From Candidatus Gottesmanbacteria bacterium (GTDB lineage Bacteria; Patescibacteriota; Microgenomatia; UBA10105; UBA927): a stretch of DNA of 64,000 nucleotides. Numbering within the stretch: position 1 is the first letter of the stretch; the number at the start of each line of letters is the position of its first letter. The notes under the pieces were generated by a model. The model had not been told where the DNA came from. It made no database searches and was given only the letters and a program-made list of their open reading frames with translations. Shown in pieces: positions 1 to 64,000 of the stretch. The stretch is from assembly GCA_963714095.1 (NCBI GenBank), contig OY970230.1, positions 831,907 through 895,906 of the forward strand. Direction: 5' to 3'. The position numbers were made by a program, and so were the translations under genes.

Positions 1-1115
1 GTGCCCAACAGATCAAACAATTTTGTCACCGGCCACGTGCCGTTACAAAGCATAATAAACGATACGATATATATCGGAAGAAATGACACGAGTACTTTCT
101 GTTTCTTTTTTATCGCAAGGATCACTCCTGCAAGAGAAAGCGCAAATATACCGTAGCCTGTGGCTATAACGGCCGGGTTATTTGCAAAGGTTACCCACGG
201 CCCTACCACCGGTGAAAATTGTCGTGTTTGGTAGTCGTAAAGATCCCAGTCAAACAAAAAGTTTTTGACAACTGCGGCATTTGCCGGCGTGCCGTAGAGC
301 TGATTTTTCGCAAACGCTTCAGGTGAAAACAGCCGGTTTACTTTGGAATTTGCAACATCCAGGCCGTGAGTACTTGCTGCATAGATATTGGGTAAAATGA
401 TATAGAGGTTCGTGGCCAGGATGATGCCGGAAATGATAAGGACACGTTTCAATACCTTTTTATTGTGCGTCCGGTGAAGCGCGAGGTAGGCGGTGAGTAC
501 CAGAAATACTTCCAGAATATAGGCATAGAGAAGTGTTGCAGTCTGCGCCTGAGAACCGGCGAAAAAGGAAAGGATAGCAAGAATTGCGAATAATTTTTTT
601 GTTGGTTTCTCTAAGTAAGAAAAAATAGTAAGCAGTATCCAGGGTAAAAATCCATACTGTGCGGCAAACATCTCGAGCGGCACGATAAATTGCTGGACTG
701 TGGCGAAGTTGCAGAGGTAAATAAGGGAACCGACGAATGCGGCGCGTCCATTATGCAACAGTTTTTTAATCAGGGCATACATTCCCAATGGGCCTGCCAA
801 AAGCATGAGAAAAAAGTAACTGTACCGGAGCATGGACTCGGGGAGAACCAGTGATGTAATCCAAAGATACAGAAGCCGCGGCAGTTCCGCCATATCAGAT
901 TGAATTGCGACAGCCCCTAATCCCTGATCCGTGCGCCATACTCCTGTTATCACGCGCGAAAACGCCAGAGGCAGATTAAATTCCGGGTGCAGCGTATCCC
1001 AGCCGGAAAGAAACGTCCCGGGCGTGTAATTAGCCCCGACAATAATCCCCACAATACATGCGAGGAAGAGGGGATATCCCCATCGGTTGATGATAGATAA
1101 AAATACTTTTTTCAT
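1..1115 (-). CDS. Polytopic integral membrane protein, possible GT-C-type glycosyltransferase. Its 3' end runs off the window start.
   Basis: The reverse-strand ORF is open from ATG at 1115..1113 (MKKVFLSIINRWGYPLFLA...) to position 1 with no stops. It is very hydrophobic with many predicted TM segments. It is not in the ORF track because it leaves the window. Confidence 0.5.
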   Translation of the reverse strand, partial: MKKVFLSIINRWGYPLFLACIVGIIVGANYTPGTFLSGWDTLHPEFNLPLAFSRVITGVWRTDQGLGAVAIQSDMAELPRLLYLWITSLVLPESMLRYSYFFLMLLAGPLGMYALIKKLLHNGRAAFVGSLIYLCNFATVQQFIVPLEMFAAQYGFLPWILLTIFSYLEKPTKKLFAILAILSFFAGSQAQTATLLYAYILEVFLVLTAYLALHRTHNKKVLKRVLIISGIILATNLYIILPNIYAASTHGLDVANSKVNRLFSPEAFAKNQLYGTPANAAVVKNFLFDWDLYDYQTRQFSPVVGPWVTFANNPAVIATGYGIFALSLAGVILAIKKKQKVLVSFLPIYIVSFIMLCNGTWPVTKLFDLLG

Positions 1116-1423
1116 AGTTTGTTCCCGAAGGCACCTTGCGTGTGTCTTCAGAAAAAAACTAGGCATAACAGGGTGTCAAAAAACGACAAATTCACCTGAG
1201 ATGGTGAGCCTAGTTTTGTTTTTTTGACCTTTGGGGGTCGGAATGATGTCGATGAATGAAAAACGTTTTGCGGTAGTAGTAACGTGAATGGTTTTAATTG
1301 CAGAGTCGCTTGTTAAAGCAGCTCAACCACACGTTGTATCGCAAGAGACCGAATGGTCTCATATTACTTCTTCATTCTATGACTCCGACCCTTACGGATC
1401 AGCCCGGCCATACGGCCTTTAGT

Positions 1424-2296
1424 TTAGTTGTGCCCGATAAGGGTCCAGTTGTCCAGATTGCTGGCCAGCACCTCAAACATTTGATAGGTGTGGGTTGCAA
1501 CGTCGAACAGAAGGACGTGAACACGGGAACAACCGGTGGCGCCACAATTGGTGAAGCCTTTGGTTGAGCTAGCTACCAGCTGATCGCGAAACCAATTAGC
1601 GCTAATGTATGCACCGCTTGGCATGAATGCGTAGATCAGATGTGCTGGCTTAAATCCGCTGAGCGTGACGTCGATATTCAAATCGTTGTCGACGATTCCG
1701 TCATCGAGTTTACAGCGGAAGGCTACCAAATAGTTCAAACCCTTTTCAAAGGGAAGATTGAACGTGACGCCATCAACCGTTATGTTGCCGCCACCCAATG
1801 AGGCGAACCAGAATCCACCTTCTGGGCAATTGGCCGTCCGGTTTTCAGCAGTGTCTGGAATGGTCCAGGCAGTCGTTGCGTCATTGATGACACCAGGCTC
1901 GGAAATGAGCCAAGCGCTTTGCGCATTGAACGACTTTGTGCTCTGTACCGGGGTCTGGAACAGCGAACCGATGCGCGGGATGTTGGGGCCTGCGTAGGTT
2001 GTTCCAGAAGCAGCTGTGATCTGCGTCGTCGGCACCTGTGTTGCGGTCGGGACTGCGGTTGCGGTCGGCATGTCCGTCGGGACTTGCGTCGCGGTTGCGG
2101 TCCAGACTTCTGGCGTTGCAGTCGCGGCCGGCGGGATCGCGGTTTCGATGACGATCTTCGGTGTTGCTGCGACTTGCGTCTGCAACTCCTGGAGGGCCAC
2201 CAAAACTGGATTCGGCGTGGCTGGTGCGGCGGTTCCGCATCCTACCATGGATGAGATCAGCACGAGGCTGACCAAAACAAACAGCAGTTTCTTCAT
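1424..2296 (-). CDS. Secreted lipoprotein with a Thr/Pro/Ala-rich linker and a C-terminal globular domain.
   Basis: An internal Met gives MKKLLFVLVSLVLISSMVGCG, a signal peptide plus lipobox Cys. The longer 392-aa ORF upstream of this Met is Arg/Cys-rich junk. A linker ATPEVWTATATQVPTDMPTATAVPTATQVPTT follows. The start overlaps the upstream gene's stop (ATGA). Confidence 0.55.
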   Translation of the reverse strand: MKKLLFVLVSLVLISSMVGCGTAAPATPNPVLVALQELQTQVAATPKIVIETAIPPAATATPEVWTATATQVPTDMPTATAVPTATQVPTTQITAASGTTYAGPNIPRIGSLFQTPVQSTKSFNAQSAWLISEPGVINDATTAWTIPDTAENRTANCPEGGFWFASLGGGNITVDGVTFNLPFEKGLNYLVAFRCKLDDGIVDNDLNIDVTLSGFKPAHLIYAFMPSGAYISANWFRDQLVASSTKGFTNCGATGCSRVHVLLFDVATHTYQMFEVLASNLDNWTLIGHN

Positions 2297-2556
2297 TTCG
2301 AACTTCCTTTCTTTGTGAGAATCAGGATGCCGAAAAATATTCCCGCGAATGCGATCAGCGCTAGGACAGCGGCAATCCAGTTTACGTACCCACCTGCGAT
2401 GGAGAGCAAAACGCCGTAGATAATAAGGCGTATGCCCAACTTTCTTGGGGCTTTTATGGCGCACCAAATAAAATCTGTTACAGCAGCGCCAATAACGAGC
2501 ACCACAAGACCAATCACAAGGGGGATGGGTGTTACTGCAATTCCGAAAATACTCAT
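2293..2556 (-). CDS. Small membrane protein of about 87 aa with two TM helices.
   Basis: The start MSIFGIAVTPIPLVIGLVVLVIGAAV is preceded by GGAGGAA 5 nt upstream on the minus strand. The protein is hydrophobic. Its stop overlaps the downstream lipoprotein's start. Confidence 0.45.
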   Translation of the reverse strand: MSIFGIAVTPIPLVIGLVVLVIGAAVTDFIWCAIKAPRKLGIRLIIYGVLLSIAGGYVNWIAAVLALIAFAGIFFGILILTKKGSSK

Positions 2557-2998
2557 ATGTTCCTCCATAGTTTGGATGTAACCCGTTTGAGTTGTAGTCC
2601 AAAGGACTATCCAGGGTGGGTTCGAACCCTGATTGTTTTTGAAAAGAGTGGATCCGCTCGAAAGACCAATATTGATCTTCCCAGTGGATCCACCAAACAT
2701 CAGTGGCTCAACTCACCTATACGGAGGAAACGTCGCCGTTCCGCTTTGCTTCCCTAAAAACTATCTAGGTTATTTTCCCTGTTATGCCTATGTTAAAGAG
2801 CATTCCTACCATTTGAGAATTTTTGCGCAATTGCAAAGTCTCAAATGTTTCAGAATCCCGGTTGATACCGGGAAAGAGAGTATCCAGTCCTGCCGTACCA
2901 GATACCCTCATTCCTGGGATCAAGCCACATGGTTTGAATACAAACCATAGTGTCTCGTACACTTTTTTCTATGAATTAAAAAAGCTACGAATCCACTA

Positions 2999-3040
2999 AA
3001 AAACCGGCCACTCTCGACTGCCGGTTTCACTATTATTTCT
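2999..3040 (-). terminator. Rho-independent terminator for the minus-strand LPVAG-protein gene.
   Basis: A hairpin aaaccggcc...gccggttt is followed, in minus orientation, by a TTTTTT run immediately after the stop at 3100. Confidence 0.5.
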
Positions 3041-3099
3041 TATTTCTATTAACTTTTTTTCTCTGTCGCCGGCAGGCGATGCACATATGTTTTTGCGAT

Positions 3100-3735
3100 T
3101 TAGCCTTTCTTTTTCAAAAGTGCAACACCCGTAAGACCCACGCCCGCAAACGGCAGTAAGAGGAGAAGGTCGTTGTTGCCCGCAACCGGCAGGGTTGTAG
3201 CACTTAATACATTGGTTGTCCGGATACAAAATTGCGCGGTATCGCTGTTAAAACGTCCGACGATATCGTCACGCGCTTCGGCGTAATTATTGACGCAGAC
3301 GAATGAAATCGACGTTGGAAGCACTTTGGTTGTAATCTGATAGTTCCGCGTTTCGCCTGCGATGAGATTATTCAGGGTGAATGTCAGTGTATTGTTCGTA
3401 CTATTATATGTGCCGGGTCCGGAAACAAATGTGAGATAGGAGGGGAGCACATCGTTTACCACCACAGGATCAAATGTCTGGCCGCTTACATTTTGAATAG
3501 TCAGGAGGAATGTAACATTGGATCCGGGCGCAAACGTGGGATCGGATGAACTCAGGTTGTCTACGAAATTTCCTGTGACAGGATTTTGGACTTCTTTATT
3601 AATAAGAAGATCAGACGGCCGGCAGGTTTGGTTACCATACTGTGTGGTACAGTAGTCCGCGAGCACTGGTTTTGTAACACAAAAAAGCAGTGCGACGCCG
3701 GAAATAAGAGATAGAAAGATATTCTTTGTATTCAT
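3100..3735 (-). CDS. Sortase substrate: a secreted beta-sandwich (DUF11-like) repeat protein with a C-terminal LPVAG sorting signal.
   Basis: It has an N-terminal signal peptide (MNTKNIFLSLISGVALLFCV). The C-terminus reads ...LPVAGNNDLLLLLPFAGVGLTGVALLKKKG. That is an LPxxG motif, a hydrophobic stretch and a positively charged tail. It lies directly downstream of the sortase gene. Confidence 0.6.
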   Translation of the reverse strand: MNTKNIFLSLISGVALLFCVTKPVLADYCTTQYGNQTCRPSDLLINKEVQNPVTGNFVDNLSSSDPTFAPGSNVTFLLTIQNVSGQTFDPVVVNDVLPSYLTFVSGPGTYNSTNNTLTFTLNNLIAGETRNYQITTKVLPTSISFVCVNNYAEARDDIVGRFNSDTAQFCIRTTNVLSATTLPVAGNNDLLLLLPFAGVGLTGVALLKKKG

Positions 3736-3795
3736 ACTATATCTTTTGTTAGTTTTAGGATTATAGCCTATATAACTAGTATTGTCAAACGTATC

Positions 3796-4566
3796 TCATT
3801 GTTCCTGAATCAGATCCGCAAAAACCAAAAGCCGTTGATTCGTGGTTCCCGGCGGCCAGCAGGTTTCTAAGATAAGGCTTTTTTTGTTCCCCTGCGGGAT
3901 TAAATATGATACATCGGTCGGCGCGACAATCCGTGTCTCCGTCAGTCGGTAGGTATACTGTTTGCTTTTATAGGTGAGAACGATAAGATCGCCCTCCTTA
4001 AGATTTTTAAGGAGATAAAAGACGGCGTTCAGGTCCTTCACAAACCAGTCATAACTGGTGGAGTGGCTGAAAAGATACACGGTGCCGGTCTGATCCGGTA
4101 GCATACTGGTAGACGCCTGGGCCACGCCCTGAAGAAGCGCCGTTTTGTACTCACCTGTGTCGGCAGGATTGACGCCTGCAATAACAGGTGCGTTGACCCC
4201 GATTTTTGGTATGATAATGCTGAAGTCCTCACTTACCGGAGTAATGACCGATCCGTCGGGGGCAACCAGCGGATTGAATACAACCGGTACGGACTTAGGT
4301 AATGGGTTGGCAGCCTGCGCACTCGTGTGAAGGTCTGCAGTCGCTTCGCGGACCGCGTAGGATGACTCAAGACGGATGTCCGGTATAAACGGGCCCACCA
4401 TACCTCCAAGGGCAAGTGCCAGGAGCCCGAGGCCAATAGTGCGGGCGGGAAACACTCTGCGTTTAGCCACAGGCCGGATAATTACGGTCGCCTCACTCGG
4501 CCCGTCAGGCGAGCCTACCAGCGAGGTAGGCTCGTATCGGTAGATGACTTCCCAGGTAGAGTCCAT
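3796..4566 (-). CDS. Sortase family transpeptidase.
   Basis: An N-terminal TM anchor is present. The C-terminal motif LILETCWPPGTTNQRLLV contains the TLxTC catalytic Cys. The gene is adjacent to an LPVAG-terminated protein. Confidence 0.7.
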   Translation of the reverse strand: MDSTWEVIYRYEPTSLVGSPDGPSEATVIIRPVAKRRVFPARTIGLGLLALALGGMVGPFIPDIRLESSYAVREATADLHTSAQAANPLPKSVPVVFNPLVAPDGSVITPVSEDFSIIIPKIGVNAPVIAGVNPADTGEYKTALLQGVAQASTSMLPDQTGTVYLFSHSTSYDWFVKDLNAVFYLLKNLKEGDLIVLTYKSKQYTYRLTETRIVAPTDVSYLIPQGNKKSLILETCWPPGTTNQRLLVFADLIQEQ

Positions 4567-4659
4567 AAGTGCTAAATTATAGCACTATAGGGTGTCAATG
4601 TAAACCTTGACATCCCAGTATGTCTCCCTTACATTGGATATAGACGGGATATACCGCTT

Positions 4660-4959
4660 ATGTCTGGTACATTTGACGAAACTATTAAAAACAAAGTAAC
4701 CATATCCATGACGGTAGGGATCGGTAAGGCTCTCAAATCCGGTGATCTGGATGAAAATGAGTTGTGTGAGGTGTGTTCGTATGTTTCGGTTGCTTTGGAT
4801 ACCATACAATCCACAGAAGAATTAATCGATTTCCTTACGAAGATGTCTGCTCGGTGGCCGTTTTTTCAGGAAGTTCTTGACGAGCAAAAAAAAATGGATA
4901 ATACGGTTACGCAGATAGATAAAATGTTTGTCAGCCGAGAAGCACCGGTTGTTCCATAA
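4660..4959 (+). CDS. Hypothetical protein of 99 aa.
   Basis: ORF only. It overlaps the next gene by 32 nt in a different frame. Confidence 0.3.
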   Translation: MSGTFDETIKNKVTISMTVGIGKALKSGDLDENELCEVCSYVSVALDTIQSTEELIDFLTKMSARWPFFQEVLDEQKKMDNTVTQIDKMFVSREAPVVP

Positions 4960-6991
4960 AAATATGCCTGAAATCACAGGAGTAACTCCACCGACACTAA
5001 ATCCAATATCCAAACCGGGTGCTGAAGCTGTTTTGCTTGAGCGCTGGGGAGCAGGAAAACCTAAGGTAGAAGCCGCTCAGAGAAAAGCTCCTGAAACGGT
5101 TTTAGCTGATGCCATGGAGCATGTCACATCCGCAGAGGAAGCATATAAGCTTATCGAGCGTGGCAGCAGACCCGAAGATCACCACCAGGAAATCGAAGAG
5201 GTGTCCGGGAAAATTGGTCTTAAGCGTGATGAAAAGACCGGAAAAGTTGATCAGCCTGCGGTTGGCAGTCGTGAAGAGAAGCGGCGGGAACAGTTTGCCC
5301 AACGCGCCAATCTGTTAAACGAATATCAGCAGAAAGGGTTTGATGGTATCGCGGATGGTAAAAATCCTGATGATCCGGCCGCAAATTTAAATAAAGTCGG
5401 CCGGCAGTCATATCTGGTAGAACAATGCAGGCAGGTAATGCTTAGCGACCCGAACTGGTCCGAAACATTCAGCAAATTACCGCCTGATAAACAAGATAAA
5501 TATATTACGGAACAGCTCAGGACTAATCACAAGAAGCTGGCAGCAAAAATAGAAACAGCTTTTAATGAGCGTCTTCAGAACGCAGATTTTACATCGGTAG
5601 ACACCGATACGGCATTTATGGATGACCGTGCCGCAAATAGGGCGATTAAGGAAGCCGGGGAGCCGGTCAGGCAAGCGGATGACAAAATTAAAGATAAAAA
5701 AGCAGAGATAAAAGATTTTGAGGATATGTATAAAGACGTCGTGGATGAAGCAAAAACTCATAGGATAGATGATAAAAAAGTAATTCGTGACATAACTCCT
5801 GAATTAAACGATTTGGTTTCGAAATATGATCAAGCTGCTGCTAAGAAAGATCGTCCTGCGATGAACGATCTAGCTACCCAGATTGACGCAATTCAAAATA
5901 GAGCGGATGTCAAAGCCGCTACTCATCGCATGGGTCTTGTTGAGGAATATGATAAACAAATGGCACAGTATAATACCGACATCCGTCAACTGGAATCCGA
6001 AAAACGAACGGCGGTGCTGAAAATTGAGGAGGCCAAGGATAAACAGATTCAGACTCATGACAGCCTCGAGCGGATGCAAAAAGAACGCGCATACCGCGAA
6101 CAGAAATCTGCCGATGGGATTCTCTCCGATACGTTGGGACAGGCGTTTTTGGATCTCGAATATGAAGCAAATGAGGCTCAGATGGCGGCAGTGAGCGCCC
6201 GTATCCCCGTCGAAGAACAGGAGCTGGCTGCTCAAAGAACTGAGGCGCAGCGCGCTATTGTCGCCGGTGCGAACGATTACCTGGATGACCATTGGAAGAG
6301 ACAACGGCGTGTTCCCGGCATCACCGCGGCAAAAGAATGGAAAAATAAAGCCAAAAACAAGATTATCAAAGAATGGGACAAACTGACAGATCCGCAGCGG
6401 GAACGGTTTGAAAATGCTTCGGAAAAAGCAACCCGCCTGGACCTTGTGGAAGATGACTATCAGCGGACGATAAATGTTGATGCAGGCGTTGACAGAGTGA
6501 TGGGAACGTTAGTAACGTCAGTTCCCGGTGGTGCAGCAGGGAATAAAACGTTTGCTGAACTGAGTGATGCGATTCCGGCAGAAAAACAACTGAAAGATAC
6601 CCTCCGCAATGCGGCCCTCCGCCATATCGTCGATGTCCGGTACGCGCTTTCCAATGCAATGGGGGCACCCAGGCAGGTGACGGACGCGGACTGCAAGAAA
6701 ATTATGTCCCGATCATGGATCAATAAAGCAGTGTTGGATGGTATACATACAGACCAGGGGGAGAAAGTGCTACGGGGAATAGAAGTGACCCCTTCCGCTA
6801 CAGCGGGTGATGTGCCGTTATCCGATGAAACCATCAAAAAGGCGAAAGAAGGCGATGCACTTGCACTTCAACGGGTGAAGGATAAAATGAAGAATCCTAA
6901 CGTATTTTCGACAATACTCGGATTAGCATTCGGAGCAGTCATGATGGGCAGTTTAGCGCAAGGTCTAAGCCAACCCGAGCAACATCACTAA
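4928..6991 (+). CDS. Large charged coiled-coil protein with a single C-terminal TM segment (tail-anchored).
   Basis: The 687-aa ORF is Lys/Glu/Asp/Gln-rich with heptad-like stretches. The C-terminus VFSTILGLAFGAVMMGSLAQGL is hydrophobic. The start is uncertain. Confidence 0.5.
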   Translation: MSAEKHRLFHKNMPEITGVTPPTLNPISKPGAEAVLLERWGAGKPKVEAAQRKAPETVLADAMEHVTSAEEAYKLIERGSRPEDHHQEIEEVSGKIGLKRDEKTGKVDQPAVGSREEKRREQFAQRANLLNEYQQKGFDGIADGKNPDDPAANLNKVGRQSYLVEQCRQVMLSDPNWSETFSKLPPDKQDKYITEQLRTNHKKLAAKIETAFNERLQNADFTSVDTDTAFMDDRAANRAIKEAGEPVRQADDKIKDKKAEIKDFEDMYKDVVDEAKTHRIDDKKVIRDITPELNDLVSKYDQAAAKKDRPAMNDLATQIDAIQNRADVKAATHRMGLVEEYDKQMAQYNTDIRQLESEKRTAVLKIEEAKDKQIQTHDSLERMQKERAYREQKSADGILSDTLGQAFLDLEYEANEAQMAAVSARIPVEEQELAAQRTEAQRAIVAGANDYLDDHWKRQRRVPGITAAKEWKNKAKNKIIKEWDKLTDPQRERFENASEKATRLDLVEDDYQRTINVDAGVDRVMGTLVTSVPGGAAGNKTFAELSDAIPAEKQLKDTLRNAALRHIVDVRYALSNAMGAPRQVTDADCKKIMSRSWINKAVLDGIHTDQGEKVLRGIEVTPSATAGDVPLSDETIKKAKEGDALALQRVKDKMKNPNVFSTILGLAFGAVMMGSLAQGLSQPEQHH

Positions 6992-6995
6992 TACT

Positions 6996-7376
6996 CTACG
7001 GCGCTGGTGGTTTCCCCGATCCGGTCCATTGCATTTTGACATCCTGGCTGATTGCCTGTTTGGCAAGTGTGGTTGCTGCATCATATTGTCCCTGCAGGAT
7101 AAGGTCTTTAACGTTTTTCTCGATCGGTTTCACGATATCCCGTTCATATTGCTCCATGACAGGGAAAACAACCGGTGCCAACTCCTGTACGGTATCGTCG
7201 AGTTTGGCTATTGCACGGTAGAGCTCTTCAAACGACATGCCGGGTTTGAGTGTATCCAGGACAACCTGTGACGCCTGCTGGGCACGTTCTTCGGTCATGC
7301 TTCCGTCGGCGAGCATTTTTTTAATGAGCTCCACGGCCTGCAGTTCTATTTGCTGGCGAAGATCATCAGGGGTCAT
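6996..7376 (-). CDS. Hypothetical protein of 126 aa.
   Basis: Clean ORF with an acidic, helical composition. Confidence 0.4.
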   Translation of the reverse strand: MTPDDLRQQIELQAVELIKKMLADGSMTEERAQQASQVVLDTLKPGMSFEELYRAIAKLDDTVQELAPVVFPVMEQYERDIVKPIEKNVKDLILQGQYDAATTLAKQAISQDVKMQWTGSGKPPAP

Positions 7377-7407
7377 GCTTCTAGTGTCGGGTCTTGCATC
7401 TTCGGTG

Positions 7408-7746
7408 TCAAGAGGTGTGTGTCTTCATGAGTTTTGTTGCTTCTTCGACAAACTTCTGTTCGCCGTCTTGCCCGGCCCACTGGCGCACTCCAAAGGGGAT
7501 CCAAGATCGGGGAAGAATATACGTTAATGGTTTTAAAAACAACGTTGTTTCCACCGGAGTGACAAATTCGGGCTGCATGGAGGTCTCCGAATCAGTAAAA
7601 GCCCGAATTATATTCCAGCCAGTGTGATCCGTGATAGTTTTGAGCGCTTTTCTATAGTCGGTTCTGGTGGGCAGTTCGGGGTTTTTAGACATAAAGGAGT
7701 ATAGTATAGCGGAATATGAGATATTTTGACAACAGAAGCTGGTCAT
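7408..7746 (-). CDS. Hypothetical protein. The start is ambiguous between 7746 and 7692.
   Basis: ORF only. No clear SD is seen for either Met. Confidence 0.3.
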   Translation of the reverse strand: MTSFCCQNISYSAILYSFMSKNPELPTRTDYRKALKTITDHTGWNIIRAFTDSETSMQPEFVTPVETTLFLKPLTYILPRSWIPFGVRQWAGQDGEQKFVEEATKLMKTHTS

Positions 7747-7764
7747 ACTATACTTTAGCCCGCT

Positions 7765-8157
7765 ATGGCAATGCCTGACAGGTTCAGTCCGATTGAACGG
7801 GAAACGATTTTAGCTGATGCGCCGGTTACAAGAGCGTTTTTAAAGGGAGATTTTTCAAAACCGGAAGTATTGGCAAATCTAACCGCCTTAGCCAGCCCGA
7901 TTTTGGATATCCTGGATTCAGAAGGTCTCATCACGGATCGTGACCCTAAAATAACCATATTTATGATCGTCGGGTATGAGCTTGGAGATATGGATAAAAC
8001 GAATAGTTTTCTGCCGGAAATTGTTACGAAATATTTGGAAACGGGTTGGGGGAAAGAGATGATTACTGATCCTGAAGAGGCGTCGGCAGTGGCAATGATC
8101 AATTTATTTGTTGGTGCAAAAGCAAGGTGGTATAGACGGATGCAACAATATATGTAA
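7765..8157 (+). CDS. Hypothetical protein of 130 aa.
   Basis: ORF only. Confidence 0.4.
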   Translation: MAMPDRFSPIERETILADAPVTRAFLKGDFSKPEVLANLTALASPILDILDSEGLITDRDPKITIFMIVGYELGDMDKTNSFLPEIVTKYLETGWGKEMITDPEEASAVAMINLFVGAKARWYRRMQQYM

Positions 8158-8226
8158 GCGATATATTCCAGCTTTTTCTAACCTTTCGCTGGTCAACAGG
8201 AACAAATTTTGATATGATACCCTGTA

Positions 8227-9510
8227 ATGAAGAACATCCCCTTTGAAAAAACTACCCTCAAAAATGGTGTGCGGCTGATGCTTGTTCCTATGGAAGGGGT
8301 CAACTCGGTTGCGACATCCGTGATGGTGGCAGTGGGTTCGCGGTATGAAACGCCCCAGATTAACGGCATTTCCCACTTTCTTGAGCATATGGTTTTTAAA
8401 GGGACGAAAAAGTATCCGACGACAGAGGATGTTAATACAATAGAGCGCGCCGGAGGACTCCAAAATGCTTATACCGATATAGACATCACGAACTTCCATA
8501 ACAAGGTTCTTAGCACTGACTGGACGTTAGCGCTAGACATCAACCGTGAGCTCGCCACAGCGCCCTTACTTGAACAGAAACACGTTGATAAGGAACGCGA
8601 CGTCATTATTGAAGAGATGAAACGGTACGAAGACGAACCGGCGGCGAAGGTGGGCGAGACGTTCCACGGTATGCTGTATCCGGGGACGAAATTAGGAATG
8701 CCTATTATCGGAAAAGAAAAATCTTTGCGCAGCGTTACATCAAAAGAGCTCAAAGAATATCATGATCGGTGGTACACGCCGGACCGACTCGTCGTCGTAC
8801 TGGCGGGAAATATTAAAAATCAAGCGCAAGCCATGAGGCAAAAAACAGCAGAGTGGTTCGGAAGCCTGAAAGGGCAGTCGATGGGAGACATTGAACTCGT
8901 TGGCGATCGCCAAACTCAGCCGAAAGTCGAAGTGATAACGAAACCTGATGCCCAACAGGCACACATTACGTTGGGTCTGCGCGCGTTTAACCGGGATTCG
9001 GAAGACCGGTATGCATGGAATCTGTTTAACCTTATCATGGGGGTTTCCTTCACTTCGCGCCTGTTTAAAGAGATTCGTGAGAAGCGGGGGCTGTGTTACC
9101 ATATCCGCTCAAGTGCCGATAACTGGAAAGATGTAGGGTACTGGTCTATTTACGCCGGAGTCGCCACTGTTAAAGTGGCGGAAACAGTCGAGGCGGTCAT
9201 GCACGAGTTATCCAAAGTCGTCGCGGGAGGCGTCACCAATGCGGAAGTCTCGGTAGCCAAAAAGCGCCTGAAGACAATGGTGGCGTTTAGAAGTGAGGAT
9301 CCGGAATTTCTGAATGAATTTTACGGGAGGCAGGAATTGTTCGGGCAGAAGCTTGTCACTCTCGATGACTATATTGCTAAAATCGAAGCCATCACCAAAA
9401 AGGATATTGATATACTTTTACCGAAATATATCCGGCAGGAGACGCTTAATTTAGCAGTGGTGTGGAATAAACCCAAAGATGAAAAACTTCTCAAATTGCT
9501 TCATCTGTAA
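8227..9510 (+). CDS. M16 family (pitrilysin/insulinase-like) zinc metallopeptidase.
   Basis: The inverted zinc motif HxxEH is present (ISHFLEHMVFKGT). The length and the N-terminal half match the M16 fold. Confidence 0.8.
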   Translation: MKNIPFEKTTLKNGVRLMLVPMEGVNSVATSVMVAVGSRYETPQINGISHFLEHMVFKGTKKYPTTEDVNTIERAGGLQNAYTDIDITNFHNKVLSTDWTLALDINRELATAPLLEQKHVDKERDVIIEEMKRYEDEPAAKVGETFHGMLYPGTKLGMPIIGKEKSLRSVTSKELKEYHDRWYTPDRLVVVLAGNIKNQAQAMRQKTAEWFGSLKGQSMGDIELVGDRQTQPKVEVITKPDAQQAHITLGLRAFNRDSEDRYAWNLFNLIMGVSFTSRLFKEIREKRGLCYHIRSSADNWKDVGYWSIYAGVATVKVAETVEAVMHELSKVVAGGVTNAEVSVAKKRLKTMVAFRSEDPEFLNEFYGRQELFGQKLVTLDDYIAKIEAITKKDIDILLPKYIRQETLNLAVVWNKPKDEKLLKLLHL

Positions 9511-9559
9511 TATATTTAGCGCGTTTGTACTTTCTGAATAATTTCCGTATAATACATGC

Positions 9560-9943
9560 ATGAAACCGATTGAGAAAGGCCCATACGATATTGTGTATCG
9601 CGGGAGTCTTCCACCACGTATAATTCCTATTCAATATGATAGGTTATCATCGTGGCAGATGTCTGCTGCAGAAGGAACATATGGGATTGAACATCACGTC
9701 ATCGCTTTTGCAAATCTTCTCGCGGTTAGCAGAGAGGCAAGAGATGAGATTCTTAGACGGGTGGCCAATGCCAGAAAATATAAAGGAGACAGTCATTTTT
9801 TATTTTTAGATAGCGATGGCGTCCAACATCAAGCAACGGTCTTGGCTGCGGTAAAACGTTCTGATCCTAAATTTTCCGATCAGGCTTTCACGTTATACCT
9901 CAGGAGTGAACCGATCGACTATGACGATCTGATTGCCGGATAA
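9560..9943 (+). CDS. Hypothetical protein.
   Basis: ORF of 127 aa with no recognised motifs. Confidence 0.4.
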   Translation: MKPIEKGPYDIVYRGSLPPRIIPIQYDRLSSWQMSAAEGTYGIEHHVIAFANLLAVSREARDEILRRVANARKYKGDSHFLFLDSDGVQHQATVLAAVKRSDPKFSDQAFTLYLRSEPIDYDDLIAG

Positions 9944-9963
9944 TTTGTTAAAGTTTATGCCTT

Positions 9964-10665
9964 ATGCCATCTTTTTTGGAAAGAAAAATACTTCAGCCTA
10001 TCGGAGTATGGGGAGATCAGCTTCGGTATGGCGATCACGAGGTTTTATCGGATTTGGCAGACCAATGCTCACGGGGTGTGGTTCATCTTCTCAAAGATGT
10101 GTATCCCGATCCAACGGTACGTCAGGCGTGCAGTTATCTTGATGGCGCGTGCGTAAACTATTCAGGCCGTCTTGTCGCTCCAAAAGTCGCAGAACGGGAT
10201 GCACCTATTCTTCAGCTTTCCGGATTTTATCAAACGGATAAACCAGGTCAGGCAGTAAAATATCTTGTTGCGGTGAGTCATCATGATTGGACGCACATAT
10301 TAGTCGATATCGGGATATTCCAAAACGATAGATTGAAATTAGGTATTTTTACCAGACTCATACAGCCGTCCTCGTACGATATGCTTTTTCAGCAGGTTCG
10401 CCAAGTAAATCAGGACACTTCTCATTCAATCCATTTATTAACCGGCCCATTGAGGATTGTAGAAGAAGATGCAACAAAAGGATGGAAACTTGAATTGCGG
10501 AAAGTGGGAGACTTGGAAATTTTACAGGAGCAGCCGCGCTCATACGATTGTTTTGCCGGACATAGATACGATTTTGAGTTTACCGAGAGCGATCGATATC
10601 CCGAAGGTACTACAGAACTGAGTGGGGTACGGAAAAAACGTGTAATGTGGTCGGGATCTGCCTGA
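9964..10665 (+). CDS. Hypothetical protein.
   Basis: ORF of 233 aa. Confidence 0.4.
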   Translation: MPSFLERKILQPIGVWGDQLRYGDHEVLSDLADQCSRGVVHLLKDVYPDPTVRQACSYLDGACVNYSGRLVAPKVAERDAPILQLSGFYQTDKPGQAVKYLVAVSHHDWTHILVDIGIFQNDRLKLGIFTRLIQPSSYDMLFQQVRQVNQDTSHSIHLLTGPLRIVEEDATKGWKLELRKVGDLEILQEQPRSYDCFAGHRYDFEFTESDRYPEGTTELSGVRKKRVMWSGSA

Positions 10666-10710
10666 GTCGTCTGCGATTGACAAAGAGGCAGTGGGTATCT
10701 ATAGTGCGCA

Positions 10711-11334
10711 GTGCATATGTCACCACCGCCGGAATTTTATAATCATCACGCCCTAGCCATTGATCCAATGGGTATAGACGAAGTACGTGCTCAACCGGAT
10801 TTTTTTGAATGGGGACATGCCCAAACAGATACACACCCGTTTGTTGCCGCTGCACGTCTGAGATATAAGGATGCGACCGATCTGTATGGCTGGATAACCA
10901 CTACTAGGGACACTGTAGGTTCAGGGAAATTAGTTCTTCCTATGGGGATGGATGGTACACCGTTGAAATATCCGGGATTATTATGGATTATTCAGGCCAA
11001 TCGTGTGGCGACAGGTCAGACTTACAAAACAGCTGATATGCTTCGTGTGATCGAATTGGAAGCAGGACGACGCGGGACATGCACTATAGGAACTTCGAAT
11101 ACGGAGGTCAGTGGTGTAGCGCTTGCTTTTGCCATTGAGAGCCATTTAGATTCGGAATCTTCACTTACTATTCCATGGAAACAAGATCTGAATATACAGC
11201 ATGCATGGCTTGCCCTTTCTGCCATGGGAATAGCGAAAGATATTGAATCGTGCCTGACCGATATACACGTTACACCTGTTGCTGCAAAGTTTCTTCACAA
11301 CAGCAAACCTCCTCCAGGAGTCCTGTTTGGGTAA
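10711..11334 (+). CDS. Hypothetical protein.
   Basis: ORF of 207 aa. Confidence 0.4.
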   Translation: MHMSPPPEFYNHHALAIDPMGIDEVRAQPDFFEWGHAQTDTHPFVAAARLRYKDATDLYGWITTTRDTVGSGKLVLPMGMDGTPLKYPGLLWIIQANRVATGQTYKTADMLRVIELEAGRRGTCTIGTSNTEVSGVALAFAIESHLDSESSLTIPWKQDLNIQHAWLALSAMGIAKDIESCLTDIHVTPVAAKFLHNSKPPPGVLFG

Positions 11335-11384
11335 GGATCCCTAGAGGTGTTGCTGCAAGGATTCATATTTGATACGATAGACCT

Positions 11385-11801
11385 ATGATTGAGCGTACGG
11401 TTGTTTTAATCAAACCCGACGGCGTCGCGAAACATATCATCGGCAAAATTATCGACCGGTTTGAAACGGCGGAGCTCAAAGTTGTTGCTTTGAAAATGGT
11501 TCAGTTGACGCAACCGATCCTTGACGTGTGGTATGCCCATCACAAAGATAAACCGTTTTTCCAGTCTTTATCCGCGCAAATGATGTCTACGCCGGTGGTT
11601 GCTTTTGTACTGGAAGGAGACGGAGCGATTCAAAAAGTATTTGATATATGCGGACCTACAGATCCTGCGGACGCTCCTGCGGGCACAATCAGGAAAGACT
11701 TTGGCGTTGATAAACCCCACAACGTGGTCCACCGTTCCGATTCGGCCGAAGCGGCAGCCCGTGAAATAGGGTTACTGTTTACCAAAGAAGAATTATTTTA
11801 A
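11385..11801 (+). CDS. ndk: Nucleoside diphosphate kinase.
   Basis: MIERTVVLIKPDGV..., the NVVHRSDS active-site histidine motif, and a length of 138 aa all fit. Confidence 0.9.
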   Translation: MIERTVVLIKPDGVAKHIIGKIIDRFETAELKVVALKMVQLTQPILDVWYAHHKDKPFFQSLSAQMMSTPVVAFVLEGDGAIQKVFDICGPTDPADAPAGTIRKDFGVDKPHNVVHRSDSAEAAAREIGLLFTKEELF

Positions 11802-12526
11802 TGCCACGTATAGAGATGCATTTTTTCACCCTTACTGATCGTAGGTAACATATGCACTCCTTCTTCAATTAGTTTCAGCCCAAGACTTCCGGCAATATTT
11901 CCCACGGCCAACGTGATTAGCACCTGACCGGGTGTTTGTATTGGTTCTCCTAATTTAACTGCTGCGCTATTTATAGCCAACATATAACCGGCTAACAACG
12001 TAGATCCAATAAAAAGAGTACCCTTGTTCTCTGTTTTGCTTGTGTCTATCGGAATAGTTCCGCTTTTAATAATATAGTGCACTTCCCGAATGAGATCGGT
12101 AAACCCTCTGACGTACTCATTAACCACTTTGTCTATGTATGCCGGTCCATGATGTTGTTCCGCGATTCCTGTCCGTGTGAGAATCCACGAAGCATTTGTT
12201 TCAATAAGTGCAGCGTTTGCAAAATCGGTAAGGATGCGCGGAAATTTAGTATGTTGAGAGAGTGGCCCCTCGCGCGTTTCTAAGGTTGCCATCTCCGTTA
12301 TATCAAATTTTGATACTTCGGGCTTCCATGATTGCTGTCGTGTAAGAAACGATTGAGCGACAGTCTCTTCTAGATTATCGGACATCGGAATGTGGCACGT
12401 GCCGGCAATACGTTCAGCGGTCATTCGAGCTATACGGGGTGAGTTAAGTGAAAAAGACTCCATTTGTTTATTGGCAGGAATGGACATCTGACGATCAACC
12501 GGACGTGATAAAAGAATTTCTGACAT
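11798..12526 (-). CDS. Hypothetical protein with a C-terminal hydrophobic segment.
   Basis: ORF of 242 aa, convergent with ndk and overlapping it by 4 nt. Confidence 0.45.
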   Translation of the reverse strand: MSEILLSRPVDRQMSIPANKQMESFSLNSPRIARMTAERIAGTCHIPMSDNLEETVAQSFLTRQQSWKPEVSKFDITEMATLETREGPLSQHTKFPRILTDFANAALIETNASWILTRTGIAEQHHGPAYIDKVVNEYVRGFTDLIREVHYIIKSGTIPIDTSKTENKGTLFIGSTLLAGYMLAINSAAVKLGEPIQTPGQVLITLAVGNIAGSLGLKLIEEGVHMLPTISKGEKMHLYTWH

Positions 12527-12590
12527 AATTTGATATAGAATGACACATATTTATATCACGTGTTCCTTGAGGTGTCAACGGAAGTCCTTT

Positions 12591-13453
12591 TTATAATAAG
12601 CTAATAATAATCTTCCCCGCCTCGATCAACCCATAGATTCCCAACCCGATAAACGCGAGTGTTCCGATGAAGGAGACATATTCGTTCCTGACGGCGGCAA
12701 CGGTCCGGCTAGGCGATAAAAAGAGGCAGATATTGAGAATTGTGTGGGCGCCAATGACGCCGGCGGCGAAGCCGTAAATATTAACGACGTTGAAGAGCGG
12801 TACGTACCCGGCAAAATCATCCAGCCCCAGGATAAAAGGAATTTCCGTAGCAAATCCTGCCAGCTTCGTCCAGCTAAGTCCTTCTTTTCCCCGAAGACTG
12901 GCCCTGAGATCCGGAATGATATGGAATAGGAGGGGATTGATGACTTTAGCGGTTGCATCTAAAAACGTATGCAAGCCTTTATATAGCCATTTTTTTACGC
13001 CGCCCGCAGAGTTCCAGTTAGTAAGGTATTCTAAGCCGCTGTGAGCCAGTTCAAAAAGTACTAAAGAAGCAATAAGTACCATGAGAGCCAGGAGAAGGTC
13101 AACGTGTTTAAGGACAACCCAGAGGCCGATGATGAGAATCGTGCCGCCGGCATTTCCGATTGCTGAACCGATTTCCAGTGCGACGCGGTTGCGCCAGCCC
13201 GGGTACAGATGCATGAGCCGGCCAAGAAGAATTGCAAAATCAATTTCGGTTTTTAAATAAATCGTGGCTCCCACGATTACATCCTGCGGGCGGATGACCA
13301 GAAGTATCGGAATAGTGCCGGGGATTTGGTTAAAAAGAAACAGCGATGCGTGTAAAATGACCAGTAATATGCCCAAAATGACAACGGTGAATATCAAAGG
13401 AATAAGCTGGCGCAGAAGGGGAGAATTATCTATTGATCCAAGAGATCCTTCCA
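12591..13453 (-). CDS. Polytopic membrane protein.
   Basis: The ORF is hydrophobic. The start is taken at MEGSLGSID to avoid a 70-nt overlap with the upstream gene. Confidence 0.5.
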
Positions 13454-13996
13454 TATTCGTATTGTAGCACTGTTTATTTGGGGTGTTTTGCCATACCATT
13501 CAAGAGTAAGAATTTTTTCGCCAGACAGAATCGGATTTTGGTGTCTTCTCAGGTCTTCGATATCTTTTAAAGTATGTCCGGTTTTTTCGTACGGTAACCA
13601 CGAAACGACACATTTTGTCGTTTTCATGCCTCCACCCTGCATGACACGGACAAATTTTATTGTCTGAAGGTCTTCTTCGCGGTCAATGGGTAAAGATGCA
13701 GATTTTGCTTGTTTTGCCCATCCCGCTTTTAATATTCTTTCTATGGAATCCGGTTCGATGACGTACGCAAATACGTTCTGATTGAGACCTAATTGGTTTA
13801 CAAGTTCTGAAACGAGTGCTTTTCCTACCCCTTTATTTTGTGATACCACAGAAATATCTTCAATTTCCCAAAGTTTATTAGCGGGTTCATATTTACAGAG
13901 AAGATGCGAATTTTGATCACCAAGAAGATTCAGTTGGATAAAGGCATCAGAACGTTTAACATCAATCCGACCTTTCCATTGTTCAGGTGAACCCAT
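13430..13996 (-). CDS. GNAT-family acetyltransferase domain protein.
   Basis: The Q-x-x-G-x-G acetyl-CoA binding motif QNKGVGKALVSELV is present in the N-terminal half. Confidence 0.45.
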   Translation of the reverse strand: MGSPEQWKGRIDVKRSDAFIQLNLLGDQNSHLLCKYEPANKLWEIEDISVVSQNKGVGKALVSELVNQLGLNQNVFAYVIEPDSIERILKAGWAKQAKSASLPIDREEDLQTIKFVRVMQGGGMKTTKCVVSWLPYEKTGHTLKDIEDLRRHQNPILSGEKILTLEWYGKTPQINSATIRIWKDLLDQ

Positions 13997-14004
13997 ACAT
14001 ATAG

Positions 14005-14655
14005 TTAGAGAATAATTTTCAGCTGGCGCAGGATTGGAAGAAGGACTTCAAACGGCAGTCCGATGACATTGGTATATGAGCCGTCGATTTTGGTGACAAT
14101 GTCCCACGGCGCCTCGTTTATCGCATACGCTGCGGCAAAGCGGGTAAAGTCAAAGCGCGATACGTAACTGTCGATTTCGACCGGTGTCAGCTTTCGCATG
14201 GTCACGCGGGTTTTGACGGTTTTTTCCCAGGTTTTTTTCGCTTTGGTGCCGTCAAAGAGAACAATTGTGACTGCGGTGGCAAAAATATGCGTCCGGCCCA
14301 TGAGGTTTTTGAGCATTTCACGGGTCTGTTCGCGGTCGACGGATTTCCCGAATGTTTTTTTGCCGATGATTCCCATAGAATCGGCGGCAACGATAAGTGC
14401 TTCCCGTGTTTCCGGCAATGAATAGACGCGGGAGTGCTCAACGACCTCTTTGGCTTTTGCAGCAGCGCGCAGTCGGAGGGTTTTTAAGGGATCGCGGTTG
14501 ACAATAGCGTCTTCGTCCACACGGGAAACCACGACGCGGAACCGAAGGCCCAACTTTTCCAAAAGCATGCGGCGGCCGATACTCTGCGAAGCGAGAATGA
14601 CGTCAGGCAAAGGCGGGGGTAGGTCTTGGCCTTTACGGCTGAACTGAAGCTTCAT
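14005..14655 (-). CDS. maf: Maf-like nucleoside triphosphate pyrophosphatase.
   Basis: The motifs ILASQSIGRRMLLEKLGL and ...VDEDAI match the Maf family. Confidence 0.7.
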   Translation of the reverse strand: MKLQFSRKGQDLPPPLPDVILASQSIGRRMLLEKLGLRFRVVVSRVDEDAIVNRDPLKTLRLRAAAKAKEVVEHSRVYSLPETREALIVAADSMGIIGKKTFGKSVDREQTREMLKNLMGRTHIFATAVTIVLFDGTKAKKTWEKTVKTRVTMRKLTPVEIDSYVSRFDFTRFAAAYAINEAPWDIVTKIDGSYTNVIGLPFEVLLPILRQLKIIL

Positions 14656-14694
14656 GGGGGCTATTATATCGCAAATTCCTTAAAAATGCTAGAG

Positions 14695-14767
14695 TCGGGA
14701 CGGAGAGACTTGAACTCTCGACCTCACGGTCCCGAACCGTGCGTTCTACCAACTGAACTACGTCCCG
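14695..14767 (-). tRNA. tRNA-Pro (anticodon CGG).
   Basis: The reverse complement folds as a cloverleaf: acceptor CGGGACG/CGTCCCG, D arm TAGTTCAGTTGGTAGAAC, anticodon stem CACGG/CCGTG with loop TTCGGGA, and T arm GGTTCAAGTCTCTCC. Confidence 0.8.
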
Positions 14768-14807
14768 TGTTGGTATTCTATCATAAAAACCGATAAAATA
14801 GACCTAT

Positions 14808-14879
14808 GCCTCTATAGCTCAACGGATAGAGCAGACCCGTCCTAAGGGTAAGATGAGGGTTCAATTCCTTCTAGAGGCG
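14808..14879 (+). tRNA. tRNA-Arg (anticodon CCT).
   Basis: Acceptor GCCTCTA/TAGAGGC, D arm TAGCTCAACGGATAGAGCA, anticodon loop GTCCTAA with U33 and A37, and T loop GGTTCAATTCC. It is divergent from tRNA-Pro. Confidence 0.75.
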
Positions 14880-14890
14880 CTTACTACTCC

Positions 14891-16831
14891 TTGTTCCCAC
14901 GCTCATTTTGTAGTATGCTGCGCGCTATTCTTGCCCGAACCATTATGGCAGCGCCACGGATAGAGAAAGAAATGACACCCTCATCGTTGTTGGAGCGGGA
15001 CGGCCTTCGGGTTACGAGAGAAAGGGTAAAGATTGAATCTCTCATATTGCCCGATACGCTTAAAGACAGATATCCAACCGAATATGATCCTGCAAATATA
15101 CAAGAGTTGGCAACAACGATAAAAAGCGGCATCTTAACATCACATGCGCTTGCGGTAAAAGAAGTCCGTGACAACGATACTTCTTCGAATTTAGAGCTTT
15201 TACATAAGCCTTCTGTCATATTTGCGCTCCAAAAATGTGGCATTTCCGAAGTAGATGTGGTTGTTATTCACAATAATGATGACTTTGATATAGTTACAGC
15301 ATCGGACAACCAACTTCTGTTTCTCGGTGAACAAGGGGTTCTTACCAATCACGTTGTTCGGAATATCCCGATGGCTGACGTGCTGTCAGATGAAAGCATT
15401 ATTGATGACCCTTATCGGGATGTTTTGAAATCCCAGTTATCAACAGGTCAAGAGGTGAATATTCGTGTGCGGGCGCGGCGTGAAGGAGAGCGCATTGTAT
15501 ACGATATTATCGACGGATACCACAGACACGATTCATTGAGAATAATCGGATCACAATTTATCTCAGCACGGCTTACATTTGGGATGACGAATGAAGAATT
15601 ACATGATGAACGTGTCCTTGCCGCCTTCCGATCCGCAAAATCGGTAAAATTTGCCCGCATGGTTACGTCCATGCAAAATTCATATGCCGAATCTGTCTGG
15701 AGCAAGGTATACAATCTCAAATTGTCGCAAATATTGAGTTTGGCAGTGAACGCAAATAAAATAAAACAACCCGGAAAAAATTTAGGAATACCGGAAAGCG
15801 CAGCTCGGGAAGCAATTGAGTGGGTGTCCAAGAAAGCAGTTCTTTGGAATAGCGATGTGGGGACATTATGTCAGCAAATTCGTGCAGCAGAAGATTCATT
15901 CACTGAAATTATTAAACAAATACGTACAACCGAAGGCGGCGGTCACGCGGGAGACGGAGTACTTAATAGGGATAAATTTATCGCGATGGTTGAACAGCTA
16001 GGTAAAAAATTATCCCTTCAATCAACAATGGTGTCCATTATCAAGAAACATAATTTAAATGCTGACCAGACTCGGGTTATCGCGGGTGCGCTTGCGCTTA
16101 TAGAAGGCCACCCCGATCTGATACGCTTGGTTGAAACTAATCCTTTTGATACAGAAATTTTGTCTTCTATATATAAGCGAAAAGTCGTTATTGAAAAAGG
16201 AAGGTTTGTTGTACAAGAAATACGAAGATCGTCACGAGATCCCGGCATTGTTGAAGAGGACGTTACCGTGGAGAGTGAGGAGCCATTGACTTCAGAATTG
16301 GATGATTTAGCCCCAATTGAAGAAGTTATCAAAGAAGCTGAGAGTAGTACTATTTTTGAAGCACCAAGCGAGGTGACGCCCCCCGGAAGTTTAGATGCCG
16401 GAGCACAATCAGTCATTATTCCTGCCGGATCGAATCCGGCGAAAGCAACGAGCTTTGGCGTAAGTGTAGATAAAGGCGACCATGATGATTATAATGTGAA
16501 GCGATCGGTGGCCGATTTAGAGAGAGAAAATGGTGAATTAAGAGAAAAACTTGAACAGGCAAATGAACAACTTGAGAGGGGTGGTAAACGTAAAAAATCT
16601 TCTTGGTATGAAACACTTGCAACGCTACCAACCCAAGAACGAGAAATTATGAGATATATGTATAAATTAAAAGAAAAAGGCTGTGGTGTTGCAGAGATAG
16701 ATGCTAAAACAAGAAATGAGTTTCAATTATTGCCTAATCAGCTTTCACAAAAGAAAAGGAGTGCGCTTCAAAGATTGAGTAATTATTATAGTGATATCCT
16801 TCAAAAGGAAGTCGATTTCTTCACCATATAA
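14891..16831 (+). CDS. Protein of 646 aa with two ParB/DndB(DGQHR)-like nuclease-superfamily motifs and a C-terminal coiled coil.
   Basis: The N-terminus (ILPDTLKDRYPTEYDPANIQELATTIKSGIL) resembles a ParB N-terminal domain. A second ParB/DGQHR-like box is YDIIDGYHRHDSLRIIG. A coiled coil ENGELREKLEQANEQLE follows. The gene starts 12 nt after a tRNA and the start codon is uncertain. Confidence 0.5.
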   Translation: MFPRSFCSMLRAILARTIMAAPRIEKEMTPSSLLERDGLRVTRERVKIESLILPDTLKDRYPTEYDPANIQELATTIKSGILTSHALAVKEVRDNDTSSNLELLHKPSVIFALQKCGISEVDVVVIHNNDDFDIVTASDNQLLFLGEQGVLTNHVVRNIPMADVLSDESIIDDPYRDVLKSQLSTGQEVNIRVRARREGERIVYDIIDGYHRHDSLRIIGSQFISARLTFGMTNEELHDERVLAAFRSAKSVKFARMVTSMQNSYAESVWSKVYNLKLSQILSLAVNANKIKQPGKNLGIPESAAREAIEWVSKKAVLWNSDVGTLCQQIRAAEDSFTEIIKQIRTTEGGGHAGDGVLNRDKFIAMVEQLGKKLSLQSTMVSIIKKHNLNADQTRVIAGALALIEGHPDLIRLVETNPFDTEILSSIYKRKVVIEKGRFVVQEIRRSSRDPGIVEEDVTVESEEPLTSELDDLAPIEEVIKEAESSTIFEAPSEVTPPGSLDAGAQSVIIPAGSNPAKATSFGVSVDKGDHDDYNVKRSVADLERENGELREKLEQANEQLERGGKRKKSSWYETLATLPTQEREIMRYMYKLKEKGCGVAEIDAKTRNEFQLLPNQLSQKKRSALQRLSNYYSDILQKEVDFFTI

Positions 16832-16851
16832 CTGTTCAAGGCTAACTTTTT

Positions 16852-18116
16852 TTACCGCAGGTTTACTGTGTACAGGTTGGGGAGCGAAAGAGCGGACCCG
16901 TTTAAATTCGTTAAAATAATAATCCTGCTGCCGTTACTCCACGGGGCTACGAAATTATCGACAAAGGGACCGGAATAGATTGTCACCCAATTGGTCCGAT
17001 CGTATTCCATAACATCAATTTTGCCCTGCAGGGTCAGGAGGAGATGCCGGCTCGTGGGGAACCAGTGGATTGGAATTTCTGCGGCAGAAACAACAGCAGG
17101 AGGCGATATGGTTTTGGATTTCGGGGCGGGAGACGGCGTTGGGAGCTCTTTTTGATCTAAGAGGAAATAGTTTTTATCTTCTTTACTGTCATAGACATAA
17201 AATTTCCCCGGTACGATATTCCGGTCTTCTGTGGTTGAATTTGTACCAATAAGAGGTGGATTGATGATTTGTGGGATAGTCGAAGAGGCAGTCGCTTCAT
17301 AAAGAATCTTAGTTTCATCCGGCGAGAACGAAATGATTTTGGCACTTGACGTTGCCATATTGATAATCGCGGGCGCAAACGCGGCAAGTTTTTGCTTTTC
17401 CGTATCGGCTTGCGCCGAATTCCAGTCAGCAAGAAGCGCCTGGCGAGTATCGGTGACATCGGTGAACGTATTGGGTTTTGTCAGTACATACAGACGGCTT
17501 CCTGTGGCATTGTCGACCAGGAGTTCTGTCGCGTCCGGTGACCAGGTGATATGGCTGGTATCAAAATCAAATCCGTTGACCGTATCAAGCTGGATTGGAT
17601 CGCGGTTTCGCCCAAGCGGTCCTTCGGAAAGTTCGTAGTACCACAGGCCTGATTTTTTTGCCGATGTTGCATCCAGATCAGCAGCAGGGATTGTGTAGGC
17701 CACTTTAGTACCGTCCGGAGAAAGTGACGGGTTGGCAATGCCAAGCGTCGTGAGGGGCGAGAGACTCGGGTTGGTAGGAAAAAGGAAGGCTGTCGCCTGA
17801 GATACGACTTCTCCCTGCACGCGTATTTTTTTCTCCCATGAGATATATCCTTCTTTACTTATCCGGATGGTATAAAACCCAGGATCGATGCTGAATGAAT
17901 TGTTGGTTGCGGTTTTAAGAGACCCGTCGACAAAGACCTGGGCGCCCGTGGGGTCGCTCGTTGCGGAAATAAGTCCTGTGGGTCTTATTGATGTTTTATT
18001 GAGGTCCAACCGGTATCCGCGGCCGTACGCAATCACGACAATGGCGACTCCAAGAATAGCACATAATGTAATAAATGATATTAAAGTAGATCTAAAATTT
18101 GGCATAATCGTGGACA
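16852..18116 (-). CDS. Membrane-anchored PEGA-domain protein with a TolB-like beta-propeller.
   Basis: The start is at MSTIMPNFRSTLISFITLCAILGVAIVV (a TM anchor). PEGA-like segment YTIRISKEGYISWEKKIRVQGEVV is present. TolB-like repeats include LSPDGTKVAYT, WSPDATELL and FSPDETKILY. Confidence 0.6.
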
Positions 18117-18148
18117 TATTATATACCCATGTATGGTAGAATGCGAAT

Positions 18149-19168
18149 ATGTTTTCTAATTTTCGCAAAAAGATTGGTATTGATTTAGGAACGGCGAATT
18201 CTCTTGTTTGGCTGGCGGGTTCCGGCGTCGTATTAAACGAGCCGACGGTCGTGGCTGTGACCGTGGACGATGGCCGCGTGGTAGCAGTGGGCAATGAGGC
18301 GAAGGAAATGCTCGGGCGCACCCCTGGCAATATCATGGCTACTCGTCCGATGCGGGACGGCGTGATTGCGGATTACCGGATAACCGAGGCCATGCTGTCG
18401 TTTTTTATCGACCGCGTCGTGGGCCGGAACCGCATGTTTAAGCCCGAAGTGATGATCTGTGTGCCCTCGGGGGTTACTCAGGTGGAGCGGCGTGCGGTCC
18501 TTGATGCCACGCTTTCGGCCGGTGCCAATATCGCCTATTTGATTGAAGAACCGCTTGCGGCGGCAATCGGTGCGAAAATTCCCATTGCACAAGCATCCGG
18601 TCATATGATTGTTGATGTGGGCGGCGGGTCGACCGAGGCGGCGGTTATTTCGCTGGGCGGTGTCGTGGTTCACAAGAGCGCACGCGTGGCAGGGAATAAA
18701 TTAGATGAGGCAATCGCCAATTACATCAAGAAAAAATATAACCTGATTATCGGAGAGCGGATGGCTGAAACTATAAAAATGACCATAGGCGATGCGCTTG
18801 TTGACAAGACAAAAGAGGCATTAAAAATGGAAGTACGCGGCCGCGATACGGTGTCTGGTCTTCCGCGTATGGTGGAGCTTACAAACCGTGAGATTGCGGA
18901 AGCCATTATTCCGACGCTTCACCAGATTGTTGTTGCAGTTAAAGGGGTACTGGAGGAAACACCGCCGGAACTTGCCGCCGACATTATTGATAAAGGGATA
19001 GTCATGGCGGGAGGGACTAGTCTTTTGCGGAATTTTGATAAGCTTATGACCTCAATGACGGGCGTTGTTTGTCATGTAGCCGAAGATCCGCTGTTATGCG
19101 TCGTTCGCGGAACAGGAGTCGCGTTGGAAAATATTGAACTGTATAAGCGGAGTGTTGGAAAAAAGTAA
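18149..19168 (+). CDS. mreB: Rod shape-determining protein MreB.
   Basis: MFSNFRKKIGIDLGTANSLVW..., the actin-fold phosphate motifs and a length of 339 aa all fit. Confidence 0.9.
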   Translation: MFSNFRKKIGIDLGTANSLVWLAGSGVVLNEPTVVAVTVDDGRVVAVGNEAKEMLGRTPGNIMATRPMRDGVIADYRITEAMLSFFIDRVVGRNRMFKPEVMICVPSGVTQVERRAVLDATLSAGANIAYLIEEPLAAAIGAKIPIAQASGHMIVDVGGGSTEAAVISLGGVVVHKSARVAGNKLDEAIANYIKKKYNLIIGERMAETIKMTIGDALVDKTKEALKMEVRGRDTVSGLPRMVELTNREIAEAIIPTLHQIVVAVKGVLEETPPELAADIIDKGIVMAGGTSLLRNFDKLMTSMTGVVCHVAEDPLLCVVRGTGVALENIELYKRSVGKK

Positions 19169-19361
19169 ACCTATAAAAAATATAATGGCAAAAGGAAAGT
19201 AAAAAAGACGAATAAATTGATATAGTTTGATTATAACTTATAATTAAATTGTTAAAATAGACGATTTGAGAAGGAAAATAAAAAATACATACGAAAAAAT
19301 GTGTTCATTTTCTAGGATGTTACGTTATAGAATGCATGAACCATATCACTTTTTATAAATT

Positions 19362-20150
19362 ATGAGATTAAATGCGGTAAAATTGCTGGGAATATCAATT
19401 TCAAACGGTTCGCGAAAAAAAATCCTAGAGGAAATTCAGAAGTATTTATTTCAATCGGACAAAGAAGAGCAAAAACCGCTTAAAATATTGACTCCGAATA
19501 CCGAGCAACTCGTTTTCGCCCGAAAAAATCCTGAATTTTCCGGCATTTTGAATAGGGCCGATATATCGCTCCCGGATACTGTTGGAGTGGTGTGGGCAAG
19601 CAACATATTAACGAAAAATCCACTTAAGAAAGTGATTCCCGGCGTTGACTTTATGCAGGACCTCGTCGCGGCAGCAGCCGCGCGTCACGTCCCAGTAGGA
19701 CTTATAGGTGGTCGCAGCGGTTTGGCAGTCAGAACGCTTGACTGCTTACGTCAAAAGTATAAAAAATTATTGGATAGTTGGGCAGAAGACGGGCCAGAGA
19801 TACAAATGCCGTATCAAGCCAATAATACCTATATTTCCGGATTAGCGAAACGGATTATTGATACAAAAACAAAAATAGTTTTTGTCGCGTTCGGGCCGCC
19901 GAAACAAGAATATTTAATCGAAGACCTTGCGAAGGCGCTCGGGTCATACACTGTGGTATTTATGGCGGTCGGCGGTTCATTTGACATTATTTCCGGCCGC
20001 CTGAAACGCGCGCCGTTATGGATGCGTAATTTTGGTCTTGAATGGCTCTGGCGTCTTATCCTTGAACCTTGGCGCATGAACCGCCAGTTCGCGCTTGTCG
20101 AATTTGTGTGGCTAATCTTGCGCGCAAAAATCAGCAAACCCTCAGAATAA
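19362..20150 (+). CDS. WecB/TagA/CpsF family (GT26) glycosyltransferase.
   Basis: The family-typical N-terminus LLGISISNGSRKKILEEI and C-terminus LEWLWRLILEPWRMNRQ are present. The length is 262 aa. Confidence 0.75.
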   Translation: MRLNAVKLLGISISNGSRKKILEEIQKYLFQSDKEEQKPLKILTPNTEQLVFARKNPEFSGILNRADISLPDTVGVVWASNILTKNPLKKVIPGVDFMQDLVAAAAARHVPVGLIGGRSGLAVRTLDCLRQKYKKLLDSWAEDGPEIQMPYQANNTYISGLAKRIIDTKTKIVFVAFGPPKQEYLIEDLAKALGSYTVVFMAVGGSFDIISGRLKRAPLWMRNFGLEWLWRLILEPWRMNRQFALVEFVWLILRAKISKPSE

Positions 20151-20215
20151 TAGAATATCGTTACATCAACAGATAGCTCTTGTATTGCAACGTAGCAATT
20201 TAGTATACTTAGCAT

Positions 20216-21406
20216 ATGGCCAACGGAGCGCGTCCGCGCGTGCTATTTTTTTACGACTTTCCCCTCCACGGCGGCGGATCCGGCGCTTATGTCAAATACC
20301 TCATGCTGCGCCTCACCGAGGCATATCACTACGAACTTGGTATTGTCCGGCCGGATACAGAAATCATTCATCCCTCTATTGCACATTTCGAACTGAAATT
20401 GCCCCAGATTCCCGTCTACGTGGGCCGGCCGGGACTGGAGACTGCAAAAAAATACAGTGAGCTTACCGACCGGGAAATCGCGGCGCTCTACGCGGCAAAT
20501 ATAGACGGATTATCCCGGGCAATTGAAGCATTTCAACCGAATATCATCCATGTGCACCATGTCATGATTAATTCCTGGGCCGCCCGGTACGCCCGCTCCA
20601 TTTACGGGAAGCGGATCATCCTTACGTCCCACGGGTCGTGTCTTGCCGCCATTGCCAAAGACCGCCGGTATGTGCGTATGACACGCGATGCCCTCCGTGC
20701 TGCGCAGGCGATTACTGTAGTGTCCGGCGACACGCGGGCAAAATTACTGCGGATGTTCGGGGGTGATTTATCCGCTAAAACCCGTACGATTCCCGGTGGG
20801 ATCCGTCTTTCTCTTTTCCCATCCAAACGGCCAAAAGTCGCTGAACTTCGCAAAAAATTAAACCTCGAAGGTCAGAAAGTAGCACTCTTTACCGGTCGAC
20901 TGATAACGGAGAAAGGTATCGAGTATTTCGTCAAAGCCGCTAAAAATATTCATGGGCATATCATTATTGCCGGAGACGGACCGCAGCGTCAACATTTGGA
21001 AGATATGGTAAAGCGGTTAAATGTCACGAACGTTATCATGCTCCCTTTTGTCCGTGCGTATGAAGAATATCTGGATTTATTTTATTTGGCAGACGTTTTC
21101 GTTTCGCCGGCGGTCTGGGATGAGCCGTTGGGTTTGACGATTATCGAGGCAATGGGCGCCAAAACCCCTCCTATCGTGACGCGCCGCGGCGGGGTTGTGA
21201 TGGCAGTCAAAGACGGAGTAACCGGTTTATTTGTGAGGAGCAGAAATAGCACCGAGATTGCAGCGGCCGTCAATAAATTGTTTGCCAACGATGAACTCCG
21301 GGCAAAAATGGGTGAGCGCGGGCATGCGCTTGTGGCAGAGAAGTTTACCTGGACCAAAATTGCAGAGCGTTTTGACAAGCTGTATCAGGATGTCTATAGA
21401 AGATAA
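20216..21406 (+). CDS. Glycosyltransferase family 4 (GT-B, group 1).
   Basis: The C-terminal domain carries the E-x7-E region (SPAVWDEPLGLTIIEAMGAKTPPIVT). Confidence 0.7.
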   Translation: MANGARPRVLFFYDFPLHGGGSGAYVKYLMLRLTEAYHYELGIVRPDTEIIHPSIAHFELKLPQIPVYVGRPGLETAKKYSELTDREIAALYAANIDGLSRAIEAFQPNIIHVHHVMINSWAARYARSIYGKRIILTSHGSCLAAIAKDRRYVRMTRDALRAAQAITVVSGDTRAKLLRMFGGDLSAKTRTIPGGIRLSLFPSKRPKVAELRKKLNLEGQKVALFTGRLITEKGIEYFVKAAKNIHGHIIIAGDGPQRQHLEDMVKRLNVTNVIMLPFVRAYEEYLDLFYLADVFVSPAVWDEPLGLTIIEAMGAKTPPIVTRRGGVVMAVKDGVTGLFVRSRNSTEIAAAVNKLFANDELRAKMGERGHALVAEKFTWTKIAERFDKLYQDVYRR

Positions 21407-21407
21407 T

Positions 21408-22565
21408 ATGCGCATTGGTATTCTTACCCCGTCTATTTATATGGATGCCGCCCATCACGGCGGTAGAATATTTGCCCCCGGAGATCTGGTACGTCATCTT
21501 GTCGCCGGATTAGTTGCAAAAGGGAACTCCGTTCATTGGTTTAGTGCTCCTGAAGATTCTTTCGGTTCGACACTGACTTCGGGTGACACGTCACTCCTTA
21601 AAAACAATCTGAAGATCCGCGTATTTCAGGATATATCAGCGGAAATTTTGGATAAAATGTCCCTGTACGGGACGAAAATGTATTATGAGCTTGATTTGGT
21701 GAGCCGGGCATATGCCATAGCGCAAAAAGAAAACATTGATGTTATTCACAACTTTCATTCGTTTGGGTACTTTGCCCATTTTTTTCAGGAATTCACCGGA
21801 GTACCGACCCTCTATACTCTTCATGATCCGGTGCCGACCCCCGATATGCTCGAGTATTGGCTGTTTACCCGATTTCCGACGCATAAATATATTTCCATCA
21901 GCAACAGCCAGCGGGGCAACCTTGGCGATCATTTTATTGATACCGTTTATAACGGAATAGATCAAAATAAGTTCCCGTTTGACGCAAAAGGAGGCGAAGG
22001 TCTTGTAGCTGTGGGACGTATGGTGGCAGTCAAAGGACACGATATAGCCATTGCTGCGGCTAAAGAAGCGGGCATGCCGCTTTCATTTGCGACTTGGATG
22101 AATGATGCAGTCGCGCAGTCTCCGTATTATAAAGAGAAAATTGAGCCGTTTGTAGATGGGAAAAATATAGTAGTTAATAGTTTGATGCAGGGAACAAATC
22201 TTGCATCAGCATATCAACAGGCAAAGGCGCTCGTGTTCCCGATTCAATGGGAAGAGCCGTTCGGACTCGTGATGATTGAATCCATGAGCTGCGGCACGCC
22301 GGTTATCGCCTACAACCGCGGATCGGTTGCTGAAATAGTCGCGGACGGCGTCACGGGTTTCATCATCGACCCCGATGACACTAACCGGCCGGGGAAGGGG
22401 ACGTGGGTGATTAAAAAACAGGGAATTGAAGGACTTGTGGAGGCAATTAAGCGGATTGGAGAGATCGACCGCGCCGCATGCCGTAGGCATGTGGAGGAGA
22501 AGTTTACGATAGAGAAAATGGTGGAGGGGTACGAAAACGTTTATAGAAAAGTTATTGGAAAATAA
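21408..22565 (+). CDS. Glycosyltransferase family 4.
   Basis: The start is taken at MRIGILTP. The motif EPFGLVMIESMSCGTPVIA is present. The ATG overlaps the upstream GT4 stop region. Confidence 0.7.
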   Translation: MRIGILTPSIYMDAAHHGGRIFAPGDLVRHLVAGLVAKGNSVHWFSAPEDSFGSTLTSGDTSLLKNNLKIRVFQDISAEILDKMSLYGTKMYYELDLVSRAYAIAQKENIDVIHNFHSFGYFAHFFQEFTGVPTLYTLHDPVPTPDMLEYWLFTRFPTHKYISISNSQRGNLGDHFIDTVYNGIDQNKFPFDAKGGEGLVAVGRMVAVKGHDIAIAAAKEAGMPLSFATWMNDAVAQSPYYKEKIEPFVDGKNIVVNSLMQGTNLASAYQQAKALVFPIQWEEPFGLVMIESMSCGTPVIAYNRGSVAEIVADGVTGFIIDPDDTNRPGKGTWVIKKQGIEGLVEAIKRIGEIDRAACRRHVEEKFTIEKMVEGYENVYRKVIGK

Positions 22566-22673
22566 TATATTTTCTTGTTCCAACAACCCAAGTAACTTGG
22601 TCTAGCGCTCGTTAGTATAGACTGCTAAATTATTGCTTCTATAATTATTTTTCCGTTCGTGTATCATTAAAGT

Positions 22674-24104
22674 ATGCGCGTACTTTTTGTCACCAGCGAA
22701 ATATCCGGTCTCTATAAACTCGGCGGATTAGGGGATGTAAGTCGGTCGCTACCGGTCGCATTGAAGAAATTACGGGTCGATGTACGTGTGGTGATGCCGT
22801 ACTACAAAGCGATAGAATTAAAGACGGTGCATTGTGTCGGGCAAATCGCTGTTGATTTTGATGGGAAGCGGGAGCTGGTGTTTATTTTCGAATCGAAAAT
22901 TCCGGATACGTTAGTGCCGTTGTATCTTTTCCGGCATCCAAAACTCAACGAATATCATGAGGGAGATATCGTAGCGAAATTTGCATTTTTTTCCTGTTGT
23001 ATCGGCAGGTTATATGAATGTGCCCCCGCCGTTTTGGGCGGAAAACCCGATATCGTTCACTGCCATGATTGGCACACTGCCCTTGTTCCTTTACTCCTGG
23101 GAGAAAGCAATAAACTTCGCCGCGAATCCGAGACGCTTGATTCCATACGGACCAAAACGGTCCTAACTATTCACAACCTTTTATATCAGGGAGGAGCTCC
23201 TGCGTCTCTTATCAAAACACTGAATCTTCCGAAAAGCATGTTTCACATATTGCTCACGAAAAAAGGCCCGACGATTAAACTCCTCCGCGAAGGGCTGGAG
23301 CATGCGGATATTATTTCGACGGTTTCCCCGACGTATGCGAAAGAGATATTAACCGGTGATTACGGAGAGCACGTCAACGAGGTTCTTCATAGACGCCGGG
23401 GTGATGTCGTAGGCATCGTCAATGGTATTGATGATGACACATGGGATCCCGGAGATGATGCCGCGTTGCCGGTTCATTACGGCCGCGATGATGTATTTTC
23501 CGGTAAACAGGCAAATAAAGAATATCTTCAGAGGACACTACGATTGCCGGTTGCAAAAATGCCGATGGTGGGTTTTGTAGGGCGCCTTGAGGTGCGCCAG
23601 AAGGGGATAGATATTCTTATTGCGGCCATCACGCGCCTGTTGCCGGACGGGGTACAGGTGATTATTCTGGGTATGGGCCCGAAAAAGATTAAACAGACGC
23701 TTGTTGCAGTTGCTCAAAAGCATCCGGACCATTTTGTGTTTGTGCCGACGTTTGATGAACGCTTAGCCCGCCGGATTTATGCGGGGGCTGACATGCTGGT
23801 CGTGCCGTCGAAATTTGAGCCCTGCGGTCTCACTCAGATGATAGCTATGCGATATGGTACGATACCTATTGTTCGTAAAACCGGAGGACTTGCAGATACC
23901 GTCACGGACGGAAAAACAGGATTTGTGTTTAAGGAGTATAACGAGTCGGCGCTTCTTGCAAAAATGAAGGAAGCTATTGCTCTTTGGAATACCAATCCGA
24001 ACAAATGGCAGCGGATGGCAATTCGGTGCATGCGGGAGGATTTTTCGTGGTTGATGAGCGCTAAAAAGTACAAAGCGCTGTATAAAAGACTACTGAAGCA
24101 GTAG
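22674..24104 (+). CDS. glgA: Glycogen/starch synthase-like GT5 glycosyltransferase.
   Basis: MRVLFVTSEISGLYKLGGLGDV carries the K-x-GGL motif. The length is 476 aa. Confidence 0.65.
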   Translation: MRVLFVTSEISGLYKLGGLGDVSRSLPVALKKLRVDVRVVMPYYKAIELKTVHCVGQIAVDFDGKRELVFIFESKIPDTLVPLYLFRHPKLNEYHEGDIVAKFAFFSCCIGRLYECAPAVLGGKPDIVHCHDWHTALVPLLLGESNKLRRESETLDSIRTKTVLTIHNLLYQGGAPASLIKTLNLPKSMFHILLTKKGPTIKLLREGLEHADIISTVSPTYAKEILTGDYGEHVNEVLHRRRGDVVGIVNGIDDDTWDPGDDAALPVHYGRDDVFSGKQANKEYLQRTLRLPVAKMPMVGFVGRLEVRQKGIDILIAAITRLLPDGVQVIILGMGPKKIKQTLVAVAQKHPDHFVFVPTFDERLARRIYAGADMLVVPSKFEPCGLTQMIAMRYGTIPIVRKTGGLADTVTDGKTGFVFKEYNESALLAKMKEAIALWNTNPNKWQRMAIRCMREDFSWLMSAKKYKALYKRLLKQ

Positions 24105-24107
24105 TCT

Positions 24108-25058
24108 TTATATCTTCGTATAATACACGGCTCTTCCTTTCCCGTGAGGGTACAGAAGCCCCAGTGATGTGAGCTTGGCAAGATCGCGCGATGCGGTGAT
24201 TTGGGATACTTTAAACCGTTTATGCACCTCCCGGTTGGTCATGGAGGTGTCCGGCTTATCCATCAGTTTTACTATTTCTTTTTGCCGCTCTGAGAGTTCC
24301 CAAAATGAGGTAGGGTATTCAATATGGGACCGGGACTCCTGAATGTCGGCCAAAGTGGTTTCCAAATTGGTTTGCGTTGACTGGGCCACGTATTCAAGCC
24401 ACTGCGTGAGCGCTTGATCTTTTTGGTAGGCAGCTGTAAGCCGAGAGTATGTTTCTTTATCAGCTTGCCATACCCGCTCCGGTGTCACCCAGCCGCGGAT
24501 GTCAAAACCGTATTTGGAGAGGAACAGGTAATGGGCGAGTCTGGCAAATATTCCGGATTCGGCAATGTCCGGTGAGGCGAGAATATGCATATGGGCAATA
24601 CCGGCCTGGATGATGGGATGTTCTTCTTCGGCCGCAAGATACGAAAGAAGCTCCTTTAAAGAGGATTCAATGAGGCCGAACGATCGATTGTCATATGGAT
24701 ATGTGAGATGAAATAACGTTTCCAATGCCGAAATCCCGACCGGGCGGGGATTGGCACGCCACTCACTATGGATAAAGTCATAGGCATGCCTGAGTCCGAC
24801 AATTGTTGATATTGCGCGGGTTGGTTTTACGGGGTTGGCCAGAATTGTTGCGACTTCATGTTTCGGTACATCAAAGCCTGCAATGGATAATGTCGCCCAT
24901 GTACGTATTGCGGTGCCTTCCCAGGTAAGTTTTAATTCGTTTTTTTGGGGAATGGGCAAGATGAGTATCTGGGTTCTCAGACGGTTTACCGTATTGAGTG
25001 TTTCCCGCAATTGCAGTCCTATGGTGTAGGAGAAGGAAAGCATAGATTTTATCAGCAC
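24108..25058 (-). CDS. Fic/DOC-fold protein with a degenerate active-site motif and a C-terminal winged HTH.
   Basis: HPIIQAGIAHMHILASPDIAESGIFARLAHYLFL aligns to the Fic helix, but the catalytic HPFx[DE]GNGR motif is replaced by SPDIAESGIFAR. The C-terminal REVHKRFKVSQITASRDLAKLTSLGLL...KGRAVYYT is wHTH-like. Confidence 0.45.
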   Translation of the reverse strand: MLIKSMLSFSYTIGLQLRETLNTVNRLRTQILILPIPQKNELKLTWEGTAIRTWATLSIAGFDVPKHEVATILANPVKPTRAISTIVGLRHAYDFIHSEWRANPRPVGISALETLFHLTYPYDNRSFGLIESSLKELLSYLAAEEEHPIIQAGIAHMHILASPDIAESGIFARLAHYLFLSKYGFDIRGWVTPERVWQADKETYSRLTAAYQKDQALTQWLEYVAQSTQTNLETTLADIQESRSHIEYPTSFWELSERQKEIVKLMDKPDTSMTNREVHKRFKVSQITASRDLAKLTSLGLLYPHGKGRAVYYTKI

Positions 25059-25283
25059 TCCTTACTTATCACAATCATATCAAATCTGTCAATATTTTAC
25101 TAATTTTTATTCCGGATTTTTGTGACAATCTATTATTTAGACAGTGATAAGCAAATGATATGATTAAATACCCTATTGACAACAAGCCACTTTTTATTAC
25201 ATAGTAGATATAGTCTTGTGAAAACTTGTAACGCTTTTAGTAATAACTTGTAATAATTTGTAAAGAATAGGAAAAACGAGGCT

Positions 25284-38449
<13,166 letters not shown>

Positions 38450-38453
<4 letters not shown>

Positions 38454-38900
38454 TCGGAAAATCCATTGACGGGACAGCGGCAGTGACGACACTACTTGTC
38501 ACCCCGACGCCGTCAATCCTCGGGGATACGGTGGTGACGCCGTCGGCAACACTAACGCCGACGCTTCAGCCGACTTTGACGCCAATACTTACGCCGACTC
38601 CGACGGCAAGTCCGAGCCCGACCCTGAATCCAACCACGGCACCCAGTGCCCATCCCGACACCAACACCGATACAAACAGTGACACCCACTCCTACGCCTG
38701 CAGCAAGTACGGTGACGGTACTGACGAATGATTTGGGATATGTGAATGTCCGCGACGCACCAGCGGAAACAGGGAATTTAGTGGGCCGGATTCCTTCTGG
38801 CAATACGGTACCGTATGATGATCAAGAATACGGGTGGTATCACGTGACGTACAATACTATTGTCGGGTGGATTTCAGGAACGTATGTGCAGGTCAATTAG
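38450..38900 (+). CDS. Thr/Pro-rich linker plus bacterial SH3 (SH3b) domain protein. A frameshift falls in the low-complexity linker.
   Basis: The ATG overlaps the fibre gene's stop (ATGA). The linker TPTPSILGDTVVTPSATLTPTLQPTLTPILTPTPTASPSPT is followed by a switch to frame 3 near 38650-38700. The SH3b core is GYVNVRDAPAETGNLVGRIPSGNTVPYDDQEYGWYHVTYNTIVGWISGTYV. Confidence 0.5.
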
Positions 38901-38919
38901 GAGTTAGCTCAGGAGCTCG

Positions 38920-39649
38920 CTAAGAGCTCGTATTCTTGAGCCAGATCGTGTAATCCGCTCCGTCCACAACCCCGTCGCCGTTAAAGTCGCCGCTTGCCGG
39001 TCCGTTGAGAACGGTTTGTCCGAAGTGTGAAAGCCAGACATTGTAGTCCGTTTCATTCACAGACCCGTCACCGTTGGCATCGCCGGAAGGCGGAGTATTG
39101 GCAGTGCTGTAGTTTACCCGCAGAAATGTTGTCGTAGGATCAAGCTGTACGCCGGCATTGGTCATGCCCCCGTAAAACGTACTCTGTAAGTGTCACGTGA
39201 CGTCACTATATCGGGAGTAATTCCGCCAAGTACGCTCGGTTGGGTAAAGAGAATTTGCCAGCAGCCGACAGCGCCGGATTGTGCCGGAGGAGTGATTGCC
39301 GACGCTGATGCGATTGCCTGCGGATCGTCAGTCAAATAGATACAAGATTCACCCCCCGTCAGACTTGAGGGGTTGTTGCGACGGAGAGTGGAGTTCCGGT
39401 CATAAGCACCTCATCAGTCACCGTGCTGTTTTTGGGGATGGATGCAATTCCGGAAAAATTTATCGTAAATAATACTACATGACTCCCTGTGGAAAAAAGG
39501 CCGACATGTGAGTCTCCCATGGTATGGTTGCCGTACGGCAGATCATTGGTGTAACTGGCAAACTGGGAAACGGGAAGGTCGATGTAGGCAGCCTTAACCG
39601 GTGCAGCAATGAACAATACGGCCCCGAAAAGAAGCAGTACACGCTTCAT
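38920..39649 (-). CDS. Secreted protein with a C-terminal dockerin-type repeat pair, interrupted by two frame changes.
   Basis: A signal peptide MKRVLLLFGAVLFIAAPVKA is present. The middle segment is open in another frame (SCIYLTDDPQAIASASAITPPAQSGAVGCWQILFTQPSVLGG). The C-terminal GDANGDGSVNETDYNVW...GDFNGDGVVDGADYTIW is a pair of dockerin-like Ca-binding repeats. Confidence 0.5.
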
Positions 39650-39687
39650 AGTTCCATGATACACAATTTGCGGTATACTTCCAAGTA

Positions 39688-41845
39688 ATGAAGAAATTTT
39701 TTCCGTGGATACTTGCCGGAATATTTTTCGTGGTAGGTGTTGCGACACTCAAAGATTACGGCATGAATTGGGATGAGCCGGCGCGGCTCCTGCGGGGTCA
39801 GGCGTTCCTCCGTTTTTTTTAACGGGGAGGGGGACGGCGAATCTGCCCGACCGGACGCCCCCGAACCTTATACGCCCGTATGAATTCGTGACCCGCTACA
39901 ATTTTTCAGCGTCCGAGCGGCAGACGATGGCGACATTGCCCCCGATGCCGCGTCCGCAGGCTGAATTTGCGGCCATCGTTACGAAATTTGGCCGCAGGTT
40001 TAGATTTTTACCAGCACGACGCGTGGTCCGCCTACTTTATGAAGTACGACCCGTTTGAAACCGGCCACCTGCCTTTGCCGGAACTGTCAGGGTCGATGAC
40101 GAAACCGCGTGTTATATCAGGCATGGGGTATTGCGGGCGATATCGAGAGAGCTATGGCGTCCCGTACGTGTTGCTTGCGGGAGCGGGAGTTTTTGTCGTT
40201 TCCGCTTTTGCAATTGACGCGACGGGATCGTGGTTTGCGGGACTGGTTGCCGGTCTTTCGCTGGCACTTTTTCCCGTATTTTTTGCCGAAGCGCATTTTA
40301 ATATGAAAGATCCGGCAGTTGCGGCGCTTTTTGCCGGATGCGTGTGGATGTTCTGGCGGTGGGTGCGTGAAAATAAACTCACCTATTTTTTCGGGTTTGT
40401 TGTATTTTTCGCGTTGTCGCTGGGCGTCAAATGGAATGCCGTATTTTTACCCTTTATTTTTGGTCCGTGGCTCTTGAGCATACGGAAAACCGCTGAATTT
40501 AGGCGTTGGTACCGGCCAAAAAAATCTCTTGTTGCTTTTTTGTGTGCCGCCGGCGCGTGTGTAATCTTTATGCTCGGTATCTGGCCTGTTTCGTGGGGAA
40601 GGCCACTTGTGGCTTTGTGGGACCTGGTTCAATATTACTGGGGGATCGGAACCGGTAGTAGCGGTGTCCAGCCGGCAGGTTTTATTTTTCCTCCCGTGGT
40701 AGGCGTCAACTTTTACCCATTTCTCTTATTTTTGGCACAGACGCCTGAAGTGTTGCTTTTTCTTTCGGCCGTAGGCTACGGTTGCGATTGTACGCGCTGC
40801 GGCGGGGAAAACCCTCCGTACGGGATATTTAGTTCTGATATGGTTTATAGTTCCTGTTATCCGGTATAGTTTCCCGTATACCCAGGCCTACGGCGGATGG
40901 CGGCAGATGATGGAAATAGTCCCGGCCATTGCGTTACTTTCCGGCATCGGCGCGGACTATCTGATGCGGAAAACACATGGAAAGATGAAGTACTTTATAG
41001 AAGGAATACTATTAATAGCTTCCATTATACTTATACGCTCTTTAATACGTTTACATCCGAATGAAAATACCTATTTTAATACATTTGTCGGCGGCATCAG
41101 CGGAGCGCAGTCGAAAAATCTCATCGACCCGTTTTTAACCGACGGCAACGTCTATAAACAAGGGGCACTGTGGCTCAATTCGTACGCTGAGAAAGATGCG
41201 CGGGTGGCCATTCTGGACGGCAGGACGTTTGCATTGTCGCCGCTCTACCTGCGGCCGGATATTTCCGTATCGCCGTTTCACTTCAGCGGGTTTGACCGGA
41301 AAGGGGAGTATATTTTCGTAACCCCCATCAATACCATCCACGGGACGGCGAATTTCAGTTACCGGTATGTCCGGGATTTTCTCACGCCGGTTCACGAAAT
41401 TACCGTCGGCAATGTGCCGATTTTGTTGATATATAAAAATGATGAGGCTCACCTGCGGACCGGAATGGCGCAGGAAACGGTTATACGTCCCGTGGCGCAA
41501 ACGTATTATTCAACCCGCGAAGGGGAGTATCTGGAACTGGATTTCCCCGAAGACATCCGGGTGACGAGAATTGATATTCTGCCGACGAATCACCTGTGTA
41601 ACCGGCAGGAGCAATTTTCGACGTACAACAATATTGTCAAGTTTATCCCGTCCTCACCCGGCAAACAATTCGATCCCGTTGATCACACCTACGCCACTGC
41701 GGAAAAACGTCTGACCGCAGACGGCACGTTGGAGTACCTGTATCCGGGTGAATTGGCCCGTTCTGTGAAGATTATTGCCACGACACCCTATTCATGTTTT
41801 ATCGGGGCCAAAGTGACGGCAGTGTGGGAGCTTGCCAATAAATGA
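39688..41845 (+). CDS. GT-C membrane glycosyltransferase (PMT/ArnT-like, GT39/GT83-type), interrupted by at least 3 frameshifts.
   Basis: The N-terminus MKKFFPWILAGIFFVVGVATLKDYGMNWDEPARLL carries the DE loop motif. A stop follows a T8 homopolymer at about 39820. The protein continues in ORFs 39967..40869 and 40907..41845 (TM helices plus a periplasmic C-terminal domain). Confidence 0.5.
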
Positions 41846-43488
41846 AAACGAAGCGCGTTCTCTGGATCGGTATTATTTCTTCAATTATATTTTCAGGGAT
41901 ATTCCTGCGGACGCTGTATCTGACTTTTGATAAACCGCTGCGTGCCGCGGATGACGAAGCGTATTATTATTTTTTATTTGATAACAACTTTACCAAGCTT
42001 GCGGAGGGAGACATCGGGCATCTATTTGATACTCGCATGTTTTATCCACTGAAGAATACGCTTGCCTTCGGCAACAGCGTCTTGGGTCCGAGCATCCTCG
42101 GGCTCCCCGTGTACATGGTAACCCGCAATGTCATCATATCGGCAAATGCAGTACGGATCGCGGATTTTTTGCTTTCCTTTTTCTTTCTGTATCTCGTTGC
42201 GTATTCGCTGACGGGGGACATATGGGGGGCATTTATCGCTGGGCTTATTTATACATACAATCCGTACATGATGTCGCGGTGGCATCAGGATCTTGTGGCA
42301 TTCCAGTGGGTGCCCCTGATTTTTTTGGCAACGGAAAAGCTCCTGAAACGTATACGGTGGCGCTGGACTATCGTTTTGGTAGCGGCTTTTCTTCTGCAGT
42401 TTATCACTTCTTTTTACTATTTTTTCTTTCTGGCGATTCTCTGGCCCGTGTATACCGTTATCCGGATGTGTCAGATAAAAGTTTCTTTAAGGAACTATAT
42501 GACGCCCGTTGTGTGGTTACCGGCAGTCGTACTCATCTTCTTTATGGGTGTGTATATCCGTCCGTACCTTGCGATGCAGAAAATGTACCATCTCGCGAGA
42601 GGTGCGGAAATTCAGACCTATGCCGCAGGCTTGACTGATTTTTTTCTGGCACCACCGGAAAATCTGACGTACGGGAAGTTCAACACGATGGCACACCCTT
42701 ACGAACATAGTTTATTCCCGGGAATTACTGTTTTTGTCTTTGTGATTGCCGGTTTCTGGCTTTTCCTGCGCAGGAAGTTTTCTGCTCGGGACAGGCCGCA
42801 CGTGGTGGCGTATATGACGATTCTGGTCCTTGCAGTGGTCTGTACGACAGGCCCGGTGTACGGGTTGTTGTACGGGTTGCCTGGAGGTGAAACGCTCCGC
42901 GTGCCGACGCGGTTTATGGTGATTGTTTTGTTTGCTTCGTCAATACTTGCCGCGTATGTGTGGAAATCAGTCGGAAAATTCCGGTTCCGTCGATTGCTGT
43001 TCATATTCGTCATCGCCGCTCTCTGTTTTGAGTACCGCTACGATTTCGGTCGACCCATGGCCGTTCCCCAACCCGTACAGCAGTTTTACCGGACGCTTAA
43101 CGGGCGTAAAGACGTCCATGTACTTTTGGAATTACCCATGGGGAACGGCTATTCCACGCAGAACCCTGTACTTGACCGTGACTTTATGGCAGATTCGAAA
43201 TATCTCCTCTTCGCCCTGTATCACAACAAAATACTCCTGAACGGATATAGCGGATTTATTCCGCCGGACTGGTTTCTTCTGGGACGCACGCTGGCGCTGG
43301 ATTTTCCCACGAAAGAAAAAATTATCCAGCTCGAGCATATCGGCGTTGACACGGTCGTTGTCCATCTTGACGAATATGCGGATGTCCGGATCGGCGCAAA
43401 AGTGCTTAGTGGGTTGCGTTCGATCGGGCTTACCGAAATCGGACACACGAAGGAAATCTTCGCGTTTCGCCTTACTCTTTCACTTTGA
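41842..43488 (+). CDS. Polytopic membrane protein, GT-C-like glycosyltransferase.
   Basis: The protein is 548 aa. A first-loop motif TFDKPLRAADDEAYYYF is present. Many TM helices are predicted. The ATG overlaps the upstream stop. Confidence 0.5.
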   Translation: MKTKRVLWIGIISSIIFSGIFLRTLYLTFDKPLRAADDEAYYYFLFDNNFTKLAEGDIGHLFDTRMFYPLKNTLAFGNSVLGPSILGLPVYMVTRNVIISANAVRIADFLLSFFFLYLVAYSLTGDIWGAFIAGLIYTYNPYMMSRWHQDLVAFQWVPLIFLATEKLLKRIRWRWTIVLVAAFLLQFITSFYYFFFLAILWPVYTVIRMCQIKVSLRNYMTPVVWLPAVVLIFFMGVYIRPYLAMQKMYHLARGAEIQTYAAGLTDFFLAPPENLTYGKFNTMAHPYEHSLFPGITVFVFVIAGFWLFLRRKFSARDRPHVVAYMTILVLAVVCTTGPVYGLLYGLPGGETLRVPTRFMVIVLFASSILAAYVWKSVGKFRFRRLLFIFVIAALCFEYRYDFGRPMAVPQPVQQFYRTLNGRKDVHVLLELPMGNGYSTQNPVLDRDFMADSKYLLFALYHNKILLNGYSGFIPPDWFLLGRTLALDFPTKEKIIQLEHIGVDTVVVHLDEYADVRIGAKVLSGLRSIGLTEIGHTKEIFAFRLTLSL

Positions 43489-44953
43489 CGAAATAGCTAT
43501 AAAGCGGATCCTGATACTTTCTCTCCCATTGGCCGCTTTTAACCAAAGCGTCTAAATACAGTGTAATGTCCGACGGGGTCGGCACAATAGCCCAGCTAAA
43601 ATGGTACTCATTGTCGTATTTGATAAATGCAATAGGTCCTTTGGGCATTGCGATCCAGTCGCCTTCCAGAACCGGCGGGGTTTTACCGTTTTCCTCCCAG
43701 GCGGCCATGCGTCCGTCAATGAATGTTTTTACCTGCGGAACCCGCCACGAGAGATACCCCCCGTAATCATAAATATGGAAACCATTGCCGCGGGGCGGAT
43801 CGGCGAGCATTATGGCGGTGATAAGCTCTGAGCAATAGAGCGTTTCGTTACAATAATCATTCCAGGAGTAGGTCAAAAGATGCGGGTTCGGCATCGAGAA
43901 ATACGTTTGGAATTTCGCCATGTCCCACGAAACCAATGCGATGAGCATAAGCGCGATTGTCCATTGGACGGCACGTTTCTGAAAAAACCGCCAATGGTAG
44001 AGCGGCAGATTTCGAGCCAAAAAATAGACCACGACGGCGCCCAGAACGATAACAAATCTGTTGGCGCTAAATGCCAGATACGTACTAACCACGACTACCG
44101 CCACAGCGGGGAATGCCCGTATTTTCTTGCGGTTTACAAGAACTGCGAGAGTAAACAGTACGATGATTCCGGTAATCAGTGCCACGAGGGGTAAATCCGT
44201 CAACGGCGCCCATTCGGAGATGCCCAGAAGATTGGTATTGCTGGTGTGTTTAAACGTTTCTTCGTACACCTGCAGCCCCCAGGGGTTTACAAGAGGGGTA
44301 AACCAGGAAGCCGCAAGAGCGAGTCCGTAGGTTTTATATTGATGAATCGGTATTTTTTGTATCCGTGAGAGTATGCCGCAGCAGATCCATTGAATGGAAA
44401 GGAGTATGAGTCCCAATGCAAATCCGCCGTGAAGATTTGCCCAGACCAGAAAAAAAACCGGCAAGAGATACATGACCCAGGCCGGTGTTTTGCGTCCGTC
44501 GGGGTCCAGTATCCGGTCGGATATGACGATAGATGCGGCCATAAAGATTGTTGAAATGGTCGCCGTGCGCATGCCGCCGCCCCACATGGGCCCGACGAGT
44601 GCGATAAATACTATTCCCAGAAACAGTAATTGTACAAGATTTAACCGTTTGGGTGGCCAGATGACGATACAAAATGTAAAGAGCGTACAGAGGCCCGCGG
44701 TCACGGAAAGTCCTAAAAATCCCAAATGGGTAAACAGCTGGTAGACGATAAGATCATATCCCCAAGATGCCTGCACCCATTTATACTGCGGCCAGACGAA
44801 GCTGATGATATTGTCCCGCAGCACGTGTCCGGTCTGAAAGAAATACTGTCCATACCGCAGGTGCCAGCCTAAATCAGGGTCGCGGGCCGGCTGTGTAACC
44901 AACAAAAGAAAAGCAATGATAAAAAAGATTTTTGCCAGGTTAGTGAATCGCAT
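43472..44953 (-). CDS. Polytopic membrane protein, putative GT-C-type glycosyltransferase.
   Basis: The protein is 493 aa. The N-terminal loop PARDPDLGWHLRYGQ carries a DxD motif. At least 10 hydrophobic helices are predicted. Confidence 0.45.
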   Translation of the reverse strand: MRFTNLAKIFFIIAFLLLVTQPARDPDLGWHLRYGQYFFQTGHVLRDNIISFVWPQYKWVQASWGYDLIVYQLFTHLGFLGLSVTAGLCTLFTFCIVIWPPKRLNLVQLLFLGIVFIALVGPMWGGGMRTATISTIFMAASIVISDRILDPDGRKTPAWVMYLLPVFFLVWANLHGGFALGLILLSIQWICCGILSRIQKIPIHQYKTYGLALAASWFTPLVNPWGLQVYEETFKHTSNTNLLGISEWAPLTDLPLVALITGIIVLFTLAVLVNRKKIRAFPAVAVVVVSTYLAFSANRFVIVLGAVVVYFLARNLPLYHWRFFQKRAVQWTIALMLIALVSWDMAKFQTYFSMPNPHLLTYSWNDYCNETLYCSELITAIMLADPPRGNGFHIYDYGGYLSWRVPQVKTFIDGRMAAWEENGKTPPVLEGDWIAMPKGPIAFIKYDNEYHFSWAIVPTPSDITLYLDALVKSGQWERKYQDPLYSYFVKVKE

Positions 44954-46907
44954 ATGTTATAAGATAACACGCCGCAATAATGAAAAACAGCGCGTGATAT
45001 CCTATTGCCATGGCGCTGTATTCGAGAAACCCACCAAGTACTGCGCCAAGAATATTTGATGACAGCGCCAGAACGGGCCGTGGGGTATTTTTAAACAGCT
45101 GGCTGAAGATCATGTTCGCAAAAAATACCGGAGAGAAATAAAGAACCGCCGCCAACACGTATCTGGCGGCTCCTGGGACCGAAAGAAAATTTTCCGTAGG
45201 TATCATTGCAGAAAGAAGCAAGCTTCCAAAGAGGAGTATGTAGAGAATCCCCGGCTTGATACGGACGTTCATGCTTATGATGTTGGCAATAAGAATTGAT
45301 GTGAGGATTGCTCCAAACACGAGAGAATTGACAAACCATGTCGCGCCGAACAGGAGGCTGAACGTGGTAAGGCTTTTGGTTTCCAACAGGAGAAATGCCG
45401 CGCCGAACAGGAAAAACTTTACGTTAAACCCGCGCTCTTTCTGGATATACATGCTGAGCGCCATAAGTATGACGGCAAGTGCCAGAAGTGTCCCGAGTAT
45501 GGTCAGATAGAAGGCGGGAATGCCCCGGTTCTGCACATACAGAAACGGCCAGTCGTCGGTTGCAGGTGTCGCGTCTCTGGTTTTTTCGTACCGCACGATC
45601 GGTGAATCCTTCTTAAGGTCCGCAAGTTTTGGCTCCGCCATGATGATCGCAGCCTGCGTTTGCTTGTCAAAAAGGTACACATACGGCGTGGTGCCGAACG
45701 AATGCATGGCCATTTGAGCGATTTTATCTACAAGCCACGGTTCACGGTAATAATTGTAAAACACCGCGAGTCCGTTGGGGGTGAGATGTTGGCTTGCTTC
45801 TTTCATCGCTTCTTCGGTAAACAAAAAACTTTCCAGCCGGATATTTGACGTTTGACTCGTGAGTACCAGTGAGTCTGTTAGTGCGAAAATGATGAGATCA
45901 TACTGCCGCTTGCTGTTTGCTAAAAAATTTCTCCCGTCGCCGACGGTCAGATGGACGCGCGGATCTTCGTACGGCTGATCGGGATGGTGCGCGACACCCA
46001 GCTGTGCCACGACGGGATCTATTTCAACGGCATCGATGCGTGCGAGAGACGGATCTTCTCCGAGGGCGGTAGCCACATCATTGCCGGTGCCGGATCCCAG
46101 AATGAGTATATTTTTGTACTCAGGATGATGTAATTCTTCATACGCGAGGCGATAAAATGGTTCCTTATCTAACGAATGTGCGGCGTATTGGTTGGGGACG
46201 GTATTGACGGAAACGCCGAAATTCATGAAAAATTCGTGGATGTCCACGCGGTAATACGGGGACCAGAGTGAGTCGCCTGTGGTCCCGAATACGAGAATAA
46301 TTGTGCAAACCAGCGGAAGTATGCCCAAGACTATCCATTTCCAGGAGGGTCAGGAATGTAACGGTTGTCCCTACAGCACCGATAATGATAAACCATATCC
46401 ATGCAGAGACGCCCAGAAACGAAAGGCCGGAAAAGATGATGATTGCCAGAAGCGATCCGGCAATGTCGATGGTGTAGGCGGTTATAGGAGGAAGTTACCC
46501 AAACACGCGCCCGAATTCCTGTGATATCATGGCAAAACACAGGGAAACCAGAAGGAAAATGAAGGGTAAAATTGTGGTGGGTTCCACATGGGGTACGGTT
46601 TGCGGGCTGATATCGGTGAAAAAAATAACGTTTGGGGAAGTGTTCTGAACATCGAGATTAAACGAGACTGTGAGCGTAATGAGAAGCAGTAGAAATAGGG
46701 GAAATATCTGTTGTATTTCGCCCGAATGCGGCTTTTCGTCCATAGCAGACCTAACCCTAATCCCAGGAACGCAGCAAGCAGCGTGATGTTGGCAAAAAAT
46801 CCCATGAGCCGGACGCATGAGGGGATGAAGCGGATGAGGGCAAGTTCCGTGAAGAGAATAAGAAAACTGAGTAAAAAGAGGCGGAGTCTGGTCATTTCAA
46901 TCATCAT
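44940..46907 (-). CDS. Membrane-bound spermidine-synthase-like (PABS fold) aminopropyltransferase-family protein, interrupted near 46330-46530.
   Basis: The PABS motifs are present: ILILGSGTGNDVATAL, IDAVEIDPVV, VHLTVGDGRNFL and YDLIIFALTDS. The N-terminal TM module (MMIEMTRLRLFLLSFLILFTELALIRF...) lies in ORF 46527..47147. A stop separates the two same-frame pieces. Confidence 0.5.
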
Positions 46908-46946
46908 ACTACCAAATTTGCAGTATGCGTGATACGGTATGTGTAA

Positions 46947-48368
46947 ATGGTGCCAAGGATAAAAAATATACTGCTGTTTTTGCTTGCGATTATTCCGTAT
47001 ATATATCTGACGAATAGGCTGTTTCTCCTTGAGCCTCCGGTCTGGCCGGATGAAGCAGTATTTACTGATGTAGCAAAAACGTTTATTAGAACCGGTCACA
47101 TAGCAACGCAGATCTATGGAGGCGCGATATATAATACTGCCGCACATTTCTATTTTTATCCGCCCGCGTATTTTCTTACACTCTCGGCCTGGATCCGGAT
47201 GTTCGGACCGGGTATTGAATCCGTCCGCCTGATGTCTTCTTTTATAGGATTACTGTCCCTGGTTCTTTTTTGGATTTATATCGTTCGACTGTTCCACTCG
47301 CGGACACTCGCGGTAGCGGGCACGGTAATGCTGAGTATTGATAGTTATTTCGGGCTGTCTTCGCGTACGGCCCGCATGGAAATAGTAGTATTTTTTCTCT
47401 TTATTTCCACGCTCATCGTGATTGATATCGCTTTTCAGCGGAAATCAGCCCTCTGGTATTTGGCCGGCGGCATACTTGCCTCATGTGCCGTGATGACTCA
47501 TCCATTGGGAATCATGGTCGTTGCACTTGCCGTTTTTGCCGTTATAGCCAGACACAGGAAAATCGATACGGATGTCTGTTGGGATCTTTTGCCTCCGGCG
47601 CTGGCTGCAGCGGGTTGGTTTATCTCGATGGGGAAAAATTTTCCGATGTTCATCTATCAGGTTGGTATAAATTTTGCATACAAAAATGCAGAGGTCCCTC
47701 ATATTTTTACCCTGTTCGGGCAGGGGATATTCTGGCAGATCTCTATGGTGTGCATCGGCCTCATTATCGCCATACAAACTCTCGTTGTTATTCAAAAAAG
47801 GAAATATTCTGACATATTCGTTTTGGGCGGTTTTGTAATCTCGGTTCTCTTTGTCTTATGGGGAAAGGTTTTTTGGTACACCATATATCCGGCGCCGTTT
47901 ATAGACCTCATGATTCTTGGTTTTTTTGCATGTCCTCCGAAACAAAACGTATACAGATACGGCGTGTTTTTGTTGTCTTTCTGTACAATCCTTGCACAGG
48001 CGGCCATCCTGTATATGACGCTGCAGTCATTTCAGGGGATGGACAACGGATATCACCTGTTTACCCGATCAATTCAGTCGTTCGTGCCCCGCGGCGGGCA
48101 TGTACTACTAGCATCCGTATGGGATCCGTATTTTGATCTTAAGAGGGATTCCGGATTGACACTCTATGAACTGTCAGAACTTCCGTTACCGGATTCGGAC
48201 ATTAAGCCCCTGTTGGATAATGCAGATGTCGTTATCTATACAAATATATTTTCTCCGTATGTTGCTTCCTATTTGAATACCTACAGAAAATCGACAATAC
48301 AGATACACTATGGATATTCAGCTACGGTGGTATTATTACTTCCCCGCGGAGAACGTTTTGCAAAATGA
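46947..48368 (+). CDS. GT-C membrane glycosyltransferase (PMT/ArnT-like).
   Basis: LLEPPVWPDEAVFTDVAKTF carries the DE motif in the first extracytoplasmic loop. The protein is polytopic and 473 aa. Confidence 0.6.
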   Translation: MVPRIKNILLFLLAIIPYIYLTNRLFLLEPPVWPDEAVFTDVAKTFIRTGHIATQIYGGAIYNTAAHFYFYPPAYFLTLSAWIRMFGPGIESVRLMSSFIGLLSLVLFWIYIVRLFHSRTLAVAGTVMLSIDSYFGLSSRTARMEIVVFFLFISTLIVIDIAFQRKSALWYLAGGILASCAVMTHPLGIMVVALAVFAVIARHRKIDTDVCWDLLPPALAAAGWFISMGKNFPMFIYQVGINFAYKNAEVPHIFTLFGQGIFWQISMVCIGLIIAIQTLVVIQKRKYSDIFVLGGFVISVLFVLWGKVFWYTIYPAPFIDLMILGFFACPPKQNVYRYGVFLLSFCTILAQAAILYMTLQSFQGMDNGYHLFTRSIQSFVPRGGHVLLASVWDPYFDLKRDSGLTLYELSELPLPDSDIKPLLDNADVVIYTNIFSPYVASYLNTYRKSTIQIHYGYSATVVLLLPRGERFAK

Positions 48369-48409
48369 CGCTGGTAAAATACGTTGTGTTTGCGGTATAT
48401 TGAGCATCA

Positions 48410-49042
48410 ATGCACTATTCACGGGACGATGCAATGATCCGTATCCGCAGGAACACGTGGATCCGGCGCAGGCGATTGGCGATGTTCGGGCTTAAAAAAA
48501 CGGACAGGATATTGGATCTGGGTTGCGGCGACGGGCTTGATATAGAAATACTTCGCAAAAAAGGCTGTAAAAAGATTACCGGTGTTGATATCCCCCCGAA
48601 ACTGCTTGCAGATGCCAAAAAAAGGAATCCCGGCGTACGTTTTATCCGTGCATCGGCGGAAAAATTACCGTTTAAGGATGCTTCGTTTGATACGGTATTC
48701 GTTGATTCCGTTCTCTATCATTTTGTCGGGAAGCCGGAGGCGTTTTCCGAGATTTGGCGCGTGCTGGTGCCCGGCGGCCGACTGTGCATAATCGATATGC
48801 ATAACTCGCGGGTACGGAAATTTTTTGATTGGCTCACGTTTTCACCTATACGCCGCATTATCCCGTATCTGGAAAAACGGCGGCGTGCATATACGGTTGA
48901 ACAGGCGGCAATTGAACGGTGGCACGCGCATGAAAAAGAGTTTCTTAAAAGCCTCGCGTCAGCGGGATTTAAGCAGGAATTGTTGCGTACGGACCTACTC
49001 AGTATTATCGGGAAGTACCGAAAGATGCAAGAATTTTTTTAA
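48410..49042 (+). CDS. Class I SAM-dependent methyltransferase.
   Basis: Motif I is ILDLGCGDGLDIEIL. The post-I acidic residue and motif II (VFVDSVLYHF) are present. Confidence 0.7.
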   Translation: MHYSRDDAMIRIRRNTWIRRRRLAMFGLKKTDRILDLGCGDGLDIEILRKKGCKKITGVDIPPKLLADAKKRNPGVRFIRASAEKLPFKDASFDTVFVDSVLYHFVGKPEAFSEIWRVLVPGGRLCIIDMHNSRVRKFFDWLTFSPIRRIIPYLEKRRRAYTVEQAAIERWHAHEKEFLKSLASAGFKQELLRTDLLSIIGKYRKMQEFF

Positions 49043-50087
49043 CGCGCTTCGCACGCGTCCGGAAGAATATTTTTCTCTGAATTTAATTTTTGCTTTCCGG
49101 CCGAATCGTTGTGCCAGACGCCGATTTTTCAACAGTTTTTCAATGGCCGCTGCCAGCGCCTGCGGATTTGCCGGCGCAACAAGGATTCCCGATACGCCAC
49201 CCACGACGTCTTCCGGTATGCCGTCAATATCGCTTGCGATAATCGGAAGACCCGCTGCCATAGCCTCCAGAACCGCGATTGATCCGCTGCCTTCTTCCAG
49301 CGAGGGCAAAATAAAACAATAGGCTTTTTTAAAAAACGGCTGTGTATCGTCCGCATAACCGGTAAACGTGATATTTGAGAGCCCTAGTGTTTGCGCAAAC
49401 CGTTTATTCTTTTTCAGTTTATGGCCGCCGCCCACGATGACGGCTTTATAACGTATATTTTTGTCGTTCAAAATTTTGTACGCGTCAAGAAGATAGGGGA
49501 TACCCTTGCGGGCATCCTGCCTGCAGATAGTCAGGAGTTGTGGTGTTTCAGATTGCATACGGCATTTGATAAAACTTTTTCCGATCCAGTTTGAATTCAT
49601 TTTGTAAAATTTTTTCCGTTGAACGGTAGTGGGTGATGATGCGGTCGCTTTTTGTAAGAATAGAGCGTTCTAAAAGTGAAAATATCGGAGTGTGGTACTC
49701 GTGTTTGATCGTTGTAAAATAATCCGCAAACAACTGTACTGACGGTTGGTTTTTTTTCACGAGCAGTCCTGCTAATGTCCATGGGCCAATGCCCCAAATG
49801 ATTTCTGCGTGATCCAATTTATTTATCGCCTGCGCAATGAGAACAGATGCGGGTACAAGCGCCGCCATTTCGCGGCCGGCGATGATTCGGATAAACGGCA
49901 CCTTAACGACATGAATTATTCCGATGGGTGTTTTTGTGACAGAACTCGTCTGTCCGACGCAAAAAATATGTACGTCGCTTCCAAGAGCGACTAATTGTCG
50001 AGCAAGGGCAGCCCCGTAGTGTGCGTACCCGCTTTTTCCGGTTTTCGGATGCTTGCCGCTTATAAGAGAGATCGTAGGGTGGTACAT
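48995..50087 (-). CDS. Glycosyltransferase family 4, split by a frameshift near 49550-49600.
   Basis: The N-terminal GT-B domain lies in ORF 49548..50135. The C-terminal domain (ILPSLEEGSGSIAVLEAMAAGLPIIASD) lies in ORF 48995..49600, in another frame. Confidence 0.55.
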
Positions 50088-51157
50088 ACGTATGCGATAT
50101 CGGCGCCAGTCAGTGCGACGCCGGAGGGCAAGCACAGGCCGTGCGAACTCAAATGTTCTGCTACCGGATACCGTTCACCCGTAAATAACCCGATTTTTTT
50201 AAACGCAGGCTGCCGGTGAAGCGGGATAAAAAATTCACGTGTTTCGATACCGTTCTTCGCTAATTTTTTCTCGACAGAGTCTCTCGTTTGTTTACTATTG
50301 AACAAAATTCCGTACTGCCAGTAAACATTGGTATATCCCGGAAGTTCGGAGGGAAGCCGTAGACCGTTCACGCCAGAGAGGAGCCGCGAATATTTTTGTG
50401 CAATAGTGCGTTTTTTTGCTATGAAATTCTTTGCGTTTTCCGTTTGTGCAAGTCCTAAAGCCGCTTGTACGTTGCTTAACCGGTATGCATAGGCAATTTC
50501 CTGATGCAAAAAATGCTTGTTGGGAGTGCGGGCAAGGTTGCGAAGGCTCCGCATGCGGTCGGCAAGGCGTTTATTATTCGTCGTTACCATGCCGCCTTCG
50601 CCGGTTGTTATAATCTTATTGCCGTAGAATGAAAAGCAGCCCATATCGCCGAAAGAACCTGCTAATTTATTACGGATTTTTGCTCCGTGAGCCTCTGCGG
50701 CATCCTCGATAACGGCGAGTTTATATTTTTTGGCCAATTTCCGTACCGCCGCCATATCCGCCGGGTGCCCGTGAAGGTGGACGGGGATAATGGCACGGGT
50801 TTTTTTGGTAATCTTTTCTTCTATTTTGGATACATTGATATTTCCGGTATTTTTTTCGCTGTCTACAAGTATTGGTTTTGCGCCAAGATACACAATGGGC
50901 AGCGCCGTCGCAATCATCGTAAGAGTGGGTACGATGATTTCGTCGCCGGGACCGATATGCAGGGCCGCCAGTGCCAGATGGATGGCACCGGTGCCGCTTG
51001 AACAGGCGACCGCATATTTCGTGCCGATGAGTCGGGCAAATGCGTTTTCAAACCGCCGGATATACGAACCTTTGGATGACACCCAACCGCTTGTAAGACA
51101 ATCCAGGACGTATTTTTTTTCGTTCCGTCCGATAAGAGGTTCTGATACGGGAATCAT
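50060..51157 (-). CDS. DegT/DnrJ/EryC1/StrS family PLP-dependent sugar aminotransferase (ArnB-like).
   Basis: MIPVSEPLIGRNEKKYVLDCLTSGWVSS...YAVACSSGTGAIHLAL is the typical DegT N-terminus. The length is 365 aa. Confidence 0.8.
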   Translation of the reverse strand: MIPVSEPLIGRNEKKYVLDCLTSGWVSSKGSYIRRFENAFARLIGTKYAVACSSGTGAIHLALAALHIGPGDEIIVPTLTMIATALPIVYLGAKPILVDSEKNTGNINVSKIEEKITKKTRAIIPVHLHGHPADMAAVRKLAKKYKLAVIEDAAEAHGAKIRNKLAGSFGDMGCFSFYGNKIITTGEGGMVTTNNKRLADRMRSLRNLARTPNKHFLHQEIAYAYRLSNVQAALGLAQTENAKNFIAKKRTIAQKYSRLLSGVNGLRLPSELPGYTNVYWQYGILFNSKQTRDSVEKKLAKNGIETREFFIPLHRQPAFKKIGLFTGERYPVAEHLSSHGLCLPSGVALTGADIAYVCTTLRSLL

Positions 51158-51220
51158 GGCGCCATCATACCGCGGGGCGCTCCTCTTGTCGAGATTCGAA
51201 AGAATAGTATACTAGGACAC

Positions 51221-52645
51221 GTGAAGATAAAAAAATATTTGCCGTGGATTATTATCGGTATCGGCATTCTCCTGCGGCTCCGGCAATACTTTTTTAACCG
51301 GTCGCTATGGCTGGATGAAGCGCTATTGGCACGCAATATTATTGAACGATCGTTTGTGGGGCTCCTTCAGCCGCTCGGATATGAGCAAAATGCCCCGGTC
51401 GGTTTTTTACTCTTATCAAAGCTGGCGACGGTTATCGGCGGGCCGACGTCGTTGGCTCTGCGGTTTTTCCCGCTTGTATTCGGCATCATTTCATTGTTCT
51501 TTTTTTACCGCGTCGCGAGGCATTTTTTGCGCTTGCCCGGCACGCTTATTGCTCTCACTTTTTTTTCACTGGCGACCCCTATGGTGTATTACTCGACGGA
51601 GTTTAAACAATACATGGGGGATGTGCTTGCCGCACTCATCCTGTGGTATTTTTTTCTTGTCGCACCGCCGAAAAGTAAGAGCCGGCTCGCCCTGTTGGGG
51701 GCAGGTATATTGTGGTTTTCGCATGCGAGCGTGTTTATCCTTGCAGGTTTGGGCATGGGAGATATTTCGCTTTGGACCTATGCCGTTCCCATATGGCTTG
51801 CGAGTTTCGGCATCGATTATCTTTTGTTCCTTCGGTATAGCCTTTCCCTGACTATGGTCAATGTTTGGCAGGGGCATTTTTTATTATTTCCATGGTTGCG
51901 GGGGAAAACGGATGTGTATGTTAAATCAATAGGTACCGTCTTCGGATTTTTTGTGGATGTAGATGCCGCGTGGGTGCACGCATGCCTGTTGGTCGCCGGA
52001 TATAGTTCCCTTGCAAGAAAAAGCATCAAAAATATCAGCGGTTTTATTCTGCCCATTGTTTTTGTACTCATTGCGTCCGGTTTTGAGAAGTACCCCTTTG
52101 TCCCGCGGCTTCTCCTCTTCTTTGCGCCGTCTCTCTATATCGCAATCGGGGCAGGCGCGGATCTTTTGATAGCATGCGGTCGAAGGATAGCGCATAAGGC
52201 AGGAGCAATGATTGCCGTTTGTGTTCTTTTACCGCTCCTTTTCTGGGGTACGGTACCGTATGCCGCAGCGTCATTCGTGACGCCGATAAAAGTAGAAGAG
52301 CTCGAACAGGTGATGAGCTATCTTCACGCGCATTATCAGAAAGGCGACATCATTTATCTCTATTATGCGGCGGAATCACCGTTCCGGTTTTATGCCCCGA
52401 AGTTCGGCCTCGACCGGGTGCCCGTCGTGGTCGGCGTGTCCTCACGGGATGACCCGGTGAAATATCAGCAGGATGCGGCGAAACTGAAAGGGAATCCCCG
52501 GGTATGGGTGATATTTTCCCACATTTTTCAGCAGGAGTTTGTCGGGGAAGATCAGTACATTGTCAGGTTTCTGGATTATATCGGGAGCCGTCTGGATTAT
52601 TATCCGCAGGTCGGCGCATCATTGTATCTGTATGATTTAAGATAA
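51221..52645 (+). CDS. GT-C membrane glycosyltransferase (PMT/ArnT-like).
   Basis: NRSLWLDEALLARNIIE carries the DE loop motif. The protein is polytopic and 474 aa. Confidence 0.6.
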   Translation: MKIKKYLPWIIIGIGILLRLRQYFFNRSLWLDEALLARNIIERSFVGLLQPLGYEQNAPVGFLLLSKLATVIGGPTSLALRFFPLVFGIISLFFFYRVARHFLRLPGTLIALTFFSLATPMVYYSTEFKQYMGDVLAALILWYFFLVAPPKSKSRLALLGAGILWFSHASVFILAGLGMGDISLWTYAVPIWLASFGIDYLLFLRYSLSLTMVNVWQGHFLLFPWLRGKTDVYVKSIGTVFGFFVDVDAAWVHACLLVAGYSSLARKSIKNISGFILPIVFVLIASGFEKYPFVPRLLLFFAPSLYIAIGAGADLLIACGRRIAHKAGAMIAVCVLLPLLFWGTVPYAAASFVTPIKVEELEQVMSYLHAHYQKGDIIYLYYAAESPFRFYAPKFGLDRVPVVVGVSSRDDPVKYQQDAAKLKGNPRVWVIFSHIFQQEFVGEDQYIVRFLDYIGSRLDYYPQVGASLYLYDLR

Positions 52646-52730
52646 ACGTAAAGTTTCCGTCATACTTCCTGCAAAAAATGAGGCAGAAGGGTTGGCCACC
52701 GCCCGTATTATTTTGGGGGAACAATAACAA

Positions 52731-53349
52731 TTACTTCAACTTTCCCGACCCGCGGAAGAGAAGCGAGATAAGGATAAGGTCATAAAAAATCCGGAAATAT
52801 TTTACAATCCCGAATTTGGATTGCCCGTACTTCCTTGGGCGGTGCGCGACCGGGACTTCAACAATTTTTAGATGAAGTTGGCGGGCAAGGAGTAATGAAT
52901 AGCGTAATAATGATCCTTCTTTCGGAAGCCGGTCAAGAACGTCTTTCCGGTAAACCTTCATCGGGCTTGAGAAATCGTTGAATTTATATATAAAATTAGC
53001 CAGACGCGTCAGCACTATTTTATACTGGGGATCATGACGGCGCATCCGATATCCCGAAACAATATCGTACCCTTCGTCCAGTTTTTTTAATAATTTAGGA
53101 AGCTCCCGCGGGTCGTCCTGTAAGTCTGAATCTATCGTGATGATAATAGATCCCTTTGCCCGTTCGATACCGGTCCGGAGAGCCTCCCATTTCCCGAAAT
53201 GGTCAGTGTATCCCGACGCGTCGTCTACGGCAACAATTTCATATTTTTTGCCGGCAAATGTGTGCTCGATTTCAGTGAATAACTGCGGCAGGGACGCGTC
53301 TTCGTCCCTCACGGGGAGGATAATGGAATAAACAATATTGCAATTCATG
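52731..53349 (-). CDS. GT2 polyprenyl-phosphate sugar transferase (ArnC/DPM1-like).
   Basis: The start is taken at MNCNIVYSIILPVRDE. AVDDASGYTD and ITIDSDLQDDP are the DxD regions. Confidence 0.7.
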
Positions 53350-53372
53350 CTGGGCTCATTATAATACAAGTC

Positions 53373-53795
53373 ATGGCAGCACTCGGGTTTTTGAAGAAAT
53401 ATAAAATTATAATCATCGGCGTTGCCGCGGTTGTGGTCGTTGCTGCAGCCCCTTCCGTGTACTTTTTCCGCCAATATCAGGCGGCACAGCTCCGCATCAA
53501 TAATCCCACTGCTGCCACCAACCAGGATGCCAAAGATACGATTGCGGCGGTTGGTAAGTTAATCTTGTTACCGGAAGGTGAAAACCCTACCTTTGTACAG
53601 TTGACTGAGGCTGACGTAAGCAAATTAAAAAACCAGACTTATTTTGCTAACGCAAAAAGCGGAGACAGAATACTTATTTATATAAAGGCAAAAAAGGCCA
53701 TTTTATACCGCAGCGAAACGAATATGATTATTGATGTGGCACCGGTGAATGTCGGTAGCGCGTCAGCGACCCCTAGTCCAACTCTCAATAAATGA
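53373..53795 (+). CDS. Small N-terminally anchored protein.
   Basis: The TM segment is IIIIGVAAVVVVAAAP. The protein is 140 aa. Confidence 0.4.
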   Translation: MAALGFLKKYKIIIIGVAAVVVVAAAPSVYFFRQYQAAQLRINNPTAATNQDAKDTIAAVGKLILLPEGENPTFVQLTEADVSKLKNQTYFANAKSGDRILIYIKAKKAILYRSETNMIIDVAPVNVGSASATPSPTLNK

Positions 53796-53807
53796 TATAA
53801 TAGACAT

Positions 53808-54122
53808 ATGAGTACATTTCATGATGATAAATTGTGGCAGGAAGCATACACGTCGGTATTAGATCTGTGCGCGCTTACGGGAGATAACGAGGTTATCGCT
53901 CAGGCGCAAAAATTAGGTCTTAAGACCCTCACTATGATTGCAGACGGCGTCTCGCGCCGTGACCGCAGGGAACGGGATATGAAACTTCGCGATGCCGCAG
54001 GACGTGTCGCAGGTGTACGGAGTTTATTGTCCGTTGCCTGGGCGCAGGATGCGGTCAATGACGAAACATTTGCCAAACTTGACGGCGCCTATGAAAGCCT
54101 CGCTAACAAATTACCCCGATAA
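53808..54122 (+). CDS. Four-helix-bundle protein (23S rRNA intervening-sequence-protein-like).
   Basis: LWQEAYTSVLDLCALT...MIADGVSRRDRRE...AAGRVAGVRSLL fits the IVS-protein pattern. This is a weak recognition. Confidence 0.35.
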   Translation: MSTFHDDKLWQEAYTSVLDLCALTGDNEVIAQAQKLGLKTLTMIADGVSRRDRRERDMKLRDAAGRVAGVRSLLSVAWAQDAVNDETFAKLDGAYESLANKLPR

Positions 54123-54166
54123 TTTCCCCCTTTACAGCACGCACTGTTTCCCTATACGCTTATCGT

Positions 54167-54796
54167 ATGATCGAAATAATCCCCGGTATTTTGGAAAAAG
54201 AATGGGAGATGATAGAGGAGCGGATCCGTTTAGTTACGGGGCTTGTTGACTGGGTGCACATAGATTTTGTTGATAATACGCTCGTGCCCAATACGACGTT
54301 TCTGGATTTTTCCCGTTTTTCCCGATTACCCCAATCTCCCCAATTAGAAGCCCACTTTATGGTCGCAAGCCCGGAGAAATATATTAAAGCAGCTGTGGAC
54401 GCCGGATTTAAACGCCTTATTGCACACGTTGAAGCGCACGACCCCCGGATTTTTTTGGATCAGGTGAAATACGAGCATGTCGAGGTAGGGATTGCAATTG
54501 ACGGTCCCACCGAGTTTGAAACACTCGAGCCGTTTTTGGAGGAAGTTGATTTCGTGGAAGTGATGATGGTGGAGGCAGGCTTCAGCGGCGGCACATTTTT
54601 GCCGGAATGCGCGGAAAAAATAAAGTCGATCCACAGCTATTTACCAGATTTGCCGATTGAAGTGACCGGGGGAATTACAGATAAAACCGCGCGGATCGCG
54701 GTTGAAGCTGGTGCCACACGGCTGGTATCCACAAGCTACGTCTTTCAGTACCCGGCAAATATCGCCGGGGCGATCGATCGATTACGAAATGCGTAA
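54167..54796 (+). CDS. rpe: Ribulose-phosphate 3-epimerase family protein.
   Basis: IIPGILEKEW, VHIDFVDNTLVPN, HFMVASPEKYIKAAVDAGFKRLIAHVEA and VEAGFSGGTFLPE follow the Rpe TIM-barrel motifs. Confidence 0.6.
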   Translation: MIEIIPGILEKEWEMIEERIRLVTGLVDWVHIDFVDNTLVPNTTFLDFSRFSRLPQSPQLEAHFMVASPEKYIKAAVDAGFKRLIAHVEAHDPRIFLDQVKYEHVEVGIAIDGPTEFETLEPFLEEVDFVEVMMVEAGFSGGTFLPECAEKIKSIHSYLPDLPIEVTGGITDKTARIAVEAGATRLVSTSYVFQYPANIAGAIDRLRNA

Positions 54797-54797
54797 C

Positions 54798-55649
54798 ATG
54801 AAAAAGTATATCCGTCTCCTCAGGCTTCAGGATCAATATATACCCGCGTTTGCCGCCATCTCTGCAGGGGTGTACCTTTCTTCACGAAGCCTCAGTATCC
54901 TCTGGTGGGCGATAGCGGGGACATTTTTATCATTCACCGCATTTATTATTAACGAAATGACGGATCAGCAGGATACGGATAAATATAGTTGGAACCCAGT
55001 CCACTCGCTTTATCGCGAGAAGTGGAATATGAATATCGTCTGGACCATGTTTTTCGTTTTTTCCGTTGCCGGACTTATCATAAGTTATCTTGTTGGATTG
55101 TTCATATGGGGACTGGCGATATACCTTATCGGCATTTTGTATTCCCTTAAACCTATTCGGCTCAAAGGGAGAATTGTGTTTGATGTCGCGGCACAACTTT
55201 TGGTTTGGTGGATTTTGCCGTTTTTAGCGCCGGTATGGACTGCGGGTGACCACGTACGGGGCGTATGGTTTACGGCGATTATGGGCTTTATTATTTGGTT
55301 TGCGTTCTACCCATACCAGATTTCAGATTTACCTGCGGATCGAAAAGCCGGCCTTCGCAATACGCATGTCGTCCTGGGAGTACAAAAAAGTCTTCAACTC
55401 GGGTGTATCTTAGGTGTAGTTGGAAGCATCCTCTACATTTGGTTCGGACTGGGCCGATCATTCCCATCAACACTACCGCTTATGGGCATTGCGATGATGG
55501 AATTGTATTTCTATAGTTGTTGGATGCGCGCCGGATCTGAAACTGCGTCGCTCGCGTTGATGCGGAGAGACATACCGGCATTTAAAATTATCGGTCAATT
55601 TCTTGTCCCATACATTCTTCTCGTCTGGTTGGGGATTATCCGCTTGTAG
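54798..55649 (+). CDS. UbiA-family prenyltransferase.
   Basis: The start is MKKYIRLL. The first Asp-rich motif is NEMTDQQDTDKY and the second is YQISDLPADRKAG. There are 8-9 TM helices. Confidence 0.7.
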   Translation: MKKYIRLLRLQDQYIPAFAAISAGVYLSSRSLSILWWAIAGTFLSFTAFIINEMTDQQDTDKYSWNPVHSLYREKWNMNIVWTMFFVFSVAGLIISYLVGLFIWGLAIYLIGILYSLKPIRLKGRIVFDVAAQLLVWWILPFLAPVWTAGDHVRGVWFTAIMGFIIWFAFYPYQISDLPADRKAGLRNTHVVLGVQKSLQLGCILGVVGSILYIWFGLGRSFPSTLPLMGIAMMELYFYSCWMRAGSETASLALMRRDIPAFKIIGQFLVPYILLVWLGIIRL

Positions 55650-56301
55650 CCGGTGCCTGAGAAACGATCTCAATAGCGTGTGAGGTGCCGATGCGCGAAG
55701 CACCGGCGTCGATAAACGCTTTCGTGACTTCGTAGGTCGCGACGCCGCCGGCAACTTTTATTTTCATATTCGGCACCGCTTTGCGGACGATTGTGACATC
55801 TTCAACGGTCGGATTCCGTGGTCCCATGCCGGAGCCGATTTTAACAAAATCCGCCCCTGCTTGTTGGATTGATATGGCGGCCTGCTCTATGAATTCCGGA
55901 GAACTCATATACCCGGGCTCCAGAATAAACTTTACAATCACGGGTTTCCCGACCATGCGGGCCGCGTCGACTATTGTTTTCATTTCCTCAACAAACGCGT
56001 TTGTGTTGCCTGAGAGAAATATGCCGATGTTGGGGACAACGTCCAGCTCGTCCGCTCCAAGAGTGACAGCCTCGTTGCCTGCGGCGCGTTTTGCGGCAAC
56101 GGTGTCCTGTCCCAGGGGAAACGATACGACCGTTCCCACGCGGACACCCTTGCTTTTGGCAAGCGTAATGTAGGCGGCGTTCACAAATGCAGCATGGAAG
56201 CCGTACTTGGTGACCTTTGCACACAGTGATTCAATATCGGCAGGAGTCGCGTCTGCGCGGTGGTTTGCAAAATCGAGGTACTGGGCAAGAGGGTTGGGCA
56301 T
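55636..56301 (-). CDS. deoC: Deoxyribose-phosphate aldolase.
   Basis: VSFPLGQDTVAAK, ADELDVVPNIG, KFILEPGY and FVKIGSGMG include the Schiff-base Lys region. The length is 221 aa. Confidence 0.8.
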   Translation of the reverse strand: MPNPLAQYLDFANHRADATPADIESLCAKVTKYGFHAAFVNAAYITLAKSKGVRVGTVVSFPLGQDTVAAKRAAGNEAVTLGADELDVVPNIGIFLSGNTNAFVEEMKTIVDAARMVGKPVIVKFILEPGYMSSPEFIEQAAISIQQAGADFVKIGSGMGPRNPTVEDVTIVRKAVPNMKIKVAGGVATYEVTKAFIDAGASRIGTSHAIEIVSQAPATSG

Positions 56302-56326
56302 GGGTATAGTATAGCAGACCCGATTA

Positions 56327-56701
56327 TTATTTTTTTCTCAATAATTTTCCAAGCAATGAAAGATTAGCAGGTACTTCACTCGGATCCATGCCACGGATAA
56401 GGTGACCCATATGACGTGCAGTTTCTTGTTGGTTTGGTGTCTTTAAGGCTATTTCTTCAGATAAGATTCCGCGTATATGTCGCAATGCTTCTTCCGGGTC
56501 TGGAAAAATTGCATCACTGAATATTTTGCCCCGGAATACCTCATCCCTCAGCCGGCGAAGTTCTTCAACCGGAAGTTCTTCGAGCGGTATACCTTCGAAT
56601 TGCCCCTCAACATGCTCGAGAATTAAACGTTGCGTGGTGGGACTGAGCCCCTGAAATCCGGGGGTTTTTTGGTTTTCCTGCTTTTCTTTGAGCACGTTCA
56701 T
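56327..56701 (-). CDS. Hypothetical protein.
   Basis: ORF of 124 aa. Confidence 0.4.
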   Translation of the reverse strand: MNVLKEKQENQKTPGFQGLSPTTQRLILEHVEGQFEGIPLEELPVEELRRLRDEVFRGKIFSDAIFPDPEEALRHIRGILSEEIALKTPNQQETARHMGHLIRGMDPSEVPANLSLLGKLLRKK

Positions 56702-56773
56702 AAAAAAGTGCCGGTATGGGTCAATACGAGGAAATTATATCAGAAAGCAACGATAAATGTGTATAATAACCTC

Positions 56774-57751
56774 ATGTACCACAGTGTTTTTGTCGCCGGC
56801 ACCTTTGACGGGCTCCACGCGGGCCATAATGCCATTCTCGCGGCCTCCTGCGAGGCGGGGGACAGTGTAACCATCGGCCTTACCAGTGATGTATTTATAA
56901 GGAATTTCAAAAAAAATGCCTCTGCAATTGCTTCGTTTGCGCAGCGGAGAAAACATCTCGAGCAGTGGCTCAGAGCGCATGGGTACGGCGAAAAAGCGCT
57001 GATTATCCCCATCGACGATCCGTATGAACCGGCAGCGAGTATCACCGATCTTGAAGTGCTTGTGGTGACTCCCGATAATAAATCCAGAGGCGAGGAGATT
57101 AACCGTATCCGTAAAGAAAAAAATCTCATGCCGCTCGGATTACTCGTCGTGCCTCTGGTTGCCGCAGAAGATAAAAAATCTATTTCGTCCACACGTGTGC
57201 GCGATGGCGAGGTCGATACAGCAGGCAGATTAATTCTGCCCGATAGCCTGCGGCAGGAACTCGCTCAACCTTTAGGAACTATCCTCATAGGTGATGCCAT
57301 AGGAAGCTCCATAGAAGCTCACAGACAGGGTATTATTGTGACGTGTGGTGATATAACAACGAAGACGCTGTTGACCGCGGGCGTGACGCCGTCCCTCTCA
57401 ATCGTGGATTTCCAGGTCGGGCGTAGCCCGTTCCCTGAACTGGACGGACGTTTTGCGGCGCTCAATATTTTTCGCGTCTCTGTCGCGAGCGGCCCCGGAT
57501 TTATCGCCAAAGAGGCGGTAGAAGTGATAAAAAAATGGGCGTCGCATCCGGAAGAAAAAATAGTACTGGCGGTTTCGGGTGAAGAAGACTTACTCGCCCT
57601 AGCAGCCATCGCCTACGGGCCAACCGGTGCGGTTGTCTATTACGGACAACCGGGGAAGGGATTGGTGGAAGTCGTGATAAACGAGGCAATTGTACAAAAA
57701 GCCGCTCAACTTCTCCTAAAATTTGTTCTGAAGCCGCAGGAAAGAGTATAA
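56774..57751 (+). CDS. Fusion of archaeal-type phosphopantetheine adenylyltransferase (COG1019) with a DUF359 domain (archaeal GTP-dependent dephospho-CoA kinase family).
   Basis: The start is MYHSVFVAGTFDGLHAGHNAIL. IGLTSDVF, IDDPYEPA and ISSTRVRDGEVD match archaeal PPAT. The C-terminal half (ILIGDAIG...VSGEEDLLALAAIAYGPTGAVVYYGQPGKGLVEVVI) is DUF359-like. Confidence 0.5.
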   Translation: MYHSVFVAGTFDGLHAGHNAILAASCEAGDSVTIGLTSDVFIRNFKKNASAIASFAQRRKHLEQWLRAHGYGEKALIIPIDDPYEPAASITDLEVLVVTPDNKSRGEEINRIRKEKNLMPLGLLVVPLVAAEDKKSISSTRVRDGEVDTAGRLILPDSLRQELAQPLGTILIGDAIGSSIEAHRQGIIVTCGDITTKTLLTAGVTPSLSIVDFQVGRSPFPELDGRFAALNIFRVSVASGPGFIAKEAVEVIKKWASHPEEKIVLAVSGEEDLLALAAIAYGPTGAVVYYGQPGKGLVEVVINEAIVQKAAQLLLKFVLKPQERV

Positions 57752-57773
57752 TAATACTGTTAGAACAACAAGA

Positions 57774-58565
57774 ATGCATATGGCAGCGGAATCTGAACCC
57801 AATCCAACAACCATTCTTACTGCTATTGATCAATTCACCCTGTATTCCCCCGAGGTTCATGCATTAGTGAAACTATGGAAGCAGGTTTTAGTTGTTTTCC
57901 ATCCGGACGTGACAAGCATTGAAGTTGATCCGCATATTTTACCCAGTAATACAGACGAATTTGATAATACCTGGAGTCTTAATCCTCAGATGACGGGGTT
58001 GCTTTTTGATGCAAAAAACGCAGGAATACATGTGGTCGTGATGGAAACAGCCCGTACGCACCAGATGGGTTCACAGGTTCTCCCGGCAAAAGAGACGCTT
58101 TTGCGTAGCGCCTCATCACTCATAATTCCCTGGGAATACCATCTTGGGTCGCCTAGTTGTATCAGTGCGTTATTGAAAGCTCACGGTGTTCCGATTCAGC
58201 CAGATGAAGATGTCATGCAGTATACACAACCGGAAATATTGTTTGCTCTTGACAAAGATCAGCAGTGTCTTACGTTATATAAAGATTATGGTGTGCCGCA
58301 AAACGACACTTTTTCGTCTCTTGTTAAAGGAAAATCTGAACGCATTGAAGTTAAGTATCCACTCATGGCGCCCTTACTAAGGGTGCGCCTTCATCCAACG
58401 GAAGCCAAGATACACCCCAGTCTGGTATCAACAGATCGTGGAAGCGATAGAATAGCATTTCCGAAGTTGACTGATCAAATAGGGATGAAAGTTCCGGTTT
58501 TAAAAGAAGTAGCCCAATTACGCGGGGAGATTGGTCAATTCTTCGGTCGTTCCCTTGACAGGTGA
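57774..58565 (+). CDS. Hypothetical protein.
   Basis: ORF of 263 aa. Confidence 0.4.
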   Translation: MHMAAESEPNPTTILTAIDQFTLYSPEVHALVKLWKQVLVVFHPDVTSIEVDPHILPSNTDEFDNTWSLNPQMTGLLFDAKNAGIHVVVMETARTHQMGSQVLPAKETLLRSASSLIIPWEYHLGSPSCISALLKAHGVPIQPDEDVMQYTQPEILFALDKDQQCLTLYKDYGVPQNDTFSSLVKGKSERIEVKYPLMAPLLRVRLHPTEAKIHPSLVSTDRGSDRIAFPKLTDQIGMKVPVLKEVAQLRGEIGQFFGRSLDR

Positions 58566-58589
58566 TTTCCGACACCCGATACTTAATGT

Positions 58590-59447
58590 ATGGCAAAATA
58601 CGTCCCCGATGTTAAAACACAGCGGTGGGTGATTATTGCGGCTGCCCGAAGTAAGCGTCCGGATGAGTCAACCACTCCGCAAACAGGCGCACCTGTGTGC
58701 GCGTTTTGCGAAGGCAACGAGACGTTGACTCCGCCGGAAGTCTACCGGATCGGCGCCGGAGAAAAAGATAAACCAGGATGGCAGGTCCGCGTGGTCCCCA
58801 ATAAATACGCCATTACCGATATTCATGAAGTCATTATTCACAGCCCGAGCCATACGGATGATTTGGAGCATCTTCCCACAGAACAGGTTGCCCGCATACT
58901 GACGGCGTACCGCGACCGCTACCGCGCCCATGAGGGAGACGGGCAGGTGATTATTTTTTGTAACCATGGTTTCCATGCAGGCGCCAGTCTCATGCACCCT
59001 CATTCGCAATTAGTCGTGGTTCCGAAGCAAATCAATCTGGATTCCCTGTACCGCGAGCCCATAACCAATATTGTTGAGGAGAATACCTCGTTTGTCACCT
59101 ATTGTCCGGATTTTTCACAGTGGCCGTATGAGACGTGGATTGCGCCTAAAACCGTAGGGACAAAATTCGGTGATACGCCGGAAGGGGAGTTACCGGACTT
59201 GGCCATGGTATTACAGACTATTCTTAAAAAATTGGAGAAAATATATATTGCATCCACGATTAAGCCGAAAGACCGTTCTGACAATACGTTCGTTTACAAC
59301 TATTATATTTATCACGGTACGGACTGGTTTATCCGCATCATTCCGCGCTTTATTCACCGTGCAGGATTTGAGCTGGGGACCGGCTTAAACGTGAACGTGG
59401 TGGATCCCACCGAAGCCGCGAAGGAAATTAAAGAAACCACGATATAA
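58590..59447 (+). CDS. galT: Galactose-1-phosphate uridylyltransferase-family (GalT/HIT-like) nucleotidyltransferase.
   Basis: The Zn site CAFCEGNE and the HxHxQ motif LMHPHSQLVVVP are present. The length is 285 aa. Confidence 0.65.
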   Translation: MAKYVPDVKTQRWVIIAAARSKRPDESTTPQTGAPVCAFCEGNETLTPPEVYRIGAGEKDKPGWQVRVVPNKYAITDIHEVIIHSPSHTDDLEHLPTEQVARILTAYRDRYRAHEGDGQVIIFCNHGFHAGASLMHPHSQLVVVPKQINLDSLYREPITNIVEENTSFVTYCPDFSQWPYETWIAPKTVGTKFGDTPEGELPDLAMVLQTILKKLEKIYIASTIKPKDRSDNTFVYNYYIYHGTDWFIRIIPRFIHRAGFELGTGLNVNVVDPTEAAKEIKETTI

Positions 59448-59468
59448 CACGTACAATTCGTTAGCTCG

Positions 59469-59669
59469 TTAGACCGCCCCTTTTTGCTGAAGACCCAGGA
59501 GCCACATGACTGCTTCTTTCTTGTACCGGCGGTCGCCGCGTGAATTGATGCGGATTGCGGGTAACTTTCCGCGTTTGCCCCACCGTTTGATCGTGAGTGG
59601 CGACACACGAAGAATTTTTGCGACCTCGCGGACTGTCAACAAATCCGGCCATTCATCACCAAGTGCCAT
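59469..59669 (-). CDS. Small excisionase/MerR-type HTH DNA-binding protein.
   Basis: The start is taken at MALGDEWPDLLTVREVAKILRVSPLTIKRWGKRGKLPAIRINSRGDRRYKKE. Confidence 0.5.
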   Translation of the reverse strand: MALGDEWPDLLTVREVAKILRVSPLTIKRWGKRGKLPAIRINSRGDRRYKKEAVMWLLGLQQKGAV

Positions 59670-60364
59670 AGATCTCCTTTTTTCGGGCAAGAAAATTATT
59701 TTAGGCAGTATCAATATTCATCACAACAGTACATCGTCAATCAAACATTGTCAAGAGACATCAAATGCGTGCAGATACTTTTATATCTATTGTTATAGAT
59801 AAAGGAAAAATCGTTTCGAAAAACGAAAGATCATATATAAGAACCTTTTTTTACACATTTTTGGATACATCTGACAGATATCGGGAATTTCGAATTATTT
59901 TGGTATTCGATGAAAAAGCAGTCGCGTGTAACGCGTGTAACGCGGGTAAAAAATAACGGCATGTGGATTTTCAGTACCGTGGAAAATCGGGGCAGGGGTG
60001 TCGCCGGACAGATCGGGTAAAAAGTGTGCTTGTATCAAAAAGTGAGCAATTTTAAAAAGTATTCAAAGCAGGATATATTGGATACAAAAAGAGTTCAATA
60101 ATATCCACAATATCGCACAAACAATCCACAATGATTCGTCTTGCGTACGTATTCGGAAAATGCCGAAAAAGCGAAATACAACGAATAAGGTAAGTACATC
60201 AAATTTGATCAACCTGTAGTCTTCCGAGGAATACAATGAATTGGCAGAGGATGCGATAGAGCGCCACGCCGGTAAAATGGCGTTCGGTAAAGCTACGGGG
60301 AATATCGCGTTTTGACGCCATTTCTTAGCACTTAGCCTCAAACAGCGCCAGCCCCTGTAATGCC

Positions 60365-60432
60365 CTAGGACGGCAAAAAAACGGCTAGACTCAAAATACC
60401 TCCAAAGGTAAAGTGACGAGTCTAGCCGTCAA
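60365..60432 (-). terminator. Rho-independent terminator for minus-strand transcription.
   Basis: The 12-bp stem acggctagactc/gagtctagccgt is followed on the minus strand by a TTTTTTT run. Confidence 0.5.
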
Positions 60433-60507
60433 CCAATAAAAAAGTCGAATACGGATAAAAAATAACGCAATGAAAGTCTGGCGATAGATTGTCAGCCTTC
60501 TTCACAG

Positions 60508-60700
60508 TTAACGAACTGACACTGTGGTGGGCAATTTGTCCAGGATGAGCGGGAGCGAGCGGTTATTTTCGATAAACCATTCAATTGAGCTTCGAAGGCC
60601 CTCTGTGAACGCGACTTGCGGTTCCCATCCCAATTTCAATTTGGCATGCGAGATGTCCAGGACACTCCGTTTTTGTTCACCCGGTTTATCCGGACCGTGA
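60508..60700 (-). pseudogene. C-terminal remnant of an NAD-dependent epimerase/dehydratase.
   Basis: GPDKPGEQKRSVLDISHAKLKLGWEPQVAFTEGLRSSIEWF matches only the C-terminal end of the SDR epimerase family. The upstream ORF part is unrelated. Confidence 0.35.
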
Positions 60701-60898
60701 ATCGCTGTAGCGTAGACGCCGCAGATTTCGGTTATGAGCCGGAAAATGGTATTGACGTCCGTCTCTATGGTACGTCTCGGCCCCCTATTAACACCAGAAG
60801 AACTCGAAATACAAAGGGCAAAAGCATTAGAATTGGAAAGAGGAAAAGCGATTGGTGTTGCACTGCGGGGTACCCTCATCCGATCGGTAAAGCAATCA

Positions 60899-60927
60899 TT
60901 CTTGCCCCCAAAGAAATAACCTGCTAT
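60899..60927 (+). promoter_or_regulatory. Putative sigma70-type promoter for rplJ-rplL.
   Basis: TTGCCC, a 17-nt spacer, then TATAAT. It lies about 95 nt upstream of the rplJ ATG. Confidence 0.4.
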
Positions 60928-61020
60928 AATCCTTTTATCCTAAAGACCGTAAGCATTCCGAAAGGATAGAAGTCTTACCGAGGGAATACTTCCTCGCTTT
61001 TGGCGGGGATTTTTATTTAT

Positions 61021-61536
61021 ATGGCAACACAACGAAAAATAGACGCAGTCACCCAGCTTACTGAAAAAGTCGCGAAAGCCAAATCTATTGTTTTGGCTGA
61101 TTACCGCGGCCTCAAGCATAAACAACTCGAGGAACTGCGCCGCACGCTGAAGAAAACTAACGCGGAATTTTCAGTTACGAAAAACCGCCTATTTGCTAAA
61201 GCATTAGGCGACAAGGCAAAATCCGTTGAAGGACTCCTGAAAGAGTCAACCGGCGCGCTGTTTGCGTATGCAGATGAAATCACCCCTCTTGGGGTGCTGT
61301 TAAAATTTTTCAAAACCACAGGATTCGGCAAGACCAAAGGCGGATTGTTGGGTGATACAGTGCTCTCTGACGCAGACGTTTCACGGCTTGCCGCGCTCGC
61401 CCCCCGGCCGGTACTCTATTCGATGCTCGCGGCCCAGCTGAACGCACCGATTCAGGGCCTGCACTATGCACTGAACTGGAATTTGAACAAGCTCGTTTGG
61501 GCTTTGAATAGTATAAAGGAAAAGAAAACGAATTAA
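61021..61536 (+). CDS. rplJ: 50S ribosomal protein L10.
   Basis: MATQRKIDAVTQLTEKVAKAKSIVLADYRGLKHKQLEELRRTLK... The start is taken at the internal Met MATQRK of the listed ORF. Confidence 0.85.
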   Translation: MATQRKIDAVTQLTEKVAKAKSIVLADYRGLKHKQLEELRRTLKKTNAEFSVTKNRLFAKALGDKAKSVEGLLKESTGALFAYADEITPLGVLLKFFKTTGFGKTKGGLLGDTVLSDADVSRLAALAPRPVLYSMLAAQLNAPIQGLHYALNWNLNKLVWALNSIKEKKTN

Positions 61537-61560
61537 TTTGATGGGAGGTGACACACAAGT

Positions 61561-61947
61561 ATGGCAAAATTATCAAAAGATGAAATTTTAAAATCGGTAG
61601 AAGAGATGACGGTGTTGGAACTGGCAGATTTAGTCAAGGCATTGGAGGAAAAATTTGGTGTCACCGCGGCACCCGTAGCCGTAGCGGCAGCGGGAGCACC
61701 AGCGGCAGACGCAGGCGAACCAAAAGAGGAACAAACGGTATTCAACGTGGTTCTGAAGGAAGCTGGAGCAAACCGGATCGGCGCAATTAAAGCCGTCCGC
61801 GAACTCGTTCCTACCCTGGGACTTCAGGAAGCAAAAGCACTCGTTGAGAGCGCACCGAAGGAAGTCTTAACCGGCGTTAATAAGAGTACAGCAGAAGAGG
61901 CAAAGAAAAAATTAGAGGCAGCCGGAGCAAAGGTCGAGCTCAAGTAA
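61561..61947 (+). CDS. rplL: 50S ribosomal protein L7/L12.
   Basis: [34 protein letters not shown]..., an Ala/Pro hinge, and the C-terminal ...[13 protein letters not shown]. The SD GGGAGGTG lies upstream. Confidence 0.9.
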
Positions 61948-61977
61948 CACTGATTTTAAGAATATTTACAAAATTCC

Positions 61978-62003
61978 CCGCCATGAGGCGGGGTTTTTGT
62001 GAA
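61978..62003 (+). terminator. Rho-independent terminator after rplL.
   Basis: The hairpin ccccgcc-atga-ggcgggg is followed by TTTTTGT. Confidence 0.75.
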
Positions 62004-62285
62004 ATATACTGTATTTACCTCATATTTTATCCTATAGTTGATATTCCTCTTCATTAAACGTATAATTTAGTGCTCCATTCTTTGGGGCAATGTTTGTTTG
62101 CATTTCTGTTTCCCGACGCTTGCGTCGGATAAAACGGTGCGCAAATGACAGCTCTTTAACAAGTCAATACGGATAAATACACTCTCCTACTCTTTCTTTC
62201 GTTAGAGCGCCCAGCGGACGACCGTTCGCCCATTGCGCGCTCTAACGGAGGAGAGCACCCAAATTTTATTCAAGGAGATGTTGAG

Positions 62286-64000
62286 ATGAAGCAAAAACCG
62301 AAGTACCTCGTAAACGTAATGACGTTGTACCAGACCCTGTTCTATTGGGCACTCGTCCTCCTTTGGGGAGGAACGCTCATTTGGTTCTGGACATGGTGGC
62401 TTCAAAGCACCCATGTTGTCACGGTGGTCGGCTTATTAATTACCAGTTATGTCGCCGCCTACCAGACGATCATCCCTGGATGGTTCTATTGGTTCGCGGG
62501 ACGGGCAAAGAAGCCGAACATGAATCTGCCTTTTCCGAAAGGACGTGTCGCCATAATGACGACAAAAGTCCCATCGGAACCCAACGAGATGATGTATCAC
62601 ACGCTTTCAGCCATGCTGGCTCAGAAATATCCTGGGCGATTCGATGTATGGCTTGCGGCTGAAGAGTCCCGGCAAGATAATCCGGCTCTGTATGCCTGGT
62701 GTGAAACGCATCACGTTGGCGTCACCTGTCGCAAGGGAATTCCGGAATTTAATCGGAAAACATATCCCGGACAGGCAAAAACCAAGGAAGGCAATACGCT
62801 TTCTTGGTATGAGATGGTTGGATACAAGAACTATGATTACGTCGTGCAGTTGGATGCCGATCACTCCCCTGCCAATTCTGATTATTTGCATCAGATGATT
62901 GCACCGTTTATCAACCCGAAAGTCGGATTGGTAGCGGCACCGAGCATGAACGATGCAAACTATGATGAATCGTGGGCAGTCCGCGGCCGCGTTAATGCTG
63001 AAACTACCTTCCATGGCCTCATGCAGGCAGGATATGCTGCAGACGGATGTGCCATGGGCATTGGTTCGCATTACGCAGTACGCACTGCTGCTCTCAAAGC
63101 CGCAGGCGGCCCTGGCCCTACACGCGCAGAAGATGCGTCAACTACGCTCTTCATAAATGTGGCCGGCTATGACAGCGTCTTTTCTATGGACGCCCTAGCC
63201 CATGGCGAAGGCCCCGGATCGTTCGGTGCGGTCGCGACACAGGAAGTTGACTGGTCGAGTTCTTTGACCCGTATTCTTCTGGAGTGGATGCCGAAAGTTT
63301 TTCATAAGCTGCCGCTACGGAAGAAGATCATATTCCTGTTTTCCCAGGGATGGTACCCGCTGTATGGAAGCATAATGCTCGTAGGGATCATCCTTCCGAC
63401 GATTGCGATGCTGACCAAAACGCCATGGATGTCCATGAATTATCTGGATTTTCTTTGGCGCTGGTGGATGCTGATAATCTGTTGCATCCTGCCTATTTGG
63501 TTCATCAAAGCACATGGCTGGTTCCGACCGTCGAATGCACCCCTCATTAGTTGGGAGGCTATAGCATTTCAGATGGTGCGCTGGCCATGGGTCGTCATTG
63601 GTTGTATCTGGGGAGCCATCGGTGCGCTCTTTAAAACAAGTTACACTTTCCATATCACTCCGAAAGGAGCGAACAAAGAGCGGCCCTTAGGTTTCACTTC
63701 CATAGTGCCCTATCTCGGTATTGTTTTGCTCGTGGGATGGGCAATTATGATGATCGGATCAGCCGGAAAAGCCGAAGGATATCGTTTTTTGGCTTTACTG
63801 GACGTTGCAATGTACACTGCCGCACTTTTAATCATCGTGCTCCGGCATTACAAAGAAGTCGGCGACCTCCGAAGCAGACTTTCAGGAATACCGGGAGTAC
63901 TCGGCAGCATCGTAAGCATTGTACTGGTCCTGGTGGCAACGCTCAGCGCGTTTCCGAAACTGGAACCGGTATTTGCCGAAAATAAAGTGGTACAGGCAAC
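62286..64000 (+). CDS. Cellulose-synthase-like processive GT2 glycosyltransferase (BcsA-like). Its 3' end runs off the window.
   Basis: The SD AAGGAG lies 8 nt upstream. Two N-terminal TM helices are predicted. The motifs are DADH (VVQLDADHSP), the Q-x-x-R-W motif FQMVRWPWV, and C-terminal TM helices. There is no stop before position 64000. Confidence 0.7.
   Translation, partial: MKQKPKYLVNVMTLYQTLFYWALVLLWGGTLIWFWTWWLQSTHVVTVVGLLITSYVAAYQTIIPGWFYWFAGRAKKPNMNLPFPKGRVAIMTTKVPSEPNEMMYHTLSAMLAQKYPGRFDVWLAAEESRQDNPALYAWCETHHVGVTCRKGIPEFNRKTYPGQAKTKEGNTLSWYEMVGYKNYDYVVQLDADHSPANSDYLHQMIAPFINPKVGLVAAPSMNDANYDESWAVRGRVNAETTFHGLMQAGYAADGCAMGIGSHYAVRTAALKAAGGPGPTRAEDASTTLFINVAGYDSVFSMDALAHGEGPGSFGAVATQEVDWSSSLTRILLEWMPKVFHKLPLRKKIIFLFSQGWYPLYGSIMLVGIILPTIAMLTKTPWMSMNYLDFLWRWWMLIICCILPIWFIKAHGWFRPSNAPLISWEAIAFQMVRWPWVVIGCIWGAIGALFKTSYTFHITPKGANKERPLGFTSIVPYLGIVLLVGWAIMMIGSAGKAEGYRFLALLDVAMYTAALLIIVLRHYKEVGDLRSRLSGIPGVLGSIVSIVLVLVATLSAFPKLEPVFAENKVVQA

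Follow-up and report, generated by a model that had tools for sequence, protein, structure and literature searches.

A candidate surface-glycosylation locus with five divergent GT-C glycosyltransferases beside a giant collagen-like fibre gene in a groundwater Microgenomates bacterium

Introduction

The Thr-rich GXT collagen-like repeat of Bacillus BclA carries O-glycans, which nucleotide-sugar-dependent enzymes attach in the mother-cell cytoplasm; BclA is not known to be a substrate of extracytoplasmic GT-Cs. In the streptococcal Pgf and GtrB/PgtC2 systems, a GT2 makes an undecaprenyl-phosphate sugar which YfhO-type GT-Cs transfer extracellularly to Ser/Thr-rich regions of surface proteins (PMC12041528, PMC5856776). 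Pgf comprises the GT2 PgfS, PgfE and the YfhO-type GT-Cs PgfM1 and PgfM2, and its genes lie beside the adhesin genes cnm, cnaB and cbpA (PMC12041528, PMC5856776). GT39/PMT-type GT-Cs (Ppm1/Pmt of Actinobacteria and Cbes_1864 of Caldicellulosiruptor bescii) are described as glycosylating Thr/Pro-rich linkers of secreted proteins (PMC6151902; PMC11727336).

Here we describe a 14-kb cluster from a tiny-genome groundwater bacterium of the Microgenomates (candidate phyla radiation), in which five highly divergent membrane GT-Cs and sugar-donor enzymes adjoin the gene for a giant collagen-like surface fibre. The cluster lies within a window of 64,000 nucleotides, the whole stretch of DNA that was analysed (Table 1).

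Table 1. Features of the island and its surroundings, with positions in the window.
Feature	Positions	Strand	Description
Sixth GT-C candidate	1..1115	-	polytopic; N-terminal 371 aa, continues past the window edge
Giant surface fibre gene	27257..38900	+	from translations; context, probable substrate
Secreted dockerin-like protein	38920..39649	-	Dockerin_1 28 bits; 242 aa in L004; context
GTC1	39688..41845	+	GT39/PMT_2-like GT-C, 717 aa when intact
GTC2	41842..43488	+	YfhO/DUF6311-like polytopic GT-C candidate, 548 aa
MP3	43472..44953	-	large GT-C family (~480 aa) without Pfam/NCBIfam model
SpeE-like, polytopic spermidine-synthase fold	44940..46904	-	Spermine_synth 46-47 bits; ~11 TM segments; 652 aa when intact
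GTC4	46947..48368	+	PMT/PMT_2 (GT39-type) GT-C, 473 aa
SAM-dependent methyltransferase, class I	48434..49042	+	Methyltransf_11/UbiE-like; Methyltransf_11 88 bits
GT4 C-terminal domain (Glycos_transf_1), own ORF	48995..49558	-	125 bits
GT4 N-terminal domain (Glyco_transf_4), own ORF	49548..50087	-	Pfam
DegT/DnrJ/EryC1 PLP-dependent sugar aminotransferase	50060..51157	-	Pfam 392.6 bits
GTC5	51221..52645	+	PMT_2/ArnT-like GT-C, flanked by DegT and GT2
Short GT2	52731..53348	-	205 aa; GtrB/ArnC/DPM1-like; Glycos_transf_2 61 bits
UbiA-family prenyltransferase	54798..55649	+	UbiA 55 bits; NCBIfam prenyltransferase matches weak

Gene content of the island

Gene content, folds, acidic motifs and synteny are direct observations. 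Every island gene named in an earlier note on this DNA is present, with its position as given there or shifted by no more than a few bases, including DegT, the short GT2, the SAM methyltransferase, GT4 (as two genes), the polytopic spermidine-synthase-like protein and UbiA; the last, however, is not adjacent to the island in the relatives L085 and L086 and is at most a candidate member of it. The five polytopic proteins beginning at 39688, 41842, 43472, 46947 and 51221 are indeed GT-C glycosyltransferases, as seen from Pfam, profile comparison or high-confidence models, with three being GT39/PMT_2-like, one YfhO/DUF6311-like and one (MP3) belonging to a family without a Pfam or NCBIfam model. 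They had been called paralogues, but they are not recent ones. BLASTP and phmmer found no significant pairwise similarity among the five, and their relatedness is confined to profile-profile links (GTC4-GTC5 95.6%, GTC1-GTC4 91.4%, GTC1-GTC2 75.4% and MP3-GTC5 64%). The first-loop acidic motif occurs in each GT-C, as had been proposed, and is conserved within each family (GTC5 D32 in 69/71 and E33 in 71/71, GTC4 DE in 8/8, GTC1 D29 in 46/46, GTC2 DD in 3/3 and MP3 D27 in 61/61). Identity to characterised GT39/PMT-type enzymes was undetectable by direct search, and comparison of folds could not tell GT-Cs that act on proteins from those that act on lipids or glycans. The protein at the start of the window, proposed as a sixth GT-C, is polytopic, but its GT-C status is unconfirmed, with a sub-threshold match to GT-C_AftD (11.3 bits, E 0.078) as its sole hit and no significant similarity to the other GT-Cs.

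GTC1 is the gene most constantly adjoining the fibre gene. Its homologues carry GT39 annotation, its C-terminus is a discoidin/CBM32-like beta-sandwich resembling a carbohydrate-binding module, and the fold of its orthologue is at least as near to ALG12/ArnT, which use lipid-linked acceptors, as to PMT. Several 1-2 bp indels break its frame in the window; these are specific to the assembly, and the ORF is intact in two other, independent assemblies (L001, L004) of a >99%-identical population. The frameshifts that affect the SpeE-like gene and the C-terminal part of the fibre are also confined to the window's assembly, with intact ORFs in others. GTC2 scores just under the YfhO cut-off (28.1 against 28.5 bits, E 9e-7), is orthologous to a 576-aa L085 protein with the precomputed annotation DUF6311, and has at least eight TM segments and a conserved D37-D38; its profile link to the GTC1 family has an E of 2.4e-5. 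GTC4 exceeds the cut-offs of both PF13231 PMT_2 (40.9 bits) and PF02366 PMT (28.8 bits); a word-indexed search found four close homologues only, and the conserved pair is D35-E36. GTC5 scores 21 bits for PMT_2, below the cut-off; about half of its 281 homologues have PF13231 and some are labelled 'Ara4N transferase-like'. The order DegT-GTC5-GT2 is conserved in L085 and L086, while neighbourhoods of distant GTC5 homologues are without DegT or GT2 partners.

The structure model of MP3 (pLDDT 92.4) has exclusively GT-C enzymes as top fold matches, the nearest being the oligosaccharyltransferase (OST) catalytic subunits STT3/AglB/PglB, although MP3 has no Pfam match, to STT3 or otherwise. It is also shorter than these GT66 enzymes (590-870 aa), its family does not conserve the residue matching the Asp of WWD, the acidic motif near its N-terminus does not line up consistently with D56, and no phosphoglycosyltransferase or flippase lies near it. 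TPR-bearing relatives of MP3 occupy the same position in related genomes, and a secreted protein with N/T-rich repeats is encoded next to MP3-family genes more often than any other (24/80 loci). MP3 overlaps the SpeE-like gene by 14 nt, and the latter forms a pair with either MP3 or the TPR relative of MP3 in L005, L007, L008, L010, L019, L085 and L086; in L095 a SpeE homologue lies near GTC1, with MP3 not detected there. The SpeE-like protein has an atypical Gly loop, G-S-G-T-G-N-D, that is kept in six orthologues. Frameshifts at 46352 and 46707-46711 break its gene in the window, whereas L001 and L004 have it intact.

Among the donor-side enzymes, DegT is predicted to be LegC/PseC-like, which are its best NCBIfam scores (LegC family 367, PseC 276 and ArnB 224 bits, all under the equivalog cut-offs). 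The GT2 is a putative polyprenyl-phosphate sugar synthase with ArnC (98 bits) and PgfS (52 bits) as its best NCBIfam matches; alignment shows that C-terminal TM helices are missing and that 22 aa are deleted internally, a deletion common to L086, with DSDLQDD retained. A length of 205-237 aa is the norm in the clade. The GT4 is split exactly at the interdomain linker, with the start codon overlapping the upstream stop; this two-ORF state recurs in L001, L004 and another species (L086/L087), whereas L006 and L085 have a single ORF, of 406 and 347 aa respectively. The window holds no flippase, initiating phosphoglycosyltransferase or 4,6-dehydratase for DegT.

The fibre and the conservation of its adjacency

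The fibre runs from an N-terminal TM anchor through a G-x-T collagen-like repeat of ~8 kb, a beta-rich module, an H-type lectin (H_lectin 36.5 bits) and a Pro/Thr linker to SH3b (SH3_3 41.5 bits). Its frame is repeatedly interrupted in the window's assembly, but everything from the repeat to the C-terminus is a single intact 1976-aa ORF in L004; that ORF call begins inside the repeat, so the anchor is known from the window only. The fibre is as Thr-rich as the earlier note had held (20% Thr, with G-x-T making up 224/356 Gly-led triplets), while the 'SH3b protein' listed there as a separate target is the C-terminus of the fibre itself. Between fibre and GTC1 lies the dockerin-like gene, indel-split in the window, whose position is not conserved (it is absent there in L086 and L088).

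A fibre homologue adjoins the island in all closest relatives with sufficient flank (~14 loci), at 1-7 kb from MP3 or GTC1 in L006, L008, L010, L011, L086, L088, L093-L097, L099 and L108, and this persists despite rearrangements, different intervening genes and protein identities of 42-58%. The closest relatives have it immediately upstream of GTC1; one of them is L093, where GXY extends over 1446 aa. The order fibre, GTC1, GTC2-like, MP3, SpeE, methyltransferase, GT-C, GT4, DegT, GTC5, GT2 is seen in L085/L088, and L086 has a variant of it; as related species carry the same gene set again, the clustering is not due to chance. The fibre and its homologues retain the Pro/Thr linker, but those adjoining the island in L006 and L010 lack the collagen repeat, so the linkage tracks the non-collagen module and the linker rather than the GXT repeat.

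Beyond these relatives, we surveyed ±10 kb around 80 metagenome genes found with a GTC1-family profile. The methyltransferase was nearby in 55/80 loci, GT2 in 45/80 (often convergent and immediately downstream), GT4 in 42/80 and DegT in 34/80; related loci repeatedly contain Wzx-like and flippase-like genes. The core, a common module in these Patescibacteria, consists of DegT, GT4, the methyltransferase, a GT-C of GT39 type and a short GT2 in convergent orientation. Most GTC1-family loci with this core have no fibre within 10 kb. At least two of the DegT, GT4, methyltransferase and GT2 partners were found in 27/28 well-flanked loci and the fibre in four, which means that the core is not dedicated to the fibre and that, in part, the island is kept where the fibre is absent.

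Proposed function and alternatives

Given how common the core module is, we take it for a general system that glycosylates the envelope or surface proteins. On balance we give about an even chance to the region being a general surface-glycosylation locus with the fibre as a probable major but non-exclusive substrate. The donor sugars, lipid carrier and acceptors are what we infer. DegT and possibly the methyltransferase would modify nucleotide sugars in the cytoplasm, the two-gene GT4 may assemble or lengthen a lipid-linked glycan, and the short GT2 would attach a sugar to polyprenyl phosphate. Once flipped by a flippase encoded elsewhere than in the window, the lipid-carried sugars would be transferred by the five GT-Cs to extracytoplasmic acceptors at the outer face of the cytoplasmic membrane, among them the STT3/AglB-like MP3 that is paired with the SpeE-fold protein. 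The linkage of DegT to the island suggests an amino sugar rather than mannose as donor. On the fibre, acceptor sites would lie in the Thr-rich collagen stalk and above all in the conserved Pro/Thr linker; in this clade the core module has gained extra GT-Cs and lies beside this giant membrane-anchored protein. There are precedents in which a GT2 and GT-Cs glycosylate adhesins encoded next to them, at Ser/Thr-rich regions (Pgf; GtrB/PgtC2) (PMC12041528), and in which Thr/Pro linkers are the target of a GT39 enzyme (PMC6151902). The earlier idea that the island decorates the fibre agrees with the Thr-rich composition and with adjacency in all close relatives that can be judged, but less well with a core module that is mostly fibre-free. 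Several features sit uneasily with our reading, namely the absence from the window of a flippase, an initiating phosphoglycosyltransferase and a 4,6-dehydratase, the unusually short GT2 with its internal deletion, five different GT-Cs that might equally build a polymer, the ALG12/ArnT-like fold and CBM-like C-terminal domain of GTC1, and a TagA/WecG and GT4 locus 15 kb upstream.

A possible but distinctly less probable account has a non-protein acceptor. The GT-Cs would then use polyprenyl-phosphate sugars for the stepwise assembly or decoration of a lipoglycan or a glycopolymer of the cell wall (teichoic-acid-like, arabinan-like or a secondary wall polymer), with fibre adjacency stemming from surface-gene clustering or from its SH3b/H-lectin end binding the polymer. 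The wide occurrence of the core module without fibre suits this account, whereas the fibre adjacency that outlasts rearrangement in every judgeable close relative does not. Several unrelated GT-C families per locus look like the assembly of a glycan in multiple extracytoplasmic steps, the GTC1 orthologue has ALG12/ArnT as nearest folds and bears the CBM32/discoidin-like domain, and members of the YfhO family, that of GTC2, glycosylate the teichoic acids of Bacillus and Listeria (PMC12041528). However, hints of protein acceptors come from MP3, with its protein-glycosylating OSTs as nearest folds, TPR-bearing relatives and frequent secreted N/T-rich repeat neighbours. The Wzx-like and flippase-like genes of related loci and the WecG/TagA and GT4 genes at 19.3-22.6 kb also speak for a polymer, but the island yielded no polymerase, no ligase and no attachment gene of LCP type.

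We think it improbable that the island is, as first suggested, a dedicated Arn-like machine O-glycosylating the GXT repeats of the fibre and a few Thr/Pro-linker proteins. The high Thr content, the fibre gene directly upstream of GTC1 (with the long GXY stretch of L093) and the S. mutans Pgf cluster adjoining adhesin genes whose products it modifies would fit such a machine; fibre-free core loci, fibre homologues without collagen repeat, Arn equivalog scores far out of reach, Arn genes absent from the window and distant GTC5 homologues without DegT/GT2 partners do not. Decay of the island in a reduced genome, with pseudogenes in place of the frameshifted GT-C, the split GT4, the truncated GT2 and the broken SpeE-like gene, is very improbable and largely refuted, as L001 and L004 have uninterrupted frames where the window has frameshifts in GTC1, the SpeE-like gene and the fibre (there its C-terminal 1976 aa), the two GT4 ORFs part at a linker in a second species too, a 205-aa GT2 is typical of its clade and the catalytic acidic motifs are conserved.

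Comparison with known systems

The surface-glycosylation locus proposed here resembles BclA in the Thr-rich GXT collagen-like repeat of its fibre, and the analogy drawn in the earlier note holds insofar as such repeats can bear sugars; it lends no support to a GT-C mechanism. With the Arn pathway (PmrHFIJKLM, Ara4N on lipid A) it shares the layout of aminotransferase (ArnB/DegT), GT2 (ArnC) and GT-C (ArnT), and the trio DegT-GTC5-GT2 is adjacent in the island and two relatives. The logic of a lipid-linked donor and GT-Cs is plausible, its parts being present (a GtrB/ArnC/DPM1-like GT2, sugar-modifying enzymes and GT-Cs), but identity with the Arn pathway fails: ArnB reaches 224 against a 631-bit cut-off and ArnC 98 against 529, the NCBIfam ArnT equivalog model has no match, and the window contains no ArnA, ArnD, ArnE/F or any small flippase. 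Sortase and DUF11 genes are also present, and because they suggest a Gram-positive-type envelope, lipid A is unexpected as an acceptor.

Common ground with Pmt and Cbes_1864 lies in the match of GTC4 to both PMT and PMT_2, in the GT39 annotation of GTC1 homologues and in the Pro/Thr linker that the fibre keeps, but GTC1 differs from Ppm1/Pmt and Cbes_1864 in its additional discoidin/CBM32-like domain. Like Pgf, the island has a short GT2 whose best NCBIfam matches are ArnC and PgfS, a YfhO-like GT-C and an adjoining Thr-rich fibre. Unlike Pgf, it has no epimerase but five GT-Cs from at least three families together with DegT, a methyltransferase, a membrane protein of SpeE fold and a GT4 in two ORFs; it belongs to a Patescibacterium in which the fibre is the putative substrate.

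Gene content and assembly of the island

The glycosylation island (39688-53349) is a conserved, expressed-looking locus in which a GT2 enzyme resembling polyprenyl-phosphate-sugar synthases is combined with nucleotide-sugar modifiers and five polytopic GT-C proteins (GTC1, GTC2, MP3, GTC4, and GTC5) with conserved acidic motifs. In this clade, it adjoins the gene of a fibre that is anchored in the membrane and has segments rich in Thr and in Pro/Thr. Listing and translating the ORFs and scanning them against Pfam and NCBIfam bore out the gene list and coordinates of the earlier note. The giant collagen-like fibre gene lies to the left of the island, followed by a dockerin-like gene on the opposite strand, while a ribulose-phosphate-epimerase-like gene, DeoC, a PPAT-DUF359 fusion, a GalT-like gene and a UbiA prenyltransferase are found to the right of GT2. 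The fusion joins a cytidylyltransferase-like (PPAT-type) domain to DUF359 (56630-57751, plus strand) and is possibly a bifunctional late coenzyme A biosynthesis enzyme.

Genes of the glycosylation island and its immediate surroundings
Feature	Position in the window	Strand
Fibre (approximate limits)	27257-38900	+
GTC1	39688-41845	+
GTC2	41842-43488	+
MP3	43472-44953	-
SpeE-fold polytopic protein	44940-46904	-
GTC4	46947-48368	+
SAM methyltransferase (MT)	48434-49042	+
GT4, two overlapping ORFs	48995-49558 and 49548-50087	-
DegT aminotransferase	50060-51157	-
GTC5	51221-52645	+
GT2, 205 aa	52731-53348	-
UbiA prenyltransferase, right of island	54798-55649	

Exact-protein look-up identified three further assemblies of the same or a near-identical population (L001, L003, and L004), with L001 being 99.83% identical to the window over 21 kb. 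The frameshift reported earlier in GTC1 is present in the window but is no evidence of decay, since the gene is an unbroken 717-aa ORF in L001 and/or L004, and the break is an assembly or strain artefact. Also unbroken in L001 and/or L004 are the SpeE-like gene (652 aa), the dockerin-like gene and the repeat-to-C-terminus part of the fibre, in which collagen repeat, beta-rich module, H-lectin, PT linker and SH3b form a single 1976-aa ORF. The “SH3b protein” that had been listed as a separate protein is therefore the C-terminus of the fibre itself. Relative to L001/L004, the window carries scattered indels of 1-2 bp, approximately one per 300-500 bp across 36.0-40.8 kb, with two further sites in the SpeE-like gene (46350-46710), and some of these compensate within 20-45 nt (40102 with 40144-5; 40525 with 40544). 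Such clustered and partly compensating indels suggest consensus noise or mixed strains in that part of the source assembly, and pseudogenisation as the cause of the frameshifts was rejected after the comparison with L001 and L004. In L003 (assembly ERZ25039479, 17600-21647) the island ends after the GT4 C-domain, and DegT-GTC5-GT2 are replaced by HTH_17 and dCache genes that resemble the one preceding the fibre in the window (25284-27230); the break reflects either a rearrangement at strain level or a contig that is chimeric.

Five GT-C proteins of several families

Each of the five proteins has 6-8 strong hydrophobic segments, a lower bound, together with a C-terminal soluble region, and structure models place 12-13 helices in MP3 and in the 58%-identical orthologue on which the GTC1 fold was modelled. 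Their combination of a membrane and a soluble domain, an acidic motif in the first loop and likeness to solved GT-C structures places them in the GT-C superfamily. The first-loop acidic residues are kept in GTC5 (D32 in 69/71, E33 in 71/71), GTC4 (D35-E36 in 8/8), GTC1 (D29 in 46/46), GTC2 (D37-D38 in 3/3), and MP3 (D27 in 61/61, D25 in at least 90%). GT39/PMT enzymes transfer sugars from polyprenyl phosphate to Ser/Thr of secreted proteins, and only GTC4 exceeds the Pfam gathering thresholds for this group (PMT_2, PF13231, 40.9 vs. 26.1; PMT, PF02366, 28.8 vs. 22.7), with GTC1 (20.9) and GTC5 (21.0) falling below. Many homologues of these two do carry PMT/PMT_2 domains, including approximately half of the at least 281 GTC5 homologues, which have PMT_2. 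GTC2 scores 28.1 bits against YfhO (PF09586; cut-off 28.5, E 9e-7, profile positions 96-383 of 835); its orthologue in the related locus L085 is precomputed as DUF6311, and a fresh scan of the same protein gave no match. Single-sequence phmmer searches of the PDB returned nothing relevant for GTC4, MP3 or GTC2.

Although the earlier note described these proteins as paralogues, neither BLASTP nor phmmer detected significant pairwise similarity among the five. Profile-profile comparison links GTC4 with GTC5 (95.6%), GTC1 with GTC4 (91.4%), GTC1 with GTC2 (75.4%), and MP3 with GTC5 (64%). The set thus combines members of at least three old families and is not a recent expansion. A sixth candidate at the window start (1-1115, minus strand) is polytopic with AftD as its sole family match (11 bits), and a look-up with the lipoprotein gene, aimed at its full-length version, gave no match.

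MP3 and its SpeE-fold neighbor

MP3 has no sequence match in Pfam, NCBIfam or the PDB, and yet its family is very large, with 7140 representative clusters at E<=1e-3, nearly all of ~480 aa and abundant in Patescibacteria. A Pfam scan of 61 relatives found neither STT3 nor any other family beyond a single member matching EpsG, and PDB profile searches with the family and with the C-terminal domain gave no match. As modelled (pLDDT 92.4, pTM 0.91), MP3 is unambiguously a GT-C fold, and Foldseek ranked STT3/AglB as all 15 top matches, so that its nearest structures are catalytic subunits of oligosaccharyltransferases (OSTs), C-terminal domain included. When compared with C. lari PglB, the sequence of which was taken from PDB search output, the MP3 family HMM gave one collinear local match (12.0 bits, profile 252-423 / PglB 325-496), a score reached by 0/1000 locally shuffled PglB sequences (maximum 8.0); it is the sole sequence-level OST signal for MP3 and corresponds to E ~0.6 on a PDB-wide scale. 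The alignment pairs the near-invariant R299 of MP3 with R375 of PglB, YDYGG with WWDYG, and KTFIDGRM with KTLIDGGK. In hhalign the pair scores E 0.0033 at a probability of only 9.7%, with E247 opposite E319, and the N-terminal DxD of MP3 aligns inconsistently. The sequence evidence, although weak, is in line with the fold ranking. Canonical OST status was rejected for MP3, as sequence-level STT3 membership is lacking and WWDYG is not conserved, the family having Y-x-(W/Y)-G-G with a variable Asp position (D/N/S/E/R/G).

The adjoining SpeE-like protein sets a spermidine-synthase fold (Spermine_synth, 46-47 bits) between ~6 and ~5 transmembrane helices. Aminopropyltransferases have a GGGDG(G) loop, the Asp of which selects decarboxylated SAM. 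This loop reads G-(S/A/P)-G-T-G-(N/A)-D in 6/6 orthologues compared (GSGTGND in the window), making aminopropyl transfer doubtful, and NCBIfam equivalog scores are far under the cut-off (52.7 vs. 260). On both grounds, we rejected a true aminopropyltransferase (spermidine synthase). The protein could be a methyl/alkyl transferase acting on a lipid-linked donor or glycan, or a transporter-like partner. Its gene is paired, often overlapping, with MP3 or a TPR relative in L005, L007, L008, L010, the distant MAG L019, L085, and L086, and the membrane proteins with TPRs (600-670 aa) that relatives encode next to MP3 or SpeE are themselves distant homologues of MP3.

The commonest neighbor of MP3-family genes, in 24/80 loci, encodes a secreted repeat protein that is rich in N/T/D and matches no Pfam family; such proteins are a candidate substrate class for these GT-Cs. 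The protein is ~430 aa long (e.g., L043 5117-6358) with repeats like “TGDASANVNVSN”. The MP3 family might conceivably comprise compact STT3/AglB/PglB relatives that glycosylate secreted proteins (the fibre here, N/T-rich repeat proteins elsewhere) at a novel or sequon-independent acceptor site with an obligate polytopic SpeE-fold partner, an unrecognised CPR system; we regard this reading as rather unlikely. Being very large, OST-like in structure, unmodelled in Pfam/NCBIfam and accompanied by a conserved membrane partner, the family is nonetheless a tractable target for new glycosyltransferase activity.

Putative donor synthesis and the Arn analogy

The two overlapping GT4 ORFs encode an N-domain (179 aa) and a C-domain (187 aa), and the break between them falls precisely at the linker that joins the two GT-B domains. 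Stop and start codons overlap, the downstream ATG being within ...ccgtATGcaatcTGA. The split is present in every assembly of the population and in a second species (L086/L087; L086 7112-8186), whereas GT4 is a single ORF in L006 (4819-6036) and L085. By analogy it looks like an Alg13/Alg14-style two-subunit GT-B and not a pseudogene. In the Daviesbacteria locus L006, a sugar C-methyltransferase (Methyltransf_14/13; 3481-4815) lies between DegT and GT4, which points to a methylated amino-deoxy sugar donor in that species. Genes for Wzx-like and flippase-like proteins, an FdtA-like cupin, a Gfo/Idh/MocA oxidoreductase and a UDP-sugar dehydrogenase recur in related loci; they were recognized by eye and not with profiles, and as a set they fit amino-sugar donors.

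It was previously suggested that DegT, GT2 and GT-C together follow Arn pathway logic. The layout is indeed similar, but the island does not belong to that pathway. DegT scores highest with the LegC family (367 bits), followed by PseC (276) and ArnB (224, cut-off 631), all under equivalog cut-offs. The best models for GT2 are ArnC (98 bits vs. 529) and streptococcal PgfS; it keeps the DSDLQDD motif but lacks C-terminal transmembrane helices and has a 22-aa internal deletion, which is shared with L086, and such short enzymes (205-237 aa without these helices) are the clade norm. No ArnA, ArnD or ArnE/F domains were found among the island ORFs, and no island GT-C has an NCBIfam equivalog match to ArnT. 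Across the whole window, neither small polytopic ORFs of the GtrA/SMR type nor any Wzx-like ORF, phosphoglycosyltransferase or sugar 4,6-dehydratase could be found. The equivalog failures and missing genes limit the Arn analogy to layout. The Arn-like trio was also rejected as a widely conserved unit because neither DegT nor GT2 lies beside the distant homologues of GTC5 in genomes from outside the CPR. A sortase gene adjoining a DUF11 surface-protein gene (3100-4566, minus strand) is consistent with a Gram-positive-type envelope and covalently anchored proteins, and a lipid A acceptor is therefore not expected.

Linkage of the island to the fibre

The fibre is encoded by one gene of ~11.6 kb and comprises, in order, an N-terminal transmembrane anchor, a G-x-T collagen-like repeat of ~8 kb, a beta-rich module, an H-type lectin, a Pro/Thr linker, and a C-terminal SH3b. 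The full length of the fibre is uncertain, as the window assembly interrupts its frame many times and assemblies from short reads collapse or fragment the repeat. A phage tail-fibre origin was dropped because a search of the viral contig collection found no relatives of the C-terminal module.

A scan of the genome collection with the MP3 profile yielded 80 loci, most of which belong to Microgenomates (Gottesman-, Davies-, Chisholm-, Levy-, Woese-, and Amesbacteria); other phyla contribute a few. Four of the closest relatives (42-56% identity), L006, L008, L010, and L011, have a homologue of the non-collagen C-terminal module of the fibre at a distance of 1-7 kb, and L009 has a weak match together with a collagen-like ORF. 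In L006, L009, and L010, GTC1 is also adjacent. Two more species, reached through GTC5/GTC1 homologues (L085/L088 and L086), have a near-whole island with the fibre directly upstream of GTC1. The linkage is kept even though gene order, orientation and intervening genes (beta-lactamase-like, GDSL lipase, dockerin-like) differ, which argues for selection on it. Two results point in the opposite direction. First, the fibre homologues of L006 (14617-17556) and L010 (18308-21430), from Daviesbacteria/Chisholmbacteria MAGs, have no G-x-y repeat and keep the beta-rich module, H-lectin region, Pro/Thr/Ser linker and SH3b; their stalks carry other repeats (“VLGNVNIG,” “GGIDISTGS”), so that stalks are evidently built as modules that can be exchanged.

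Second, when metagenomes were scanned with the GTC1-family profile, 80 loci were obtained, of which 55 contained MT, 45 GT2, 42 GT4, and 34 DegT, while no more than 7 contained the fibre. Where at least 4 kb was available on both sides (n = 28), at least two of the four partners were found in 27 loci, at least three in 23, and the fibre in 4. The core DegT-GT4-MT-GT-C-GT2 module is thus common in these bacteria, and fibre adjacency is confined to the nearest clade; the fibre is directly upstream in all five of the best GTC1 matches. Co-occurrence of island and fibre holds in ~14 related loci but not for the core module at large.

Possible acceptors and significance

Modified sugars, probably amino sugars, would be attached to polyprenyl phosphate, moved across the membrane by a flipping protein whose gene lies elsewhere, and then transferred by the GT-Cs on the outer side. 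We give about an even chance to the acceptors being surface proteins, the fibre included. The main rival, a wall glycopolymer or lipoglycan as acceptor, is clearly less probable; relevant to it is a second glycan-related locus in the window (19362-24104, plus strand), which encodes a transferase of the WecG/TagA family, two GT4 enzymes and a GT5 protein resembling starch/glycogen synthases. A strictly fibre-dedicated, Arn-like island is improbable despite the adjacency in close loci, as the core module usually has no fibre nearby and the collagen repeat is absent from the L006/L010 homologues. That the island is decaying is hardly credible, given the intact GTC1, SpeE-like gene and fibre part in L001/L004, the recurrence in a second species of a GT4 split at the domain linker, and a clade in which short GT2 enzymes are usual.

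The genomes of Patescibacteria are ~1 Mb in size, and a host-attached lifestyle is assumed for these bacteria. Here, ~14 kb of surface glycosylation genes beside a ~12 kb fibre gene with a lectin and SH3b end together account for >2% of the genome. If the sugars are placed on the fibre or other surface proteins, the locus probably belongs to the machinery for attachment and recognition in an uncultured lineage, and protein acceptors would provide concrete, testable enzyme-substrate pairs. With a wall polymer as acceptor, the locus would instead illustrate the assembly of an envelope glycan in these organisms.

Comparison with known glycosylation systems

In the literature collection searched, no relevant paper on GT-C or collagen-like proteins in Patescibacteria/CPR was found. 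In the streptococcal Pgf and GtrB/PgtC2 systems, a GT2 and YfhO-type GT-Cs glycosylate Ser/Thr-rich regions extracellularly, and the Pgf genes adjoin those of their adhesin substrates (PMC12041528, PMC5856776). Thr/Pro linkers are glycosylated in a GT39-dependent manner in Caldicellulosiruptor (PMC6151902). These systems and actinobacterial PMT are the nearest functional precedents. A Pgf-type cluster has its GT2 and GT-C genes beside that of the Ser/Thr-rich surface protein which they modify; here, adjacency to the fibre is kept in ~14 related loci, but the core module mostly occurs without the fibre. Unlike Pgf, Caldicellulosiruptor GT39 and PMT, the island has five GT-Cs of at least three families in a Patescibacterial host, and includes an OST-like family that lacks a Pfam/NCBIfam model and has a partner of the SpeE fold, as well as a two-gene GT4 and a minimal GT2.
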